Source: Terriglobia bacterium
Lineage (GTDB): Bacteria > Acidobacteriota > Terriglobia > Acidiferrales > UBA7541
NCBI GenBank assembly: GCA_963695545.1
Contig: OY968796.1
Coordinates: 928,001-992,000 of the forward strand
Direction of reading: 5' to 3'
Length of the DNA stretch: 64,000 bases
Part shown: positions 1 through 64,000 of the stretch, one piece after another
Numbering within the stretch: position 1 is the stretch's first letter
Layout of the letters: the number at the start of each line of letters is the position of its first letter
The notes under the pieces: generated by a model
Seen by the model: only the letters and a program-made list of their open reading frames with translations
Databases searched by the model: none
Told to the model about the DNA's origin: nothing
Program-made: the position numbers and the translations under genes

Positions 1-701
1 GACTCGATAAAGCCATAGACCACTCCACCCAGCCCGGCTGTGGCGAGCGAGGCTCCCAGCCAATCGATGCGTCCGGCGGCGCGTTCCCGACTTTCAGGAA
101 TATGCCATAGCGAAATCACGATCACTGCGGCCGCAACTGGAACGTTAATGAAAAACGCCCAGCGCCAGGAAGCATGTTGAATCAGCCATCCACCCAGAAC
201 AGGTCCGATCGCCGTGGTGATTGCGGTGAAGCCAGACCAGGTACCGATCGCTCGTCCTCGGGTTTTCTCATCGAACGATGCACTGATAATCGACAGACTG
301 CCGGGCACGAGGAACGCGGCACCCAGGCCTTGCACGCTGCGCGCGATAACCAGCTGCTGAATGCTCGACGCAAGACCGCAAGCGATCGAAGCAGCCGCAA
401 AAATGACCACACCAACTAAGAACATCGATCGGCGGCCTAACAAGTCTCCGAGAGAACCGCCGACCAGAATCAGGGCTCCAAGGAACAATCCGTACGACTC
501 GACGACCCATTGCATTCCGACAACGGTTGCATGCAGATTTGATTGCAGCGCAGGTAGAGCGACGTTAACGACAGTGCTGTCGATAAACGCCATGCTGGAA
601 CCGAGAATGGTCGCTGCGAGGATCCAACGACCGGCTTGCGGTGCGCATGGGACGTCAGCATTCCCAGATCCGACAACGGCTACGTCGCATGGCGGCTTCA
701 T
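1..701 (-). CDS. MFS drug/H+ antiporter (DHA2, EmrB/QacA-like); runs off the window start
   Basis: Not in ORF track. Hand translation from ATG at 701: MKPPCDVAVVGSG...WILAATILGSSMAFIDSTVVNVALP...GGSLGDLLGRR...WRWAFFINVP, with DHA2 motifs (D-x-T-V-V-N-V-A-L-P, motif A, WRWxFxINVP). Confidence 0.9.
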   Translation of the reverse strand, partial: MKPPCDVAVVGSGNADVPCAPQAGRWILAATILGSSMAFIDSTVVNVALPALQSNLHATVVGMQWVVESYGLFLGALILVGGSLGDLLGRRSMFLVGVVIFAAASIACGLASSIQQLVIARSVQGLGAAFLVPGSLSIISASFDEKTRGRAIGTWSGFTAITTAIGPVLGGWLIQHASWRWAFFINVPVAAAVIVISLWHIPESRERAAGRIDWLGASLATAGLGGVVYGFIE

Positions 702-1044
702 GGTGGTTGCGGATGTATTGTCGCCCGGATTCCGCACAACCATCGAAATTGTTTAGTGTTGCCATTCAGGCGACCGTTAATCGCTAATGGGCGCGCGAAT
801 TTGCAACGATTCCCTAGATCGGTGAAGTGGGGATTTTACCCAGGGAAGGGCTTTTGAGCAGAATCGATGCCACTTGGGGAGAAAACACCAGCCACGTATT
901 CGTCCGATAATCCGACTAATCAGGAGTTAGACGCTTCGACGCGGTGTAGACTCTGGGGTGATCGAAGAAACAGCACGACTTGACGAGTCGTGCGCTCCGA
1001 TTCCGCTAAAGCATTTAGCTTCTTGGCAAATTGAAAGACTCAAG

Positions 1045-1464
1045 ATGAACGATCAACAAAAGAAGGAACGGGATTCTGGAGCGCGAGATCAAGAGATCCG
1101 TGCGGCGCTGGATCAGCATTGGGCAGCGTCCGATCCTAACGATTTTGAAAGCGAACACCGCATATATCACGAGGACGCGGTGCTGGACTACCCGCAGTCA
1201 GGCAAGCGAACTCGCGGTCGAAGCAACCTACAGAACCAACGCGCTAGTCAGCCGAGCAAAAAGCGGTTCACCGTCCGACAAATCATCGGCGGCGGCGATC
1301 TTTGGGTCACGGAATTGATCATCACCTATGACGGCAAGCCGTCCTACACCGTCAGCATCGTGGAGTTCACAGGCGACAAGGTTGCGCACGAAACACAATA
1401 CTATGCGGATCCACTTCCGGCTCCCGCTTGGCGCGCTCAATGGGTCGAACGGATGAACACATAA
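1045..1464 (+). CDS. NTF2/SnoaL-like family protein
   Basis: Pattern YHEDAVLDYPQSG...RG and VSIVEF.GDKV..ETQYYA; ATG at 1045 preferred over GTG at 958. Confidence 0.75.
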   Translation: MNDQQKKERDSGARDQEIRAALDQHWAASDPNDFESEHRIYHEDAVLDYPQSGKRTRGRSNLQNQRASQPSKKRFTVRQIIGGGDLWVTELIITYDGKPSYTVSIVEFTGDKVAHETQYYADPLPAPAWRAQWVERMNT

Positions 1465-1640
1465 TCTCGAGGCGCCAGAATTCGCCAACGACGCTGCCAT
1501 TTGCGGTTTGCTGCATAATTGTCGACAAGAAAGATTAACGCCGGATCCCCGCTGAATGCTGATGAACGCGGTTACCAGAGAAGTCGAACGGTATGAATTG
1601 GGGGATCGTTAAAGCACATCCTCCGATGGAGGGACAACAG

Positions 1641-2114
1641 ATGGATTGGAAACGGTTGGTCCAGTTTGCGCTACTGGGTAGCGGCGATTTGGAACAATAT
1701 GCCATCCTGCTGGTGCGCGTTTCGATCGGCGTATTCTTCGCCATCACCGGGGCAAACAAATTGTTTGTCGCCGGCAGCAAGCAAACGATGTACGAAACGC
1801 TCGTTAATGCCAAAGTCCCGTTTCCCCGCGTGATGACTTATTTCGTGTCGGGTGTCGAGTTCGTTGGCGGATTATTGCTGGCCGTGGGGTTTCTTTCGAG
1901 CCTGGCCTGCGTGGCTTTATTGGTCGATATGATTGTCGCCATCCTGACCGCCAAGCTTTCCGCCATGCCTAAAGGACTTTCGCCTCTTAACTGGCTCGAC
2001 GATTTCCTCTACCTTCCGGAAGTACTGTACGTGCTGTTTTTTATCTGGCTGATCTGCTCCGGTCCGGGAAAGCTAAGTGTCGATTACTGGCTGGCCGGCA
2101 AGTTACTGAGGTGA
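1641..2114 (+). CDS. DoxX family membrane protein
   Basis: LLVRVSIGVFF...G.NKL, EFVGGLLL.VG, C-terminal GPGKLSVD; RBS GGAGGG before ATG 1641. Confidence 0.85.
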   Translation: MDWKRLVQFALLGSGDLEQYAILLVRVSIGVFFAITGANKLFVAGSKQTMYETLVNAKVPFPRVMTYFVSGVEFVGGLLLAVGFLSSLACVALLVDMIVAILTAKLSAMPKGLSPLNWLDDFLYLPEVLYVLFFIWLICSGPGKLSVDYWLAGKLLR

Positions 2115-2156
2115 TCGACACAAGCAGCGACATGGACTCATAGGAGGAATCGAATC

Positions 2157-2777
2157 ATGCGTTCTGACATTGTACCCGGAGGAATTTTCCCCGACTACGA
2201 ACTGCCCGATCACGCAGACACACGGCGCAAACTCAGCGAACTCCAGGGCGACGACCCGCTGATCCTCACGCTTGCGCGCGGCCACTACTGCCCGAAGGAG
2301 CATCAGCAGCATCTGGAGCTCGCCGCGTTCTACCCGAAGATCGCCGTGGCGTACACTAAGATCGCGACGATCTCGACCGACGATCACCACACGACTCAAG
2401 AGTTTCGCGCGTCGATCGGTGCCCAGTGGCCTTTCCTCTCCGACCCTGAGCGAAAAGTTCAGAAGGATCTCGACATCCAGGAGTACACCGACCCCGAACA
2501 CAATCCGATGATTCCGTACACGCTCGTGCTCAAGCCGCGCCTCGTGATCTACAGCATCTACAACGGCTATTGGTTTTGGGGCCGCCCGTCGATCGCGGAC
2601 CTCTGGCATGATCTGCGCATTGTGACGAGCGAAATCCGTCCCGACTGGGATCTGAGCACGCCTGGACTCCGCGAGGCCTGGAATGCGGGCGACTTGTCGC
2701 GCTTCCACGGCTGGGATAAGCGTGGCGCCGCGAAGGCGCCCTCTGCAGGACAGAAAGAATCGGGACAGAAAGAATAA
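2157..2777 (+). CDS. Redoxin/AhpC-TSA-like protein (single Cys, YCPKE)
   Basis: G.IFPDYELPD, RGHYCPKE, ISTD, WPFLSDP; RBS AGGAGG. Confidence 0.75.
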   Translation: MRSDIVPGGIFPDYELPDHADTRRKLSELQGDDPLILTLARGHYCPKEHQQHLELAAFYPKIAVAYTKIATISTDDHHTTQEFRASIGAQWPFLSDPERKVQKDLDIQEYTDPEHNPMIPYTLVLKPRLVIYSIYNGYWFWGRPSIADLWHDLRIVTSEIRPDWDLSTPGLREAWNAGDLSRFHGWDKRGAAKAPSAGQKESGQKE

Positions 2778-2863
2778 CGATGACTTCCAGCGATGAACGC
2801 TGCGCTTGCGCCGGGCGCTTTTCTTGAGGCAGACGTAATTCCAGAATGTTGAACGGAGGAATC

Positions 2864-3616
2864 ATGAGCATCGCAACCGGCGCCTCCCCCATTCAGCCCG
2901 AACCGGGACTCCTCGGACAAACTATCGTGGTGATCGGCGGCACATCCGGCATCGGACTCGAAACGGCCCGGCGAGCGCGCGCGGAAGGAGCCAAGCTGAT
3001 TCTCGCGGCGCGAAATCCGGAGCACTTGGAAAACGCCTCCCGCGAACTCGGCCCTCTAAGCACCGCGGCGTTCGACGCCACCAACTTCGATCAACTCAAA
3101 ATCTTCTTCGACGGACTTCCGGCACCGATCGACCACGTGCTGGTCACCGGCCCCGGTCCCTACTACTCAACGCTAGCGGACCTCGACGTCGAAAAGGCGC
3201 GCCGCGACGTGGACGCCCATCTATTTCTGCCGATGCAGGTCGCTCGGTTCGCCGCCAAGAAGGTTCGCGCGGGAGGGACGTTACTGTTCATGGGCGGAAC
3301 GGGCGGTCGCGCGCCGACCGCGGGCGCAGTCATCACTGCGCTTACTGCCGCTATGCCAGCGCTCACCAAGGCGCTCGCGCTCGAGGTGGCTCCGGTCCGA
3401 GTCAATTTGATCGCCGCCGGCTTCGTGGACACTCCGCTCTCAGCGTCCCTGCTCGGCGACCAATTGGGCGCGCGGCGCGCGCAACTGCGCGCGACACTCC
3501 CGATCCGCCGCGTGGTCGGCCCAGCGGACATCGCAGCGCTCGCCGTCCACCTCATGATGAACACGGCCGTCACCGGAGCAACGTACGACATCGACGGCGG
3601 CCAGCAGCTCGTCTAG
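2864..3616 (+). CDS. Short-chain dehydrogenase/reductase (atypical, no YxxxK)
   Basis: VIGGTSGIG, VRVNLIAAGFVDT, TG..YDIDGG; RBS GGAGG. Confidence 0.85.
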   Translation: MSIATGASPIQPEPGLLGQTIVVIGGTSGIGLETARRARAEGAKLILAARNPEHLENASRELGPLSTAAFDATNFDQLKIFFDGLPAPIDHVLVTGPGPYYSTLADLDVEKARRDVDAHLFLPMQVARFAAKKVRAGGTLLFMGGTGGRAPTAGAVITALTAAMPALTKALALEVAPVRVNLIAAGFVDTPLSASLLGDQLGARRAQLRATLPIRRVVGPADIAALAVHLMMNTAVTGATYDIDGGQQLV

Positions 3617-3882
3617 GAGTGAGCCGGTGACGAACGCAACCCGTTCGGGCTGCGATAGATCCTTACAAGCGGGATTTCCGGACTGTCGGTAATCACGTCC
3701 AAACTAACCTCTCGTCTCAGCCGATACAGCAAATCATGTATCTGCCCAGCGCTCGCGCGGCGCCTGCCCTTAGAGACACTTTGTACGCGAACTCGGGCCA
3801 TTTATCGATTGAGCTCAATACATGTTCTTACGGATGCCAATCTCCATGCCGCGCGTGACACCCTCGGGAAGGGGACGCACAA

Positions 3883-5640
3883 ATGGCCTCGCGAATTCTG
3901 GTAGCAGACGACCACGAAATGGTGAGAAGGGGAATTCGCTCGCTTCTAGAGGCGCGTCACCGCGACGTCCAAGTGTTAGAGGCTGCCGATGGCAGAGAAG
4001 CGGTCGAGAAAACGATAGATTTAAAACCGGATCTGGTGATTTTGGATCTTTCCATGCCGCTACTTGACGGCCTCAGCGCCGCGAGGGAAATAAGAAAAGT
4101 GGCGGCCACTACGCCAATTCTGATCTTGACCTTCGAGAAGACCGGCGTGCTCACAGAGTTGGCGCAAAGTATCGGAGTCTGCGGGTACATCACCAAGAGC
4201 GAAGACAGCGATACCCTCCTACGGGCGATCGATGCCGCGATTGGCATCCAGACCACCGTAGATTCCGACGGAGACGACGCATACGGATCTCGAACAGCAG
4301 GGGTTCGGGAGAACCGACAAGCGTCAAGGAAAGATGATCCTTCGCGCTTGCGTGCAGAGACCGTACGAAGCCCGACGCTGCGCGTTCTCCTTCTCCACAG
4401 CGATATTGCATGCAGAAAACGGTGCCTTGAAGAACTTACGGGAGCGCAACCGCATATCGAACCCGACGTCGCTCTAACCTTCGAGCAATTCACCGAACGA
4501 CTGAATTCAATACACTACGACGTCGCTGTTGCCGAATATCCAATCCCAAGACCGTGGGGAGCGCCGACGGTGAATCTTTCACCTGGATCCCGCGGACATG
4601 TTCCGCTAATTCTTCTGACTCACCAAATGAAACGGATCATCGCGGCCGACCTGATCACGGGTGGTGCCGCCGATTGCGTTGAGATCGATGATCTCGGACA
4701 GCTTCCCATCGCGATTCGCCGAGCGCTTAAAGAAAATGCTTTGCACGGGGAGCGCAATCGGGTCGAGCAAAAACTGCAACATACTGAGGCGCACTACCGC
4801 GCTCTGACTGGGAATCTCGCATTCGGAATTTGCCGCTGCGGCATGGACGGCCAGTTTGTCGATGCGAATCCAGCGCTGGTGAGAATGCTCGGTTACTCCT
4901 CAAAAGAGGAACTCTTGAAGATGAGCCTTGCCACCGACATCATTAACGACTCGTCCGCGCGGGCGCGGCTACTGGGCGAGGTGGGCGAGAACGGTCGCGT
5001 CGATCTGCTGGAAGCCGTTTGGAGCCGGAAAAACGGAATACGACTCAGGGTTCGTCTTAGCGGTCGGGAAATCAGAGGCGCTGAAGGCCACAAAGAAGGC
5101 TACGAAATTATTGTTCAGGATGTGACCAAACAGCGCGAGCTCGAAGAGAACCTGCGGCGGCAAGCATCTCGAGACCCGCTGACTGGTCTGGCCAATTACC
5201 GCTATCTCCTTGGAGTGCTGGGCAGCGAAATTCGGCGGTTCAGCCGCACCGGCCGAGAATTCGCTCTCTTGCTGTTCGATTTGGACAGGTTGAAACAACT
5301 CAACGATCGTTACGGGCATTTGACCGGCAGCGAAGCACTCTGTCGAGTAGCCGATGTCTTAGGTGCGGGGTGTCGAAATATCGATACCGCTGCGCGTTTT
5401 GGAGGAGATGAGTTTGCGGTAGTGCTGCCTGAAACAGGGAGAGAAGCGGCCAAATTGGTCGCTCAGCGTCTGTGCGACAACTTGACGAATGACGGGAGGA
5501 ACCCCCAATTGTCTATGAGCGCGGGCGTTGCTATCTATCCCACGGATGGCGAGACGATCGAAACACTGTTGGTTGCCGCGGACAGAGAGTTGTACGGAAA
5601 AAAGTCCAAGGCTCACCAAGCGGCGCGCGTCGGGCATTGA
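3883..5640 (+). CDS. Diguanylate cyclase: REC - degenerate REC - PAS - GGDEF
   Basis: ILVADDH...VILDLSMP; second REC-like LRVLLLHSD...VAVAEY; PAS ANPALVRMLGY...QDVT; DPLTGLAN, RNID I-site, GGDEF. Confidence 0.9.
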   Translation: MASRILVADDHEMVRRGIRSLLEARHRDVQVLEAADGREAVEKTIDLKPDLVILDLSMPLLDGLSAAREIRKVAATTPILILTFEKTGVLTELAQSIGVCGYITKSEDSDTLLRAIDAAIGIQTTVDSDGDDAYGSRTAGVRENRQASRKDDPSRLRAETVRSPTLRVLLLHSDIACRKRCLEELTGAQPHIEPDVALTFEQFTERLNSIHYDVAVAEYPIPRPWGAPTVNLSPGSRGHVPLILLTHQMKRIIAADLITGGAADCVEIDDLGQLPIAIRRALKENALHGERNRVEQKLQHTEAHYRALTGNLAFGICRCGMDGQFVDANPALVRMLGYSSKEELLKMSLATDIINDSSARARLLGEVGENGRVDLLEAVWSRKNGIRLRVRLSGREIRGAEGHKEGYEIIVQDVTKQRELEENLRRQASRDPLTGLANYRYLLGVLGSEIRRFSRTGREFALLLFDLDRLKQLNDRYGHLTGSEALCRVADVLGAGCRNIDTAARFGGDEFAVVLPETGREAAKLVAQRLCDNLTNDGRNPQLSMSAGVAIYPTDGETIETLLVAADRELYGKKSKAHQAARVGH

Positions 5641-5966
5641 CGCAAGTTCCAATCATCGCGCCTGCGCTCGACGCTTGAGAGTCGTGGCGCATCATTAGTT
5701 CCCCGCGTCAGGCTCTGCAATACTTCCAGTTAGACAGTCAAGTTTTAGATCGGGTGTGTCACTCTGAACCAGACCGTGTCCTAAGGTAGCTGGGACCGGT
5801 TACTGCAGGAAAGTGTGTATTGAGGAGTTGCCGGCAATCATCTCTCATTAGAGGGTGGCGAGGCCCGAATTGGGGGCAGGAGTGAATGAAACGAGTCCGC
5901 GCCGGAAACACTCGTATTCCGGACCCCGACTAGTCGCAGAACTGCACTGCAAATGATGAAAGCGAA

Positions 5967-6833
5967 TTGCTAAGTGACTCGACGATGATTCTCCATCCCA
6001 TTGCTCTCGTTTGCGCTCTTGCGACGGTCTCAGTCGCTACGACCGTAGATCGCGGCGGAATCATCTCGACCATCGGCGAATTGGCCATCGACTTTTTTGA
6101 ATGGTTCGGAAACGTGACCCTGTTCTGCGGCCGGCTGCTTCGCGCAGCTTTCGCTCCGCCCTATGAATTTCGTGAGTTCTTTCACCAATTTGACGAGCTG
6201 GGTTCGAAATCTGCGCCCTTGGTGGCGCTCGCTGGCGCCGCGACTGGCGTGGTCCTTACGCTCTCAACGCGCGACAGCCTCATCCGCTTCGGCGCGAAAG
6301 GATTTCTCCCGGCCGTCGTGGTCTTCTCGATTATCAAGGAGAGCGGGCCCATCATCACGGCGCTCGTGGTAAGCGGGCGCGCGGCCGCGGGCATCGGCTC
6401 AGAACTCGCCGCAATGAAAGTCTCCGAGCAGATCGATGCGATGGAGGCGTCCGCCGTCAACCCCTACAGGTATCTGGCGGCCACGCGCATCCTGGCGTGC
6501 ATGCTGATGCTTCCGCTGCTTACACTGGTGAGCGATTTTTGCGGAATCTTCATGGGTTGGGTGGCCAACGTAGCCGCAGAACCCATATCTCTGCGCCTGT
6601 TCATTCACGATGGATTCAAAAGCGTCACGTTCAACGATTTTTTGCCTTCGACGCTTAAAACAATCATTTTCGGGCTGCTGATCGGCGTGATCGCCTGCTA
6701 CCAGGGAATGCACGCGACTGGCGGCACGGAAGGAGTTGAGCGCGCGGCAACTAGTTCCGTGGTGCTCGCCTCGCTCTTCATCATTCTCGCGGATGTGATC
6801 CTCGTCCACTTGATCCTCGTATTCTTTCCGTGA
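5967..6833 (+). CDS. mlaE: MlaE/YrbE-family ABC permease
   Basis: KESGPIITALVVSGR...GSELAAMKVSEQIDAM, GG.EGV.RA.TSSVV. Confidence 0.9.
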   Translation: MLSDSTMILHPIALVCALATVSVATTVDRGGIISTIGELAIDFFEWFGNVTLFCGRLLRAAFAPPYEFREFFHQFDELGSKSAPLVALAGAATGVVLTLSTRDSLIRFGAKGFLPAVVVFSIIKESGPIITALVVSGRAAAGIGSELAAMKVSEQIDAMEASAVNPYRYLAATRILACMLMLPLLTLVSDFCGIFMGWVANVAAEPISLRLFIHDGFKSVTFNDFLPSTLKTIIFGLLIGVIACYQGMHATGGTEGVERAATSSVVLASLFIILADVILVHLILVFFP

Positions 6834-6842
6834 AAGGCGCCG

Positions 6843-7610
6843 ATGCCAAGCCAAGAGATCGAGAAAGACGACGACAAAAACTCGCGGCCGGTCCAGGTGA
6901 AGTCGCTCAGCAAATCCTTCGGCCGGCAGAAAGTGCTCAAAGGAATTGATCTGGAGGTCTGCGCCGGTCAGACACTGTCGGTTCTTGGACGCAGCGGAAC
7001 AGGAAAGAGCGTCTTGCTCAAACTGATCATCGGCTTGCAGAAGCCGGATTCCGGGACAATCTTTGTAAATGGAGAAGAGGTTACAAAACTGCCGGTGAAG
7101 GAATTGAACAAGGTCCGAAAAAAAGTCGGCTTCTTATTTCAGCAAGCAGCGCTCTACGATTCGATGACCGTCGAGGAAAACGTCGCGTTTCCGTTGCGTC
7201 GTCACACCCAGCTGTCCGACGCCGACCGCAAGAGCAAGGTTCGCGAACTCCTTGCAAGTGTCGGGATGGACGCAGACCTGCAAAAACTGCCCTCGGACAT
7301 TTCCGGCGGAATGCAAAAGCGCGTGGGCCTGGCGCGCGCCCTGGCTCTGGATCCGGAGATCCTGCTGTTCGACGAGCCCACCGCCGGCCTCGATCCGATC
7401 ACAGCGTCAGAGATCGACGAGCTGATCGTGAAATTGCAGAAAGAGCGCCATATCACCTCCGTCGTGGTGACCCACGATATCCATGGCGCGCGAACCATCT
7501 CCGATCGCCTGGCCCTGATGCGTGAGGGCCAAATTTTAATCGAAGGAACGTTTGACCACCTGCAGAAGAGCTGCGATCCCTTCGTCGTGCAGTTTCTAAA
7601 GGGATGTTAG
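6843..7610 (+). CDS. mlaF: MlaF/Mkl-family ABC ATPase
   Basis: Walker A GRSGTGKS, signature ISGGMQKRV, LLFDEPTAGLDP, VVVTHD. Confidence 0.9.
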   Translation: MPSQEIEKDDDKNSRPVQVKSLSKSFGRQKVLKGIDLEVCAGQTLSVLGRSGTGKSVLLKLIIGLQKPDSGTIFVNGEEVTKLPVKELNKVRKKVGFLFQQAALYDSMTVEENVAFPLRRHTQLSDADRKSKVRELLASVGMDADLQKLPSDISGGMQKRVGLARALALDPEILLFDEPTAGLDPITASEIDELIVKLQKERHITSVVVTHDIHGARTISDRLALMREGQILIEGTFDHLQKSCDPFVVQFLKGC

Positions 7611-7619
7611 GAAAAAATC

Positions 7620-8567
7620 ATGTCCACAGCCTTTCGAGTTGGGGTCTTTGTTGTTCTCGCGCTCCTGTTCCTTTCCGTCGGCGTCTTCTTGATCGGAAAT
7701 AAAGACGCACTTTTCTCCCCCACTTATGAATTGAAAGCGGAGTTCCAGAACGTCGACGGCCTCAACAATGGCGCCGAGGTTCGCGTCGGCGGAATCGACC
7801 AGGGCACTGTCACCTCGATATTTCTGCCTTCGCAACCGAACGGCAGCGTGACCGTTGTGATGAAGCTGCGCAGTTACACCCGCGATATCATCAAGAAGGA
7901 TTCGCGCGCCTCCATTAGCACCGAAGGACTCCTCGGCGACAAGTTCGTCGATATCTCCTTTGGATCGATGAAAGCTCCGGGGGTTGCGAATGATGACGTC
8001 ATTGCCAGCGATGAGCCGCAGGACATGTCTCAACAAGCTCATGCCATCGGCGACGAAGCCAGCCAGGCCATCGAGGCCTTTCGTGACGATGCAGTCGCGC
8101 TTCAGCACAATTTCTTGTTTCGCGGATTTTTCGACAAGCGGGGCTATGGCGATACGCAAGAATTGACGCAACATTCCATATCGCATCTCCCGGCTGCCAG
8201 GCCCATCAAGGAATTTGACTACGACGCGGGAGACATTTTCGACAAGCCCGACAACGCCGAGCTAAAAGACAAGAAACGGCTCGATGAAGCTGGAAACTAT
8301 CTGGAGCAGAATCCGTTCGGCCTTGCGGTTATTGCCTCGTCGGTAGCAAAAGGCGATTCAGATCAGGATCATGTGCTCACCGAAGCTCGCGCGAAGGCCG
8401 CGCGCGATTACCTTGTCCAAACCTTCAATATCGACGACAAGCGCCTGAAGACCATCGGCCTTGGCAAAACCAAGGACGCTGACGATGCCTCAAAGCTCGA
8501 CATCTTGGTTTACGCGGCAAACACTTCTACTGGGCCGGCGCAGGCGTCTTCGTCATCTGGCCCTTAG
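7620..8567 (+). CDS. MCE/MlaD protein with C-terminal OmpA-like domain
   Basis: N-terminal TM helix, GL..GAEVRVGG, GLLGDKFVDI; C-terminal LTEARAKAARDYLV...RLKTIGLGK resembles OmpA_C. Confidence 0.85.
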   Translation: MSTAFRVGVFVVLALLFLSVGVFLIGNKDALFSPTYELKAEFQNVDGLNNGAEVRVGGIDQGTVTSIFLPSQPNGSVTVVMKLRSYTRDIIKKDSRASISTEGLLGDKFVDISFGSMKAPGVANDDVIASDEPQDMSQQAHAIGDEASQAIEAFRDDAVALQHNFLFRGFFDKRGYGDTQELTQHSISHLPAARPIKEFDYDAGDIFDKPDNAELKDKKRLDEAGNYLEQNPFGLAVIASSVAKGDSDQDHVLTEARAKAARDYLVQTFNIDDKRLKTIGLGKTKDADDASKLDILVYAANTSTGPAQASSSSGP

Positions 8568-8770
8568 GCGAAAATCGTGTTGTTTGGGTATTTGACGTTT
8601 ATTTATCTTAATAGGCCTACAATAAACGCGTCACACTGGCATCCTTCCGCCGTCGTCCTGCTCAAAAAAGGTTCGTTGCGAAATTTAACGGCCCTTCGCG
8701 ACAAGTTGCCCATGTTCCGCACCGAGAATCCAGTCTGAATTACTTCGAATGGGTCCGTCCGAACTTCCTC

Positions 8771-9181
8771 TTATTCAGCCTGCTGCAGATCCTCTTGGCG
8801 CAAGTCAATCTGATGGGAGCCTCTCGCGTGCTGCTTGATGGTTGGAATCAGTCTGGCGGCGAGGTCAATCTTGTCCAGTAACGACAAAGCGCCAAAGGTG
8901 TCGGCGAGCGCCTTTGAATCGGCGTCGTTCCAGATGGAGATAGCGACTATTTTCGAACCAGCCAAGGACGATCTCACTTGTGACGGTTGCACGTCTTTTT
9001 CATCGCTCATGTGCAGGTCCATCACGATCACCTGGGGTCGCAGCTCGCGCGCCATCTGTATTGTTTGGAAGAAGGTAGTCGCTTCGGCGAGGAGTTGAAT
9101 TTCAGGATCGCTCACGAGGAGACGTCGAATCGCGTTGCGCACTGGTTCATTGTCGTCTGCCAAAAGCACTTTGATGGACAT
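8771..9181 (-). CDS. Single-domain response regulator (NarL-like REC)
   Basis: KVLLADDN...VIVMDLHM...LDK; no output domain. Confidence 0.85.
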   Translation of the reverse strand: MSIKVLLADDNEPVRNAIRRLLVSDPEIQLLAEATTFFQTIQMARELRPQVIVMDLHMSDEKDVQPSQVRSSLAGSKIVAISIWNDADSKALADTFGALSLLDKIDLAARLIPTIKQHARGSHQIDLRQEDLQQAE

Positions 9182-10363
9182 TAGTGGTCCCTAAGGACGT
9201 ACTTCACTACACCATATTAGCTCGTGGGTTTGTACGCCAACGTACCGATCGCGACTCCAGGCCGTCCACGTGCCATCGACCAATTATTTGACGACTCGGC
9301 CCAGCTGGCGGTCAACCGAAATCTCGCGCTTCGTCGCACATGGCTGTTTCCAATTGGCGTATGGGTCTTTCGGCGTCCCGCCCGCGCGGCATCGGCAATT
9401 CGCCCGGCGCAAACTAGCGCGAATATCGAATGATTTGGGCGCGCTTGGAAACGGTCGAAGGTAGCGATTTTTCGGCGAGGGCGCAAGGCCGGGAGGGTGT
9501 GTCGGTACGGCTATTCGGGGGCGCGGCTAATCGCTGTATCTGAACGAAAAGAATGAGTTTGTTTACGTTCAGGCTCCTGTCGACGTGTTCGGGTCGTCTA
9601 ATTGCGGACGTCCCGATGGCTCTGCCTTAGTCCCTGCCAACGCTCGTCCCGGACGCCGCCAAATAAGATTTCAGCGCAGCGAGACTCGGCAAAGGTATGG
9701 CAAACCGCGACAGCAAGCAACGTCTGGCGAAGAGCTACGCTAGGGGCGCGCCACAGTGAGCAAGACGACGATCTCAAGGAGAACCACACCTAGGCCGGCG
9801 CTCGGGTAGAAGCCTCAGGCCCGGTTATGGGGCCATGCGGGAAACGAACCGACGAAGCCTCGAACAAAATCACTAACCAGACTGTAAGGAGAATTCGGCC
9901 TCCACTCGCTCTTCACATGCCTTACTTATTGGATGGCGACGGGAGAAGAAGAAAGGGGGAGCCGGCCCAGCCCTCGAATCCCAAAAGGATCCCTCGACAC
10001 CCTTTTTCTTTTCTTCTCCCGCCGGCGCGATAATCCGAGAAGTCCGCAAACGAGGCAATACAGGCAAATCTTTAGACGACTTCGGGGTTTGCTGTAAGCC
10101 GCGATATTTTGCGATTCCCTCCCGTCTGGAATCTTGTTCTGTATCGCCGAGCGCCGTCGACCGCTGGCTAACTGCGTCGTGGAGCCCCCGTGAATGCGGC
10201 TCAACGCAAGGCTTCCAAGTTAACTCATTACAAGATCATGCTTCGCCGTCGTACAGGCTTTGCCGCATGGTCGGCCGCATCCATCGGCAATACCATGGAA
10301 CTCGAAGCAAGCGATTTCGATGACGGTAGAGTTCCGAAACACCATCCGAGAGGAGAGACTTTC

Positions 10364-10945
10364 ATGACCGAAAATAAAAAAACGGCGGTATTCGGAATCT
10401 ATTCCACGCTCGCAGACGTAGACAACGCCACCTACTCTCTGTTGGATGCCGGCTTTTTCGCCCCGAGCATTTCGGTGCTTCTTCCGGAAAATATCGGCCC
10501 TCATCAGATTGGCACGGAAAAGGCCACAAAGGCGCTGGAAGGGGCCACCACGGGAGCAGGTTCGGGCGCTATCGTTGGGGGTGCGTTGGGTCTCTTGGCT
10601 GGGATCGGCGCGCTCGCGATTCCGGGTCTTGGTCCGCTGATCGCAGCGGGGCCTATCGTGGCGACGCTGGCAGGAATGGGCGCGGGCGGCGCGGTTGGCG
10701 GACTTACCGGAGCCCTGATCGGCTTGGGCATTCCAGAATATGAGGCCAAGCGCTATGAGGGGCATCTGCAAAAAGGGGCGATTCTGCTCTCGGTTCATTG
10801 CGACACGTCCGACGAAATCAAGCGAGCTAAAGACGTAATAAAGACGGCGGGCGCCCGAGACGTGTCATCGGCTGCTGAAGCGTCTGTCGACTCCGCACGA
10901 TCGGATCAGTTGCTTCACGACACTGCGCGAGACCGCAAGCGATAG
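10364..10945 (+). CDS. Gly/Ala-rich general-stress-type membrane protein
   Basis: AVFGIY..., GALAIPGLGPLIAAGP, GALIGLGIPEYEAKRYE...G.ILLSVH; RBS AGGAG before ATG 10364. Confidence 0.75.
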   Translation: MTENKKTAVFGIYSTLADVDNATYSLLDAGFFAPSISVLLPENIGPHQIGTEKATKALEGATTGAGSGAIVGGALGLLAGIGALAIPGLGPLIAAGPIVATLAGMGAGGAVGGLTGALIGLGIPEYEAKRYEGHLQKGAILLSVHCDTSDEIKRAKDVIKTAGARDVSSAAEASVDSARSDQLLHDTARDRKR

Positions 10946-11052
10946 TTGTTCCAGGAGGAAGGAAGGCGGGAGGGGGTTCGTCCCGCGTTCTTTAGCCATG
11001 CTCGTGAGATTCAGGATTCGCCGTGAATTCGGCGTAGGAACAGAGAAAACCA

Positions 11053-11208
11053 ATGAGTAGACGAAATCGATGGCCAGAAACAATCTCACTCTTTGTGCTC
11101 GGCGTCGCTGTAGGTGCCGCTGTGGGAATACTCTTTGGACCCAAATCCGGCGACAAATTGCGCAAAGCTATCACGGACGGTGTGCAGGGACGCTTGGGGT
11201 GGATTTAG
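11053..11208 (+). CDS. Short YtxH-like protein (51 aa), possibly truncated
   Basis: Below ORF-track cutoff; hand translation MSRRNRWPETISLFVLGVAVGAAVGILFGPKSGDKLRKAITDGVQGRLGWI matches the YtxH N-terminal motif G...GA..G.L.APKSG..LR. Confidence 0.6.
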   Translation: MSRRNRWPETISLFVLGVAVGAAVGILFGPKSGDKLRKAITDGVQGRLGWI

Positions 11209-11236
11209 TTATTGTGAAATCACGTGGAGATAGGCC

Positions 11237-11626
11237 ATGGAACTTCGCATATTGGTTGTGGAAGATTCAGCCATAACTCGGCAGATGATCAGATCGATCG
11301 CGCAGCAGCGCGATTGGACGATCTGTGGCGAAGCGGAAGACGGTTGGGCAGGAATCGTTAAATTTAAGGCACTCAGGCCGGACGTTGTGGTTCTCGATTT
11401 TACAATGCCGGGCATCAACGGAATCGAAACAGCAAGGCGCATGTCAATGCTTGATCCTGATGTTCCGCTGATTCTTTTCACCATTCTTGACGAGGATGAA
11501 CTAAATAAAGCCGCACGCGCGGCTGGAATATACGCTACCGTCTCGAAGATGCGGACGCCGGATTTGGTCGAGGCCATCAAATCCGCAGCGTCGCAGGGCG
11601 GCAAGCCCAATCAAGCCGTAGGATAG
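11237..11626 (+). CDS. Single-domain response regulator
   Basis: RILVVEDS, CGEAEDG, VVVLDFTMPGING; RBS GGAGA. Confidence 0.85.
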   Translation: MELRILVVEDSAITRQMIRSIAQQRDWTICGEAEDGWAGIVKFKALRPDVVVLDFTMPGINGIETARRMSMLDPDVPLILFTILDEDELNKAARAAGIYATVSKMRTPDLVEAIKSAASQGGKPNQAVG

Positions 11627-12130
11627 AGTGGCGTAGCAGCAACTCCCTTCGACGTTCTGCGCGTATCACCGGGATCAAGCTGCGCCGGCGGCAAAGGGCA
11701 GGTTCCAAGTCAATCAATCTGCTAAGGCTCGCTCGGGCCACCGTCTGCAGTCACTCCCTCGTGGACATCGCCGCCAGCCTGCGCCTGAGGACGCCAGCTC
11801 GCGCATTGCGTCCAAGCATCTAGTCTAGTTTCGTGATAACAGCGGGCGCCAGGATACGTGTGGGCGGCGCGCGCGGACAGTGCCGCAAATTCTTTACAAG
11901 TACCGGGGAACATCGTGCATTCACTCGCAGGCTCAAGCCGAAATCGACCTTCAAATCAATTCGCCTTGTATTCGCCATTTATATACAGCGATTGTGGTAG
12001 ATGGTTGAGAACAGCTTTGTGGTATGAGATTCCCCTACTGGGAAATTCCGGCATCGTGCTGCTCAGCAAAAGCTCTGCCAGGTCGACAGATGTATGTGCG
12101 ACGCGAACTTGTGTGATTGGGAGATAAGGC

Positions 12131-15100
12131 ATGAAAAGACCTGATCAAACTGTTACCACTGCGAGCGCGACGATCGACTCCCCGCCAATTGCGAAGACCA
12201 ATGGAAAGCGAGACGTGCCCTCCGACGTCTCGTTCGGCGATTTGGGCGTGATTCTTTCGAGCCTCCAAACTATGCGCGATGGGGATTTTTCTGTGCGCCT
12301 TCCCGGCAACTGGACCGGCTTGCAGGGAAAAATCGCAGACACATTCAACGAGATCGTCACGGCCAACCAACAAATGGCCAAAGAGCTGAAGCGTGTTGGA
12401 CAGGTCGTCGGTAAGGAAGGAAGAACCCGCGAGCGAATGAGATTCGATCTTCCGAAAGCCGCCTGGGGAGAGATGGAGGTATCGGTTAACACACTCGTAG
12501 ATGACCTGCTCCGCCCCACCACTGAGGTCACGCGCGCAATTGCCGCCGTTGCGAAGGGCAATCTGACGCAGACCGTGCAGCTCGATGTTGACGGGCGCCC
12601 ACTCGAGGGCGAATTCCTTCGCTCGGCGACGATTGTAAACACCATGATTCAGCAGCTCGGCGTATTTACGTCGGAGGTTACGCGCGTCGCGCGCGAAGTC
12701 GGTACCGACGGAAAGCTGGGCGGCCAGGCGCAGGTGCCCGGCGTGGCCGGCACATGGAAAGACCTCACGGACTCCGTGAACTCCATGGCCAGCAACTTGA
12801 CGGGACAGGTCCGCAACATCGCTGAAGTGGCAACCGCCGTGGCGAGCGGCGACCTGTCACGCAAGATCACGGTCGACGTCAGAGGCGAAATTTTGCAGCT
12901 CAAAGAAGCCATCAACACGATGGTGGATCAGTTGCGATCGTTCGCGTCGGAAGTCACGCGCGTGGCGCGCGAAGTCGGTACGGACGGCAAGCTCGGCGGA
13001 CAAGCAGTTGTGCCCGGCGTGGCCGGAACCTGGAAGGATCTTACGGACTCTGTGAATGCCATGGCCGGAAACCTCACGGCGCAAGTGCGCAACATCGCGG
13101 AGGTCACCACGGCCGTGGCTCGCGGAGATCTATCGCGCAAGATCACCGTCGACGTGAAGGGCGAAATCCTCGAACTAAAAGACACCATCAACACCATGGT
13201 TGACCAGCTCAACGCGTTCGCAGGCGAAGTTACGCGCGTGGCGCGCGAAGTCGGCACAGAAGGCAAGTTGGGCGGTCAAGCGCAGGTCCCCGGCGTGGGC
13301 GGCACGTGGAAGGACCTCACGGACAACGTGAATTTCATGGCCAGCAACCTGACGGGCCAGGTTCGCAACATCGCCGAGGTCGCAACCGCGATCGCCAGAG
13401 GAGATCTCTCGCGGAAAATTACCGTCGACGTCCGCGGAGAAATTCTCGAGCTCAAAGAGACGTTGAATACCATGGTGGACCAGCTCAATCGATTCGCCGG
13501 CGAGGTGACGCGTGTGGCGCGCGAAGTCGGCAGTGAAGGGCGGCTCGGCGGCCAAGCCAACGTGCCCGGTGTCGCGGGAACGTGGAAGGATTTGACCGAC
13601 TCGGTCAACTCAATGGCCAGAAACTTGACTGCGCAAGTGCGCAACATCGCCGAGGTTACGACGGCGGTGGCGCTCGGAGACTTGTCGCGCAAAATCACGG
13701 TCGACGTTAAAGGCGAGATCCTCGAACTGAAAAACACCATCAACACAATGGTTGACCAACTCAACGCGTTCGCCGGAGAAGTCACCCGCGTGGCTCGCGA
13801 GGTCGGCACCGAAGGCAAGCTGGGCGGCCAGGCACAAGTCCCCGGCGCCGGTACCTGGAAGGACTTGACCGACAACGTGAACTTCATGGCCAGTAACTTG
13901 ACCGGCCAAGTCCGCAACATCGCCGAAGTCGCCACCGCCGTGGCACGCGGCGATTTGTCCCGCAAAATCACGGTCGACGTTAAGGGCGAAATCCTCGAAC
14001 TCAAGGACACGCTGAACACCATGGTTGATCAGCTGCGCGCGTTCGCATCTGAAGTCACGCGCGTGGCGCGCGAAGTCGGTACCGACGGAAAGCTAGGTGG
14101 TCAGGCGCAGGTTCCAGGAGTGGCCGGAACCTGGAAGGATCTCACCGATTCTGTGAACTCGATGGCCAGCAACTTGACGGGCCAGGTCCGCAATATCGCT
14201 GAAGTCGCGACCGCCATCGCGAGCGGCGACCTCTCGAAGAAAATTACCGTGAACGTGAGCGGCGAGATTTTGCTTCTCAAAGAAACCATCAACACGATGG
14301 TGGACCAACTCAACGCGTTCGCCGGAGAAGTCACGCGCGTCGCGCGCGAGGTCGGCAGCGAAGGCCGCCTTGGTGGTCAAGCCAACGTGCCCGGCGTGGC
14401 CGGAACCTGGAAGGATCTCACGGACTCTGTCAACTCGATGGCCGGCAACTTGACGGGCCAGGTTCGTAACATCGCGGAGGTCACCACGGCCGTCGCGCGC
14501 GGCGACCTGTCGCGCAAAATCACGGTCGACGTGAAGGGCGAAATCCTTGAATTGAAGAACACGATTAACACCATGGTTGACCAGCTCAACGCCTTCGCCG
14601 GAGAAGTCACGCGCGTGGCTCGCGAAGTCGGCACCGAGGGGAAATTGGGTGGCCAGGCCGAAGTGCCCGGTGTCGGCGGAACGTGGAAAGACCTCACCGA
14701 CAACGTAAATTTCATGGCCAGCAACTTGACCGGCCAGGTCCGCAACATCGCCGAAGTGGCGACGGCCATTGCCAGTGGCGACCTCTCGCGCAAAATCACG
14801 GTCGACGTTCGCGGAGAAATTCTCCAACTCAAAGAAACGCTCAACACGATGGTCGAACAGCTGCGTTCGTTCGCTGCTGAAGTCACGCGCGTTGCGCGCG
14901 AAGTCGGAAGCGAAGGGCGCCTCGGCGGTCAAGCCAACGTCACGGGCGTGGCCGGCACCTGGAAGGACCTGACCGATTCGGTCAACGCGATGGCTGGTAA
15001 CCTGACCGGTCAGGTGCGCAACATCGCCGAAGTCACCACAGCCGTGGCTCGCGGCGACTTGTCCCGCAAAATCACGGTCGACGTGAAAGGCGAAATTCTC

Positions 15101-18100
15101 GAGCTCAAGAACACCATCAACACGATGGTCGACCAGCTCAACGCGTTCGCCGCCGAAGTCACGCGCGTGGCTCGCGAGGTCGGCACTGACGGTAAGTTGG
15201 GCGGTCAGGCGCAAGTTCCTGGCGTCGCCGGCACTTGGAAAGACCTCACCGACAACGTAAACGTGATGGCCGCAAACCTTACGGAACAGGTCCGGGGCAT
15301 TGTGAAGGTCGTGACCGCCGTGGCAAACGGCGAGCTAACAAAAAAGCTCACGGTTCAGGCGAAGGGCGAAGTGGCCGCGCTCGCCGATACCATCAACAAC
15401 ATGACCGACACCCTGGCAACCTTCGCCGATCAGGTAACTACTGTGGCTCGTGAAGTCGGCGTGGAAGGTCGGCTCGGTGGCCAAGCGAACGTACCCGGCG
15501 CGGCCGGCACATGGAAGGATCTCACAGGCAACGTGAACCTCCTCGCCGACAACCTCACCAACCAGGTCCGCGCCATCGCGGAAGTCACCACCGCCGTGAC
15601 CAAGGGCGACTTGACTCGTTCGATTCAAGTCGAGGCCAGCGGCGAAGTGGCGGAGCTGAAAGATTACATCAACACCATGATCGACAATCTCCGCCTCACG
15701 ACCGACCGCAATAACGAACAGGACTGGTTGAAAACGAACCTCGCGCGGTTCACCGGAATGCTGCAGGGGCAACGAGATCTAGCAACCGTCGGCCGAATGC
15801 TTCTGTCCGAGCTCGCGCCGCTCGTCAGCGCTCAGCAAGGTGTGATCTATCAGATGGAGGACGAGGAAACCGGCAACATGGCCTTGCTCTCGGCCTTTGC
15901 CGATCGCGTGGAAGAAGGGCATCCCGATCAGTTGCGATCCGGCAGCGGCCTTGTCGGACAGTGCGCGGCCGAAAAGAGACGCATGCTCATTACCGATGTG
16001 CCGGCGCATGCGATCCCGATCCGCTCCGGATTGTTTGAAGCTGTCCCGCGGAACATCATTGTGCTCCCGGTTCTTTTTGAGGACAGGGTCAAGGCCGTCA
16101 TCGAATTGGCATCGCTGAGCGTCTTCACCCCCTCCCATCTAGCGTTCCTCGAGCAGCTCACTTCCAGCATCGGTATCGTGCTAAACAGCATTGAAGCCAC
16201 AATGCAGACGGAAGGCTTGCTGAAGCAGTCTCAACAGCTTGCCGCCGAGCTTCAAACCCAGCAAACCGAATTGCAGCAAACCAACGAGCAGCTTGCGCAA
16301 AAAGCCCAGCAGCTTGCCGAGCAGAACGTCGAAGTCGAGCGCAAGAACCAGGAAATTGAACAGGCCCGCAGAGCCGTCGAAGAAAAAGCCAAAGAATTGG
16401 CACTCACGTCCAAATACAAATCGGAGTTCCTGGCCAACATGTCACACGAGCTGCGCACACCGCTCAACAGCATTCTCGTGCTGGGCCAGCAACTCACCGA
16501 CAATCCGGACGGCAATTTGACGCTCAAGCAAGTGGAGTTCGCTCGCACGATTCATGGCGCGGGAACCGATCTCTTGAATTTGATCACGGATATTCTGGAT
16601 CTCTCGAAGATCGAATCCGGAACCGTCTCGGTCCAGGCGGAAGAAGTATTCTTCGCGAGCCTGCTTGATATGATCGCTCGCCCATTCCGTCACGAAGCTG
16701 AGGGTCGTCATCTCGATTTTGAAATTCAAACCGACCCGAGGCTCACCCGTAGTCTAGTCACCGACTCAAAGCGGTTGCAGCAAGTTCTCAAGAATCTGCT
16801 TTCCAACGCGCTCAAATTCACGGAACACGGAAGCGTTCGCTTGAGCGTGTACCCTGCCGAAAACGGCTGGAGCGAGAACCATCCGGTGCTCGGAAAGTTG
16901 GCCTCCGTGGTGGCCTTCGAGGTGTCGGACACCGGGATCGGAATACCGGTCGAAAAGCAGCGGCTTATCTTTGAGGCCTTCCAGCAAGCCGACGCGGGCA
17001 CTAGCCGTAAGTACGGCGGCACGGGTCTCGGACTTGCGATCAGCCGCGAACTCGCCGGTTTGCTCGGAGGTGAAATTCAACTACGCAGCGCTCCAGGCAA
17101 GGGCAGCACCTTCACGCTCTACTTACCGCAAACTTACGTTGGACCGTCATCCGGAATTGCGACGGCCGACGCCAAGGCTACCTTTGTGTCCCCCGCGCTT
17201 CGACCCTCGAGCGTTACAGTATCGGAGCGTCCCAACGAACAGATTCCCGACGACCGCGAAACTCTAACGCAAGACGACGCTATCCTCCTGATTGTAGAGG
17301 ACGATCCGCACTACGCGCGACTCCTCCGCGACCTGTCTCGCGACAAAGGCTTCAAGGTTCTCATCGCCACCCGAGGGACGGAAGCCTTGGAGCTGGCTCG
17401 CGAATTCCATCCCACCGCCATCTCGCTCGACGTGTTCTTGCCCGACATGTTGGGCTGGACCGTTCTGAATCATTTCAAGCAAGATCCCACGATGCGCCAC
17501 ATTCCGATTCAGATGTTGACTCTGGACGAAGACCGTCAGCATGGCTTGGCGAGCGGCGCATTCGCGTACGTGAACAAACCGACCTCGCCCGACGAACTGA
17601 ACGCTGCGTTCGCACGCATCAAGGAATACACAGCGCCGCGCCGCAAACGTCTGCTCGTGGTCGAAGACGATCCGAGCGAGCAGCTCAGCATTACCGAACT
17701 TCTCGGATATAACGATATCGACGTTCAGGTCGCTGCAACTGGCGCCGAGGCGCTCGACTCCGTCACCAACGAGTCGTTCGATTGCGTAGTCCTCGATCTG
17801 CGCCTTCCCGACATGTCCGGCTTCGACGTGCTCGAGCGTTTCCGCGAAAACCCATCGCTGAGCAATTTGCCCGTTGTGGTGTTCACCGGGAAAGATTTGT
17901 CGCCCGAGGAAGACGCGCGTCTGCACATGCTCGCGCGCAGCGTCGTCGTCAAAGGTGTGGAATCGCCGGAAAGATTGCTCGATGAAACGGCGTTGTTCCT
18001 GCATCGCGTGGTCACCGACCTTCCGCCCGAAAAGCAAAAAATGCTTGAGCGCTTGCACAATTCCGATGAAGCGCTCGTCGGAAAGAAGGTACTGGTCGTC

Positions 18101-18448
18101 GACGACGACGTCCGGAACATTTTCGCGCTTAGCAGCGTCCTCGAGCGCCGTGGCATGACCGTACTCACCGCCGGCACGGGCCGCGAGGCTATCGCCACGC
18201 TCGAGTCGACTCCGGACGTGGCTATCGTGTTGATGGATATCATGATGCCAGAGATGGACGGATATGAAACGATGCAGGTGATTCGCCAGAATACGTCATT
18301 TCGGCGATTGCCCATCGTCGCCTTGACCGCCAAAGCCATGAAAGGCGATCGCGAAAAGTGCCTCGAAGCCGGCGCATCCGAATATCTGGCAAAGCCGGTC
18401 AATACCGAGCAACTGCTCTCGGCCCTTAGAATGTGGTTCCATCGGTAG
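12131..18448 (+). CDS. Soluble poly-HAMP hybrid histidine kinase (HAMP repeats-GAF-HisKA-HATPase-3xREC), resembling fungal Nik1/Os-1 group III
   Basis: 11 ~92-aa repeats, GAF region, H-box [15 protein letters not shown]-box [22 protein letters not shown], three REC domains with Asp (SLDVFLP, VLDLRLP, LMDIMMP); no TM helix seen. Confidence 0.95.
12660..15700 (+). repeat. Coding tandem repeat, ~276-bp unit x11 (poly-HAMP); boundaries approximate
   Basis: [10 protein letters not shown] occurs 10 times plus one [10 protein letters not shown] at ~92-aa spacing; many synonymous differences between units. Confidence 0.9.
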
Positions 18449-18561
18449 AGGTCGCGGGCTCGATTTAGAGTTCGCCCCGAAAATGCTATCTTTGTTTGGT
18501 ATGGCCTGATTGATGTCGCTGCGTGTGAAACTTATCTTCTTTTGATTCGATGAGAGGACAG

Positions 18562-19659
18562 ATGAGCGACCACCAAAAGGTCAACATTCTCATGGTAGAC
18601 GATCAGCCTGCCAAGCTGCTCAGCTATGAAGTCATGCTCAAGGAGCTGGACGAGAGTCTCATTAAAGCCCATTCCGCCCGGGAAGCCCTCGATCAGCTGC
18701 TCAGGACCGATATTGCGGTCGTTCTGATGGACGTCAGCATGCCGGAACTCGACGGTTTCGAGCTGGCTGGCATGATCCGCGAGCATCCGCGATTTCAGAA
18801 GACCGCGATCATTTTCATCTCCGCCGTGTACCTAACCGATATGGACCGCCTTAAAGGTTATGAGCGCGGGGCGGTGGATTACATATCCGTTCCAGTTGTT
18901 CCGGAGCTCTTGCGAGCGAAAGTTAGCGTGTTCGCGGACTTGCATCGCAAAACCCGGCAGATGGAAAGCTTGAATCGCGAACTGCGAAGTCTTTCGGCGC
19001 GCCTGATCGCGACTCAGGATGAGGAACGCCGGCGAATCGCTCGCGATTTGCACGATAGCGTCGGCCAATTAGTCGCCTCGCTCTCGATGAATAACGGACT
19101 GGCTTTGATGCAAGCCGAGAATCTCAGCCCTTCCGCTGCCAACGCGTTGCGGCAAAATTCCGACCTGGTTCAACAACTTTCCAAAGAGGTCCGCACCATC
19201 TCCCATCTGCTTCATCCGCCTCTTCTCGATGAAATTGGCCTGTTGCCTGCCATAAAAATGTATGCGGACGGGTTCGCCGAACGCAGCAACCTGAAAGTCA
19301 CTGTGGAATTTTCGCCTGAGATCGGCCGCCTCGCTCCCAATGCGGAGATTTCGGTATTTCGGATCGTGCAAGAATGTTTGACCAACGTTTATCGCCACTC
19401 AGGAAGCGAAACGGCGCACATCAGAATTCATCCCGACGAGAAGAATGTGCTTACGATTCAGGTCATTGACCACGGCAAGGGAATGCCGAAGCGGCAGCTC
19501 ATCTCCATGTCTCTGGGAAGGAACGACGGCGTTGGCCTGAGCGGCATGCGGGAACGGGTAAGAGAGCTTGGGGGTGTGCTTGACATACAATCCGACGAAA
19601 ATGGCACTACGGTCACGGCTGCATTTCCGGTCACCTCAGAGGCGGCAGTTGGTGCGTGA
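18562..19659 (+). CDS. REC + NarX/UhpB-type (HisKA_3) histidine kinase
   Basis: NILMVDD...VLMDVSMP; EERRRIARDLHD; FRIVQECLTNVYRH; DHGKG; GVGLSGMRERV. Confidence 0.9.
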   Translation: MSDHQKVNILMVDDQPAKLLSYEVMLKELDESLIKAHSAREALDQLLRTDIAVVLMDVSMPELDGFELAGMIREHPRFQKTAIIFISAVYLTDMDRLKGYERGAVDYISVPVVPELLRAKVSVFADLHRKTRQMESLNRELRSLSARLIATQDEERRRIARDLHDSVGQLVASLSMNNGLALMQAENLSPSAANALRQNSDLVQQLSKEVRTISHLLHPPLLDEIGLLPAIKMYADGFAERSNLKVTVEFSPEIGRLAPNAEISVFRIVQECLTNVYRHSGSETAHIRIHPDEKNVLTIQVIDHGKGMPKRQLISMSLGRNDGVGLSGMRERVRELGGVLDIQSDENGTTVTAAFPVTSEAAVGA

Positions 19660-19751
19660 CGCCTGCGGTCGGTAAATACATCTCGTTCGACCCGCGCATC
19701 CAAGATCGGCGCTGGCTGAATTGTGGGCGAGTGACTGGGAGGATTTTTCGG

Positions 19752-20156
19752 GTGCGCACGCGGTTTCTACTTGTTGACGACAATCGTGTTGTACGGCAAG
19801 GTCTCCGCACTGTGCTCCAAGCGAATCCCGATTGGGAAATTTGCGGCGAGGCAAATACCGGTTTGGCCGCCGTGGACCTCTTCAAAGAATTGCATCCCAA
19901 CGTCGTGATCGTGGATTTCAAAATGCCGGGAATAAATGGCGTTGAGACTGCGCGCCGCATGTTGGAATTTGCTCCCGCCGTGCCGATTGCAATGTTTACC
20001 GAGCACGCGAGCCCCGAATTGGAGAAGCACGCGCTCGATGCCGGCATTCGGAAAGTTGTCTCGAAGATTGACGCGTTTCCGATGGTTGGCATTATCGAGG
20101 CGCTCCTTGGGTCGGACGGAACGGAGTCCAGCATCGAGGAACCGATTAAGAATTAA
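19752..20156 (+). CDS. Single-domain response regulator
   Basis: FLLVDDN, CGEANTG, VIVDFKMPGING; GTG at 19752 follows GGGAGGA. Confidence 0.8.
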   Translation: MRTRFLLVDDNRVVRQGLRTVLQANPDWEICGEANTGLAAVDLFKELHPNVVIVDFKMPGINGVETARRMLEFAPAVPIAMFTEHASPELEKHALDAGIRKVVSKIDAFPMVGIIEALLGSDGTESSIEEPIKN

Positions 20157-20815
20157 GCGCCGCTTGGTCCCGTGGAGCACTATTAAAACTAGGGATCATC
20201 ACGTCGCCGTAAATCGCGAAATAGAGAATTCGGATTCCCCGCTCGTTCGCTGTTCGGCCACTGTTCCATTTTGTCGCAAGTGCTCTTTGCCTGTTACGAC
20301 GGAACATAGAGGCGAGGCGCGACTTGAGCGATCCGTCTCCGAGCGCGTGCCCGATGGTGCAGTCCCGCCGGTCTCAGGAAACCGGGCCGGATTGATGGCT
20401 GTGCGCCGAGGGTCCGCATTTTGCTTCTCTCACATTGGCCGGCAGGTGAGGACGGCCTCGGGGTGACCGACGCAGCGGGATTTCGCCTCATTGCGTAACC
20501 CGTACCCGGTTCAGATGGACCGCTCCGGCCCGGTGTATGGCAAATCAGCTTTGCTCGGCATGACACCACTCGCGACGATTTGCCGCACGAAAAACATTGT
20601 CTCTCAACGATTGAGCGGGTGCTGTCCACGCTGACAAAGGAGGACATTTCCAGCAAGGTCCGGGCCGAACTTCTCGAACTTGCTCTCGACATATGGCCGC
20701 AGCCGTGGCAGGCTGCCGTTGTGCATGCTCTTCGGGCTGGCGATGAACGTGTGTTATCGGGCAACTATGCCCCTAAGATGACTTGAAGCCACATCAGCCA
20801 CCAAGGAGACTAACG

Positions 20816-21340
20816 ATGAGCATTATCGATAAGGCGCTAGAAGCAAACCGCAATTATGCAAAAAACTACAATCCACCGCCCGGGAACCGTCCGTTCCCCA
20901 AAATCGTAGACGTAACCTGCATGGATCCTCGCCTCTCAGACCTCCCTGGAATTCTGGGTTTGCCGCAAGCCGATATCGACGTTATCCGGACCGGCGGACC
21001 CGCGGTAACAGACGATGTTCTCGCAGAGCTTATTGTTTCCAACCGCGTACTTGGAACCACGGAGATACTGCTTCTCAACCACACCGGCTGTGGGTTTACC
21101 ACATTCACCGACGCCGGGCTGAACGCGAAGCTGAGCGCTTCTACCGGTGACGCGTCGCCCGCTCCCGTGCGTTTCTTCTCTTTCAGCGACCCCGACCAGA
21201 ACACGCGCGAACAGATCAAGAAGGTCAGATCGCATCCCTGGATCTCAAAAGATGTCCCCGTGCGAGGATTTATCTTCGACGTGCACACCGGTCTGCTTCG
21301 CGAAGTGCAGCCAATCGCGCAGCAGACTGCTTCTGCTTGA
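20816..21340 (+). CDS. Beta-class carbonic anhydrase (short, clade D-like)
   Basis: Zn motifs CMDPR and HTGCG; G.IFDVHTG.LREV; RBS AAGGAG. Confidence 0.9.
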   Translation: MSIIDKALEANRNYAKNYNPPPGNRPFPKIVDVTCMDPRLSDLPGILGLPQADIDVIRTGGPAVTDDVLAELIVSNRVLGTTEILLLNHTGCGFTTFTDAGLNAKLSASTGDASPAPVRFFSFSDPDQNTREQIKKVRSHPWISKDVPVRGFIFDVHTGLLREVQPIAQQTASA

Positions 21341-21352
21341 GAGAGTCCGGGC

Positions 21353-22063
21353 TTGCGAGTTAGCCGGCCGCGCAGACAGGATCAGGGCATTCCATCGCGA
21401 TCCGCGCTTCATCTCGCTCACGAAGTCCGGCGGCTATCGCGGGCCAACTTGCCGAGCGATGCGGCTGAACTGGCCAGATATCTCATCGGAAAAACCATTG
21501 TGCACAAGATCGGGCGAATCAGAATCAGCGGCCGTATTGTCGAGACAGAGGCTTACCCACCCGGCGATCGAAGTGGGCATGCCTATCATGGACGAACGGC
21601 CAGAAACCAATCCCTATTCCTGCACAGGGGATTTGCCTACGTGTACTTCATCTATGGGACGTCATACATGCTCAACGTGACGGCTGACGAGCCGGGGGTT
21701 GGTGCCGGAGTGCTGCTGCGCGCCGTCGAGCCTCTCGAAGGAATCAACCTGATGAAGCGGCTCCGAAAGACCGACAATCTCAGAGATTTGGCGAGAGGGC
21801 CAGGGCGCCTTGCGGCCGCATTTCAAATCGACCAGCGATTGGACGGAGTTGACCTGTGTGCAGACGGTCCGCTTTGGCTTGGGACTGCGGTTCGAGAGAC
21901 CTCGCGCATCAGCACAACTGTGCGCATCGGCATCACACGTGAAGTGCACCGGCCGCTGCGCTTTTTTGAGGCGGGCAGTCCGTTTGTTAGCGGCCCCTCA
22001 GCGCGAACGATGCGTCGTCGTCGCACTTTGCTTCAAGTTCGACCGCGACGTCCAAGTCATTGA
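21353..22063 (+). CDS. mpg: DNA-3-methyladenine glycosylase (MPG/AAG family); start uncertain
   Basis: GRIVETEAY, AYVYFIYG, GAGVLLRAVEP, LARGPGRL, RIGI. Confidence 0.9.
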   Translation: MRVSRPRRQDQGIPSRSALHLAHEVRRLSRANLPSDAAELARYLIGKTIVHKIGRIRISGRIVETEAYPPGDRSGHAYHGRTARNQSLFLHRGFAYVYFIYGTSYMLNVTADEPGVGAGVLLRAVEPLEGINLMKRLRKTDNLRDLARGPGRLAAAFQIDQRLDGVDLCADGPLWLGTAVRETSRISTTVRIGITREVHRPLRFFEAGSPFVSGPSARTMRRRRTLLQVRPRRPSH

Positions 22064-22134
22064 GCCGCTCCGCTTTGCACAGATAGCTGCCGAATCCGAC
22101 TGATGACGCTCCTCCAGACCCCGTCAGGCGGGGA

Positions 22135-22290
22135 CTACTTGGTATTCTCGAGGGTCGTTTTGACACTCGCGAGAGTATCTTGAAGATTCGTAACTGATCG
22201 GCCCACGGCGACCTTGCGAATCACGGATCCCTTGACGCCCGTCAGGCCCGCCTGCTCGGAACCCATGGCCATGATCAGGTAGAAGCCGGG
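22135..22290 (-). pseudogene. Orphan C-terminal fragment of an unidentified gene
   Basis: Open frame PGFYLIMAMGSEQAGLTGVKGSVIRKVAVGRSVTNLQDTLASVKTTLENTK* reads protein-like and abuts the sigma remnant out of frame. Confidence 0.4.
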
Positions 22291-22504
22291 GTGAGCTGCC
22301 GGACATGCTCCCCGAGGAATGCGTCACCCTCGATCGTTGCGAAGGTTTGCTCGGGATCAGGCCGCATATCGACGGCTCCGCACGGCAAGTGGTCGGGATG
22401 TGTGTCCAGAATTTCGTCAGGCGAGGCCTCCAAGTGAGCGACCTTCCCGCGGCGAGCCGTGGGCGCCGCGTTAATTACGATGCGCGTGAGCCAAGTGGAA
22501 AACG
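22290..22504 (-). pseudogene. Internal fragment of an ECF sigma-70 factor (region 2.3-2.4 and linker)
   Basis: FSTWLTRIVINAA..ARR.K then D.RPDPEQ...VRQL.P; N-terminus and region 4 HTH missing. Confidence 0.75.
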
Positions 22505-22954
22505 TCAGGCGTGGGATTTGCGCTCCACGAGCAGCAAGTGCTCGCACGCGAGAATTGTTTCTCCATGTTGATTGATCGCTTGGCAGGATTCGACCACGAT
22601 GCCGTGCGCGGGACGCTTGGGATCGTCGCGCTTTTCCTTGATCGCAACGACCACGTGAATCGTGTCTCCGATAAATACCGGCTTGATGAATCGAAGGCGA
22701 TCGTAGCCGTACGACATCGCGCGCGGATTGATGGCGCCCGCCGTCAATCCCACGGCGATGCTAAACACCAGTGTGCCGTGGGCCATGCGCTGACCGAAAG
22801 GCTGCTTGCTGCACCATTCCGCGTCCATGTGGTGCGGGAAAAAATCGCCGGTTTGTCCGGCGTGCAGCACGATGTCGGTTTCTGTAATGGTTCGCCCGGC
22901 GGTTTCGCGCCGCGCGTTGACCGTGTAATCCTCGAAATACTGTTCGCTCAGCAT
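22505..22954 (-). CDS. MaoC-family (hot-dog) dehydratase
   Basis: [12 protein letters not shown]...[30 protein letters not shown]. Confidence 0.9.
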
Positions 22955-23018
22955 GCGTGTGTCCGCTCCGGGCGCCAACCACTCTAGCGCACCGGCCGGC
23001 CCCCGGCTTGATCTTTAA

Positions 23019-23047
23019 TTGACAATTGCTTCCATAAAATTTAGATT
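23019..23047 (+). promoter_or_regulatory. Sigma70-type promoter of the SBP/CoA-transferase operon
   Basis: TTGACA (23019-23024) - 17 nt - TAGATT (23042-23047) in an AT-rich divergent gap. Confidence 0.65.
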
Positions 23048-23174
23048 TACTGGTAAAATCGCCGAACTGAGAGTTTATCAAATAGGGTGAGTCCGGGCTA
23101 ATTCGAGATTCGTGTTGGTTACGGTTCAAACGCGCGCCGCCGTCAAACAGGGGCGCGTTCGGTTTTGAGGCCAG

Positions 23175-24350
23175 ATGAGCGTCGACCGGGTCGTTCGACT
23201 GCGTGGCACTGCGTGGTGTCACACTCGGGGTTTTCTCCCGATGGTGGCGACGGCGCAAAGGTTTGCCGAGGCGCATCCCGGCTTCGAAATAGAATGGGAT
23301 GCCAGATCGTTGCAGGAATTCGCCGACTCCTCGATTGCGGAGTTGGCGCGGCAGTACGACTTGATGGTCATCGACCATCCCTCCATCGGACAAGCCGCCG
23401 AGGAAAACGTTCTCCTTCCCCTTAACGAATGGATTCCCGAAGAGTTCCTGGGCATGCAAGCCGCGGCCTCGGTGGGAGCCTCGCATGCAAGTTACGCATA
23501 CGCAGGCCGACAGTGGGCCTTGGCGATTGACGCGGCCGCGCCAATTGCCGGATGGCGCCCGGACCTGTTGAGGCGAGCGGAAGCAGCGATTCCGCGGACG
23601 TGGTCGGAGCTGCTGGAGCTCGCGGGACGCGGCCTGGTGACGTTTCCAGCGAAGGCCATCGACAGCCTGATGCACTTTTACATGTTCTGCGACGCTCTGG
23701 GCGCGGGCCCGTTCCGAGAAGACAACGCTGTGGTGAGCGAAGAAATCGGGATTCGGGCGCTCAAGATGCTCGGCCAGCTTTTCTCGCTTTGCGACGCCCA
23801 ATGTTTGAAGAGAAATCCTATTGCGACCTGGGAGCTCCTCTCCACGAGCGACACGGTGGCTTACTGTCCCTTCGCATACGGATATTCGAACTATTCTCGG
23901 GCAGGCTACTCGACGCATGCGCTCGAGACCGGCAACCTGATCGCGACCGATGATGGACTTCTCTTCCACTCCACGCTGGGTGGAGCGGGCCTGGCGATCT
24001 CCGCGCGCTGCGCGCACAAAGCGATCGCCGCGGAGTACGCCCAGTTTGTCGCTAGCCCGCATTGCCAGAGCACGCTCTACTTCGATTCAGGCGGGCAGCC
24101 GGGGAATCGAACAGCCTGGATGGATGACGAGGTCAACCGGCGCTGCATCAATTTTTTCAGGAACACGCTGCACACTTTGGAACGGGCCTACGTGCGGCCG
24201 CGTTTCGCTGGATATCTCGAATTCCAGGAACACGCTGCCGTCGCGGTGCACCGATACCTGGCTGCGGGGCGGCCCGAAGAGGACGTGATTGCAGAAATGA
24301 ACGATCGGCTGCGCGAAGCGCGGTCAGAGAAATGGCGAGGTGTGGCATGA
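23175..24350 (+). CDS. Sugar SBP family-1-fold protein without signal peptide
   Basis: YDLMVIDHP, QWALAIDAA, STLGGAGLAISA; N-terminus MSVDRVVRLRG has no hydrophobic leader. Confidence 0.75.
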   Translation: MSVDRVVRLRGTAWCHTRGFLPMVATAQRFAEAHPGFEIEWDARSLQEFADSSIAELARQYDLMVIDHPSIGQAAEENVLLPLNEWIPEEFLGMQAAASVGASHASYAYAGRQWALAIDAAAPIAGWRPDLLRRAEAAIPRTWSELLELAGRGLVTFPAKAIDSLMHFYMFCDALGAGPFREDNAVVSEEIGIRALKMLGQLFSLCDAQCLKRNPIATWELLSTSDTVAYCPFAYGYSNYSRAGYSTHALETGNLIATDDGLLFHSTLGGAGLAISARCAHKAIAAEYAQFVASPHCQSTLYFDSGGQPGNRTAWMDDEVNRRCINFFRNTLHTLERAYVRPRFAGYLEFQEHAAVAVHRYLAAGRPEEDVIAEMNDRLREARSEKWRGVA

Positions 24351-25510
24351 AACCATTGGATGGGCTCTTTGTCGTGGATCTAAGCCAATTTCTCTCGGGG
24401 CCGTCCGCGTCGCTGCGCTTGGCGGATTTGGGCGCCCGCGTGGTGAAGGTGGAGCGGCCGGACGGCGGAGATCTTTGCCGCCAACTCTACATCTCCGACC
24501 TCAAGCTGGACGGGGACAGCACGCTGTTTCATTCCATCAATCGCAACAAGGAGAGTTTCGCCGCGGACCTGAAAAACCCAAAGGACTGCCGGCGATTGTG
24601 GTCGCTGCTGGATCACGCTGACGTGATGATCCACAATTTTCGTCCCGGCGTGATTGACCGGCTGGGGTTCAGCTATGAGGCCGTCAGCAAAAGAAATTCG
24701 CGGCTGGTATACGGAGAGATCAGCGGCTACGGCAAGTTGGGGCCGTGGCGACAAAAACCGGGACAAGATCTGCTGGTGCAATCTCTGTCGGGGCTGCCGT
24801 GGCTGAGCGGTGATGCGAGCCAGCCGCCGATCCCATTCGGCATCGCCGTGGCCGATCTCTACGCAGGCGCTCACCTGGTGCAGGGAATTCTTAGCTGCCT
24901 GGTGCGCAGAGGAATATCCGGGAAGGGCGGAAAGGTTGAAGTCAGTTTGCTTGAATCTATTCTGGATCTTCAATTCGAGTTGCTGACGACCTATCTGAAC
25001 GATGGCGGCCGATTGCCGCAGCGAAGCAAGGTGAATAGCGCGCACGTTTACCTGGGAGCTCCGTATGGGATTTATCCGACTTCCGACGGTTACATCGCAC
25101 TGGCGATGAGCTCCGTGCCCCAGTTGGGCAAACTGCTGAACTGCTCGCAACTCCTTGCTTATAAGAGTCCGGACGCGCTCTTCACGCAACGCGACGAGAT
25201 CAAGCAGATTCTGATCGATCACCTGAAAAAGAAAACCACGAAGCACTGGCTCGGCGTGTTGGAGCCCGCCGACGTGTGGTGCTCGGAAGTGTTGACTTGG
25301 CCGCGCTTGCTTGAGCACGAGGCGTTTCGTCTGCTGGACATGGTGCAGGAAGTGAAACGAAGCAACGGCGTGAAGTTAAAGACGCTGCGCTGTCCCATTC
25401 GGATTGACGGCCAGATCATGAAAAACGAACTGGGCGCTCCGCGCCTGGGCGCCGATACAAATCGATTATTGCGCGAGTTTGCGGGGGAGGCCCGCGGAAT
25501 CGCCGGATGA
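24347..25510 (+). CDS. Family III CoA-transferase (CaiB/BaiF)
   Basis: PLDG..VVDLS...GP, LADLGA.VVKVE, NRNKES, HNFRPG, catalytic-Asp region AVADLYAG, APRLG; ATGA overlap with upstream gene. Confidence 0.9.
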   Translation: MKPLDGLFVVDLSQFLSGPSASLRLADLGARVVKVERPDGGDLCRQLYISDLKLDGDSTLFHSINRNKESFAADLKNPKDCRRLWSLLDHADVMIHNFRPGVIDRLGFSYEAVSKRNSRLVYGEISGYGKLGPWRQKPGQDLLVQSLSGLPWLSGDASQPPIPFGIAVADLYAGAHLVQGILSCLVRRGISGKGGKVEVSLLESILDLQFELLTTYLNDGGRLPQRSKVNSAHVYLGAPYGIYPTSDGYIALAMSSVPQLGKLLNCSQLLAYKSPDALFTQRDEIKQILIDHLKKKTTKHWLGVLEPADVWCSEVLTWPRLLEHEAFRLLDMVQEVKRSNGVKLKTLRCPIRIDGQIMKNELGAPRLGADTNRLLREFAGEARGIAG

Positions 25511-26760
25511 CCGGACGCAAAACATTCAGGATCGCTGTCCGGAAATTCGGCCCTTTTGAATCGGCGATTCAAAAGCAGTGGGATTCGTTTAATTCCTTCG
25601 GGCAAACCGGCCTCACATTGGAAGCAGTTGCTTTTGATTTGCAGCCGCTTTCGAAATCCCTCTTCGATCACGAAGGCCTCGTGCGCGGAGACTGGGACGT
25701 CGCCTTTCTCGACACGGATTGGCTGGCGCACGCGCACGCATCGAAGGCGCTCCTGAATTTGGCACCGTACGTGAAGGCCGCTCCTCCTAGCGATTTCCCA
25801 CACGGATGGAGCGACTCCCTCTTGCGGTTGCAATCCATCGAGGGCGAAATTCTGGGCCTTCCCTATCACGATGGGCCGGAATGTTTGATCTACAGGAAGG
25901 ACCTGTTTGACGATCCGCGGGAACAACGCGCATACGAAGGACGCTTCGGAGAGAAGTTGCGCGTTCCGCAGACATGGACGGAGTTCCGGCGAGTGGCGAG
26001 CTTTTTTCAGCGCCCGCAGGAGAAGTTGTTCGGCACGGCTGTCGCGGCTTATCCCGACGGCCACAATTCGGTCTACGATTTTCTGCTTCAGCTTTGGACG
26101 CGAGGCGGCGAACTTGTCGATGATGCCGGCGAATTTCACGTGGATACCGCGCAAGCCGTCGAGGCGCTTGAATTTTACCGCGACATTCTTCAAGACGCTT
26201 CCGTGGTTCATCCGCGCTGCGCGGAAATGGATTCGGTGAAATGCGGCTTGGCGTTCGTGAAGGGCGAAATCGCCATGATGGTGAACTGGTTCGGTTTTGC
26301 GGCGATGGCCGAGACCATTGAGAATTCCCGCGTCCGCGGAAAAGTGGATATCGCCGCCATACCTCGCGCGGATGGCTGTGCGTCCTGTTCGCTGAATGTG
26401 TACTGGGTGCTGGCCATCGCCGCGGGAAGTCCGCACCGCGAGGCCGCCTACCAATTCCTGCGGCACGCGATTTCCCCGGCAATGGACAAACTGCTCACGC
26501 TCGAAGGCGCGGTGGGATGCCGCAAATCAACGTGGGGCGACGCGGACGTAAATCGAATGGTGCCGTTTTACAACCGTCTCGATGATCTTCACGCACACGC
26601 GCGCGAACTGCCGCGGCTCGTGGAATGGCCCGAAATCGCATCCGTGATCGATCGAATGATCGTGAAGGCAACGGGCACGCGCGACTCGGCGCAGAAAATT
26701 GCCGGCGAAGCGCAGCGAGAACTCAATCACGTTTCGTCTCCGAAGCCCACGATTCTTTGA
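25507..26760 (+). CDS. Sugar SBP family-1-fold protein without signal peptide
   Basis: GLPYHDGPECLIYRKDLF, VPQTW.EF, F.KGEIAMM.NW; N-terminus MTGRKTFRIAVRKF has no leader; ATGA overlap. Confidence 0.75.
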   Translation: MTGRKTFRIAVRKFGPFESAIQKQWDSFNSFGQTGLTLEAVAFDLQPLSKSLFDHEGLVRGDWDVAFLDTDWLAHAHASKALLNLAPYVKAAPPSDFPHGWSDSLLRLQSIEGEILGLPYHDGPECLIYRKDLFDDPREQRAYEGRFGEKLRVPQTWTEFRRVASFFQRPQEKLFGTAVAAYPDGHNSVYDFLLQLWTRGGELVDDAGEFHVDTAQAVEALEFYRDILQDASVVHPRCAEMDSVKCGLAFVKGEIAMMVNWFGFAAMAETIENSRVRGKVDIAAIPRADGCASCSLNVYWVLAIAAGSPHREAAYQFLRHAISPAMDKLLTLEGAVGCRKSTWGDADVNRMVPFYNRLDDLHAHARELPRLVEWPEIASVIDRMIVKATGTRDSAQKIAGEAQRELNHVSSPKPTIL

Positions 26761-26772
26761 AGGAGTTCCGGA

Positions 26773-27801
26773 ATGGACGCGTCAATTCTGACTGGCGTCG
26801 GAATCATACTGGCCGCGGGGATTCTTCAGGGGATTTTCGCGCTGCCCATGAAATTCGCGCGCGGCTGGAACCACGAGAATATCTGGCTGGTCTTCGCATT
26901 CACCGGACTGGTTGTTTTCCCGTGGCTGCTGGTCGCGGCGACGATACCCCACGCAATCGGCGTGTATCACCTCACGTCGTGGAAGGCCGTGCTGGCAATT
27001 TTTGGTTTCGGCGTGCTGTGGGGCGTGGGAGCGACGCTCACGGGCGTGGGGTTGAAACAGCTTGGAATCGGTTTGGGGCTCTCCATTATTCTTGGGCTCA
27101 GCGCGTCGGTCGGTTCGTTGGTTCCCCTGATCATCTTGGCGCCTCAAAAACTCGCGACGCATCAGGGGCACCTCTTCTTGCTGGGCACCGTGGTGATGCT
27201 TGCCGGCGTGGCATTCTGTGCGCGCGCCGGCGCGCGCCGCGATGCCCAGCAGAGATCGCAGACCGACCCGCAAGGCGCGCGACGGACCTCTTTCCTTTAC
27301 GGCCTGTTGATTTGCATTTGCTCGGGGATACTTTCAGCCAGCCTTAACTTCAGCTACGCCTTCGGAGGTGAAGCGATCGACCACGCCCGCGCTTTGGGCG
27401 CTTCCTCGGCGTGGGCGGCGAATATTGTGGCGGCTCCGGCGACGAGCGGCGGGTTCATCGCGAATCTGATTTTTTGCGTCTACATGCTGAGGAAAAATTC
27501 ATCCGCATCTTTGTTCATGCGGGCCGGGTCGACCGTGAATTGGCTGCACGGAACTCTGATGGGTGCGTTTTGGTTTGGCGGTCTGGCGCTGTACGGTCTG
27601 GGATTATCGCGGTTGGGCAACCTGAGCGCGGTGGTGGGATGGCCGGTGCTGATGGGAACCATCATTCTGGCCAGCAACGCGGCGGGTTATCTGAGCGGAG
27701 AGTGGAAGCAGGCCGGCAGACGCTGTGGCATCTTGCTGGGGGTGGGAATGGCAATTGTGCTTGGGGCGTTGTGGATACTTGGTATGGCGCAACAGGCTTG
27801 A
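26773..27801 (+). CDS. RhaT-family (L-rhamnose/H+ symporter-like, DMT) transporter
   Basis: G.F..PMK..R.W..ENIW, GVLWGVG, LG.GLG.SI..G, GW...M, GEWK; ~10 hydrophobic segments. Confidence 0.8.
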   Translation: MDASILTGVGIILAAGILQGIFALPMKFARGWNHENIWLVFAFTGLVVFPWLLVAATIPHAIGVYHLTSWKAVLAIFGFGVLWGVGATLTGVGLKQLGIGLGLSIILGLSASVGSLVPLIILAPQKLATHQGHLFLLGTVVMLAGVAFCARAGARRDAQQRSQTDPQGARRTSFLYGLLICICSGILSASLNFSYAFGGEAIDHARALGASSAWAANIVAAPATSGGFIANLIFCVYMLRKNSSASLFMRAGSTVNWLHGTLMGAFWFGGLALYGLGLSRLGNLSAVVGWPVLMGTIILASNAAGYLSGEWKQAGRRCGILLGVGMAIVLGALWILGMAQQA

Positions 27802-27833
27802 CGGCGTTATCTTGCAGCGGGGTTATCTAGGCC

Positions 27834-28613
27834 ATGAAAAAAAGAACATCGCAAAGCTACTCGGTCCCGGGACTTGAAAAGGGCTTGGATGCTCTCGAAG
27901 CCCTCGCGAGCGCCAACGTGTCGGAATCGCTCACGCAACTCGCGCGGCGCCTGAATCGGACATCCAGCGAATTGTTCCGGATGATCGCGGTTCTCGAACG
28001 TCGAAACTATATTGCCCGCGATCCGGCGTCGGAAGGCTACCACCTCACGCTCAAGCTTTACGAATTGGCGCACACCCATTCGCCCGTCAATCAACTGCTC
28101 AAAGCAGCCGCACTGCCCATGCAGGAGCTCTCGGACATGGTGCTGGAATCGTGCCATCTCTGCGTGCTCAGCGGTCCGCTGCTCACCGTAATCGCGCAAG
28201 CCGAGAGTCCCGAGGCCGTTCGGCTTTCGGTTGAAGTCGGATACAAGGCTCTTCCTCTCAACACGGTCTCCGGCCGCCTAATGGTGGCTTTCCTGAGCCC
28301 GGAGGAGCGCGAGACCTTTCTGACGACGGACACTTTTTTTCGGAAGCTGGCGCCGCCCAAACAAAAGCAGCTTCGAACCGAACTGACGAAGATCCGCAGC
28401 GACGGCTATCACGTTGCGCCCAGCAGCAGGCGAACAGGACTGGACGCCTCTTGTCTGGTTGGAAATCCGAGGGTCGGTGTGCTCGCTGCGCTCGGGGTTC
28501 CCTTCATTCCCGGTGGCGCAAACGACGGAAAAGAGCGCAAGTTGATTCCAGTAATTCAGCGCTATGCGGATCGAATCACCGCGGCGGTGGGCCTGTCGAA
28601 GTCATCCATTTGA
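27834..28613 (+). CDS. IclR-family transcriptional regulator
   Basis: YSVPGLEKGLD.LE.L, HTH, Y.L.LKL..L, ESCHL. Confidence 0.9.
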   Translation: MKKRTSQSYSVPGLEKGLDALEALASANVSESLTQLARRLNRTSSELFRMIAVLERRNYIARDPASEGYHLTLKLYELAHTHSPVNQLLKAAALPMQELSDMVLESCHLCVLSGPLLTVIAQAESPEAVRLSVEVGYKALPLNTVSGRLMVAFLSPEERETFLTTDTFFRKLAPPKQKQLRTELTKIRSDGYHVAPSSRRTGLDASCLVGNPRVGVLAALGVPFIPGGANDGKERKLIPVIQRYADRITAAVGLSKSSI

Positions 28614-28619
28614 CGCCGC

Positions 28620-29729
28620 TCAATTCTGGTCAAGAGGAAGCGGCTCGGCTTCTCGGGCGCTCGATGCGTAAGCAGCCTCGACCAGCGCCATCGTTTGGTA
28701 GGCGTCCTCGAAATGTGACGGAAGCTCGGAGACGCTTCCCTCCACGTACGCTTGCAGGGCACCCATGCTTCCCACGAATGCATCGGGAAACCAATTCCCG
28801 CGAATCGGGCAGGATTGCCATCCATCTTTTATTTCGCTTCTCTGAATGTATTCGAGTGAATCGGGTTTGCCCTTTGGATAGTCGAGATTGATGCCGAGCG
28901 TCGCGCGCATCGAGCCCGCAGTTCCTTCCCATTGGACAAAACTGCGCTGCTGCTTCTCGCCGTAGTCGTGGCCATGGTTGGTGGCAACGAAAACCCGTTT
29001 CGAGTCGCCATAATCGAGGATCATCACGGATTTGGTCGCGGCCAATTTCGGGTACGCCGGGTGACGCACGGTCTTGGCGTAAATGCCGCGAGGGTTTCCG
29101 AACCAGGAGCGGATCAGATCCAGATAATGAATGCTGTGGTACAGAATCTCGAGGCGCGGCGCCGTGGCCAGGAACGTCCACAAGTGCCAGGGCGTATAAT
29201 TCCGGACCTGCGCTTCGAAATCGTGACATTCACCGAGCAGCCCGCCCGCCGCTAGCGCGCGGGCCGCGAGGTTGCAGGGCGCATAACGAAGCTGAAAATT
29301 GACCGCGGCGACCAACGATTTCCGACGGCACAAATCGCGTATCTCCGTCGCTTCGGCAAGGGTCTCGCCCATGGGCTTTTGCATCAGAACGGGAACGCCG
29401 TCTGGTAGATCGACCAAAATCCCCGGAATCCCGGAAGCCGGCACGGCAACGTCGTAGACGGCGTCGGGCGGCGCGAAGGCCACCGCTTCCTTTATGGAGG
29501 TGAAGCTACTGGGAACGCCTGAGCGTCGTGCGAGTTCCTCCGCTTTTCCGGCGACGATATCGATGAGCGCGAGAACAGGAAAGCCCGCTTTGGCATATGC
29601 TGGAAGATGCGCCGCGCTGACGATGCCGCCGGCACCGATAATAATGATTGGGCGCACTCGCTCGGGGCGAGGCGGCTGCGCAGCGAGGGCAACCGTTTTC
29701 CAGCTATCTATCGGTAACTCGTTTGTCAA
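28620..29729 (-). CDS. Gfo/Idh/MocA-family oxidoreductase
   Basis: IIGAGGIV..AHLPAY, VLMQKPMG, VNFQLRY, HSIHYLD. Confidence 0.9.
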   Translation of the reverse strand: MTNELPIDSWKTVALAAQPPRPERVRPIIIIGAGGIVSAAHLPAYAKAGFPVLALIDIVAGKAEELARRSGVPSSFTSIKEAVAFAPPDAVYDVAVPASGIPGILVDLPDGVPVLMQKPMGETLAEATEIRDLCRRKSLVAAVNFQLRYAPCNLAARALAAGGLLGECHDFEAQVRNYTPWHLWTFLATAPRLEILYHSIHYLDLIRSWFGNPRGIYAKTVRHPAYPKLAATKSVMILDYGDSKRVFVATNHGHDYGEKQQRSFVQWEGTAGSMRATLGINLDYPKGKPDSLEYIQRSEIKDGWQSCPIRGNWFPDAFVGSMGALQAYVEGSVSELPSHFEDAYQTMALVEAAYASSAREAEPLPLDQN

Positions 29730-29938
29730 AATCGTCTCCGAATCAGGCGCTATCGGCGTGCTTACAGCCGCGTCGCCGGATCGAGATGGGGCCGCGCACC
29801 CGTACTCATTCTATGTGATTATGGGTGTGGCGACTGGGGAAAGTTCTCCCCGCCGTATTTCTATAAATGACTCATTACAGGGCAGTTAGTGAGGGTACGT
29901 CAACGAAGTGCGGCAGGCGGATATCGCGTCTCGACCAC

Positions 29939-29967
29939 TTGACATTGTTTCCCTATGGGAATAGTTT
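29939..29967 (+). promoter_or_regulatory. Sigma70 promoter with palindromic operator in the spacer
   Basis: TTGACA-17-TAGTTT; spacer holds TTTCCCTATGGGAAT (29948-29962, TTCCC-N3-GGGAA). Confidence 0.7.
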
Positions 29968-30090
29968 TCCTATAAACATTTGGGACATTTGAGGTATCGT
30001 GCGCTCACGCGTGATCCTTAATAACAAGGTGATCGTGGGGGCTCGGCGACTGCCATTTACGCCGGATCCAAGGTAGACGAGGGGACCAAC

Positions 30091-30948
30091 TTGCGGGAGA
30101 GCGTGAGCCGGGATCAGACCTTGCAAGAAAAAGTCTCCTGGTTGCAAAGGCAGGCGAACCGAATTCGCATTTCAAGCCTTCGGATGGTGCACGCCGCCAA
30201 TCTGGGCCACCCCGGCGGCGATCTTTCCTCAGCCGACATTTTGGCGACTCTTTATCTGGCAGTTCTGCGCGTCGACAAGACGCGGCCCGACGCGCCGGAT
30301 CGCGATCGCTTCATCATGAGCAAGGGACATTGCTCTGGAGCGCTTTATTCGACGTTGGCCGCGGCGGGAATTCTGCAGCAATCCTCGTTGGACACGTACA
30401 TGAAACCGCTCTCGCCGCTGAACGGACATCCGGATCGAAACAAAGTTCCGGGTGTCGAAGCCAATACCGGACCTCTGGGTCACGGGTTGCCGATCGCCGT
30501 CGGCTGCGCGATGGCCGGGAAAATCGATTCCGCGGCGTGGCGCGTATTCGTGCTCACCGGCGATGGCGAACTACAGGAAGGCAGCAATTGGGAAGCGGCC
30601 ATGGCCGCAGCGCACTACAAACTCGACAATTTGACCCTAATCGTCGATCGCAACGGGATCCAGCAGGGCGACTTCACGGAAAACACGATCCGCATGGAGC
30701 CGCTTGCGGACAAGTGGCGCGCTTTTGGTTGGAGCGTGCGTGAAGTGAACGGCAACGACCCCGCTGGGCTGCTTGCGTGCTTTGAAAGCTTGCCGGCGGA
30801 AACGGGAAAACCCACCTGTGTGATTGCACACACGGAAAAAGGATACGGCGTCTCTTTCATTCGCAATCGGCCTGAGTGGCATCACCACGTCCCCACTGCG
30901 GCAGAGCTTGAGGCCGCGATTCGCGAGCTTGAGGCGCGCGCGGAGTGA
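30091..30948 (+). CDS. Split transketolase, N-terminal ThDP-binding subunit (AptA-like)
   Basis: GHPGG.LS, DRFIMSKGH, GHP, TGPLGHG, GDGELQEGSNWEA...N. Confidence 0.9.
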   Translation: MRESVSRDQTLQEKVSWLQRQANRIRISSLRMVHAANLGHPGGDLSSADILATLYLAVLRVDKTRPDAPDRDRFIMSKGHCSGALYSTLAAAGILQQSSLDTYMKPLSPLNGHPDRNKVPGVEANTGPLGHGLPIAVGCAMAGKIDSAAWRVFVLTGDGELQEGSNWEAAMAAAHYKLDNLTLIVDRNGIQQGDFTENTIRMEPLADKWRAFGWSVREVNGNDPAGLLACFESLPAETGKPTCVIAHTEKGYGVSFIRNRPEWHHHVPTAAELEAAIRELEARAE

Positions 30949-31892
30949 GTGAACTTTTCGATTGCCGGGACGCCTTTTCTCAAACGCTCGAGGAACTCGC
31001 CGCGAACGACCCACGCGTCGTCGCCGTCGTGAACGATTCGGTGAGTTCGACGAAGCTGAAGAATTTCAGCAAGCGGTTTCCCAATCGCTTCATCAACGTC
31101 GGGATCGCTGAGCAGAACATGGTGGGCGTGGGCGCGGGCCTGGCCAACGGAGGCAAATTACCGTTCGTCTGCGCGGCTTCCTGCTTTATGACGGCGAGAG
31201 CCATGGAGCAGATCAAAGTGGATCTCGGATACTCGCGCTACAACGTGAAACTCTGCGGAATGTCCAGCGGAATGGCATACGGAGAATTGGGCCCGACGCA
31301 TCACTCGATTGAAGACCTGGCCTGGATGCGCGCGATTCCGAATCTGACGGTCGTCGTTCCTGCGGACCCGATTGAAACGCGATCGGCGATGGAGGCCATC
31401 GCGCGGTACGAAGGTCCGGTGTTTTTTCGTCTGAGCCGCATGCCTGTGCCCAATATCCATCCGCGCGATTACCGGTACGAAATCGGCAAGTCGGTGCGCC
31501 TGCGCGAAGGCGACGACATCACTTTGGTCGCGAACGGCGTACTGGTGTCCCGCGCGCTGGAAGCGGCCGATGTGCTCGAACGGAGTGGCATCTCAGCTCG
31601 CGTGATCAATATGTCCACCGTGAAGCCGCTCGACCGCGCCGCGATTATTGATGCGGCGACGACTACCGGAGGGATCGTAACGGTGGAAGAACACTCGATC
31701 TACGGCGGACTCGGCGGCGCGATTGCGGAAGTTGTGGCAACGACTTGCCCGGTGCGAATGCGAATTCTCGGCGTACCCGGCGAATTTGCGCCGACAGGTA
31801 CTGAAGAATTTCTGCTCGAGCATTTTGGATTGACGGCGCAAGGCATCGCGAAGGCAGCCGTTGAACTTCTCGAGGTCGTGCGACGCGTATGA
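30945..31892 (+). CDS. Split transketolase, C-terminal subunit (AptB-like)
   Basis: NVGIAEQNMVG, GPTHHSIED, VKPLD, VEEHS..GGLG; GTGA overlap. Confidence 0.9.
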   Translation: MSELFDCRDAFSQTLEELAANDPRVVAVVNDSVSSTKLKNFSKRFPNRFINVGIAEQNMVGVGAGLANGGKLPFVCAASCFMTARAMEQIKVDLGYSRYNVKLCGMSSGMAYGELGPTHHSIEDLAWMRAIPNLTVVVPADPIETRSAMEAIARYEGPVFFRLSRMPVPNIHPRDYRYEIGKSVRLREGDDITLVANGVLVSRALEAADVLERSGISARVINMSTVKPLDRAAIIDAATTTGGIVTVEEHSIYGGLGGAIAEVVATTCPVRMRILGVPGEFAPTGTEEFLLEHFGLTAQGIAKAAVELLEVVRRV

Positions 31893-33379
31893 GCGCGCAG
31901 TACATTCTGGCGATCGATCAGGGCACGACTAACACCAAAGCTGTGTTGGTCGATGCCGCGGGACGTCCGGTTTTTCGGGCCTCGGCGCCGGTTCGCGTCA
32001 CGAGCCCTCGGCCCGATTGGGTGGAGCAAGACGCGCGGGAAGTGTGGGACAGCGTTCGGCGAGTGATCGAAGAATCCCTCGCGCATTGCTCTCCCGCGAA
32101 GCCTGCCGGAATTGGAATCTCCAATCAACGAGAGACAGTTTTGGCTTGGGACCGCGCCACTGGCAATCCATTGGCGCCCGCCATCGTGTGGCAATGCAGA
32201 CGATCCGCGGCGCTGTGCGAGCAGTTGGCCAAGGATGGATGGGGCTCGCTCTTGCGCGAACGCACGGGCCTCGGGCTCGATCCTTTATTCTCCGCCGGCA
32301 AGTTCGCTTGGCTTCTCGAAAATATTCCGGGCCTGCGGGCGCGCGCGGAGGCCGGCGAAATTTGCTTCGGTACCATGGACAGTTGGTTGATCTGGAATCT
32401 GACGGGAGGCGCGCGCCACGCCTGCGATTTCAGCAACGCCTCTCGCACACAGCTGCTGAATATTTCGACCGGAGCGTGGGACCCCGAGTTGCTTTCGCTG
32501 TTTGGCGTTCCGCCGGCCGCGCTGCCCCGCCTGGTGCCTTCGAGTTCATTGATCGGAGAAACCATCGCGATCGGCGCGTTACCCGCTGGGATTCCGATTG
32601 CCAGCGCCTTGGGAGATTCTCATGCGGCGTTGGCCGGCCACGCATCTTTCAAATCGGGCACCGTGAAATCAACGTACGGCACTGGCTCGTCGTTGATGAC
32701 GCTGGTGGACGCGGCGAATTATCGCACGGCCGATCTGGCCACGACGATCGCCTGGCGTGTGCAAGGCGCGACGCAATATGCCATCGAGGGAAATATTTCG
32801 ATGAGCGGCGCCGCGGTGCAATGGCTGGGCGAGTTCCTCCGCATGCCCAACCCTATCGAAGATGCGGCGCGACTTGCGGAGAGCGTGGAAAGCAGCGACG
32901 GCGTCTATTTTGTTCCGGCGATGATTGGCCTTGGCGCGCCGCATTGGGACAGCGCCGTGCGCGGCGCAGTCTTCGGGCTTGGCCGCACAAGCACCGTGGC
33001 GCATTTGGCTAAAGCCGCCGTGGAGGCCGTCGCCTTTCAGGTGCGCGACGTTTTCGATGCGATGGAGCGGGCAGCGGGCTCGTCGCTTCCGATGCTGCAT
33101 GCCGATGGCGGCGCGACTCACAATGATCAGCTGATGCAATTTCAGGCCGATGTGCTGGGCCGGCCGGTGATGCGTTCCATTTGCCCGGAGCTTTCTGCGC
33201 TGGGCGCCGCTTGGTTTGCGGGAATCGCATTGGGCACTTGGGGCTCGCTCGAGGCGCTGGAGAAACTCAAATTCGACGCACAGGTTTTCGAGCCGCGCAT
33301 TTCTGAAATTGAAAGAGAGCAGCGCTACGGCGGCTGGAAGCTTTCGGTGGAACGCGCGCGCCATCGATCGTCGAATTGA
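31889..33379 (+). CDS. FGGY carbohydrate kinase (glycerol-kinase-like; candidate apulose kinase)
   Basis: AIDQGTT, ISNQRET, WQCRR, D.SNASRT, TYGTG, GLGAPHW, DGG. Confidence 0.85.
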   Translation: MSAQYILAIDQGTTNTKAVLVDAAGRPVFRASAPVRVTSPRPDWVEQDAREVWDSVRRVIEESLAHCSPAKPAGIGISNQRETVLAWDRATGNPLAPAIVWQCRRSAALCEQLAKDGWGSLLRERTGLGLDPLFSAGKFAWLLENIPGLRARAEAGEICFGTMDSWLIWNLTGGARHACDFSNASRTQLLNISTGAWDPELLSLFGVPPAALPRLVPSSSLIGETIAIGALPAGIPIASALGDSHAALAGHASFKSGTVKSTYGTGSSLMTLVDAANYRTADLATTIAWRVQGATQYAIEGNISMSGAAVQWLGEFLRMPNPIEDAARLAESVESSDGVYFVPAMIGLGAPHWDSAVRGAVFGLGRTSTVAHLAKAAVEAVAFQVRDVFDAMERAAGSSLPMLHADGGATHNDQLMQFQADVLGRPVMRSICPELSALGAAWFAGIALGTWGSLEALEKLKFDAQVFEPRISEIEREQRYGGWKLSVERARHRSSN

Positions 33380-33419
33380 ACGGAAACTGATAGAGCGTTT
33401 GGCGCGGCAGAGAAACAAC

Positions 33420-35000
33420 ATGCTCGGCACTGAAAACCAAAACGATCGCGCGGCCGCGGCTTCCGCAGACGCCGTGCTCGAAGCTCGAGATGTCGTTCAG
33501 CAGTATGGCGGGATCACCGCGCTCAAAGGCGTCACCTACCGTGTGCTGCGTGGTCAGGTAAATGTGCTGATCGGAGAAAACGGCGCGGGGAAATCGACGC
33601 TCATGCGCATTCTGGCGGGAGTCGAAAGACCAATCAACGGAACCGTTCTGCTGGATGGGCGCCCCGTCACTTTCCGGCGCAGCACGGACGCCGCACGACA
33701 AGGAATCGCCATGGTGCACCAGGAATTGAACGTGCTTCCCAATCTCGACATCGCGGAAAACATCTTTGCCGGCCGGGAGCTTTGCTCTGCGTACGGATTC
33801 ATCAAGGCCGCGAAGCAGCGCCAAGCGAGTGCGGCCGCATTGAAAACGCTTGGCCATCCGATGAGTACGCGCACGCTTGTGGGGCAGCTTTCGTTGGGCC
33901 GCCAGCAGATTACCGAACTCGCGCGATCGCTGGCGCACGAAGCGCGCGTGCTGATTCTGGACGAGCCGACGTCCGCGCTTAGCCGGACCGAAGCGGAGAC
34001 GCTGTTCGCGGTCATCGAGGACCTCAAGAGAAACGGCGTCTCCATCGTTTACATCTCTCACCGGCTAAATGAAATGTTGCGCTTGGGCGATTTTTTCACT
34101 GTTCTGCGCGATGGCCGCGTCGTGGGCAACGCGCCGCGCGCGGAGGTGGATCGGCGCTGGATCGTCGAATGTGTAACGGGGCGTGCCGCGCATAATATCG
34201 CGGCGTCGGGAACGGTTGCGGCCGGACGCGAGAGCTTGCGCGCCGAGTCCCTCAACGTCGTGGGCAGCACCCGAGACAGTGCCACGCGCCCCTTGCTTGA
34301 GGACATTTCATTCTCGGTGTCTGCCGGAGAAATTCTGGGCATTTACGGCTTGCTCGGGGCGGGCCGCACGGAACTTCTTGAAGCGCTTGCAGGCGTAAGG
34401 CCCGTCACGCGAGGAAGCATATGGGTTGGCGGCGATAAGCTGGCGCCCGGATCGGTCACGCGAGCCGTCGCTCGTGGCATCGTCTTGATGCCTGAGGATC
34501 GCCAGTCCGACGGCCTGATTCCATCGTCGTCGATCCGGGAGAATATCAGCCTGGCGGACTTCAATGGGCTAACGGTGGGCCCATTTCTTTCTCGGAAAAA
34601 AGAGTCGGCTAAAGTACGCCTGATCGCCGAGCAAGTGAAACTGAAGGTGGGCGATTGTGAACTTCCCGTAACCTCGCTGAGCGGTGGGAATCAGCAAAAG
34701 GTTATGCTCGCACGGTGTCTGATGCGCTCGCCTTCGATTCTGCTTCTGGATGAACCGACGCGCGGCGTGGACGTGGGCGCCAAAGAGGAAATCCATCGTA
34801 TCCTGCGCGAGCTGAAATCGACCGGCGTTTCGATCATTTTCACCTCCTCGGAAATCGAAGAAACCCGTTCGCTGGCCGACCGCATTCTCGTCCTCTCAGG
34901 CGGCCGGATATCGGCAGAGCTCTCGTTGGGCGATGCCTCTGAGGAAATATTGTTCGCCGCAGCATGCGCTCATCTCGAAGCGCAGGGCGCTGTTCAATGA
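33420..35000 (+). CDS. Monosaccharide ABC transporter ATPase (RbsA-like, two domains)
   Basis: GENGAGKS, LDEPTSAL, YISH, LSGGNQQKV, DEPTRGVDVG. Confidence 0.9.
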   Translation: MLGTENQNDRAAAASADAVLEARDVVQQYGGITALKGVTYRVLRGQVNVLIGENGAGKSTLMRILAGVERPINGTVLLDGRPVTFRRSTDAARQGIAMVHQELNVLPNLDIAENIFAGRELCSAYGFIKAAKQRQASAAALKTLGHPMSTRTLVGQLSLGRQQITELARSLAHEARVLILDEPTSALSRTEAETLFAVIEDLKRNGVSIVYISHRLNEMLRLGDFFTVLRDGRVVGNAPRAEVDRRWIVECVTGRAAHNIAASGTVAAGRESLRAESLNVVGSTRDSATRPLLEDISFSVSAGEILGIYGLLGAGRTELLEALAGVRPVTRGSIWVGGDKLAPGSVTRAVARGIVLMPEDRQSDGLIPSSSIRENISLADFNGLTVGPFLSRKKESAKVRLIAEQVKLKVGDCELPVTSLSGGNQQKVMLARCLMRSPSILLLDEPTRGVDVGAKEEIHRILRELKSTGVSIIFTSSEIEETRSLADRILVLSGGRISAELSLGDASEEILFAAACAHLEAQGAVQ

Positions 35001-36073
35001 TCACCGGACGCGATCCGGCGGTTGCGGAAAAACTGCAGAGCCATCGTGCGGGCGCCGGCCTCGCAGCCAGAACCTTGGCCGTGATCCTTGAATTGCGCGC
35101 GGTCGTGGCGCTGGTCTTGCTTCTCTTGCTGTTTTCGATCAGCACCTCCACTTTCCTGACAGCAAACAATCTGACGATTCTCGCCAAGCACGTGGCCATC
35201 ACCGCGATCCTGGCCATCGGCATGACCTTCGTCGTGATCACCGGCGGGATTGATTTGTCCGTAGGATCCGTCGCCGGGCTTGCCGGTATGGTCGCGGGCG
35301 CTTTGCTCACTCGCGGCCTGCTATTTTCCGGAACGCACGGGGCGGTGTATCCCGGAGTCGCCACAGTAATCGTTCTTTCTTTGCTTGTCGGAGCGCTCGT
35401 CGGTCTGCTGAACGGACTCCTGGTCGTTCGATTTGGCGTCGCTCCGTTCATCGCCACGCTCGGCACGCTGTACATCGCCCGCGGCGCCGCACTGCTGATC
35501 TCAAACGGCGCAACGTTTCCAAATCTCGGTGGAGATCCGGCCAGGCACAACACCGGATTCCTGGTGCTCGGCCAGGCGGCGTTCCTGAATATCCCGCTGC
35601 CGGTGTGGATCATGATTGCTCTCGCGATCGTGGCCAGCGTTGTGGCGGACAAAACTCCGTTCGGCCGGCACGTCTACGCCGTTGGAGGGAATGAGCGCGC
35701 CGCGCTGCTGTCGGGGATTCGCGTGGGCCGCGTCAAGATCGTGTCGTATGTAATTTCCACCGTCTGCGCCGCCATGGTCGGATTGATCATCGCGTCGCAA
35801 TTGGAGGCGGCGCATCCGGCGACGGGAGAATCCTTTGAGTTGAACGCTATCGCGGCGGTCGTGCTGGGCGGAACGTCGCTGATGGGAGGTCGCGGCTCGG
35901 TATTCGGATCTCTGGCCGGTGCGTTCGTGATCGGCGTGTTGGCCGATGGCATGGTGATGCTCGGAATTTCGGAATTCTGGCAGATGGTCATCAAGGGAGT
36001 CGTCATCGTTCTTGCCGTGGCAGTGGATCAATTGCAAACGAAATTGCAATTGCGTCTGGCGAGGAGCCACTGA
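34997..36073 (+). CDS. Monosaccharide ABC permease (RbsC-like)
   Basis: GGIDLSVG, PFIATLG, GR..YAVGGNERAA.LSG, IAAVVLGGTSL.GG.G. Confidence 0.9.
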   Translation: MITGRDPAVAEKLQSHRAGAGLAARTLAVILELRAVVALVLLLLLFSISTSTFLTANNLTILAKHVAITAILAIGMTFVVITGGIDLSVGSVAGLAGMVAGALLTRGLLFSGTHGAVYPGVATVIVLSLLVGALVGLLNGLLVVRFGVAPFIATLGTLYIARGAALLISNGATFPNLGGDPARHNTGFLVLGQAAFLNIPLPVWIMIALAIVASVVADKTPFGRHVYAVGGNERAALLSGIRVGRVKIVSYVISTVCAAMVGLIIASQLEAAHPATGESFELNAIAAVVLGGTSLMGGRGSVFGSLAGAFVIGVLADGMVMLGISEFWQMVIKGVVIVLAVAVDQLQTKLQLRLARSH

Positions 36074-36079
36074 TCCGCA

Positions 36080-37030
36080 ATGAATCTTCGCGGCACACGT
36101 CTCATCGCGTTATGCGTCCTTTCACTGCCGCTTGCAGGATGCCGCGCGAATCGTGCGGGCCAGAAAAAACTTATCGAGATCATCGTTCCCTCGCAGGACA
36201 ATCCATTCTTTCGCGCCGAGGCCGATGCCGCGTCGAAGCGAGCGACGGAGCTCGGCTATGCCGTTCGCGTGGATTCTCATGACGACGACGCCTACGAGCA
36301 GGACAACTTGATCGACGTAGCGATTGCCAGCAACGCCGCGGCGATTATTCTGGATAACGCGGGCGCGGACGCCTCCGTCTCCGCGGTTCGCCGAGCGACG
36401 CGCGCGGGCATTGCCTGCTTTCTGATCGATCGAGAAATCAACGCGACGGGCATCGCCAAGGCCCAAGTCATCGCGGACAACGATCAAGGAGCCCGTCTAG
36501 TCGCAGCGGAATTTGCGCGCTCTTTGAATGCCCAAGGTGACTACGCCGAGCTGTTAGGCAAGGAATCTGACACGAATGCCCAAGTGCGCACCAACGGCTT
36601 CCATGCAATTCTCGACCAAGACAAGGGACTGAAGTTGGTTTCGGCGCAAAGTGCGAATTGGAGTCAGTCCGAAGCGTTCCAGAAGACCGAAACGATCCTG
36701 GAAGCGCACGCCACAATTCGTGGAATCATCGCAGGCAATGACACGATGGCGCTCGGCGCCGTTGCCGCCGTCAAGAGCGCCGGCCTGCACAACATCACCA
36801 TCGTCGGATTTGACGGCAGCCCCGATGCGCTGGCTGCGATCAAGGCTGGCGATCTTGAGGCCACAGTACTCCAACCGGCGGTAGCCATTGCCCGTCTGGC
36901 TGTGGAGGAAGCGGACCAGTTCTTGAAGACCGGGACGACCGGGCGACCTGAGAAGCAAATCATTCCGTGCGAGTTGGTCACGCGACAAAACGTGGACGAT
37001 TTCGGAGTGTTTGAAAAGAAAAGCAAATGA
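36080..37030 (+). CDS. Lipoprotein sugar-binding protein (RbsB fold), resembling D-apiose/erythritol-binding proteins
   Basis: Lipobox LAGC; PS.DNPFF.AEA, HDDDA, ILDNAG.DA, FLIDREI motifs recalled from apiose/erythritol SBPs. Confidence 0.8.
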   Translation: MNLRGTRLIALCVLSLPLAGCRANRAGQKKLIEIIVPSQDNPFFRAEADAASKRATELGYAVRVDSHDDDAYEQDNLIDVAIASNAAAIILDNAGADASVSAVRRATRAGIACFLIDREINATGIAKAQVIADNDQGARLVAAEFARSLNAQGDYAELLGKESDTNAQVRTNGFHAILDQDKGLKLVSAQSANWSQSEAFQKTETILEAHATIRGIIAGNDTMALGAVAAVKSAGLHNITIVGFDGSPDALAAIKAGDLEATVLQPAVAIARLAVEEADQFLKTGTTGRPEKQIIPCELVTRQNVDDFGVFEKKSK

Positions 37031-37048
37031 ACGATTGAGGTGGTTGCC

Positions 37049-38458
37049 ATGTCCAGGACGACGTTGGCCGTAATTCTTGGGAATCGAGATTTTTTCCCCG
37101 ACCTATTGGTCTCCGAAGCTCGGGCAGACCTTCTGAAGCTGTTCGGTGAGCTTGAGATTGACGCTGTGATGCTGTCCACCGAGGACACCAAACTGGGCGC
37201 CGTTGAAACCTGGCAACACGCGGTGAAATGTGGCGAACTGTTTCGGCAAAACCGAAGCCGGATCGAAGGCATTCTGGTTTGCCTGCCTAATTTCGGAGAC
37301 GAAAAGGGCGTCGCGGACTCGATCCGCCTTTCCGAGCTGAATGTGCCGATCCTGGTGCAGGCGTGCCCGGACGACATCGATCAATTTGGTTTGGAACGCC
37401 GCCGCGACGCTTTCTGCGGCAAGATTTCCGTCTGCAACAATCTTCGCCAGTACGGCTTCCCTTTTTCGCTTACGCAAGAGCATACGGTCCCTATTCTTTC
37501 CGAGGGCTTTCGCAAGGACCTGACGGAGTTCGTCAAAGTATGCAAAGTGGTTCGTGGACTGCGCCGGGCGCGCATCGGCGCGGTGGGCGCTCGGCCGAAT
37601 GCCTTCAACACCACGCGTTATAGTGAAAAATTGCTGGAAGCCGCAGGAATCAGCGTCAACACCATCGATCTCTCCGAAGTGTTTGGAAGCGCCGCGCAAC
37701 TTGCCGACGGCGATCCTCGCGTTCGGCAACGCATCGACCAAATCAAAAGCTACGCGGATGCGAGCAAAGCGCCCGAAGATTCGCTGCTGAAAATGGCAAA
37801 GTTCGCAATCGTTCTGGATGCGTGGATGGAGAATCTAGGACTTCAGGCCACGGCCATCCAGTGCTGGAGTTCGATGCAAAAGAATTACGGCGTGAACGTC
37901 TGCACGATCATGAGCATGATGAGCGAGCAGATGATGCCCAGTGCGTGCGAAGTGGACATTGCCGGCGTGATTTCCATGTACGCGCTGCAGTTGTCCTCGG
38001 GAAAACCGAGCGCGCTCGTCGACTGGAACAATAATTACGGCAAGGATCCCGACAAATGCGTTTTCTTCCATTGCGGCAACTGGGCGAAAGATTTTCTGCC
38101 GGATATCCGCATCGGCACAGCGCCGATTCTGGGCACGGTGCTGGGCGAAGCCAATACCGTGGGCGCACTTGCCGGCCGCACTCCCGCCGGACCTGTGACG
38201 TTTGCCCGAGTCAGCACCGACGACCTGACGGGCACCATGCGCGCGTATGCCGGGGAAGGTTGGTTCACCGACGATCCGCTGGACACGTTCGGAACAAAGG
38301 CCGTCGTCAGAGTTCCGGCCCTGCAGCAACTCATGCGCCACATCTGCAAAAGCGGCTTCGGGCACCATGCCGCGATGACCGGCGCACATTGCGCCTCCGC
38401 GATGTGTGAAGCGCTGGAAAATTATCTCGGGTGGCAGGTCTACCAGCACACATCGTGA
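37049..38458 (+). CDS. L-fucose/L-arabinose isomerase-family protein
   Basis: [30 protein letters not shown]-terminal HH (FGHHAA). Confidence 0.8.
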
Positions 38459-40641
38459 GCAATCGTCAGGGAAACAGCGAGCGGATTTTCGCCTTCCGGG
38501 ACGCGGCACGCGTCCACACCTCGATCCTCTTGATCGTGAGTTTTGCCGTCGGCGTCTTCTGGTGTTGCGCCGGCGCGCGCGCTGCAGCCGTGCCCGCGCC
38601 GCGAGCCGCAGTCGGACGCGCTAGAGCAAGCTCGTCGGCAGGCATGATGCCTTATCCACCGGGCGTGCCTCCGATCCTCTTGGGAGTTTCGTGGTACCCC
38701 GAGCAGTGGCCTGAATCACGATGGGAGGAAGATCTGCGTTTGATGGAAGCCGCGCATATTCATTTAGTGCGCGTCGGTGAGTTTGCCTGGAGCACAATCG
38801 AGCCGGAGGAGGGCAGGTACGATCTCGATTGGCTCGATCGCGCCATCGCGCTGGCCGCGAAGCACCACATCGCAATCGTGATCGGCACTCCGACCGATGC
38901 TCCGCCGGCTTGGATGACCAAGAAATATCCCGACATTCTCCGGGTCGATATCGATGGGCGCCCCGACCAACACGGCATGCGCCGCCAATTTTCATACACC
39001 AGCCCGCGATACAGAGCGTTCTGCCGAATCGTCGCGGAGAAATTGGCGCTCCGCTTCGGCCACAATCCGAGCGTCGTCGGCTGGCAAATCGGAAACGAGT
39101 TTTCTTTCGACTCTTACGATCTTTATACCAAGCAGCAGTTTCAGCAGTGGCTTGCCGCAAAATACAAAACTCTCGATGCGCTCAACAAACACTGGACCAC
39201 GGCGTATTGGAGCCAAACCTATGACGCGTGGGATGAGATCCCGCTCGAGGACACCAGCGGCAATCCCGCATTGCTGCTGGATCACAAGCGTTTCGTGAGC
39301 GACGTTTGGCGCGATTTCGCACAGAACCAGATCGATGCCATTCGCCCGCACACCGATTCTCGGCAATTCATCACTACTAACATCGGAGGACTCGGCTGGT
39401 CGGATCGCTGGGATCATTATGTCGTAACCAAGAATCTCGATCTCGCCGCCTGGGATGATTACGTCGGTCAAGGACATCTCGATCCTTATAAAGACGGCGC
39501 GATGCACGATCTGATCCGCGGTCTCAAGCAAAAGAATTTCTGGGTCATGGAAACGCAGCCCGGCTTCGTGAACTGGGCGCCCATCAGCAATTCCCTGGAT
39601 AAGGGCGAAGTCCGCCTGATGGCCTGGGAAGCGATAGGCCACGGCGGCGATGCCGTCGCCTACTGGCAATGGCGCAGCGCGCTCAATGGACAAGAGCAAT
39701 ATCACGGCGTTCTGGTCGGCCCCGATGGCACGCCTGTTCCCGTCTACGAAGAAATCGCGCAGATTGGGCGCGAGTTTGAATCCACTGCGCCGGCTCTCGC
39801 CGGCACGTCGCCCGTTTCCGAAGTGGCCATTCTGCACTCATACGACAGCCGCTGGGCCATCGATTTTCAATTGCACAATCAGAATTACGATCAGCAGCAA
39901 GTCTTGCTGGATTACTACCGCCCTCTGCTCGACCTCACGCACTCGATCGACATCGTCAATCCGAATGTGCCGCTCGATGGATACAAGCTCGTCGTCGCGC
40001 CCGATCTCAATGTGATCCCGGACGATCTCGGCCGACACTTGCTTTCCTACGTCGAAAATGGCGGACACTTGGTGCTCGGTCCGCGCTCCGGGATGAAAGA
40101 CGCCTTTAACGCGCTCGATGTCCGCCGCCAGCCCGGCCCGTTGGCTGATTCTCTCGGCGGCCGCGTCGAGCAGTATTACGCGATCGAGAAGCCCGTTCCC
40201 GTTTCCGGCCAATGGGGTAGCGGCAGCGCCAGCATTTGGGCCGAAGCGCTCAACGCCCAGGCAGCCGACGCCGAGATCCCGATGCGCTATGGCGCCGGCA
40301 ACGGCTGGCTCGATCATCAGCCCGCCGCGATCACGCGAAAAGTTGGCAAAGGCACAATCACCTATATCGGCGCATTGCTTGATCCCGCTCTGATGGAGGC
40401 CGCGGCGAAGTGGATGGTGGAGTCCAGCGGAGTGCAACAGATCTTCGGCCCGATCCCCGCGGGAGTTGAAGTCTGCCGGCGCATCGGGAACGCGCGCACG
40501 ATTTTCATTCTGCTGAATCACAACCCAGCGCCTGCGGAAGTCGCTTTGCCGCGAAGCATGCGCGATTTGCTCCATTCGGATGCCAACGTAAGCGCAGTCA
40601 CGCTTCCCGAATACGGCGTCGCGGTGCTCGAAGAGCAGTGA
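38455..40641 (+). CDS. GH42 beta-galactosidase / alpha-L-arabinopyranosidase-like, probably exported
   Basis: YPEQWP, VGEFAW, TPT.APPAW, WQIGNE (acid/base), WVMETQPG (nucleophile), QWR...GQEQYHG; N-terminal hydrophobic segment. Confidence 0.9.
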
Positions 40642-40687
40642 TCGAGGAAATGATCGGAATGAAATCGAAATCGAGGGAACAGCCAAT

Positions 40688-41785
40688 ATGATCACGCGAC
40701 GCAATTTCGTCACCGGCTTCGGCATCGCCGCGATCGCCCACGCCGCGCAAAAGGCCTGGCCATCGCCCGCGCCACAAGCTCCGGACCGAACCATGCCCAC
40801 GCCGCCTTCTCTCGAAACCCCCTACAAATACGGCAAGCTCATCCTCTCCGCCGCCGCCGATCCCACGGCCTTTGACGCCAAGAGCGTCGATTGCCCCTTC
40901 GTCTTCCGCCACGGCGGAAAATTCTACATGGCCTACATCGGTTACGACGGAACTGGCTACCAAACTGGCCTCGCCTCGTCGGCGGATCTCGTCACTTGGG
41001 AACGCCAGGGATGCATCCTCCGCCGCGATCCCCAATCCGAAGTCACGCGTTACAACATCGCCATGAATTGGATCCTCCGTGAAAACGACGTGCGCTCCGC
41101 CGCCAATCTCAAGAAAATTCACGGCCGTTTCCTCGGCGCCTATCACGCCCATCCGAATGCCGGATATGAAAACGGCCCCGCGGTCATCGGTCTCTGCTGG
41201 AGCACGGACCTGTTCCACTGGCAACTCGATCCGCCCTTCCTGCGCTCCGAGGACGGCGCCGATTGGGAGAGAGGTGGGCTCTACAAGCCCTGCATCGTCG
41301 AGTACGGCGGCACTTTCTATTTGTTCTACAACGCCAAGACCGAGCCGTTGCCGCCCGAGCAAGGCGGCGGCTGGCACGAGCAAACCGGAATCGCAACCTC
41401 GAACGACCTCAAGACCTGGACGCGCTACGCCGGCAATCCGATTCTGCGCAATGGCCCCAAAGGCTCCTGGGACGATCGATTCGCGAGCGATCCGTGCGTC
41501 GTGCGCTACGCCGATGGCTGGGCGATTTTTTATTACGGTTTGAGCTCAACCAAAGGCAAGGCGCGAGACCTGTTGGCCGTCGCCCGCGATCCCTTCCATC
41601 CCGTCAAAACCGATAGCATTCTGGTCGACGCCGGTCTCCCTGGATCCGTTGACGACGATTTCGCTCACAAACCGTCCGTCGTCACCTACCAGGGTGATCT
41701 CTACCACTTTTACTGCGCGGTCTCCGGAAAGTATCCGAACGATGTCCGCGGAATCTCCGTCGCTCGTTCAAAGCCTTGGAGCTAA
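40688..41785 (+). CDS. Tat-exported five-bladed beta-propeller glycosidase, GH137-like
   Basis: TRRNF Tat motif; TPYKYG, DCPFVFR, YM.YIGYDG.GYQT.LA.S.DL..W, FYNA, RY.GNPI resemble (from memory) GH137 beta-L-arabinofuranosidase. Confidence 0.6.
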   Translation: MITRRNFVTGFGIAAIAHAAQKAWPSPAPQAPDRTMPTPPSLETPYKYGKLILSAAADPTAFDAKSVDCPFVFRHGGKFYMAYIGYDGTGYQTGLASSADLVTWERQGCILRRDPQSEVTRYNIAMNWILRENDVRSAANLKKIHGRFLGAYHAHPNAGYENGPAVIGLCWSTDLFHWQLDPPFLRSEDGADWERGGLYKPCIVEYGGTFYLFYNAKTEPLPPEQGGGWHEQTGIATSNDLKTWTRYAGNPILRNGPKGSWDDRFASDPCVVRYADGWAIFYYGLSSTKGKARDLLAVARDPFHPVKTDSILVDAGLPGSVDDDFAHKPSVVTYQGDLYHFYCAVSGKYPNDVRGISVARSKPWS

Positions 41786-41842
41786 CGCCGCTCAGCTCTC
41801 AGCTCGGAATCTCGAAGCCCTAGCCGCCTCCACACACAAGCC

Positions 41843-41892
41843 AAAAAAACTAAAGAGCCCGGACCGCCGCTGCGCGGCGGCGACCCAGGCTC
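41843..41892 (-). terminator. Rho-independent terminator downstream of the TonB receptor
   Basis: Minus strand GAGCCTGG-gtc-GCCGCCGC-gca-GCGGCGGT-CCGGGCTC followed by TTTAGTTTTTTT. Confidence 0.75.
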
Positions 41893-41910
41893 CGGGGTGA
41901 AAAATCGTTG

Positions 41911-41932
41911 CGCTTCGTACGCGTACGAAGCG
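41911..41932. repeat. Perfect 22-bp palindrome CGCTTCGTACGCGTACGAAGCG
   Basis: Identical to its reverse complement; 2 nt from the TonB receptor stop codon. Confidence 0.9.
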
Positions 41933-41934
41933 GG

Positions 41935-44900
41935 CTAGAAGTTGAACCGCGCCATCAGCTCGATGATGCGCGGATCGAACGCGCCCGTGGCCTTCCCGAA
42001 CGTCGTGCTCGTGTTGCTGTTCCAGGTTAGATTGAGCGTCGAGAAGTTCGTGTGGTTGAAAACGTTGAACGCTTCCCCTCTCAGTTGAATGTTGAAGCGT
42101 TCGTGGATTTGGAACTGCTTGTCCAGCGCGATGTTGAACGTCACTTCGCCCGGTCCGCGAATGTTGCCGATCGTTTCATCGCCGAACGTGCCGAACGCCG
42201 GCTGTTGGAACGAAGCCGGACTCACCCATCCGCCCGCCGCGCTGCCGTTCAAGTATTGGATCGGCCCGACAATGTTCGGACGAGTAGCCAGGCCGGCGTT
42301 CGCAGTGCCCAGGGTCGGTGTGAGCGCAAACCCGTTCTCGATAATCGCGAGCCCCGAGAAATTCCAGCCCGCGAGTGCCGTGCGAAGCGCTTGGCTGTCG
42401 GCGTTTTTGAAGAACGGCATCTGGTAGACCCAGGCTCCCGTGAAGACGTTCGTCCGATCGAAGTCCGGCTCTCCGTACTCGGCCATCGGGTTGTTTGGAT
42501 TCTGAAAGCCTCCGGCCTGATCGTACGAGACTCCCTGACCGCCCGGCTGCACGTCCGTCAGAGACTTGCTGTACGTATAGGCGAAGTTCAGGTTCAGATC
42601 TCTCCGGCGAAGAATGAAGCTGGTTTGCAACGCGTTGTAATTTGCGATGCCCTCGCTATACGTGCCGGAGATCGATGTCCATCCCTGATAGGGAGCGTAG
42701 AAAGTCTGCAGTCCCCCAGTCGATTCCGTGGTTGTGCCCGACGGCAACGCGTTGATGCAAGGATCGTACTGCTGCACCACCGCCGGCCCTTTGTAGGCAT
42801 AGGTTGTGCTGTTGAGTGGATTTGATGCCAGTCCCGCGCAGCTCGGGCTCAGCGAATTGCTCCCGTCCAGCGGGAAGTTTTCATTCACGGCTTCGTCCGT
42901 CACGTGTTGCGACTTATTTCCGGCGTAGCCCACGTTAAACACCGCGCTCGAGCTTAGTTGACGCTCGATGAAAAGACTGTAGCTCTCGGTCACCGTCGGT
43001 TGGAAATCGCCGCTGAATGCGAACAACGATGTCGGAGTAATTGTGGGCGTGCCCGGCGCCGAACCGATCAGCGGCTGGCTGGTCAGCCCGTTGTTGATCG
43101 TCACGCTCTGTGTGAAAGGCGGATTCGTCAGGAACGCCGGGTTCCTCTCGAGCGCCACCGGCGTATAGCCCATACCGAAGCCTCCGCGCACCGCTGTTTT
43201 CCCATCCGCGGTCAATGCGTATGCAAATCCTAGACGCGGCGCAAAATCGGAGTCCTTGGGTTTGTAAAAGCCAGGTTCCGAGGAAACCGGCAGGGTCGCC
43301 GAACTATCCGCGCCGGCCGTCACCAGACCGTCCGTCAGATTTGCCACCGCTCCTCCCGGAGTCAGCGGCTGTCCGCTCGAGTTAAACGTAAACGCCCCCA
43401 GCATCGAAACCGCCGGTGCGGTAGAGGAGCTGTAGGCGCTGGTTTGGAAGCTCGTCAGATCGTTCGTCACCACAGTCTCCGGCTGGAAGTACGACCAGCG
43501 CACTCCCAAGTTCACCGTCAGGCGTGGCGTGACCTTCCAATCGTCCTGCAGATAGAGCTCCCACCAGCCGTAGTGGAAATATCCCGCGCGCTGTACGTTG
43601 GCCTGCTGGTACGTCGAATCGAGACCCAGCAAGAAGTCCGCGGCGGTGTCGCCGCTTTGCGTGCCGGAAAATGTGTAGACGCCCATCGGCGCCGGAAACG
43701 TACCCGAGCTTTGGCTCTTGTTGCCGCGCAGATAGAGGCCGCCGAACTGGAAAATGTGGTTGTGTTTGATCCAAGTGACGTCGTCGCTGTAGATCGCGTC
43801 GCTGTCCGTCGTATCCGTGGGCAGCGCGCCTTCGCCGATCCACGACCAGTTCCCGCTTCCCGTCAATTCCAGGTTCGGCAGCCGGTTCAGAGTGTCCGCT
43901 CCCGGGTAGGCTTGGGCGATGCACGCGGACGATCCGCAAAGCGGCATCGTGTAATTCGATAGCTTCGAATCGCCTTTGGTCCACGCCAATCCGATGGCCG
44001 CTACGTTGATGAAGTTCGTCGTGAAATCCGAAGTCCAGCGTATCCCCGCGTTCATGCCCGGCGTGTACGTGGACGATCCGGGAGTCGGAGAAGGGTCGTT
44101 GTAGTTACGCGCCGCGTTGATGTTGTCCGATTCCTCATAGCTCACGCGAACCATCAACGCCTGCTTTGGAGTCAGAGCGTAGTCCACCTTGTATACCTGG
44201 TCTTGCTGCGTGTCGTTGGTGATCCCGTTGTTCGCGTAGTAAAAAGGATTCCCGTTCGTGAGCGTCGGCAACGGAAGATACGTGGGAGTCAGCAACGCAA
44301 CGGTTACGGGATCGAAGCAAGCCGGATTGATCTGATTGTTCACACCCGCCTTGGCGGTAATACACGTTGCCTGAGGAGTGGCGAATCCCCGATGCATCAG
44401 GTCCGCAACCGCCGATGCGCTCAGCACCAAGCCGCCGGACGGCATGTTGGGATCGCCGCTCAGGTCGCCGGTGCGCATCGCTGCGCTGAATTCGTTGCGA
44501 GCATTCAGAATCGAGGGAGCGATGCTCTTGCGCCATTCACCGTCCGCAAAGAAGAATAGCTTCTCTCTGTGTGAATCGGAGAACGGGATCACCGGACCGC
44601 CGAAGTCGTATCCGTAAATGTTCTGCCGCAGCGGGCTCGGCGTCGGTGAAAAGAAGTTGCGCGCCGTCCAGTCCGGGTTCCTGATGTAGTCGTATCCGGT
44701 GCCGTGGTACTGCGTGGTGCCGCTCTTGGTCGCCACCAGGATCTCACCCGACCCGGCCATCCCGTATTTCGCGCTGTAGTTGCCCTTCAGCACCGTGAAC
44801 TCGGCGATCGAATCGATCACCGGCATCACGTCCACCTGGAACAGCGCCGCCGGAACCGTGTCGTACACGCCGTCGACCGAATACGCCGTCTTTTCCACCG

Positions 44901-45486
44901 ACGTACCGTTGACGATCACCACGTTGATCACGCCGTTTCCGTTGCCCGTCAGCGAGCTGCCGCCGTCGACGCTGCTCACGCCGGAAATCACCTGCGCCAA
45001 ATTCTGAAAATTCCGTCCATTCAGAGGAAGATTCTGAACCTCGGACGCGCTGATCGTGCCGCGATTGTCGGAACTCTCAGTTTGCACCGACACGGCGTCG
45101 GCCGTGACCGTCACTTGCTGCGTCGTATTTCCCAACGCCAGCGACAGACTTAGACCCCGCCGCTGGCCCGGGTCCAGGTGCACATCCGTCGTCACGCTTT
45201 GTTTAAATCCATCCTTCGTGATCGAAACCATATAGGTTCCGTCCGCCAGCGATTCCACCGAGTAAAAGCCGTCGGAGTTTGTCGTGGCGTTCTGCTGGAA
45301 CCCCTTGTTTTGGTCGGTCACCGTCACCGCGGCGCCCGCCACCGCTGCGCCATTCGGATCCGTCACCGTACCGGAAATTGCGCCCGCCGGCACGTTTTGT
45401 GCATGCACGGCGCCAACGCAACAAATCATCAGCGCTATTGCCAGAGCCAGCCCCAGCCCGGCCAACCCCATTCTTTCGTTTCTCAT
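41935..45486 (-). CDS. TonB-dependent receptor (Oar/carboxypeptidase-regulatory-domain type)
   Basis: Signal peptide, ISGTVTDPNGA, LPLNGRNF, TKSGT, YLQDDWKVTPRLTVNLGVRW, FAPRLGFAY, R.EAFNVFNHTNF, terminal Phe. Confidence 0.92.
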   Translation of the reverse strand: MRNERMGLAGLGLALAIALMICCVGAVHAQNVPAGAISGTVTDPNGAAVAGAAVTVTDQNKGFQQNATTNSDGFYSVESLADGTYMVSITKDGFKQSVTTDVHLDPGQRRGLSLSLALGNTTQQVTVTADAVSVQTESSDNRGTISASEVQNLPLNGRNFQNLAQVISGVSSVDGGSSLTGNGNGVINVVIVNGTSVEKTAYSVDGVYDTVPAALFQVDVMPVIDSIAEFTVLKGNYSAKYGMAGSGEILVATKSGTTQYHGTGYDYIRNPDWTARNFFSPTPSPLRQNIYGYDFGGPVIPFSDSHREKLFFFADGEWRKSIAPSILNARNEFSAAMRTGDLSGDPNMPSGGLVLSASAVADLMHRGFATPQATCITAKAGVNNQINPACFDPVTVALLTPTYLPLPTLTNGNPFYYANNGITNDTQQDQVYKVDYALTPKQALMVRVSYEESDNINAARNYNDPSPTPGSSTYTPGMNAGIRWTSDFTTNFINVAAIGLAWTKGDSKLSNYTMPLCGSSACIAQAYPGADTLNRLPNLELTGSGNWSWIGEGALPTDTTDSDAIYSDDVTWIKHNHIFQFGGLYLRGNKSQSSGTFPAPMGVYTFSGTQSGDTAADFLLGLDSTYQQANVQRAGYFHYGWWELYLQDDWKVTPRLTVNLGVRWSYFQPETVVTNDLTSFQTSAYSSSTAPAVSMLGAFTFNSSGQPLTPGGAVANLTDGLVTAGADSSATLPVSSEPGFYKPKDSDFAPRLGFAYALTADGKTAVRGGFGMGYTPVALERNPAFLTNPPFTQSVTINNGLTSQPLIGSAPGTPTITPTSLFAFSGDFQPTVTESYSLFIERQLSSSAVFNVGYAGNKSQHVTDEAVNENFPLDGSNSLSPSCAGLASNPLNSTTYAYKGPAVVQQYDPCINALPSGTTTESTGGLQTFYAPYQGWTSISGTYSEGIANYNALQTSFILRRRDLNLNFAYTYSKSLTDVQPGGQGVSYDQAGGFQNPNNPMAEYGEPDFDRTNVFTGAWVYQMPFFKNADSQALRTALAGWNFSGLAIIENGFALTPTLGTANAGLATRPNIVGPIQYLNGSAAGGWVSPASFQQPAFGTFGDETIGNIRGPGEVTFNIALDKQFQIHERFNIQLRGEAFNVFNHTNFSTLNLTWNSNTSTTFGKATGAFDPRIIELMARFNF

Positions 45487-45684
45487 TACGTCCCCCCCCA
45501 TTTTCATTACACGCCCCCGTTTTCAAGAATCTTGAATTCCCCGCCAACAGCCTTCCGCGGGCCGACGATCTACGTCCCGGAACGCTCCCCGTGCGCAAAA
45601 ATCTGTTGGGCCAGCGCACCCTCCGCTAAAAGCCTGCCACAATTAAGAACCGAAAAAATAGCGATCGCACCCCAAGCGCCGCGC

Positions 45685-45739
45685 ACTCTAGATCACCAGG
45701 GCGTTATTGTCAATACCAACTTAGTTTCTCTATTGGAAC
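45685..45739 (-). promoter_or_regulatory. Sigma70 promoter of the TonB receptor with upstream operator
   Basis: Minus strand TTGACA (45713-45708)-17-TAGAGT (45690-45685); motif TTTCTCTATTGGAAC at 45725-45739. Confidence 0.7.
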
Positions 45740-46111
45740 AGCCGGGTGTAGTTGGAGGCAGTTTTCCGGCTCCGTCGCTCGCTAGAAACGCCCCATCTCA
45801 ATGAAAATGCGGCCCGTTCCTCTGTGGCTGCGCCCCATTCGCGTTCCGAGTTCGGCTACTGCGCGCGACGAGTCTGGCCGTTGCCTGCCTCTCGGTCTCG
45901 GTGATTCGATTTTCGATAGTCCGCCTAACCGCTTTGCTTCGATCGCGCCCCAATTCCTCGCCTCCATCCACTTGTCCGTCCTCCCACCTCCGGCGCCGAT
46001 CTCGTTCGCGCACTGCGCTCCGTTGCGCCTGGCGCAATCTCGCGCGAGGCCCAGGGTCCGCTCGCCGCGCTTCGAATCACAGACCATCTCCGCCCGCCCC
46101 TCGCAATCTGT

Positions 46112-46170
46112 GAATATTCGTTCGAATACTCAATTAGTACTTGACGCCTGCCTAATATCCATGCTATGCT
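46112..46170 (+). promoter_or_regulatory. Possible promoter with upstream near-palindrome
   Basis: GAATATTCG-TT-CGAATACTC (46112-46131), then TTGACG-18-TATGCT with extended TG. Confidence 0.45.
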
Positions 46171-46582
46171 CCTTCGTGTTCGCCCCTCTCCAATTCGAAA
46201 TCTCCGCTTCGCATCCCGCCCCGCTCTGCGAGTTCGGCATTTCTGCAGCGCGCGCACGCATCTCGAGTCCCCGATGTGCTCCGAGCGCGGTCCAAGCCCC
46301 CTCACAAGCCCCTGTGCTTTCAAGCGATTGCAAAAGAGTGCGCAACTCATTGAGGAAATTGGTTTTTAAGTTCCCGTGTTTTCACACTCATCCGCACTCT
46401 TTTCCTGCAAATCATGCATTTACAGCAAGTTCGCAAAAACATACCCGGGGTGTATATGCAACTTCGCCGTCGCTTGAGCCGCTCGTGCCTAAATTCCGCG
46501 GATTGACAGAACGGCGCGATCAGACGAGAGTAGCCCGTCCCTGCAGAAGCGGCTCGATCGCGATTGATTCGGCGGAGATAAC

Positions 46583-48193
46583 ATGACAGACCGCAAACTC
46601 TATCGGGCGTCCCTCAAGTTCGGTCTGTTCCTCTGCATCGCTGCCGCCGCCGCGAGCCTGCTTCTCCGCGCGGCTCCTGCGCATGACTACCAGACTGAAC
46701 TGAGGAGCCGGCTGGCCCAGGTGGACGCCGAAGTCGGCCGTCGACCCTATCTCGCGAATTGGAACTCGCTCGGCCGTTACCAGGTGCCCGATTGGTTCCG
46801 CGACGCGAAATTCGGCATCTTCATTCATTGGGGCGTCTATTCCGTTCCCGCGTTTGGCAACGAATGGTATTCGCGCAACATGTATGTCCAGGGAACTCCC
46901 GCGTTTCAACACCAGGTCGCCACCTACGGACCGCAATCGAAATTCGGCTACAAAGATTTCATTCCCATGTTCACCGGCAGCAATTTCAACGCCGACGAAT
47001 GGGTCGATCTCTTTGTCCGCGCCGGTGCAAAGTACGTCGTCCCCGTCGCCGAACACTGCGATGGTTTTCCCATGTACGCATCGGACTTCACCGATTGGAA
47101 TGCCAGCCGCATGGGCCCGAAGCGCGATGTGATCGCGGAAATTGCCGCAGCCACCCGGCGGCGCAATCTCCACTTCGGAGCTTCCTCGCATCGCGCCGAA
47201 CACTGGTGGTGGTATGACGGCGGCACCTCGTTCGATTCCGACGTCAGCGATCCTCAATACGCGGGCCTCTATGGTCCCGCGCAACCCATGGGTTGGCCCG
47301 GCGATGATCCCGCGAAGGAGCCCGATCCCAACCATCTGGAAAAATGGCTGCCTCCCAATCAGGCGTTCCTGGACGATTGGCTCGCCCGCAGCACGGAAAT
47401 TGTGGACAAGTATCACCCCGACATTTTCTATTTCGATTGGTGGATCGGCCAGCCCGCTTTTCAACCTTATCTTCAACGCATGGCTGCGTATTACTACGAT
47501 CGCGCCGCGGAACGCGGCACAGGCGTCGTGCTCACCTACAAAGGTTACGCATTTCCGGAAAACGCCGCGGTGCTGGATATCGAGCGCGGAAAGCTTGATG
47601 CCTTGCGTCTCTTGCCCTGGCAGACCGACACTTCCATCAGCGTCAAGTCCTGGGGCTACGTTCAGAACGACACCTATCGCACCGCCGCATCCTTGATCGC
47701 TGAATTGGTCGACGTGGTGAGCAAGAACGGCAATCTCCTCCTCAACGTCGGCCCTAAATCCGATGGCACGATTCCCGATGAAGATAAGAGCGTCTTGCTC
47801 TCGATGGGTCAGTGGCTCAGCGTGAATGGAGAAGCGATTTACGGTTCGCGTCCCTGGCTGGTTTTCGGCGAAGGCCCGACCAGCGATGCCGCAAGCGCCG
47901 TCAAAGGCAACGACAATAAAACTTTCACGGCGCAGGATATTCGTTTCACCACGAGGGACGGATTTCTTTATGCCATCGCGCTCGGCTGGCCCGCCGACGG
48001 CAAACTGACGATTCGCATTCTGAGCGCCGGAACTCCGTACTTGCCGCGGCCGATCACCCAAGTCCAGTTACTCGGCTCGCAAGAAAGTCTAGTGTGGAAG
48101 CAAACCGCGGACGGACTCGAACTTACTCTTCCCCACGACAAACCGAACGACATGGCCTATGTATTCAAAATTTCCACCGCGGCGGTTAATTAG
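46583..48193 (+). CDS. GH29 alpha-L-fucosidase, exported
   Basis: P.WFRDAKFGIFIHWGVYSVP, EWY, AEHCDGF, YFDWW (nucleophile), VSKNGNLLLNVGP..DG, NGEAIY; signal peptide. Confidence 0.92.
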   Translation: MTDRKLYRASLKFGLFLCIAAAAASLLLRAAPAHDYQTELRSRLAQVDAEVGRRPYLANWNSLGRYQVPDWFRDAKFGIFIHWGVYSVPAFGNEWYSRNMYVQGTPAFQHQVATYGPQSKFGYKDFIPMFTGSNFNADEWVDLFVRAGAKYVVPVAEHCDGFPMYASDFTDWNASRMGPKRDVIAEIAAATRRRNLHFGASSHRAEHWWWYDGGTSFDSDVSDPQYAGLYGPAQPMGWPGDDPAKEPDPNHLEKWLPPNQAFLDDWLARSTEIVDKYHPDIFYFDWWIGQPAFQPYLQRMAAYYYDRAAERGTGVVLTYKGYAFPENAAVLDIERGKLDALRLLPWQTDTSISVKSWGYVQNDTYRTAASLIAELVDVVSKNGNLLLNVGPKSDGTIPDEDKSVLLSMGQWLSVNGEAIYGSRPWLVFGEGPTSDAASAVKGNDNKTFTAQDIRFTTRDGFLYAIALGWPADGKLTIRILSAGTPYLPRPITQVQLLGSQESLVWKQTADGLELTLPHDKPNDMAYVFKISTAAVN

Positions 48194-48219
48194 GATTTCA
48201 ATGCGGCGAATCGCCTCGC

Positions 48220-50742
48220 CTATTGCGCATGGATTTCATAATGCCCTTCATGGCTCAGGTGAAACTCCGCGCGCATCCCGCCCTCGGCAGCCCTGGACGA
48301 AACCATCGATCCGTTCACGTAGACTTGCGATTTTTCGCCGGGAACCGGAACCACGACATCAGCATCGACCGACGCCGGCAAATCGAGAGCGAGGTGAAAC
48401 GTGCCGTCATTCTTGATGTCAACTTTGATCAGGCCGTTCGGAGTCGGTTCGCTTCCGCGCGCCCACGCAAGGTCGATCAAATCCGGTCGAATGGTCACGT
48501 GGCTGAATCCCGCCGCAGTCGGATTGATCCCGAGCACTTGCTCCATCAGCCAAGCCGTCGGACCACTGGACCATCCGTGCGCCAGGCTCACGAAGTATCC
48601 TGTAGTCCCATCGGCTTGCAGAGAAACGTGGAAATTTATTTTCGGCCATCGCAAATCGTACGCTTCCCAGAATGAAGTCGCGCCCTCCGCGAGCATCCCG
48701 CCCCAAAACGTCCGAATCCATTGCAGCGCCTCGGCGCGATGCCCCGCTTGCGCCATCGCGGACACCACGTAGTAGTTGTAGTAAGGACTGATCACCGGAG
48801 AATCCCATCGATCTTGCGACACATTTTTCAAAACGTTGTCCCACAGCGCGGGATATTGGTCCGGCGTCGCCAGGCCGGACACAATTGCCATCGCGTTGGT
48901 CTGCCAACGCGTGCCATACGTTCCCGTATTCGCGTCGCGCAGATACATATTTGTCGACGCACGAATCGCGTCCGCGCGTTGCTCGTAATGATCCGCGTTC
49001 GCCGTGTCGTTCAGCTCGCGCAGCAAATACGCGCCTTCTTTGTACGCCCGGTAATACTCGATCTGCGTCGCCTGCCGCGCTTCGGGAGTGTCGGCATACA
49101 GTCCTGGAGACCAATCCACAAAGAGCCACTGCTTTTCCGGATTCACAAAAATGTTCCTGTCGTCGAATCCGGAATCCATCAGCTTCAGCAGTTCCACCAA
49201 GCGAGGGTGCACGCTCACCAGAAAATCTTTCGCGCCCGTATGGCCGTAATATTCGGCGAGAGCCGTCACCCACAGCGCGGAATATCCCGGGATCGTGTTC
49301 ACCTGCTCGGTCACCGGGTCGTCGCCGATCAGGCGCGTCATCGTGTCTTCCACCAGAAAATGATCGGCGAAAACGCTGTTGATCACGCGCCCTCCGACGT
49401 CGAGGTCGCCAATCCATCGTCCGCGGTCGCGCTTCACCGCGTCCCATATATCGTCCTGCATGCACAAATGCATGGTGTACGCGCCCGTTTCCCAGATGCG
49501 ATTCAGAAGCGCGTCGGACGATTCAAACGATCCTTTGTATTCAACCGGATAATAAATTCCGTCCAACTGAATCGTCTTGAAACGAATCTCCGGACCGCCG
49601 CCGACAAAGCGAATCTTGGCGTAGCGGAAACCGGCCTTCGGGCCGTACGCGGTGGAATGATTTGCGATGTGCAGCAAATCCGTTCCCACGAAGTGGCCGC
49701 CCGCTTTGGCTTCTTCCGCGGATTCTCCGTATTGGATCGTCACCCAAGCGTCGCAGTCGCAATCGGATTGAAACTCCACGCGCCCTTCCACCTCGCGCCC
49801 GAAATCCAACAGGAGGCTTGGCGCAATTTCGTCGGGCAGCATCGGTTGAGCGAGTTTCACCGTAAATTCAGGAGTGGCTTCGGTCGAAGTGAGCGCCTGA
49901 ACGTTCCGAATCTCGCTTCGCCCCTCGAATACGTCCGTCACTTTCTCCGCTTTCATTCGGTATTGACGCAGAAACGGCGAAACGCCTTCGTAACCGGGCC
50001 AATCGAACATGCCCGCGTCGCCATTCCACTGAAGCATGTCGACCGAACTCTCGATCGGTCCGAGCGATTGAACGGTTTTCCAGTTGCTGTCATCGAATCC
50101 CGGCTGCTCCCACCCGCCGGGCGCATCGAGCGAGCTTTTCCAATCCGGCCCGCTGATCGCAAGCGGCGCGGCGTTGATTCCGGTCGCCGCCGGCAGAATC
50201 TTGGCGACGAGAATTTCGCCGAATGTCTGCTGTTGAACCACGCGCGAGTTGGTCACGCTCACGATCCCGCGCCCGCGAACCACTTCAAGTGCGAGCGTAT
50301 TAGAGCCGCTGCGAAGCGCGCTTCGGATGTCCGTCGCGAACACGTGGATTCCAAGCGGCGAGGTGACATCGCTTTCGACTTGGTCGACGAGTGCGCCGTT
50401 GACGTAGATCTTCGCGGAACGCGGACCGGCCAGGTACAGAGTCGCTGCCGCCGGAAGCTCCGCGAGCTGGAAGGTATAGCGGAAGTAGTGCGGTGCAGAC
50501 TTTACGTCCGGCGTCGCGAAATCGTAGTTGTTGTGGTCCGCGTGCAATGCGGCGGCGTCGCCCGCCGTCCAAATATATTGTTCCCGCAAAGGCACGTGCT
50601 GCGACGGCTGCGCTTCGGCCGCGGTCATGTTGCGTGTGGGGTCAAGCTTCCCGTCTGGAAAGCTGTCTTGCGCGATCGATATGCGCGCGGAAAAGCAAAG
50701 CAAGAGCGCGGCAACAACGAGGTACCGCAACCGAATCATCAT
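48220..50742 (-). CDS. GH78 alpha-L-rhamnosidase-like, exported
   Basis: LLDFGRE, GFRY, WDAVKRDRGRWIGD, FVDW, GATSFWE, SLAHGWS.GP; RBS AGGAGG before ATG 50742. Confidence 0.88.
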   Translation of the reverse strand: MMIRLRYLVVAALLLCFSARISIAQDSFPDGKLDPTRNMTAAEAQPSQHVPLREQYIWTAGDAAALHADHNNYDFATPDVKSAPHYFRYTFQLAELPAAATLYLAGPRSAKIYVNGALVDQVESDVTSPLGIHVFATDIRSALRSGSNTLALEVVRGRGIVSVTNSRVVQQQTFGEILVAKILPAATGINAAPLAISGPDWKSSLDAPGGWEQPGFDDSNWKTVQSLGPIESSVDMLQWNGDAGMFDWPGYEGVSPFLRQYRMKAEKVTDVFEGRSEIRNVQALTSTEATPEFTVKLAQPMLPDEIAPSLLLDFGREVEGRVEFQSDCDCDAWVTIQYGESAEEAKAGGHFVGTDLLHIANHSTAYGPKAGFRYAKIRFVGGGPEIRFKTIQLDGIYYPVEYKGSFESSDALLNRIWETGAYTMHLCMQDDIWDAVKRDRGRWIGDLDVGGRVINSVFADHFLVEDTMTRLIGDDPVTEQVNTIPGYSALWVTALAEYYGHTGAKDFLVSVHPRLVELLKLMDSGFDDRNIFVNPEKQWLFVDWSPGLYADTPEARQATQIEYYRAYKEGAYLLRELNDTANADHYEQRADAIRASTNMYLRDANTGTYGTRWQTNAMAIVSGLATPDQYPALWDNVLKNVSQDRWDSPVISPYYNYYVVSAMAQAGHRAEALQWIRTFWGGMLAEGATSFWEAYDLRWPKINFHVSLQADGTTGYFVSLAHGWSSGPTAWLMEQVLGINPTAAGFSHVTIRPDLIDLAWARGSEPTPNGLIKVDIKNDGTFHLALDLPASVDADVVVPVPGEKSQVYVNGSMVSSRAAEGGMRAEFHLSHEGHYEIHAQ

Positions 50743-50823
50743 GGCCTCCTGGGAACCAATCATTCAAAAACGAAGCGCACTCGGCGCGTGGCCGGAGAAA
50801 CCACGCAAATGTGCATGTCTGGT

Positions 50824-50853
50824 ATGAAACATTTTCCTATGAGAAACTACGCT
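50824..50853. promoter_or_regulatory. Operator in the divergent GH78/GH127 gap
   Basis: TTTTCCTATGAGAAA at 50832-50846, inside a possible ATGAAA-18-TACGCT promoter. Confidence 0.6.
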
Positions 50854-50954
50854 ACGAATCTGAATCTGGCAACTGCCTGCTCTTGCGACCGTGAAAACGG
50901 GGTTGGCCTGGTCGTAAGTGACTCTTCATATCCACTCGGAGCCGCTCTGCTGAG

Positions 50955-52799
50955 ATGAGAAAACCGCGGAAACCCCGAGCTCAAGAAGTCTCCCGGAGAG
51001 ATTTTCTCAAGGGGGCGGGGGCTGCGTTTGCGCTCGGAAGCATTGCTCGCCGGCTTCCCGCAATTTCCGCCACGCCCGCCGTTCGCCTGGGCGAATTCGA
51101 CTACGCTGATGTTCGGCTGACTGGCGGTCCGTTCAAGGACCACTACGACCGCATCCTGGCAAGCTACCTTGCGCTCGATAACGACCGGCTGCTCAAAGTG
51201 TATCGTCAGCGCGCGGGGCTCCCCGCGCCCGGCGACGACATGGGCGGTTGGTACGATGCCGATGGATTTGTGCCCGGCCACGCGCTGGGACAATTCATTT
51301 CCGGGCTTTCACGCTACGCGCGCGCCACCGGCGACGCGGATGCCTACGCGAAAGTTCGCGCGCTGATCTCGGGCTTCGGCGAGACGCTTGGCCCCGATGG
51401 CTATCCGTACGCCAGCGCCAAAGCCGCTACCACCTGGCCTTGCTACATTCTCGATAAGGACGAAATCGGTCTGCTGGATTCTTTTCGTCTCGCCGGCGTC
51501 GCGCAATCTCGCGACATGCTCACTCGCGTGATTCACGGGGCGTTGCCTTCACTGCCTGACCACACTTACGATCGCGGCCCCAATAGCCCGAAGCAAGCGC
51601 CGTATGATGAAACGTACATACTTTCGGAAAATCTTTTTGACAGCTACGAAGTGACGGGCAACCGCGAGTTTTTCGATTTGGCGCGGAAGTATCTACTTAC
51701 AACCGATTATTTCGCTCCCATGGCCACCGGCACATATCCGCTTCCCGGAAAGCACGCTTACAGCCACGTGATTGCGCTCAGTTCGGCGGCGAAGGCCTAT
51801 GAAGTTCTTGGCGATCCGATGTATCTCGAAGCCATCGAGAACGCGTGGAACTTGCTCGAAACGCAACAGCAATATGCGTCGGGAGGGTGGGGTCCGAAGG
51901 AAGCGTTCGTCGAGCCCAATAAAGGACAGCTGTACGATAGCTTGAGCACAACCGAGGATCATTTCGAGACGCCGTGCGGCTGCTACGCGCAGACCAAGCT
52001 CGCGCGCTATTTGCTGCGGTTCACAGGCGATGCGCGCTACGGAGACGGCTTGGAGCGCATTTTGTACAACACCATCCTCGGAGCCAAGGATCCCGACGGC
52101 GAGAACGATTTCTTCTATTACTCGAGCTACGGCCCGCTCTCGCAAAAGTCGTATTACAAATCCAAGGTCCCCTGTTGCGCGGGCACGCTGGTGCAGACCG
52201 TTGCGGATTACGTTTTAAATGTCTACTTCCGCGGCGATGACGGTATTTATGTGAGCCTTTATACGCCGTCCGAGTTGCGCTGGAATGCCGGCAAGATTCC
52301 CGTGAAGCTCATTCAAACCACCGACTATCCGAACGACGAGGCCGTGCATTTCCGCTTGGAGCTGCCAGTTCCAACAGAATTTGCCGTGTCCTTTCGGATT
52401 CCGCGCTGGATAAGTGGCGCCGCGGCTCTTTCGGTCAACGGCAAGAGCGTGTCGGTTCCCGCAAATCCAGGAACTTTTGCGACCATTCGCCGCCTATGGA
52501 GCACGAACGACACGATTGAATTGCGGCTGCCTTTCGAGTTCAGAACGGAAGCGATCGATAATCAGCACCCGGAAACGGTCGCCGCGATGCGCGGCCCGCT
52601 GATGTACGTCGCGGCAACCCCGCCGGAAAATCTTGCCAGCGTTGCGCTTCGACTGCCGCAGGGCCTGACGCCATTGCCGAATGCGCCCGGGCTCTTCACT
52701 TACCAGCTGCCGGAGCAAACTCTTCAATTCAAACCGTTCTTCGCCATTCACGACGAACGCTACAACACCTATTTCCTGAAGCAGGAAGCGCACGCGTGA
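50955..52799 (+). CDS. Tat-exported GH127/GH146 (DUF1680) cysteine glycosidase
   Basis: SRRDFLK Tat motif; GH.LG..IS, ETPCG, D.LER.LYN, PCCAGT, T.YP, RIP.W, RGPL. Confidence 0.85.
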   Translation: MRKPRKPRAQEVSRRDFLKGAGAAFALGSIARRLPAISATPAVRLGEFDYADVRLTGGPFKDHYDRILASYLALDNDRLLKVYRQRAGLPAPGDDMGGWYDADGFVPGHALGQFISGLSRYARATGDADAYAKVRALISGFGETLGPDGYPYASAKAATTWPCYILDKDEIGLLDSFRLAGVAQSRDMLTRVIHGALPSLPDHTYDRGPNSPKQAPYDETYILSENLFDSYEVTGNREFFDLARKYLLTTDYFAPMATGTYPLPGKHAYSHVIALSSAAKAYEVLGDPMYLEAIENAWNLLETQQQYASGGWGPKEAFVEPNKGQLYDSLSTTEDHFETPCGCYAQTKLARYLLRFTGDARYGDGLERILYNTILGAKDPDGENDFFYYSSYGPLSQKSYYKSKVPCCAGTLVQTVADYVLNVYFRGDDGIYVSLYTPSELRWNAGKIPVKLIQTTDYPNDEAVHFRLELPVPTEFAVSFRIPRWISGAAALSVNGKSVSVPANPGTFATIRRLWSTNDTIELRLPFEFRTEAIDNQHPETVAAMRGPLMYVAATPPENLASVALRLPQGLTPLPNAPGLFTYQLPEQTLQFKPFFAIHDERYNTYFLKQEAHA

Positions 52800-52845
52800 G
52801 CGACCCGAGAGACGCGCATCACCCACGCATTTGCGGTGAAGACTC

Positions 52846-54144
52846 ATGAGCGCCCTAGCGAATGAATTGAAAATGACGGATCGAATCCATGCGCGCTATT
52901 GGATTGAAACCGCGTATCCGCTGGCGGACGCGGCCGCGATGATGGCCGGCGAACAATCGACCGGCACGTTCGTTCGCGTTCCCGGCGAAACCGACGAATT
53001 GCGGGAGCGCTACGCAGCACGTGTGGAACAAATCACGGAGATCGGAATCGTCGAGCGCCCCTCCCTGCCCGGCTCGGGATTGCCGAAAGGCGCGAGAGCC
53101 GATGTCCAGCGGCGCGCCGCGGAAGTGGAACTGTCGTGGCCGATTGCGAACATGGGTCCTTCATTGCCGAATGTGATGGCCGCGGTCGCCGGCAATCTTT
53201 CCGAGCTTCGTCCGTTCTCCGGACTGAAATTGCTCGATGTGAAGCTTCCGCCGATTTTTCTTGAACGCTACGCAGGCCCGCAATTCGGAGTTGCCGGAAC
53301 ACGATCTCTCTGCGGCGTGTACGAACGGCCGGTGATCGGCACGATCATTAAACCGAGCGTCGGAATGTCTCCCGAAGCCACGGCGGAACGTGTGCGCGAG
53401 CTCGCGGAAGCCGGCGTGGACTTTATAAAGGATGATGAACTGCAAGCGAACGGCCTCGACTGTCCATTTGAAAAACGATTCCGGGCGGTTCAGGGCGTCA
53501 TCAATCGCCACGCCGATCGTACCGGCAAGAAAGTGATGTATGCAGCCAACATCACCGGAGAAATCGACGAGATGCTCGATCGCCTGGCGCAGATCGGGGC
53601 GCAGGGCGGAACTTGCGCGATGGTCAGCATGAATAGCATCGGCCTTCCAGCCATGACCGTGATTCGGAAACATTCTCGCGTCGCTATCCACGGCCATCGC
53701 AACGGTTGGGGCATGCTCGGACGGAGCCCCGCGATCGGAATGAGTTTTGTGGCTTATCAGAAGTTTTGGCGTCTGGCCGGAGTTGACCACCTGCACGTCA
53801 ACGGTCTGCAAAATAAATTCTGCGAAGACGACAGTTCGGTAATCGCGTCCGCTCGTGAGTGCCTGACGCCGATGTTCGCCGTCCCCGGCCGCGGCTGTGA
53901 AGTCATGCCGGTTTTTTCTTCAGGCCAATCCGCGCGCCAGGCACCGGAAACATATCGCGCGCTGGGCTCAACCGATCTGATCTTCGCCGCCGGCGGCGGC
54001 ATTCTGGCGCATCCGGCGGGCCCTGCCGCGGGCGTGCGGAGTCTGCATCAGGCCTGGGAAGCAGCCATTCTCGGCGTGCCGCTTGCGGAGTACGCGACGA
54101 ATCACGCGGAACTCAAAGCCGCGCTCCAAAAGTTTGCCGCGTGA
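52846..54144 (+). CDS. RuBisCO-like protein (form IV), OiaT/OiaX-like
   Basis: AGEQSTGT, GTIIKPSVG (second Lys replaced by Ser), DFIKDDE, HGHR, DHLH, NKF, FSSG, AGGG..HP; no small subunit or phosphoribulokinase in the window. Confidence 0.92.
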   Translation: MSALANELKMTDRIHARYWIETAYPLADAAAMMAGEQSTGTFVRVPGETDELRERYAARVEQITEIGIVERPSLPGSGLPKGARADVQRRAAEVELSWPIANMGPSLPNVMAAVAGNLSELRPFSGLKLLDVKLPPIFLERYAGPQFGVAGTRSLCGVYERPVIGTIIKPSVGMSPEATAERVRELAEAGVDFIKDDELQANGLDCPFEKRFRAVQGVINRHADRTGKKVMYAANITGEIDEMLDRLAQIGAQGGTCAMVSMNSIGLPAMTVIRKHSRVAIHGHRNGWGMLGRSPAIGMSFVAYQKFWRLAGVDHLHVNGLQNKFCEDDSSVIASARECLTPMFAVPGRGCEVMPVFSSGQSARQAPETYRALGSTDLIFAAGGGILAHPAGPAAGVRSLHQAWEAAILGVPLAEYATNHAELKAALQKFAA

Positions 54145-54151
54145 CGCCGCG

Positions 54152-55459
54152 ATGAATGCTCCGCTGTTCGCGTATTACGGCGACGACTTCACCGGTTCCA
54201 CCGACGTTTTGGAGGCCCTCGCCGGAAACGGCGTCCGCACAGTTTTATTTCCAGGATTGCCGAGCGAGAAACATTTGCGCGCCTTTGCGGATTGCCGCGC
54301 GATCGGAATCGCGGGAGAAAGCCGGAGCCGAGATCCGCAATGGATGACGGAAAATCTCGGCGCTGCGTTTTCGTTTCTGCAAAAGCTCGGCGCGCCCGTC
54401 AATCTCTACAAAGTGTGCTCCACGTTTGACAGCTCTCCGCAAGTGGGCAGCATCGGTCGCGCGCTTGAAATCGGCCAGGACGTTTTCCGAGCGTCCATGA
54501 TTCCGATCGTAGTCGCGGCTCCGCATCTTCGGCGTTACGTGATGTTCGCAAATCTGTTTGCCGAAGGAGGCGATGGAATCTACCGCATCGATCGCCATCC
54601 CACGATGATGCGCCACCCCGTCACGCCGATGACGGAAAGCGATTTGCGCCTGCATCTCGCCAAGCAAACGAAGCGCTCCATCGGTCTGTTGGACATCGTT
54701 GCGCTGCACGGCGAGCGCTCAAGCGAAAAGCTGCGCGACTTAGCGCGCGAAGGATATCGCGCGATTGTATTCGACGGACTCGACGAAGTGTCTTTGGAAA
54801 AAACCGGCCGATTGCTGTGGCCAAAGGACTCCACACGGCAAGAATTTGTGATTGGCAGCTCGGGCGCGGCCTACGCGTTCGTCGCACACTGGCGGGAGAC
54901 TGGTGTGCTGCCGCCGGCGATGCCTTCAGAACCGATTCGTAAAGTGGATCGACTCTTGGTGCTATCCGGCAGTTGCTCGCCTGTGACCGAGAAACAAATT
55001 CGCACGGCGGTGTCTCAGGGCTACGTGGGAATTCCGCTCGACGCGGCGTCCGTTTGCGCGCATGACGCGCGCGCACTCGATGCGCATTTTAATCAGGCGA
55101 AGCAAGCTCTCGCTGCGGGCCGCAGCGTGATTCTTTATAGCGCGATGGGGCAGGCCGATCCGGCGCTCGCCGCGCACGGCGATGATCTGGCGATCGAGAT
55201 GGGGCGGCTCTTGCGGCGGCTGGTCACCGAGTGCGCCGCGCGGCGCGTGGTGATCGCCGGCGGCGACACTTCGGGTAAGGCCGCGCAGCAACTTGGCCTT
55301 CACGCCTTGACATTCGTCGCGTCCACCCAACCGGGCGCGCCGCTGTGCCGGGGCCACGCGAACGATCCAGCTCTCGATGGCCTCGAAATCGTCTTGAAGG
55401 GCGGCCAAGTCGGCACGCCGGATTTTTTTGAATTTGTCCGGCGCGGCGGAATTAACTGA
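54152..55459 (+). CDS. Four-carbon acid sugar kinase (DUF1537; OiaK-like)
   Basis: YGDDFTG..D, SRS, YKVCSTFDS, HP.TPM.ESD, SGSCS..T, AGGDTS, LKGGQVG. Confidence 0.9.
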   Translation: MNAPLFAYYGDDFTGSTDVLEALAGNGVRTVLFPGLPSEKHLRAFADCRAIGIAGESRSRDPQWMTENLGAAFSFLQKLGAPVNLYKVCSTFDSSPQVGSIGRALEIGQDVFRASMIPIVVAAPHLRRYVMFANLFAEGGDGIYRIDRHPTMMRHPVTPMTESDLRLHLAKQTKRSIGLLDIVALHGERSSEKLRDLAREGYRAIVFDGLDEVSLEKTGRLLWPKDSTRQEFVIGSSGAAYAFVAHWRETGVLPPAMPSEPIRKVDRLLVLSGSCSPVTEKQIRTAVSQGYVGIPLDAASVCAHDARALDAHFNQAKQALAAGRSVILYSAMGQADPALAAHGDDLAIEMGRLLRRLVTECAARRVVIAGGDTSGKAAQQLGLHALTFVASTQPGAPLCRGHANDPALDGLEIVLKGGQVGTPDFFEFVRRGGIN

Positions 55460-56708
55460 CGGAGATCGCGGTCTCAGCGAGCAGCGGCTTGCTGGCATCC
55501 ACGCGAGCGAAAATTCCTGCGGCAACAAACACCATCGCCGCCACGAACCACAAGGGTTTATTGTAACTGCCGGTGATTCGGATCCCGTATCCGAATAACA
55601 CCGTGCAAAGCGCGCCGCCGAATTGCCCTGCGGTGTTCATCACACCGCTCACGGTTCCTGCAAACTCGCCTCCGATATCGAGGCACAGCGACCACGCGGA
55701 CGGCAGCATCAAATCCGTCACGCCGAATCCGAGGCACGCGAGCACAACGACCGCCGTCTTGCCGCTCACAAGCGACATTCCCATCAGCATTCCCGATCCG
55801 ACGATCAGCGCACTTGAAAGCACCACCCTGCGGCCAAACTTCAAGCCATAGCGTTTGACGAACGAATCGCTCACGAATCCACCGGCCAGATTTCCGGCGA
55901 TCCCACATACGAAAGGAAGCGCGGCGTAGAACCCCATTTGGCGTTCCGAGAAACGCGCGCTGCGAATCAGCCAGCTTGGAAACCAGGTGAAATAGAAATA
56001 GCTTCCCCACGCGTAACAGAAATAGGCGACGCTGATCATCCAGAGCTGCCGCGATTCCAGCAATCGTTTCCAGGGAATGGCGTTTCGCGTCCCCGTGTGC
56101 GCGCCCATTGCGATTTCATTTAACTCTTCTTCGCGGATTCCCGGCTGCTCGCGCGGGACATCGCGGAACCACAGTCGCCACACCGTAGCCCACGCTACGC
56201 CAAGCACGCCAAAGAGTACGAAAACGGATCGCCAGCCGATGCGCGTCTGCAAGGGCACAACCAGCAGTGGCGTCAACACTCCTCCCAATCGGCTGGCCGC
56301 CCAGATAAAACTTTGCGCACGCGCGCGCTCGGTCGTCGGAAACCATCGCGACACGACTCCGGCGGCGTTGGGGTAGGCGCCGGCTTCCCCCGCGCCAAAC
56401 AGGAAGCGCACGATCACAAGCTGCCAGAAGGAAAAACACGCGGCCGTTGCCGCCATGAAGGCTGACCACCACGCCACGATGCGCGTCAACTCCCGGCGCT
56501 GCCCGTGCCGATCACCCATCGCGCCCGAGGGGATTTCAAATAGCCCGCACGACAGCACGAACGCGCCGAGCACCCAACCCCAGCGCTCCGGAGGAATATG
56601 CAGTTGATCCTGAATCAGGGGGCCGGAAACTGCGATCGAAAGCCGGTCGAGAAAAGTTATGGCCGAAAGCACGACAAGCAGAAAAAGTACGATGTACCTT
56701 TTCCTCAA
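55452..56708 (-). CDS. MFS transporter, anion/sugar-acid (ACS-like)
   Basis: ITFLDR..I, FEIPSG..GDR.G.R, RFLFGAGEAG.YP, RWFP..ER.RA, SG.MNT.G..GG; stop overlaps the kinase stop. Confidence 0.88.
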   Translation of the reverse strand: MRKRYIVLFLLVVLSAITFLDRLSIAVSGPLIQDQLHIPPERWGWVLGAFVLSCGLFEIPSGAMGDRHGQRRELTRIVAWWSAFMAATAACFSFWQLVIVRFLFGAGEAGAYPNAAGVVSRWFPTTERARAQSFIWAASRLGGVLTPLLVVPLQTRIGWRSVFVLFGVLGVAWATVWRLWFRDVPREQPGIREEELNEIAMGAHTGTRNAIPWKRLLESRQLWMISVAYFCYAWGSYFYFTWFPSWLIRSARFSERQMGFYAALPFVCGIAGNLAGGFVSDSFVKRYGLKFGRRVVLSSALIVGSGMLMGMSLVSGKTAVVVLACLGFGVTDLMLPSAWSLCLDIGGEFAGTVSGVMNTAGQFGGALCTVLFGYGIRITGSYNKPLWFVAAMVFVAAGIFARVDASKPLLAETAISVS

Positions 56709-57397
56709 GCGGCGCCTTCTCGATTTGTTTGCGCCCGGCGGCGCAGCACCTCTCTCGCTCGAAGCACGGCGAGCTCCGGACTAGACAGCACGGGAACACG
56801 AATCGCGCCGGCGGGCAGATTGGCGAGCACGCGCGCCATGGACGCTTGCGCCAGCACAATCACATCCACCTCCGGCGCCATCTGCAGCAGCGCTTCGGAC
56901 ACGATGCGATCGTGTGTCTCGGTGTCGCCGGAGAGAACCGCGTCAAATGCTTTCGCGCAGAGACCTTCGATGAGTTCGACCGGGCGCCCGACCGCCGCGG
57001 CTTTCTCGGCAAGCAGCGCCATCGTCGGCTCAAGCGTAGTGCGCAACGTCGCCAGGACTCCGATGCGTCGACCCACTTCGATCGCCTTCTCCGCCATGGC
57101 TTCATCCACGCGAAACACCGGAATATCGAAAACTTTCTGCGCCAACGCCGCTCCCGGGCCAATGGACGAGCATGTGACCATCACGGCAGTCGCGCCGGCA
57201 GCTTCGGCCGACTCAATCATCGAAATCAATCGGCGAATCGTGAGCTTGCGCAGTTTTTGGTGCGCGATCGTGTCACGAATCAGGCTTTCATCGACCATGT
57301 GGAAGGTTGCGACGCCGGGCAGATGCTGCTTGCAGAGCGCGGCAAACACGGGCGTAAGCACGGGGCTGGTGTGAATCAGCGTTAGCGTTTCCGGCAT
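56705..57397 (-). CDS. Asp/Glu/hydantoin racemase-superfamily protein (single catalytic-type Cys)
   Basis: LIHT, VDESL, TCSSIG, RVDEAM, IGVLAT..TTL, VIVLAQASM, LSSP. Confidence 0.75.
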   Translation of the reverse strand: MPETLTLIHTSPVLTPVFAALCKQHLPGVATFHMVDESLIRDTIAHQKLRKLTIRRLISMIESAEAAGATAVMVTCSSIGPGAALAQKVFDIPVFRVDEAMAEKAIEVGRRIGVLATLRTTLEPTMALLAEKAAAVGRPVELIEGLCAKAFDAVLSGDTETHDRIVSEALLQMAPEVDVIVLAQASMARVLANLPAGAIRVPVLSSPELAVLRAREVLRRRAQTNREGAA

Positions 57398-57444
57398 AAA
57401 TTTATTTCTCCACCCGCATCTCACGATACAGGAAGCGGCGCGAG

Positions 57445-60318
57445 CTATTTCTTCCATTCAAAATAATACTTTCCCGATTCAATCCGGCAGATTACAGCAT
57501 CTTTCTCCGATCGGACTAATTTTACTCCGATCGCATGGTCGAGCGCTTTGCCGCTTTCGGTGATCGTCGCCGCGGTTGGCGAGGGGATGCGAACTTCAGC
57601 TTCCGCACCCACAGGAACTGTCACGTCCAGAGTGCACTCGCCATACTTTTCGCCTCCGACTTCAAGTGGAAGCCGCGCGCGGCATTCCCAGCGGGACTCG
57701 ATTAACCCAAGCGCGGAATCAAAGCCGGCCTGTGCCGATGCGATGTCTCCAACCACCGTGGGATGTATTTCAATTTGCTCGCCCGGAGGTCGCGACAAAT
57801 CGAAATCAATACCCGCCAAGCCGCTGTAGAACCATTCCTCGGCGTCACCCAGCATGAAGTGATCCTGGGATTTCGTCGGATTGGTGTCCCACGCTTCGGT
57901 CAACGTGGTTGCGCCGCGAGCCAATTGATAGCCGTAACTCGGCGAATCGGTGCGCGAAAGCATGTCATAGAGAACATCGGAGCGCCCTCCCTCTTCGAGA
58001 GCCTGCACGACAAAATGAAAACCGACGTCTCCTGCGGTGACATGATTGTCGTGATTCCGGATGTCCTGCACAAGATTGTCCAGCACAGCCTCTCGCCGGT
58101 CGTCCGGCACCAGGCCCGCGGCCAGAGGCATGGCGTTGGCCGTCTGGCTGCCGGTGTCGTACTCGTTGGTTTGCGGGTTAAACATTTTGGCATTGAACGC
58201 GACGCGCACGGCACGCGCGAGCGCCGCATACTTCTGCGCGTCGACATCTTTGCCCAGCAGTAAGGACACTTTGTGAAGCACCGTGAGGTCCAGATAATAA
58301 ATCGACGTCGCGGTTACGCCGCGGCTCGTCAACTGCGATTCTCCGAGCGGGCCCGGGCCAACGTCGTACCAATCGCCCAAGCCATACGAAATGATGTGAT
58401 CGTCGGCGCGCGTCGCGAGATATTCCGCGTACTTCCGCATCACGTCGTATCGCTGCGCGAGCAATCGGCGGTCTCCATAGAACCGATACTCGAGCCACGG
58501 GTCCAGAATCGCCGCGCTGCCCCACTCGGGTGAATCGCGGAAGCCCGCCGGGAAAACGACATACTCGGGCGCCGTGTCTGGCACGAGCCCATTCGGGAGC
58601 TGAGTATCCGCGATGTCGTCCGAAATCTTGCGATACAACTGCGAGAGATCAAAGTTGTACATCAGCGCCGATCCCAGAAGCTGCGTCTCCTCAAGCCAGC
58701 CCAGCTTTTCGCGATGCGGACAGTCGGTCATTACGCTCTGCATATTGCTGCGCATCGCGGCGTCAATCAGTCCGTGAATGCGGTCGAGCAACTCATCGGA
58801 GCTCGAAAAATCTCCTGTAACGCGCGCCGAAGAGTGCACGAATTGCCCCTCGAGCGAAAGCAAAACGGGTTTGCCGTCATCGCCGCCGGGTTTGAGTGTG
58901 GCCCCTTCCACTTGCACGTAACGAAATCCGTAGTAACTGAATCGGGGATGCCAAGTTTCTTGGCCCGAACCTTTGAGCGTGTAAACGAAATACGACGGGC
59001 CACCGGAACTTCGCTGCGATACCAAGCCCGACGAATCCAATAGTTCGCCCGGGAGCAATTTCACTTTGTCGCCGGAATGGCCGGAGACCTTGATCGCGGG
59101 CCAACCCGAGAAATTCTGCCCCAGATCGAAAACTAAGATTCCGGGCTCGGGTTTGGTTTGCGCAACCACTGGATAAACGTGCATCACTCGAATTGGAGGA
59201 ATGAGCTGCGTCGAGAGCCGCCCGCCAGGCCCGTTCACTTCGACCGCCGGCGTCCACGCGGCATCGTTGAAGCCGGGCTCATCCCATCCGGCTTGTTCCA
59301 ATCGCGCGTCGTAATCTTCTCCACCGTATTCAGACGAAAAAGTAATAGGTCCCGGCGCGGTTTTCCACGAGGAGTCGCTGAGGATTACCGCTTCGGTCCC
59401 GTCGAGATAACGAACATGCATTTGGAAAATAAGCTTGGGCTGGCCGAACGTTCCCACAAATTTCTGGTACCGGCCCGGCGTGCGCGGCACGTTATACATG
59501 CCGTTGCCGAGCATGATGCCGATGGCATTTTCGCCGGATTTGATGAGGCTGGTCACATCGTACACGTTGCACAGAACGGCCTTGCGATAATTTGTCCAGC
59601 CGGGCGTCAAGAGATCTTCGCTGACCTTCGTGCCATTCATGCGCAATTCGTATTGTCCCAAACCGCTGACATACACCACGGCTCTTTCCACGGGCTTGGC
59701 GAGATTGAATCCATGCCGGAAGATCGGAAGCGGACGAGGCGGCGGCGCATTCGTTAAGTCCTTGGCAGCCGGCGCGGCGGATTCGCTATCGGGCTCGGCC
59801 GCGATCCACTTCGCTTTCCAATCTGCGGGTTCGAGCAATCCCATTTGCCATTGGGCGGCGTCGCTCCATACCGACGCGACGCCGTCTTGGTCCCAGACGC
59901 GCACTTTCCAGTAGTAGATTCCGTTCGATTTCAATTCCTTGCCGAAATATTCGATCTGGATCGTGCGATTTGACGCGGCCTTCCCACTGTCCCACATATC
60001 GCCGACGTCTTTGGCAAGAAGCGAAGCCGACGACGCGACCAGAATACGGTACGACGTCTGGCGCAGGCCCCTCCGTTCGCTGCCGAGGGCTTCCAGCTGC
60101 CAGCTCAGAAGCGGGCGACGCGTCTCAATCCCGAGCGGATTCTCCAATTGCTCGCAGCGCAGAAGGGTTATCCGAATCGTGCCGAGCGGCGCTCGGCGGA
60201 CGGCGATCGACTGGCTTGTGTTCGCCTTGGCGGGAGAACTTCGAGCAGCCGGAACAATTCCCAGGACCAAACCGATCGCGAAGAATTTGACGACGCGGCG
60301 CTGGCGGCGAGTTCCCAA
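57445..60318 (-). CDS. GH78 alpha-L-rhamnosidase (large multidomain type), exported; start uncertain
   Basis: WDSGK, GLGQYE, PGWTNY, GEDYDAR, DLGQNFSG, YYGFRY, TDCPHREKLGW, GDW, GATTL.E.W, SQDH. The track start at 60483 lies inside a predicted promoter; TTG 60318 gives a signal-peptide-like N-terminus. Confidence 0.88.
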   Translation of the reverse strand: MGTRRQRRVVKFFAIGLVLGIVPAARSSPAKANTSQSIAVRRAPLGTIRITLLRCEQLENPLGIETRRPLLSWQLEALGSERRGLRQTSYRILVASSASLLAKDVGDMWDSGKAASNRTIQIEYFGKELKSNGIYYWKVRVWDQDGVASVWSDAAQWQMGLLEPADWKAKWIAAEPDSESAAPAAKDLTNAPPPRPLPIFRHGFNLAKPVERAVVYVSGLGQYELRMNGTKVSEDLLTPGWTNYRKAVLCNVYDVTSLIKSGENAIGIMLGNGMYNVPRTPGRYQKFVGTFGQPKLIFQMHVRYLDGTEAVILSDSSWKTAPGPITFSSEYGGEDYDARLEQAGWDEPGFNDAAWTPAVEVNGPGGRLSTQLIPPIRVMHVYPVVAQTKPEPGILVFDLGQNFSGWPAIKVSGHSGDKVKLLPGELLDSSGLVSQRSSGGPSYFVYTLKGSGQETWHPRFSYYGFRYVQVEGATLKPGGDDGKPVLLSLEGQFVHSSARVTGDFSSSDELLDRIHGLIDAAMRSNMQSVMTDCPHREKLGWLEETQLLGSALMYNFDLSQLYRKISDDIADTQLPNGLVPDTAPEYVVFPAGFRDSPEWGSAAILDPWLEYRFYGDRRLLAQRYDVMRKYAEYLATRADDHIISYGLGDWYDVGPGPLGESQLTSRGVTATSIYYLDLTVLHKVSLLLGKDVDAQKYAALARAVRVAFNAKMFNPQTNEYDTGSQTANAMPLAAGLVPDDRREAVLDNLVQDIRNHDNHVTAGDVGFHFVVQALEEGGRSDVLYDMLSRTDSPSYGYQLARGATTLTEAWDTNPTKSQDHFMLGDAEEWFYSGLAGIDFDLSRPPGEQIEIHPTVVGDIASAQAGFDSALGLIESRWECRARLPLEVGGEKYGECTLDVTVPVGAEAEVRIPSPTAATITESGKALDHAIGVKLVRSEKDAVICRIESGKYYFEWKK

Positions 60319-60461
60319 GGTGCAAGCAAACACCCGAGATGGCGCGCAATGCAAGGTCCGTGCGCTCGAGAAGGGGCCGGTCCCGCCGCTAGGGGCAAGA
60401 GGGGCGCAGCCGCTCTCGCTATCGGCGGAGTGGACCGATTTTGTCCAGCGAGAGAAGCGCA

Positions 60462-60516
60462 AGAATATTCGGGGAACGCGCAATTGTCAATAGTAATGCA
60501 GATTGCCTATTGAAAT
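60462..60516 (-). promoter_or_regulatory. Sigma70 promoter of the GH78-racemase-MFS operon with upstream operator
   Basis: Minus strand TTGACA (60490-60485)-17-TATTCT (60467-60462); motif ATTGCCTATTGAAAT at 60502-60516. Confidence 0.7.
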
Positions 60517-60885
60517 ACTGGATTTCCGTCCCCAAATGTTCAATAATGCGCCGTCGCAAAGCAGGGAACCAAGGGCGGCCCGGCTTTTTCGCCCATAAAA
60601 TGGGTTTTTAGCGCTCGCCAGGATGATGTTTTCGCGGAGTGTGGCGAATAACGGTGCTGGTCCTCCGAATGTCTGGGCTTGCGTCAATGTGCCTGATGCC
60701 AGGTGACAGCGTAAGGATGAAAGCATTGGTGTTCCCTCTTCCATCCAGAATCCATGTTGCCGAAAATCGACGATGGCTCCGTCCGGCGCCGGCTCGCGTG
60801 GGGCGGAAGAGAGCGCGCGCGATCATTCCCGGCGTCCAGAGACACTCGCTCTCGATTCTGAAATCTCTGTCGTGAGGTACCGGTT

Positions 60886-61986
60886 TTGCGGAAGACGGGC
60901 CTAAAGCGGTTGTATCTGATTCCAGTGCTCTCAAAGGCGCTGGATGTTCTGGACCTTCTGCAGAAGGGGGGACAACCGCTTTCGCTGGAATCTATTTATC
61001 AGCAAACGAACATCTCCAAGACCACGGTCTATCGCATTCTCAAGACATTTGTGCATCGCGGATATTTGGCGCAGTCGGATGACGGGCTCTACCGCATGGT
61101 CGCGCGGCTCAAGAAAGCAAGATTTGGATTTGGAAGCCAATCGGCCGAGTTGCCTTTCTCAAACGCGGTCACCGACAGCCTCAAGTCCGCCGCGGCGGCG
61201 ACCGGCGTCGATTTGGTGGTGATGGACAATCGCTATAGCGGTTCCGCGGCAGTTCACAATGCCGACGAATTCGTTTGCCAGCGCGTGGACGTGGTCATCG
61301 AATTCCAAATCGATCAGCACTGCGCTCCGATTATCGCCGATCGATTTGACGGCGCGGGGATTCCCTTCATTGCCGTGGATATCCCGCATCCTCACGCCAT
61401 CTTCTTCGGAGTGAACAACTATCGCGTTGGATTTGAAGCCGGCTCATTCGCCGCGAAGCACGCCTCAAAAATGTGGGACGGTAAACCGCCGTTGGTCTTG
61501 GGTTTGGACGTTGAGGAAGCGGGCCCCTTGGTGCAAAGCCGGATCACCGGGGCGTTTGAAGGGGTTCGCTCCGTGTACACGGAAATCGAGGATCAGAATT
61601 TCCTGCGATTGGATGGCCGCGGGCTTCGCGAAAAAAGCTACCGAGTCGTCCTGGACTTCCTCAATCGCCATCCCAAGGAGCAGCGCATTCTGATCGTGGC
61701 CGCAACGGACACGAGCGCCTTAGGGGCGCTGCACGCGGTGCAGGAATTAAAGCGCGAAAAGCACGTGGCCATCGTAGGACAGGAGTCCATTCCGGAAGCC
61801 ATCGAGGCTATGAGTGTGCCCGGCAGTCCGTTCATCGGCTCGGTCTCGCACGAGGCGCACACTTACGGTCCGCGGCTGATTCAGCTCGGCCTCGCGCTGC
61901 TGAACGGCCAGCGCGTTCCGCCCTACAGCTACGTCGATCACAAACTCGTGACCGCCGCCGAGGTCCGCGGAAATCTTCGGGAGTGA
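60886..61986 (+). CDS. Regulator: IclR-type HTH fused to an RbsB/LacI-type sugar-binding domain
   Basis: Y.IPVLSKALD.L..L...ISKTTVYRIL.T..RGYL; then PF...V..., GIP.IAVDI, FGVNNY..G...G, R..G, IVGQ. Confidence 0.8.
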   Translation: MRKTGLKRLYLIPVLSKALDVLDLLQKGGQPLSLESIYQQTNISKTTVYRILKTFVHRGYLAQSDDGLYRMVARLKKARFGFGSQSAELPFSNAVTDSLKSAAAATGVDLVVMDNRYSGSAAVHNADEFVCQRVDVVIEFQIDQHCAPIIADRFDGAGIPFIAVDIPHPHAIFFGVNNYRVGFEAGSFAAKHASKMWDGKPPLVLGLDVEEAGPLVQSRITGAFEGVRSVYTEIEDQNFLRLDGRGLREKSYRVVLDFLNRHPKEQRILIVAATDTSALGALHAVQELKREKHVAIVGQESIPEAIEAMSVPGSPFIGSVSHEAHTYGPRLIQLGLALLNGQRVPPYSYVDHKLVTAAEVRGNLRE

Positions 61987-62096
61987 GGCCGTGGCGCGCT
62001 GAGAATTCCGCGGGGCGCGAAGTGTTCCGGATTCTCGCAGACGCATCCCGGCTTCTGTCTTGAAAACTGCGCTTCCTCGATTGATTTGGAACTCGG

Positions 62097-63734
62097 CTAC
62101 TTCCCCGCTTCCACCACAGCAACCGCGAAAGGTTCCAGCGTGAGGCGGTTGGACGTCAATTGTGCCGTGCTCGCCGCGGCGCCCGTAGAGGCGCTGATCG
62201 AAGTTACCTCGGCCCCGGCAAACTCCGCCGGCAATTCCACTTCCATCTGGCGCTGACGTTTGTTCACAATCAGCATTTTGCGCAAGCCGCCGCGCACAAA
62301 TGCCTGGGCATCGATATCTGTGTTGCCGGGAAATCGGGTGCTCACCAGCGTGTCACCAGCGGAGAAATGATCGTGAATCAACCGCAGCACCGTGAAACGC
62401 GCGTTGGGTTTTCCCGTAGCCCAATCGAGCATGGTCACGCTTGGAAACTGCGAAGGGAATCCGACCAGCTGCGATTCCCCGATCACGTCAATCCCGAGTT
62501 TCACCGTCTCGATATAGACGTACGTGTAGAGACACGCGGAGGCGTTCCAATACGCGTCAGGTATCGGTGGATCCGGCGCGTAGGGCGTGTCCGGATGCCA
62601 ATCCGTCGGCAAGATCGTGCCGATTTCGTCCAGCGTTGTCTGCGTCTCGGGCGATAATCGCTTGCGAATGGCCTCAATGTAGCGGACGTTTGAAATGAAA
62701 CGATCGGCCTGGTCAAATAACGTATATTGCCAGGCCTCCATGGGCTGACCTTTGGTCGGCTTCGCATAGAAATGATACGAAATCATATCCAGCGGGATGC
62801 CGGGCTTGTGATTGGCGTGATTCAGGAAATATTCAAACATCTCCGGATGGTATTCCGGATAGGCCAACGCGAGGCCGACAAACTTCATATGTGGATTCTG
62901 CGCCCGGATCGCTTCGACGATCGCGTCATAGCGCACCGTGTATTGCTCGGCGCTTGTGCCATGTTCGATGTCCGGCTCGTTTAAAACTTCCCAGTGCGAG
63001 ATCTCGAAATGATGGCCGGAGGAATGGAATTTGCCGTTCTCGTCCGTGAAACCTCCGTTTGTGTACCAGTTCACCAGACGCGCGTAGTAGTCCGCGACGT
63101 GGCGGCCGGTTGGATCCTGTAGCTCGTTTCCTTGCGTGTATTGCCAATCGACTTGATTCGGATCCGCCGGAATTTCAACAGGCTTATCCGCCTTGAAAAG
63201 CCACGCCGGAGCGGTGCTGAAATTCAGAATCACGGGATGCCCCGCAGTGGCTTGCAAGAAATCGAGCGTCATCGGATCGATCACGCTGAAATCCCACGAT
63301 GTGTGGTCGCTTGTCGGCGGCGCAAGTTCTGCGACGGCCAGCCTGGGATAGGGCGTCCAAGGAACGTATCGGACGAAATCGGCGCCTAGATCTTTCAGAT
63401 TTCCGAACACTGCGTCGTGAATCGGAGAGCCGTCGCGGAGAAGAGGATTTACGACCACTTGCAGCGTCGGCGTGCTTTTTGACGTTCCGGTCACATTATT
63501 CCAATCCACTTCGATCTTTACAGAATCCTGCTCTTGCGCGGCAAAGGCGCCGGCCGGAAAGGTCAGAACCATCAGGAGCAAGCAAAAGACCAGCAGTTTG
63601 GGATCGCGCCGAATGGGCTTCCCCCATGACGCAAAACGCGAAGCTGAGCGCGGGGGAAAACGCCTCGTTCGACACAGAAAAGCGACGGACGGTTCGCTGC
63701 GATCACCGGAAAGCCGCTCGGCAGGCTGGTGCAT
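62097..63734 (-). CDS. GH39-like (clan GH-A) glycoside hydrolase, exported; true start probably downstream of 63734
   Basis: WDFS..D, WEVLNEPD (acid/base), DMISYHFY, LDEIG (nucleophile-like); signal-like LLVFCLLLMVLTFPAGAFA. Confidence 0.7.
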   Translation of the reverse strand: MHQPAERLSGDRSEPSVAFLCRTRRFPPRSASRFASWGKPIRRDPKLLVFCLLLMVLTFPAGAFAAQEQDSVKIEVDWNNVTGTSKSTPTLQVVVNPLLRDGSPIHDAVFGNLKDLGADFVRYVPWTPYPRLAVAELAPPTSDHTSWDFSVIDPMTLDFLQATAGHPVILNFSTAPAWLFKADKPVEIPADPNQVDWQYTQGNELQDPTGRHVADYYARLVNWYTNGGFTDENGKFHSSGHHFEISHWEVLNEPDIEHGTSAEQYTVRYDAIVEAIRAQNPHMKFVGLALAYPEYHPEMFEYFLNHANHKPGIPLDMISYHFYAKPTKGQPMEAWQYTLFDQADRFISNVRYIEAIRKRLSPETQTTLDEIGTILPTDWHPDTPYAPDPPIPDAYWNASACLYTYVYIETVKLGIDVIGESQLVGFPSQFPSVTMLDWATGKPNARFTVLRLIHDHFSAGDTLVSTRFPGNTDIDAQAFVRGGLRKMLIVNKRQRQMEVELPAEFAGAEVTSISASTGAAASTAQLTSNRLTLEPFAVAVVEAGK

Positions 63735-63748
63735 TACGGTCGAGGCAT

Positions 63749-63784
63749 ACTATATTCCCAGTGGAAACCATTGCAATAGGGACT
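63749..63784. promoter_or_regulatory. Tandem operator sites overlapping the GH39 promoter in a divergent gap
   Basis: ATTCCCAGTGGAAAC (63754-63768) and ATTGCAATAGGGACT (63770-63784); minus strand TTGCAA-16-TATAGT. Confidence 0.6.
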
Positions 63785-63912
63785 TAGGCCTCTGGCCTCG
63801 GTCGCACGCGCGATCGGGCGCATTTTCAGGCACTTCTAGCCGTTCGATGGGCTCCTGCGGCTTTGGCTCGAAGCCTCAAGTAATCGCGCCGCTCGCAGGG
63901 AGGACATTAGCC

Positions 63913-64000
63913 ATGCCTTCAGATATGTCGCGATTGCGCATCGGACTTTTTTCTATCGGTCTCGATGCGTACTGGCCACAGTTCGCCGGGCTGAAGCAGC
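63913..64000 (+). CDS. 5' end of a probable L-arabinose/L-fucose isomerase-family protein; runs off the window
   Basis: Not in track. RBS GGAGG, then MPSDMSRLRIGLFSIGLDAYWPQFAGLKQ; IGL.AYWPQF.GL is an N-terminal motif I recall from this family; only 29 codons visible. Confidence 0.6.
   Translation, partial: MPSDMSRLRIGLFSIGLDAYWPQFAGLKQ

Follow-up and report, generated by a model that had tools for sequence, protein, structure and literature searches.

The interval 22505–29729 of the window, by which we mean the whole 64,000-nt stretch analysed here, carries seven genes whose best explanation is a catabolic module under its own regulator, acting on a neutral sugar of the L-fucose/6-deoxyhexose type, possibly in a modified form that ordinary pathways cannot take. 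Our interpretation, tentative and given somewhat less than an even chance, is that this L-fucose-type sugar, modified or not, would be degraded by a dehydration route that cycles CoA, in which two proteins of the solute-binding fold, SBPa and SBPb, are enzyme partners.

We infer the substrate and every chemical step as follows. The sugar would be taken up by RhaT and oxidized at C1 to the lactone or acid by a Gfo/Idh/MocA oxidoreductase (Gfo) together with SBPb. The family III CoA-transferase, with SBPa, would convert the sugar acid to its CoA thioester, and MaoC would eliminate water, or an alcohol, across C2–C3 of the thioester. CoA would be transferred onward in the manner of the carnitine CaiB/CaiD system, and the 2-keto-3-deoxy acid product would enter downstream steps encoded elsewhere. 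Each of the two enzymes would have its own partner in SBPa or SBPb; these would be subunits that capture substrate, or would stand in for the lactonase and dehydratase steps. A literature search found neither a description of a CoA–sugar module with cytoplasmic binding proteins nor an experiment or paper supporting any step of this route.

Gene content and layout of the module

The gene for a MaoC-type (R)-hydratase/dehydratase (nt 22505–22978, minus strand; Pfam PF01575 MaoC_dehydratas, E 1.4e-22) is separated from the SBPa operon by a divergent promoter region (nt 22979–23174), which contains an inverted repeat at nt 23129–23159 with 10-nt arms that are 90% complementary. On the plus strand follow SBPa (nt 23175–24350; Pfam SBP_bac_1/SBP_bac_8), the family III (CaiB/BaiF) CoA-transferase (nt 24332–25510; Pfam PF02515 CoA_transf_3, E 2.2e-90), SBPb (nt 25507–26760; Pfam SBP_bac_1/SBP_bac_8, E 1.5e-22), a RhaT-family sugar/proton symporter (nt 26773–27801; Pfam PF06379 over its full length, E 1.1e-26) and the IclR-family regulator of the module (nt 27834–28613; both the HTH_IclR and IclR_C domains). 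The end of SBPa overlaps the CoA-transferase gene by 19 nt, and the start of SBPb overlaps the CoA-transferase stop codon (ATGA). The Gfo gene (nt 28620–29729), which encodes an NAD(P) oxidoreductase and putative sugar 1-dehydrogenase, lies on the minus strand, opposite to the SBPa operon. Its upstream region is shared with a transketolase operon. The strand and the shared upstream region both count against the interpretation above.

The CoA-transferase, MaoC, Gfo/Idh/MocA, RhaT and IclR genes named in the first-pass annotation were all recovered by Pfam in this interval. SBPa and SBPb, which lie in the same operon as the CoA-transferase and make up about one third of the interval, were absent from that reading; nothing else in the module is so unusual. 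The glycan locus said to adjoin the module is present, with GH42, GH43-like, TonB-dependent receptor, GH29, two GH78-type, GH127 and GH39-like genes. The module was also said to have a promoter lacking the operator of the locus, and the motif TTNYCTATKRRAA is indeed absent from nt 22979–23174. It occurs in the window only at nt 29949 (the transketolase operon), 45726, 50833 and 60503, against a chance expectation of 0.06 in shuffled sequence; the motif is post hoc, having been derived from four promoter regions that are the same four sites it matches.

The longest open reading frame of MaoC has 157 residues. Translation probably begins at the ATG of residue 9 (close to nt 22954), the residue from which the protein aligns with PDB 4ffu (E 3e-61). 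The protein scores 80 bits in Pfam against a cut-off of 27, and is present as a single copy in the genome (E≤1e-5). The stretch G44-D45-x-x-P48-x-H50 is invariant across 33 orthologues, and its catalytic residues D45 and H50 are the Asp/His pair of the hydratase motif of MaoC (R)-specific hydratases.

Residues 9–376 of the CoA-transferase cover positions 1–366 of the 366 in the PF02515 profile, with 35 relatives in the PDB at E≤1e-10. It is the only family III member of the genome (a single match at E≤1e-20). D175, which lies in AVADLYAG and does not vary among 50 sequences, is a candidate for the catalytic Asp that forms the anhydride intermediate, as in formyl-CoA transferase. The enzyme falls under all seven NCBIfam specificity cut-offs, among them those for succinate-glutarate, oxalate, formyl-CoA, mesaconate and carnitine, with a best score of 196.2 bits against 750.

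Gfo matches PF01408, for the N-terminal Rossmann domain, with 41.5 bits and PF22725, for the C-terminal domain of the family, with 28.8 bits, each above its cut-off, and a GAGG nucleotide-binding loop is seen in the translation. Its relatives in the PDB are remote only (best E 2.4e-8), and no characterised relative is close. RhaT belongs to its Pfam family (PF06379, 94.4 bits against a cut-off of 27); for the specific function, the best NCBIfam RhaT model gives 237.5 bits, under the cut-off of 369.

Cytoplasmic binding-fold proteins

The AF2 models of SBPa and SBPb have pLDDT values of 95.7 and 94.0, and the top Foldseek match of both is MalE3 (6dtq), with TM of 0.81 and 0.83, respectively. 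The two proteins are only remotely related to each other. They share with ABC sugar-binding proteins (MalE3 6dtq, SmoF 7ofy and TMBP 1eu8; TM 0.80–0.84) the two-lobe fold and the SBP_bac_1/8 assignment. Unlike these, all 73 SBPa and 46 SBPb orthologues lack a signal peptide and a lipobox, their N-termini beginning at the first conserved strand, and both proteins are predicted to be cytoplasmic. There are no ABC permease or ATPase genes within nt 22505–29729, and in some genomes the two proteins are fused to cytoplasmic enzymes.

Three protein clusters join SBPa to CoA_transf_3, and one joins it to an MR_MLE enzyme. SBPb stands N-terminal to the Gfo family of the module in five clusters, and is fused to an unrelated zinc alcohol dehydrogenase in one. 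Gfo of the module is 45% identical over 343 residues (E 1e-96) to the Gfo half of one SBPb–Gfo fusion, P0136. Gene order follows the same pairing, SBPa immediately preceding the CoA-transferase at 59 of 69 loci and SBPb immediately preceding Gfo at 19 of 36. Based on the fusions and gene order, SBPa is a putative partner of the CoA-transferase, and SBPb a putative partner of the Gfo dehydrogenase. Such fusions could also stem from gene adjacency alone.

The two proteins might instead be cytoplasmic sensors or leftovers, the CoA enzymes being linked to sugar by neighbourhood only. Ligand sensing in the cytoplasm is within the reach of this branch of the fold, since LacI-type DNA-binding regulators occur as fusions with relatives at 26–40% identity (P0132 and P0139). 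We consider this very improbable for SBPa and SBPb, however, which keep 50–60% identity across phyla with many invariant polar residues and whose genes overlap the CoA-transferase at both its ends. In addition, the fusion partners in 10 protein clusters are enzymes and not regulators, and the module already has its own IclR.

As enzyme partners, SBPa and SBPb may represent two transporter-type binding-protein families recruited to the cytoplasm to become obligate partners, SBPb of the sugar dehydrogenase and SBPa of the CoA-transferase. They would be subunits that capture substrate with high affinity, or novel enzymes of the binding fold that replace the lactonase and dehydratase, and with MaoC would make up a CoA-dependent non-phosphorylative route for a rare or O-methylated 6-deoxy sugar. 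This scheme is possible but doubtful; if true, soil bacteria could use such a sugar beyond the reach of the standard isomerase or dehydratase pathways.

Conservation of the cluster and position of the CoA steps

The clustering of SBPa, the CoA-transferase and MaoC, usually with SBPb and Gfo, is conserved in Acidobacteriota, Chloroflexota, Bacteroidota, Paenibacillus and other taxa. Among 54 related loci from several phyla, all 15 kb or longer, the CoA-transferase and MaoC each lie beside SBPa in 52, and orthologues of Gfo (at least 44% identity) and SBPb (at least 45% identity) are found in 31 and 29, respectively. The clustering of these genes is far beyond chance. The first-pass annotation was to be abandoned if the genes were not conserved as a cluster, and with 52/54 for both CoA enzymes the set is kept together across phyla. 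An IclR cluster is present at 30 of 80 loci.

A second possibility places the CoA enzymes downstream, where SBPa and the CoA-transferase would take a 2-keto-3-deoxy acid or a C3–C5 hydroxy or dicarboxylic cleavage product, and MaoC would function as in the itaconate and mesaconate pathways. The closest characterised relatives of the CoA-transferase and MaoC act on oxalate, glutarate, hydroxymethylglutarate, mesaconate and itaconate/itaconyl-CoA, not on sugar acids, and the SBPa–MR_MLE fusion points the same way. Many loci have two CoA-transferase and two MaoC genes, and in the Neiella locus, the only one with such a swap, a crotonase takes the place of MaoC and is followed by an AldA-like aldehyde dehydrogenase. 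In the Chloroflexota and some Paenibacillus loci a lactonase and an MR_MLE or UxaA-type dehydratase adjoin the module; because the Chloroflexota have their own lactonase and dehydratase there, the CoA steps may come after the 2-keto-3-deoxy acid in these organisms, instead of taking the place of the dehydratase. As a general explanation it is unlikely: no citramalyl-CoA (HpcH/HpaI-type) lyase was found among the window ORFs scanned or the loci examined, and the Bacteroidota operons lack a dehydratase, being limited to SBPa, two CoA-transferases, SBPb, Gfo, MaoC and FucP.

The distribution of the lactonase and dehydratase speaks for the main interpretation. A lactonase is beside the module in 9 of the 54 loci, in none of the 29 with SBPb versus 9 of the 25 without it, although this contrast comes from related genomes and seven of the nine loci belong to one Chloroflexota clade. 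A sugar-acid dehydratase is found in 10 loci, 1/29 with SBPb versus 9/25 without.

In the CaiB/CaiD carnitine system of E. coli, a hydroxy acid is activated by a family III CoA-transferase, its thioester is the substrate of a hydratase/dehydratase, and transfer serves to recycle the CoA. The module resembles it in the family III transferase, in a hydratase for the thioester, and in the proposed recycling of CoA, which would not be spent. However, the hydratase of the module is a MaoC hot-dog protein and not a crotonase, and the score with the L-carnitine CoA-transferase model is only 87.5 bits, where the cut-off is 413. The module also differs by its sugar-catabolism context and by having a Gfo dehydrogenase and the cytoplasmic SBPa and SBPb among its components. 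Thus it is not a member of that system, but may work similarly.

The itaconate (Ict/Ich/Ccl) and mesaconate (Mct/Mch) CoA pathways likewise pair a family III CoA-transferase with a MaoC-family hydratase. MaoC of the module scores 68.8 bits with RipB/Ich and also matches mesaconyl-CoA hydratase weakly, and the CoA-transferase scores 163.6 bits with succinyl-CoA:mesaconate CoA-transferase; these scores are far under the equivalog cut-offs of 340 and 700. Unlike in these pathways, the transporters of the module are of neutral-sugar types. That CoA thioesters can take part in the oxidative breakdown of a sugar acid has a precedent in the oxidative deoxyribonate pathway with glyceryl-CoA (PMC9007349). 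In that pathway CoA enters through a beta-keto-acid cleavage enzyme. Unlike the module, it is not known to have a CoA-transferase and MaoC pair or binding-fold proteins.

Sugar context and candidate substrates

Relatives of L-fuconate dehydratase (PDB 1yey, E 6e-104) and genes for a fuconolactonase-like amidohydrolase recur beside the module; its neighbours also include an AldA-like aldehyde dehydrogenase, rhaM, GH29 fucosidases, GH78 and GH106 rhamnosidases and GH127. A RhaT- or FucP-type transporter is present in 25 of the 54 loci. The non-phosphorylative L-fucose pathway proceeds through a dehydrogenase, L-fucono-1,5-lactonase, L-fuconate dehydratase, KDF dehydrogenase and a hydrolase, and is not known to use CoA. 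The fuconate dehydratase relatives, the amidohydrolase, rhaM, FucP/RhaT and the fucosidases adjoining the module are shared with this pathway; the CoA enzymes are not, and the module in the window has no lactonase and no L-fuconate dehydratase. The general skeleton put forward in the first-pass annotation, oxidation of a deoxyhexose-type sugar, CoA activation of the acid and dehydration by MaoC, agrees with the cluster conservation, the RhaT/FucP transporters and the fuconate-type neighbours.

The same genome encodes a canonical rhamnose pathway at 2.48 Mb (RhaI, rhamnulokinase and RhaD-ADH) and, at 2.52 Mb, 1.6 Mb from the module, an oxidative fucose-type set of a UxaA-type dehydratase, an SDR, a lactonase and rhaM. 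Since ordinary rhamnose and fucose-type routes are already available elsewhere, the module probably serves a different or modified sugar. The substrate first proposed was of this kind: 2-O-methyl-L-fucose or 2-O-methyl-D-xylose from RG-II would be oxidized, activated with CoA and dehydrated at C2–C3 to a 2-methoxy-enoyl-CoA, whose hydrolysis would free methanol independently of oxygen. The RG-II-type neighbours (GH127, GH78-like, apiosidase-like, GH29 and GH106) are in keeping with it. A further hint is that MtaA/CmuA-like methyltransferase genes adjoin the module in L016, in two copies, and L076; these are the only two such loci, and the methyltransferases would themselves be a demethylase, a different one. 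On chemical grounds, moreover, a thioester should aid proton removal at C2, not the addition of water at C2 of a 2-methoxy enol ether, and a 3-O-methyl sugar would fit MaoC elimination better. We consider the 2-O-methyl substrate distinctly unlikely.

Another RG-II component might be considered, a branched acidic sugar (aceric acid) or apiose, degraded with the help of the RuBisCO-like protein (RLP), OiaK-like kinase, anion-type MFS and Asp/Glu-racemase-like genes at nt 52846–57457. In L005, a block of GH78-like, GH127, RLP, kinase, MFS and racemase genes is contiguous with MaoC, SBPa, the CoA-transferase and SBPb, and in Arcticibacter (L046) a single operon contains SusCD, then the module with FucP, and then the RLP, kinase and racemase. 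The RLP and kinase, which score 443.8 and 469.3 bits, under the OiaX/OiaK equivalog cut-offs (700), are present at 9 of the 54 loci, which represent three phyla. Nevertheless, the RLP was found in only 3 of the 10 module-bearing genomes searched, the operon transporters are neutral-sugar types, and the carboxyl-bearing carbon of aceric acid has no hydrogen, which should preclude a MaoC-type elimination. We regard such a substrate as quite improbable.

The transporters of the Bacteroidota operons exceed the fucP equivalog cut-off and are the best FucP of the genome in four of five genomes, and a FucI above its cut-off is absent from four of the same five. More widely, and against the main interpretation, FucI and the module are not complementary: among 121 genomes of the family that holds L041, SBPa is present in 15, FucI in 6 and the two together in 3.

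Gene content of the module and the two binding-fold proteins

The module lies at 22505–29729 of a window (G000:C1:928001–992000) that is part of a single-contig genome of 4.16 Mb. The first-pass annotation described five genes here as a CoA-dependent sugar module, and Pfam confirms all of them in place: MaoC (22505–22978, minus strand), a full-length family III CoA-transferase (24332–25510, plus strand), RhaT (26773–27801, plus strand), IclR (27834–28613, plus strand) and a Gfo/Idh/MocA oxidoreductase (Gfo; 28620–29729, minus strand). The observation can be extended, as two further genes of the same operon had been overlooked. SBPa (23175–24350, plus strand) and SBPb (25507–26760, plus strand) both match the Pfam SBP_bac_1/8 'extracellular' solute-binding families. 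SBPa runs 19 nt into the start of the CoA-transferase gene, whose stop in turn overlaps the SBPb start. The interval 22505–29729 contains no permease or ATPase gene. An open reading frame of 433 codons at 22761–24062 (minus strand), antisense to SBPa and without a Pfam match, is a shadow ORF of GC-rich DNA and misleads gene calling by longest ORF, as do other long antisense ORFs.

Neither SBPa nor SBPb of the window has a signal peptide. The N-termini of 73 of 73 SBPa and 46 of 46 SBPb orthologues start at the first conserved strand, with the leader absent. Both folds are predicted with high confidence (pLDDT 95.7 for SBPa, 94.0 for SBPb), and the best structural matches are sugar-binding proteins of ABC transporters, such as MalE3 and SmoF (TM ~0.8), with no enzymes among the top matches. 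The relationship between the two proteins is only remote. Both families keep 50–60% identity across phyla with many invariant polar residues, including three arginines and two histidines in SBPa, and six tryptophans plus Asp, Glu, Asn and His in SBPb. These residues may line the ligand cleft. A PDB sequence search found no close relative of SBPa, SBPb or Gfo, and matches in the ESM Atlas are 'ABC transporter substrate-binding protein' clusters only. Thousands of such proteins are annotated as 'multiple sugar transport system substrate-binding protein'; the annotation is corrected here for binding proteins that have neither an export signal nor a transporter partner.

Natural fusions and distribution of the module

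The natural fusions are the new and most telling result. In three protein clusters SBPa forms the N-terminal part of a fusion with a family III CoA-transferase, and in one cluster the partner is an enolase-superfamily enzyme. SBPb is N-terminally joined to a Gfo oxidoreductase in five protein clusters; the window Gfo is 45% identical over 343 residues to P0136, an SBPb–Gfo fusion. The partner in a sixth SBPb fusion cluster is an unrelated zinc-dependent dehydrogenase. The fusions suggest that each protein has its own enzyme partner, putatively a dehydrogenase for SBPb and the CoA-transferase for SBPa. LacI-type regulators are fused to more distant relatives, showing that this branch of the fold is able to act as a ligand-binding domain in the cytoplasm. 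The MR_MLE half of the fusion cluster P0130 was compared with the FucD and Chloroflexota types, and both assignments are excluded by identities of 24–25% to each.

A scan for SBPa relatives, with one genome per species, returned 565 stretches, of which the best 80 loci were kept. These 80 come from Acidobacteriota, Chloroflexota, Bacteroidota (Pedobacter, Hymenobacter, Pontibacter, Mucilaginibacter and Arcticibacter), Paenibacillus, one Neiella and one Chthoniobacterales MAG, with the loci closest to the window in Acidobacteriota MAGs. Among the best 80 of the 565, 54 loci span at least 15 kb. In these 54, SBPa is accompanied by a CoA-transferase in 52, MaoC at 55% identity or more in 52, Gfo at 44% or more in 31, SBPb at 45% or more in 29, and a RhaT- or FucP-type transporter in 25. 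The CoA-transferase is immediately downstream of SBPa in 59 of the 69 loci, among the best 80 of 565, that have both. Many loci carry a second CoA-transferase or a second, more distant MaoC; the source genome has one of each. A homologue at 41% identity, with a CoA-transferase upstream, is found on pSymB of S. meliloti.

The distribution is patchy, not universal. Three of 301 sampled Acidobacteriota genomes, counting the source genome, carry the module, which is too few for a co-occurrence test in that phylum, and SBPa occurs in 15 of 121 genomes of the family holding the Hymenobacter locus L041. The module recurs in plant-polymer degraders of soil and peat, and thus may explain the mineralisation of rare pectic or methylated deoxy sugars.

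Substrate and the CoA steps

The Bacteroidota operon has the order SBPa, CoA-transferase 1, CoA-transferase 2, SBPb, Gfo, MaoC and MFS. The MFS transporter scores over the fucP equivalog cut-off and is the best FucP match genome-wide in four of five genomes; FucI over its cut-off is missing in four of those five. Other module loci hold close relatives of L-fuconate dehydratase (E 6e-104 to 1yey), a fuconolactonase-like amidohydrolase, an AldA-like aldehyde dehydrogenase and rhaM, together with GH29, GH78, GH106, GH38, GH127 and apiosidase-like genes. The source genome has other routes: RhaI-like (496 bits), rhamnulokinase-like (476 bits) and RhaD-ADH (1013 bits, above cut-off) genes at 2.48 Mb, with RhaA absent from the genome, and a set at 2.52 Mb of a UxaA-type dehydratase, an SDR, an Amidohydro_2 lactonase and rhaM. 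The canonical genes at 2.48 Mb make L-rhamnose less likely as the module substrate. Taken together, the FucP or RhaT transporter, the neighbouring enzymes and the other routes suggest that the substrate is a neutral sugar of L-fucose or 6-deoxyhexose type, and perhaps a variant form to which the ordinary routes are closed. The phosphorylative rhamnose genes (locus L094, G000:C1:2474001–2492000) are accompanied by GH106 and GH28, and the UxaA-type dehydratase set (locus L095, G000:C1:2516001–2536000) adjoins KDG kinase and KDPG aldolase.

Non-orthologous displacement of FucI by the module is unsupported. In the 121-genome sample SBPa is present in 15 genomes and FucI in 6, with both in 3 of the 6 FucI genomes. 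This co-occurrence counts against a simple 'fucose pathway' reading. The first-pass annotation had raised 2-O-methyl sugars as possible substrates. MtaA/CmuA-like methyltransferase genes (URO-D fold) directly adjoin the module in two loci (L016:5187–7482 and L076:16646–17962), the former with an additional radical-SAM/ferredoxin gene. They are a hint that methyl ethers may be processed by genes around the module.

Among characterised enzymes, the CoA-transferase is closest to those for oxalate, glutarate, hydroxymethylglutarate and mesaconate, and MaoC to PaaZ and the itaconyl-CoA and mesaconyl-CoA hydratases. All matches fall far below the equivalog cut-offs, and such relatives say little about a sugar-acid substrate. 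MaoC D45 and H50 and CoA-transferase D175 are conserved, which we take to be the catalytic motif positions.

None of the 29 loci with SBPb has a lactonase gene, versus 9 of the 25 without, and sugar-acid dehydratase genes occur in 1 of 29 versus 9 of 25 (54 loci of 15 kb or more, among the best 80 of 565). This contrast is to be read as a lead, not as statistical evidence, since the genomes are related and seven of the lactonase loci belong to one Chloroflexota clade. It fits a replacement of the lactonase and dehydratase steps by SBPb, perhaps with MaoC acting on the thioester. In that lactonase-bearing clade the module coexists with both lactonase and dehydratase, which keeps alive the alternative that the CoA enzymes act downstream, after the 2-keto-3-deoxy acid. 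The general scheme proposed earlier, in which CoA activation of the sugar acid precedes dehydration, is plausible. The best-supported mechanism would be a route that dehydrates an L-fucose-type sugar by way of CoA cycling, with the binding-fold proteins as cytoplasmic partners; it is proposed tentatively, at somewhat under even chances.

Among known systems, the module chemistry is most like the CaiB/CaiD CoA-cycling dehydratase and the itaconate/mesaconate CoA pathways. It belongs to neither: MaoC stands in place of a crotonase, the lyase is missing and the scores are under the cut-offs. The oxidative L-fucose pathway shares its genomic company with the module; that pathway is not known to use CoA, and in textbook accounts oxidative sugar catabolism is CoA-free. 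If the proposed dehydration route is true, oxidative sugar catabolism gains a CoA-thioester branch, and the module is a clear case of solute-binding-fold proteins that partner intracellular enzymes, not transporters.

Full-text literature searches found no description of the module. It is unmentioned in passages of the GapMind paper, the preprint on the pectic glycan RG-II and the ApnO paper, and those of the last make no link to CoA. New here are SBPb, the enzyme fusions, the contrast of SBPb with lactonase and dehydratase, the FucP evidence and the independence from the RuBisCO-like protein (RLP) block.

Glycan island, RLP block and regulation

The module sits in a glycan-use island whose genes include GH42, GH29 and a large GH78, a GH43-like gene, a TonB-dependent receptor and a hybrid regulator of IclR and periplasmic-binding type. 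The stretch 30091–38458 looks like a transketolase-type rare-sugar pathway: it encodes a split transketolase, a GlpK-like FGGY kinase, a fucose-isomerase-C-like protein and an ABC sugar importer made up of an ATPase, a permease and an RbsB-like binding protein. The fucose-isomerase-C protein has weak similarity to the sulfoquinovose isomerase SftI (E 1.3e-31), and a transketolase and kinase of this type are also near the module in loci L002 and L019.

The RLP block (48220–57457) consists of a GH78-like gene, GH127, RLP, a four-carbon-acid-sugar kinase, an anion-type MFS and an Asp/Glu-racemase-like gene. RLP scores 443.8 bits against the OiaX model and the OiaK-like kinase 469.3 bits, each with a cut-off of 700. 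The same block is directly contiguous with the module in locus L005, and in Arcticibacter (L046) one operon holds the module and FucP, followed by RLP, kinase and racemase-like genes. RLP with the kinase occurs in 9 of the 54 loci (at least 15 kb, among the best 80 of 565). A general dependence of the module on this pair is rejected, since a search of 10 module-bearing genomes found RLP in only 3. The block is thus treated as a frequent neighbour outside the module, used for a different sugar from the same glycan, and may encode an apionate-type route or one for some other branched sugar acid, for example aceric acid.

The motif TTNYCTATKRRAA is found only at 29949–29961 (upstream of the transketolase operon, divergent from Gfo), 45726–45738 (upstream of the GH29 operon), 50833–50845 (upstream of the GH127/RLP operon) and 60503–60515 (between the large GH78 and the hybrid regulator). 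It was read by eye off the four promoter regions and then matched to the same sites, so the 0.06 matches expected from shuffles describe a pattern built from those sites and do not test it. Exact 10-mers common to the promoters yielded no operator. The locus regulator probably uses the motif as its operator. The module had been proposed to be under its own control; the absence of the motif from the MaoC/SBPa intergenic region agrees with this, but Gfo shares its upstream region with the motif-bearing transketolase operon.

The hybrid regulator (60886–61986) combines an IclR helix-turn-helix with a periplasmic-binding-protein sensor domain (Peripla_BP_4). Such hybrids are also present at L019:14835–16073, L030:14609–16078 and L035:14831–16057, and recur beside GH127/RLP blocks in Acidobacteriota. 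On the other side of the module, a hybrid histidine kinase of 2105 residues (12131–18448) carries 11 HAMP repeats, GAF, HisKA/HATPase and three receiver domains, and is followed by a receiver-HisKA_3 kinase (18550–19659).

Follow-up and report, generated by a model that had tools for sequence, protein, structure and literature searches.

The genes considered here lie in a 64,000-nt stretch of the genome of a Terriglobia bacterium (GCA_963695545.1, contig OY968796.1, positions 928,001-992,000), hereafter the window. A TAT-exported GH127-like glycosidase (GH127x), a RuBisCO-like protein (RLP) and a DUF1537 kinase form a single operon, on which an anion-type MFS carrier and a gene of the Asp/Glu-racemase fold (RAC) converge, with content, order and strands as described in an earlier note on this DNA. 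The host is a soil bacterium and the genes sit in a pectin-degrading locus. Features, numbered from the first nucleotide of the window, are:

30091..38458, + strand: split transketolase, FGGY kinase, sugar ABC transporter and FucI-like isomerase (context cluster)
50832..50846, + strand: imperfect palindrome TTTTCCTATGAGAAA resembling an operator, within the divergent promoter region (191 nt) that precedes GH127x
50955..52799, + strand: GH127/GH146-like glycosidase (GH127x) with Pfam GH127 domains, opening the operon
52846..54144, + strand: form IV RLP (RuBisCO_large, 228.9 bits)
54152..55459, + strand: DUF1537 kinase of the four-carbon acid sugar kinase family (SBD_N, 176.5 bits; NBD_C, 108.9 bits)
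55452..56708, - strand: MFS carrier of the anion:cation symporter type (TIGR00893, 233.7 bits)
56705..57397, - strand: one-cysteine Asp/Glu-racemase-fold protein (RAC; PF01177, 87.8 bits)
57445..60483, - strand: GH78 alpha-L-rhamnosidase, encoded 47 nt ahead of RAC in the same orientation
60886..61986, + strand: IclR-type HTH fused to a sensor domain resembling a periplasmic binding protein; transcribed away from the GH78-RAC-MFS unit

The kinase ORF spans 54083-55459 (+), with translation probably beginning at the ATG at 54152, 8 nt past the RLP stop; the ORF of RAC (56705-57457, -) has its conserved start at the methionine at 57397, which is also the end coordinate given in the earlier note. 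The GH78, RAC and MFS genes are probably one transcription unit, and the divergently encoded IclR-type fusion protein is the putative regulator of the locus. The 15-nt imperfect palindrome TTTyCCTATGrGAAA at 50832, upstream of the GH127x operon, is a candidate regulatory site. A second site precedes the transketolase operon at 29948 and a third is at 45725; allowing up to three mismatches, the window contains four against 0.98 expected, a number reached in one of 100 shuffles. The earlier note had seen the same operator in both operons, which is only partly reproduced: the motif precedes the GH127x operon, and the best site upstream of the GH78-RAC-MFS unit (60502) has five mismatches. Other polysaccharide-related genes in the window encode, besides GH78, members of GH29 and GH42, a GH43-like protein and a TonB-dependent receptor; related loci additionally carry GH2, GH28, GH95, GH106, pectinesterase and GDSL esterases.

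The arrangement of GH127x, RLP and kinase is conserved far beyond chance. Among the 37 related loci of the window RLP's own clade (SH-aLRT 92), the kinase is found in 34, in each case after the RLP, the other three being cut at a contig end; GH127x occurs in 30 (29 directly upstream), the MFS carrier in 30 and RAC in 29, and the order GH127-like gene, RLP, kinase is kept in 29. GH127x is missing from three or four clade loci despite about 10 kb of upstream sequence (L021, L029, L031). The neighbourhood pattern anticipated earlier, in which RAC, an anion carrier and CAZymes of pectin or rhamnogalacturonan-II (RG-II) type accompany this RLP clade without apnO (0/37 loci), is what these loci display. 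A GH78 homologue is present in many of them, and homologues of the fusion regulator (33-37% identity) in those from Acidobacteriota. The combination of RLP, kinase and RAC is also seen in Chloroflexota, Bacteroidota (in Olivibacter and on a Rufibacter plasmid), Planctomycetota, Bacillota, Actinomycetota and a haloarchaeon. It is rare among the sampled genomes of the window's own phylum, with two of 201 including that of the window, which counts against the aceric acid reading set out below.

The RLP and kinase have recognizable counterparts in sugar acid catabolism. Oxidative D-apionate routes, reportedly described by Carter et al. in 2018, comprise ApnO, the DUF1537 kinase OiaK and an RLP that is either OiaX, said to be a decarboxylase, or OiaT, said to be a transcarboxylase/hydrolase. 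These routes are summarized in PMC13753588 and in a passage of PMC6302742. The cassette resembles them in its adjoining RLP and DUF1537 kinase, whose best NCBIfam matches are OiaX (NF042437, 443.8 bits) and OiaK (NF042436, 469.3 bits; the OtnK model gives 196.9 bits). It differs in that both matches fall below the equivalog cut-offs of 700, that the genome lacks ApnO, and that the cassette's partners are a cofactor-free racemase-fold protein, an anion carrier and a GH127-type glycosidase. The RLP, the only one in the genome, is 61% identical to an ApnO-linked RLP of Microvirga (from an RLP-kinase-ApnO cluster) and shares 44.5% identity with the R. etli protein named OiaX by PGAP, which itself has at most 51% identity to every one of 83 RLPs compared. 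Residues K169, K195, D197, E198, H284, R285, H317, K324, S359, G360 and G383-385 are invariant in these 83 sequences. The cassette also departs from the oiaX cluster of R. etli in lacking its TIM-like and RpiB-like isomerases, which occur in 0/82 RLP loci, and no conserved aldolase was found in the clade loci. The tetronate pathway LtnD/OtnI/OtnK/OtnC, reportedly described by Zhang et al. in 2016, is comparable in that a 3-oxo acid is made, a DUF1537 kinase acts on the terminal alcohol and a carboxyl group is removed or moved; its isomerase, however, has a TIM barrel and takes a 2-oxo acid, and its decarboxylase is a class II aldolase-family protein rather than an RLP. That pathway too is summarized in PMC13753588.

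ApnO is absent not only from the window, as first noted, but from the whole 4.16 Mb single-contig genome: the search of the remaining genome that had been proposed gave no PF16896 match at E<=1 and a best tblastn E of 0.37, and the ~630-aa Pfam-less protein that accompanies ApnO elsewhere is likewise absent. In 21 further cassette genomes ApnO was missing from 17, while 9/9 positive controls were detected. The four remaining genomes encode it. In three of them, from Sphingomonadales, the gene shares the contig of the cassette at a distance of 4-14 kb, and that of Novosphingobium flavum falls within the polysaccharide locus itself; L086 combines RAC, MFS, RLP, kinase and ApnO in one operon. RAC is not simply a substitute for ApnO, given the presence of both in the L086 operon and in the Sphingomonadales genomes, and this lack of mutual exclusion counts against the aceric acid reading. 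RAC has no cofactor domain and so cannot replace the NAD-dependent ApnO on apionate. A comparison of RAC with ApnO on phylogenetically independent pairs (six pairs, median p 0.5) offers too few contrasts to reveal an anti-correlation.

RAC alone in the genome matches PF01177. Its AlphaFold model (pLDDT 96.8) aligns with Asp/Glu racemases at a TM of about 0.75 (0.72-0.76) and 14-21% identity. It shares the fold of the two-cysteine Asp/Glu/hydantoin/allantoin racemases and places the first catalytic cysteine at the same strand-helix junction (Cys96, or Cys76 counted from Met21, which is invariant), but an invariant glutamine within A-Q-A-S, itself invariant, replaces the second. One invariant cysteine together with an invariant glutamine fits a single-base 1,2-proton transfer.

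GH127x bears a twin-arginine leader (SRRDFLKG), matches the catalytic and middle GH127 domains of Pfam (171.8 and 79.5 bits) and has residues E338, C341, C407 and C408 that are invariant in 31 clade members. BT1003 of Bacteroides thetaiotaomicron was reportedly identified by Ndeh et al. in 2017 as a GH127 aceric acid hydrolase. GH127x shares with it a Pfam family and the same Glu/Cys3 motif, but lacks a match to the GH127 C-terminal domain and scores only 105.7 bits over 212 residues on the aceric acid hydrolase model NF049879 (cut-off 950), which rules it out as a BT1003 orthologue and counts against the aceric acid reading. No protein in the genome passes that cut-off (best 474.1 bits). The best solved relatives of GH127x are the GH146 beta-L-arabinofuranosidase BT0349 (5opj, 135.6 bits), its nearest solved structure, and 5mqo (83.9 bits). 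GH127x does occupy the place that NF049879-type genes hold in other cassettes, directly upstream of the RLP in L054 (Chloroflexota, 996.5 bits) and L093 (Actinomycetota, 749.2 bits); in L065 (Planctomycetota) a match of 942.9 bits lies about 5 kb from the RLP, and Olivibacter has one of 1196.3 bits elsewhere in its genome. The gene identities, the conserved synteny, the absence of ApnO and this linkage to relatives of aceric acid hydrolase are direct observations.

Aceric acid is 3-C-carboxy-5-deoxy-L-xylose, a rare branched acid sugar of the plant cell wall component RG-II, and we found no published account of its catabolism. On balance we think it rather probable that the five genes are a catabolic cassette for this sugar, and every substrate and every reaction in the following scheme is what we infer from the genes. 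RG-II fragments would reach the periplasm, probably via the nearby TonB-dependent receptor, where GH127x is proposed to free aceric acid as the pathway substrate, and the MFS carrier, which among NCBIfam models comes closest to the D-galactonate transporter subfamily (TIGR00893, below its cut-off of 395), to import the free acid. RAC would act as a cofactor-free, single-base aldose-ketose isomerase that moves the C2 proton to C1, giving HOCH2-CO-C(OH)(COO-)-CH(OH)CH3. This single redox-neutral step would lead from aceric acid to the methyl homologue of 3-oxo-isoapionate and supply a primary alcohol for the DUF1537 kinase to phosphorylate; an isomer such as aceric acid would need only an isomerase and no oxidoreductase, so ApnO can be absent. 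The RLP may then apply RuBisCO-type chemistry to the 2-carboxy-3-keto phosphate, either by transcarboxylation and hydrolysis to 3-phosphoglycerate and lactate, or by decarboxylation to a 5-deoxy-pentulose 1-phosphate that would be cleaved by an aldolase from another part of the genome. We lean modestly towards the former, since the TIM/RpiB-like isomerases are absent, OiaX is distant and no aldolase is conserved. Every computational test proposed in the earlier note came out in favour of its interpretation.

A first alternative accepts aceric acid as the substrate but makes RAC a lactate or 2-hydroxy acid racemase, or a beta-keto acid decarboxylase resembling arylmalonate decarboxylase, with the isomerase encoded elsewhere, for instance by the FucI-like gene at 37040-38458. 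Enzymes of this fold normally act at the carbon alpha to a carboxylate, where aceric acid has no proton. One-cysteine members of the fold include arylmalonate decarboxylase, structures of which are among the fold matches of RAC; its cysteine is presumably the C-terminal one, whereas RAC keeps the N-terminal one, and RAC differs from it and from known racemases in having sugar-acid enzymes as genomic partners. Homologues of RAC at 45-48% identity that carry its motifs are frequent on Rhizobium/Sinorhizobium plasmids, these genera accounting for 50 of 88 matching records by organism name, and make up a distinct long branch of the RAC tree. In the two records inspected no RLP lies beside the gene; it adjoins a DAO-family FAD oxidoreductase of D-amino-acid-dehydrogenase type, which suggests racemase-like chemistry. 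Such contexts, unrelated to the cassette, count against the aceric acid reading. A racemase, however, requires two bases and RAC conserves one cysteine, a decarboxylase would make the RLP redundant, and without an isomerase there is no primary alcohol for the kinase; the cassette has no further conserved isomerase, and one of the 37 clade loci contains the FucI-like gene. We regard this alternative as unlikely.

Slightly less probable still is an ordinary 3-oxo-isoapionate role for the kinase and RLP (as OiaK and an OiaT-like RLP) in the use of D-apiose or D-apionate, with RAC an accessory and an unrecognized, unrelated oxidoreductase making 3-oxo-isoapionate in genomes lacking ApnO. The RLP clade is nested among ApnO-linked RLPs, and no residue divides all RAC-linked from all ApnO-linked sequences among the 83, so the RLP shows no sign of a different substrate. 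ApnO does accompany the cassette in L086 and four Sphingomonadales genomes, apiose is likewise an RG-II sugar, and the discussion in PMC13753588 expects convergent apiose/apionate enzymes still to be identified. Against this, the window's genome has neither ApnO nor its companion, the 37 clade loci share no conserved dehydrogenase, and the physical partners of the cassette are aceric acid hydrolase relatives and GH127-type genes instead of apiosidases. The separate cluster at 30091-38458, moreover, can account for apiose: it looks like the D-apiose transketolase route of Carter et al. 2018, with which its gene set presumably agrees. The legend to Fig. 1 of PMC13753588 confirms only the existence of a transketolase route.

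Comparably doubtful is a different acid, from a plant or microbial glycan, freed by GH127x, the hydrolase link then stemming from a common setting in pectin loci and not from a common substrate. GH127x belongs to a divergent subfamily and is missing from some clade loci, and the Paenibacillus and haloarchaeal cassette genomes have no NF049879-type gene at E<=1e-100 genome-wide, but matches of 749-997 bits immediately precede the RLP in two independent lineages and lie about 5 kb from it in a third, the carriers are of organic-anion type in every lineage examined (an SBF carrier, of the bile acid:Na+ symporter family, replacing the ACS-type MFS in Bacteroidota and Planctomycetota), and, to our knowledge, no natural sugar other than aceric acid is itself an isomer of a 2-carboxy-3-keto acid.

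The five-gene cassette is the best current candidate for a bacterial pathway of aceric acid consumption.

The reading of this locus as a catabolic route for aceric acid from RG-II stands, as a graded hypothesis, after all the available computational tests, and it has been extended in four ways: by the genome-wide absence of ApnO, the oxidoisomerase of the D-apionate route; by the conservation of a five-gene cassette; by linkage to relatives of the known hydrolase in other phyla; and by a one-cysteine active site in the proposed isomerase. The five genes named in the earlier note are confirmed in the window, in the order and on the strands that it described. They encode a GH127-like glycosidase, a form IV RuBisCO-like protein (RLP), a DUF1537 kinase, an anion-type MFS carrier and a protein of the Asp/Glu-racemase fold (RAC), the proposed aldose-ketose isomerase. 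These genes and their main neighbours are as follows.

Genes of the cassette and associated clusters (positions within the window)
50955-52799, forward strand: GH127-like glycosidase with a twin-arginine leader, SRRDFLKG
52846-54144, forward strand: RLP, starting 46 nt after the GH127-like gene
Conserved start ATG at 54152, forward strand: DUF1537 kinase, 8 nt past the RLP stop
55452-56708, opposite strand to the kinase and converging on it: MFS carrier
56705-57457 (ORF; conserved start 57397), opposite strand to the kinase and converging on it: RAC
57445-60483: GH78 rhamnosidase, with RAC 47 nt downstream
30091-38458, co-directional cluster: split transketolase (two genes), FGGY kinase, sugar ABC transporter and FucI-like isomerase

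Because of the spacing between the GH78 and RAC genes, GH78, RAC and MFS are probably a single unit. The surroundings are those of a plant cell-wall locus, comprising a GH29 fucosidase, a second GH78-like enzyme, a GH42 enzyme, a GH43-like propeller, a GH39-like enzyme and a TonB-dependent receptor, and the whole lies on one contig of 4.16 Mb with a completeness rating of 93.8%. Two ORFs in this region match neither Pfam nor NCBIfam; one (45178-45804) is probably spurious, since it overlaps the 5' end of the receptor gene on the opposite strand, while the other (45801-46586), which precedes the GH29 fucosidase, may be a real uncharacterised protein. Elsewhere in the window, 12131-18448 encodes a 2105-residue hybrid histidine kinase in which approximately 11 HAMP repeats are combined with one GAF and three receiver domains.

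The cassette is conserved well beyond this genome. We compared 82 RLP loci, 80 from a scan of species-representative genomes and two from annotated plasmids, and the maximum-likelihood tree places the window RLP in a clade of 38 rows with an SH-aLRT of 92, drawn from Acidobacteriota, Sphingomonadales and some Gammaproteobacteria; its closest relatives are named by their sources as Acidobacteriota MAGs. Among the 37 related loci of this clade, the kinase is present in 34, the GH127-like gene in 30 (29 of them directly upstream of the RLP), the MFS carrier in 30, RAC in 29 and ApnO in none; co-occurrence with RAC and no ApnO is what the earlier note had named as support for its reading. These are reference-based counts, used in place of greedy ORF clustering, which undercounts genes in high-GC loci owing to shadow ORFs; the missing genes fall mostly at contig ends. 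One Croceibacterium plasmid carries both RAC-MFS and GH127-RLP-kinase, approximately 30 kb apart. Outside the clade, RLP, kinase and RAC occur together in a Chloroflexota MAG, a planctomycete, two Paenibacillus, an actinobacterium and a haloarchaeal MAG, as well as in Olivibacter and on a Rufibacter plasmid, the last two with an SBF anion carrier instead of the MFS. The RAC tree broadly parallels the RLP tree, as expected if the cassette is inherited as a unit. Within a sample of the window's own phylum, RAC is found in 2 of 201 genomes, the present one included.

The absence of an oxidoisomerase, which the earlier note had claimed for the window, proves to hold for the whole genome. PF16896 (PGDH_C with a KARI-type N-domain) was taken as the ApnO family on the evidence of the gene beside the RLP and kinase in Microvirga and of that in the Rhizobium etli oiaX cluster, and PMC13753588 agrees in reporting a KARI-like fold for ApnO. 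An ApnO-type query matched 5t57 and 3c24 in the PDB. Two other definitions were rejected: NF042435 is QuiC, and for the pairing of PF03446 with PF09130 the latter had no matches anywhere, controls included, the five strong PF03446 proteins being HIBADH- or 6PGDH-like. Throughout the 4.16 Mb contig, at 93.8% completeness, PF16896 had no match at E<=1, and an ApnO homologue was found neither by protein search (best 19 bits) nor by tblastn (best E 0.37). PF16896 is likewise absent genome-wide from 17 of the 21 genomes that have a RAC-type cassette with no ApnO in the locus, and the same search recovered ApnO in all nine genomes already seen to have it.

The four remaining genomes, all Sphingomonadales, do encode ApnO, in three cases on the same contig at 4-14 kb from the locus, and that of Novosphingobium flavum is situated within the same polysaccharide locus, adjoining a fucosidase. 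Furthermore, one Acidobacteriota MAG (locus L086) has RAC, MFS, RLP, kinase and ApnO in a single operon. It follows that RAC does not strictly replace ApnO, and the distribution fits one in which RAC and ApnO are two alternative feeder enzymes for a shared kinase/RLP pair. After 12 truncated loci were dropped, 71 rows were available for a phylogenetic test, 37 with RAC, 14 with ApnO, one with both and 21 with neither; with only six phylogenetically independent contrasts, the sign test was not significant. Nor do any RLP residues track RAC-linked as opposed to ApnO-linked context across lineages among 83 sequences, F234A and a 2-3 residue insertion at 346-348 being specific to the window RLP's clade only. 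Seven ApnO loci also carry a protein of approximately 630 residues with no Pfam match (L015:6422-8350, L102:8750-10624, L057, L078, L080, L081 and L084), in some cases beside a Gfo/Idh/MocA oxidoreductase; it may be an apionolactonase or act elsewhere in the upper pathway, and the present genome has no homologue of it.

The window glycosidase belongs to GH127/GH146 by its PF07944 score (171.8 bits) and by Glu-x-x-Cys and Cys-Cys motifs that align to 5opj and 4qjy, and its nearest solved relative is the beta-L-arabinofuranosidase 5opj. E338, C341, C407 and C408, whose catalytic roles we take to be those of HypBA1, are invariant in the 31 clade members, and both the Glu/Cys3 motif and the twin-arginine leader are kept throughout the subfamily. 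Against NF049879, the NCBIfam model of the Bacteroides thetaiotaomicron aceric acid hydrolase BT1003, the window protein scored 105.7 bits over residues 341-552 only, under the cut-off of 950 that the B. thetaiotaomicron control genome passed; no protein of the present genome passes it (top score 474.1 bits), and four isolates of the window clade contain no NF049879-type gene at E<=1e-100. In other phyla relatives of the hydrolase do accompany the cassette: the gene that immediately precedes the RLP in Chloroflexota reaches 996.5 bits and so passes the cut-off, an actinobacterial gene directly upstream 749.2 bits and a planctomycete gene approximately 5 kb from the cassette 942.9 bits, while that of Olivibacter (1196.3 bits) lies elsewhere in the genome. 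The position directly upstream of the RLP is held in the window clade by the divergent GH127-like subfamily, and the simplest reading would be that the releasing enzyme has been replaced by non-orthologous displacement.

Other proteins beside the cassette may bear on release. In the two Paenibacillus loci a protein of approximately 575 residues lies directly upstream of RAC-RLP-kinase (L077:7482-9215 and L082:7538-9262); it has no Pfam or NCBIfam match and no similarity to the GH127-like protein or to any solved structure, and it is possibly an unrecognised glycosidase in the position of the GH127-type gene. GDSL/SGNH esterases adjoin the cassette in several lineages (L014:17555-18379 and 10779-12005, L054:3585-4217 and L102:2742-3950), and on the Croceibacterium plasmid such an esterase comes straight after the kinase. 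Since aceric acid is O-acetylated in RG-II, these may be the matching deacetylases.

The form IV assignment of the RLP is borne out by PF00016 (228.9 bits) and PF02788 (36.5 bits) and by scores under the cut-offs of the RuBisCO form III and form II models. It retains the RuBisCO fold and the Lys-Asp-Glu metal/carbamate site outside any carbon-fixation context, and its DFIKDDE motif together with His, Arg, Lys and Gly-rich positions, which we take to correspond to numbered residues of RuBisCO, are invariant across 83 sequences. The kinase has the DUF1537 domain pair (SBD_N 176.5 bits, NBD_C 108.9 bits). The best NCBIfam matches of the two proteins are to the decarboxylase OiaX (NF042437, 443.8 bits) and the kinase OiaK (NF042436, 469.3 bits) of the D-apionate route, both under cut-offs of 700, and a homology search with the RLP returned generic names only, with no OiaT or OiaX label. 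None of the 55 related RLPs scored (of 82) reaches the OiaX cut-off, their range being 392.8-558.6; the model is therefore narrow, and the failure of the window RLP says little about its chemistry. The OiaK cut-off is also narrow, since the kinase of the R. etli oiaX operon is named by PGAP 'four-carbon acid sugar kinase family protein' only, and not OiaK.

Two outcomes of the RLP reaction were weighed: decarboxylation, as by OiaX, and a transcarboxylase/hydrolase reaction, as by OiaT, which would yield 3-phosphoglycerate and lactate. The PGAP-named OiaX of R. etli p42f shares 44.5% identity with the window RLP, and its identity to the 83 RLPs compared does not exceed 51%. In its cluster (oiaX-kinase-TIM-RpiB-PGDH_C) are TIM-like and RpiB-like isomerases that would handle the product of decarboxylation; such genes are missing from all 82 RLP loci. 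The window RLP's clade has no conserved aldolase, three class II aldolase-family genes being present elsewhere in the genome. ApnO-linked members of the RLP group form three-gene RLP-kinase-ApnO clusters, the composition given for the OiaT route in PMC13753588. On these grounds the transcarboxylase/hydrolase reaction is modestly favoured over decarboxylation, a preference drawn wholly from gene context, on a tree that includes no characterised OiaT.

RAC is a two-domain alpha/beta protein matching PF01177 at 87.8 bits (cut-off 31). Its alignment-based AlphaFold model (pLDDT 96.8) matches Asp and Glu racemases in Foldseek with E 3.6e-9 and TM 0.74-0.76 at 14-21% identity. In the 38 sequences compared, one cysteine alone is invariant, that of the TCSS motif, which sits at the first catalytic junction; an H-D pair is invariant too. 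Whereas two-base racemases carry a second cysteine, the second junction of RAC reads L-A-Q-A-S-M with an invariant Gln, and falls at strand 179-182 and helix 185-193 of the model, an assignment made by motif and secondary-structure position rather than by residue-level structural alignment; RAC does not have the two cysteines of a two-base racemase. One base is enough for a suprafacial 1,2-proton shift, by which aldose-ketose isomerases work. RAC is the sole PF01177 match in the genome, and that family search found no MurI-type glutamate racemase.

The RAC family is not exclusive to an aceric acid pathway, because homologues 45-48% identical and with the same motifs occur in another context on Rhizobium and Sinorhizobium plasmids (50 of the 88 matching records by organism name). 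In both of the two records inspected they lie beside a DAO-family FAD oxidoreductase and far from an RLP. They form a long separate branch of the RAC tree, which is compatible with divergence in function. The pairing is divergent in R. etli p42f (L111, 398587-399270) and on S. meliloti pB (L117), and could help to define the chemistry of the family.

The proposed chemistry links these enzymes. Aceric acid has neither a primary alcohol to offer a DUF1537 kinase nor a proton alpha to its carboxylate; its conversion to the 2-ketose by isomerisation would supply a primary alcohol and the 2-carboxy-3-keto motif acted on by RLPs of this group. Because such an isomerisation would be redox-neutral, a cofactor-free enzyme could do the work that ApsD, ApnL and ApnO jointly do on apiose.

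The cluster at 30091-38458, whose FGGY kinase scores 563 bits on the GlpK subfamily model, looks like the D-apiose transketolase route, with a gene set that we take to be that of Carter 2018; homologues of it occur near the cassette in four of the compared loci (L018, L024, L071 and L082). A 15-nt imperfect palindrome, TTTyCCTATGrGAAA, precedes this transketolase operon (29948) and the GH127 operon (50832) and recurs in the divergent region between receptor and fucosidase (45725). Only weak versions, at five mismatches, stand before GH78-RAC-MFS (60502) and the GH39-like gene (63753). The earlier note had placed the same operator on both cassette operons, which is correct for the GH127 operon and reduces to the weak site for GH78-RAC-MFS. 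The motif shared by several promoter regions suggests that apiose and aceric acid genes may come under one regulon, and an IclR-HTH/PBP-type protein (60886-61986) is a candidate regulator. A separate module at 23175-28613, with a family III CoA-transferase, two SBP_bac_1 proteins, a RhaT-like permease and an IclR regulator, also accompanies the GH127-RLP cassette in Steroidobacteraceae-type loci (L047-L049 and L051; CoA-transferase 57-58% identity), and may serve another RG-II sugar.

Enzymatic release of aceric acid is already known; among the texts returned by full-text literature searches, we found no description of its catabolism. The most far-reaching reading, held tentatively and at somewhat under an even chance, is of a complete new aceric acid pathway spread horizontally over at least seven phyla. 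Within it, the one-cysteine racemase fold would represent a novel type of aldose-ketose isomerase, working on a branched sugar acid, the RLP would cleave the phosphorylated product to 3-phosphoglycerate and lactate, and the divergent GH127-like subfamily would fill the releasing role of BT1003 in Acidobacteriota and Sphingomonadales. If true, this would close the last remaining gap among the branched sugars of RG-II, extend the still small list of RLP functions by a new reaction, give the Asp/Glu racemase fold its first role as a sugar isomerase and define a new specificity clade within GH127/146. It would also offer a marker gene with which to follow the turnover of RG-II in soil Acidobacteriota and Sphingomonadales.
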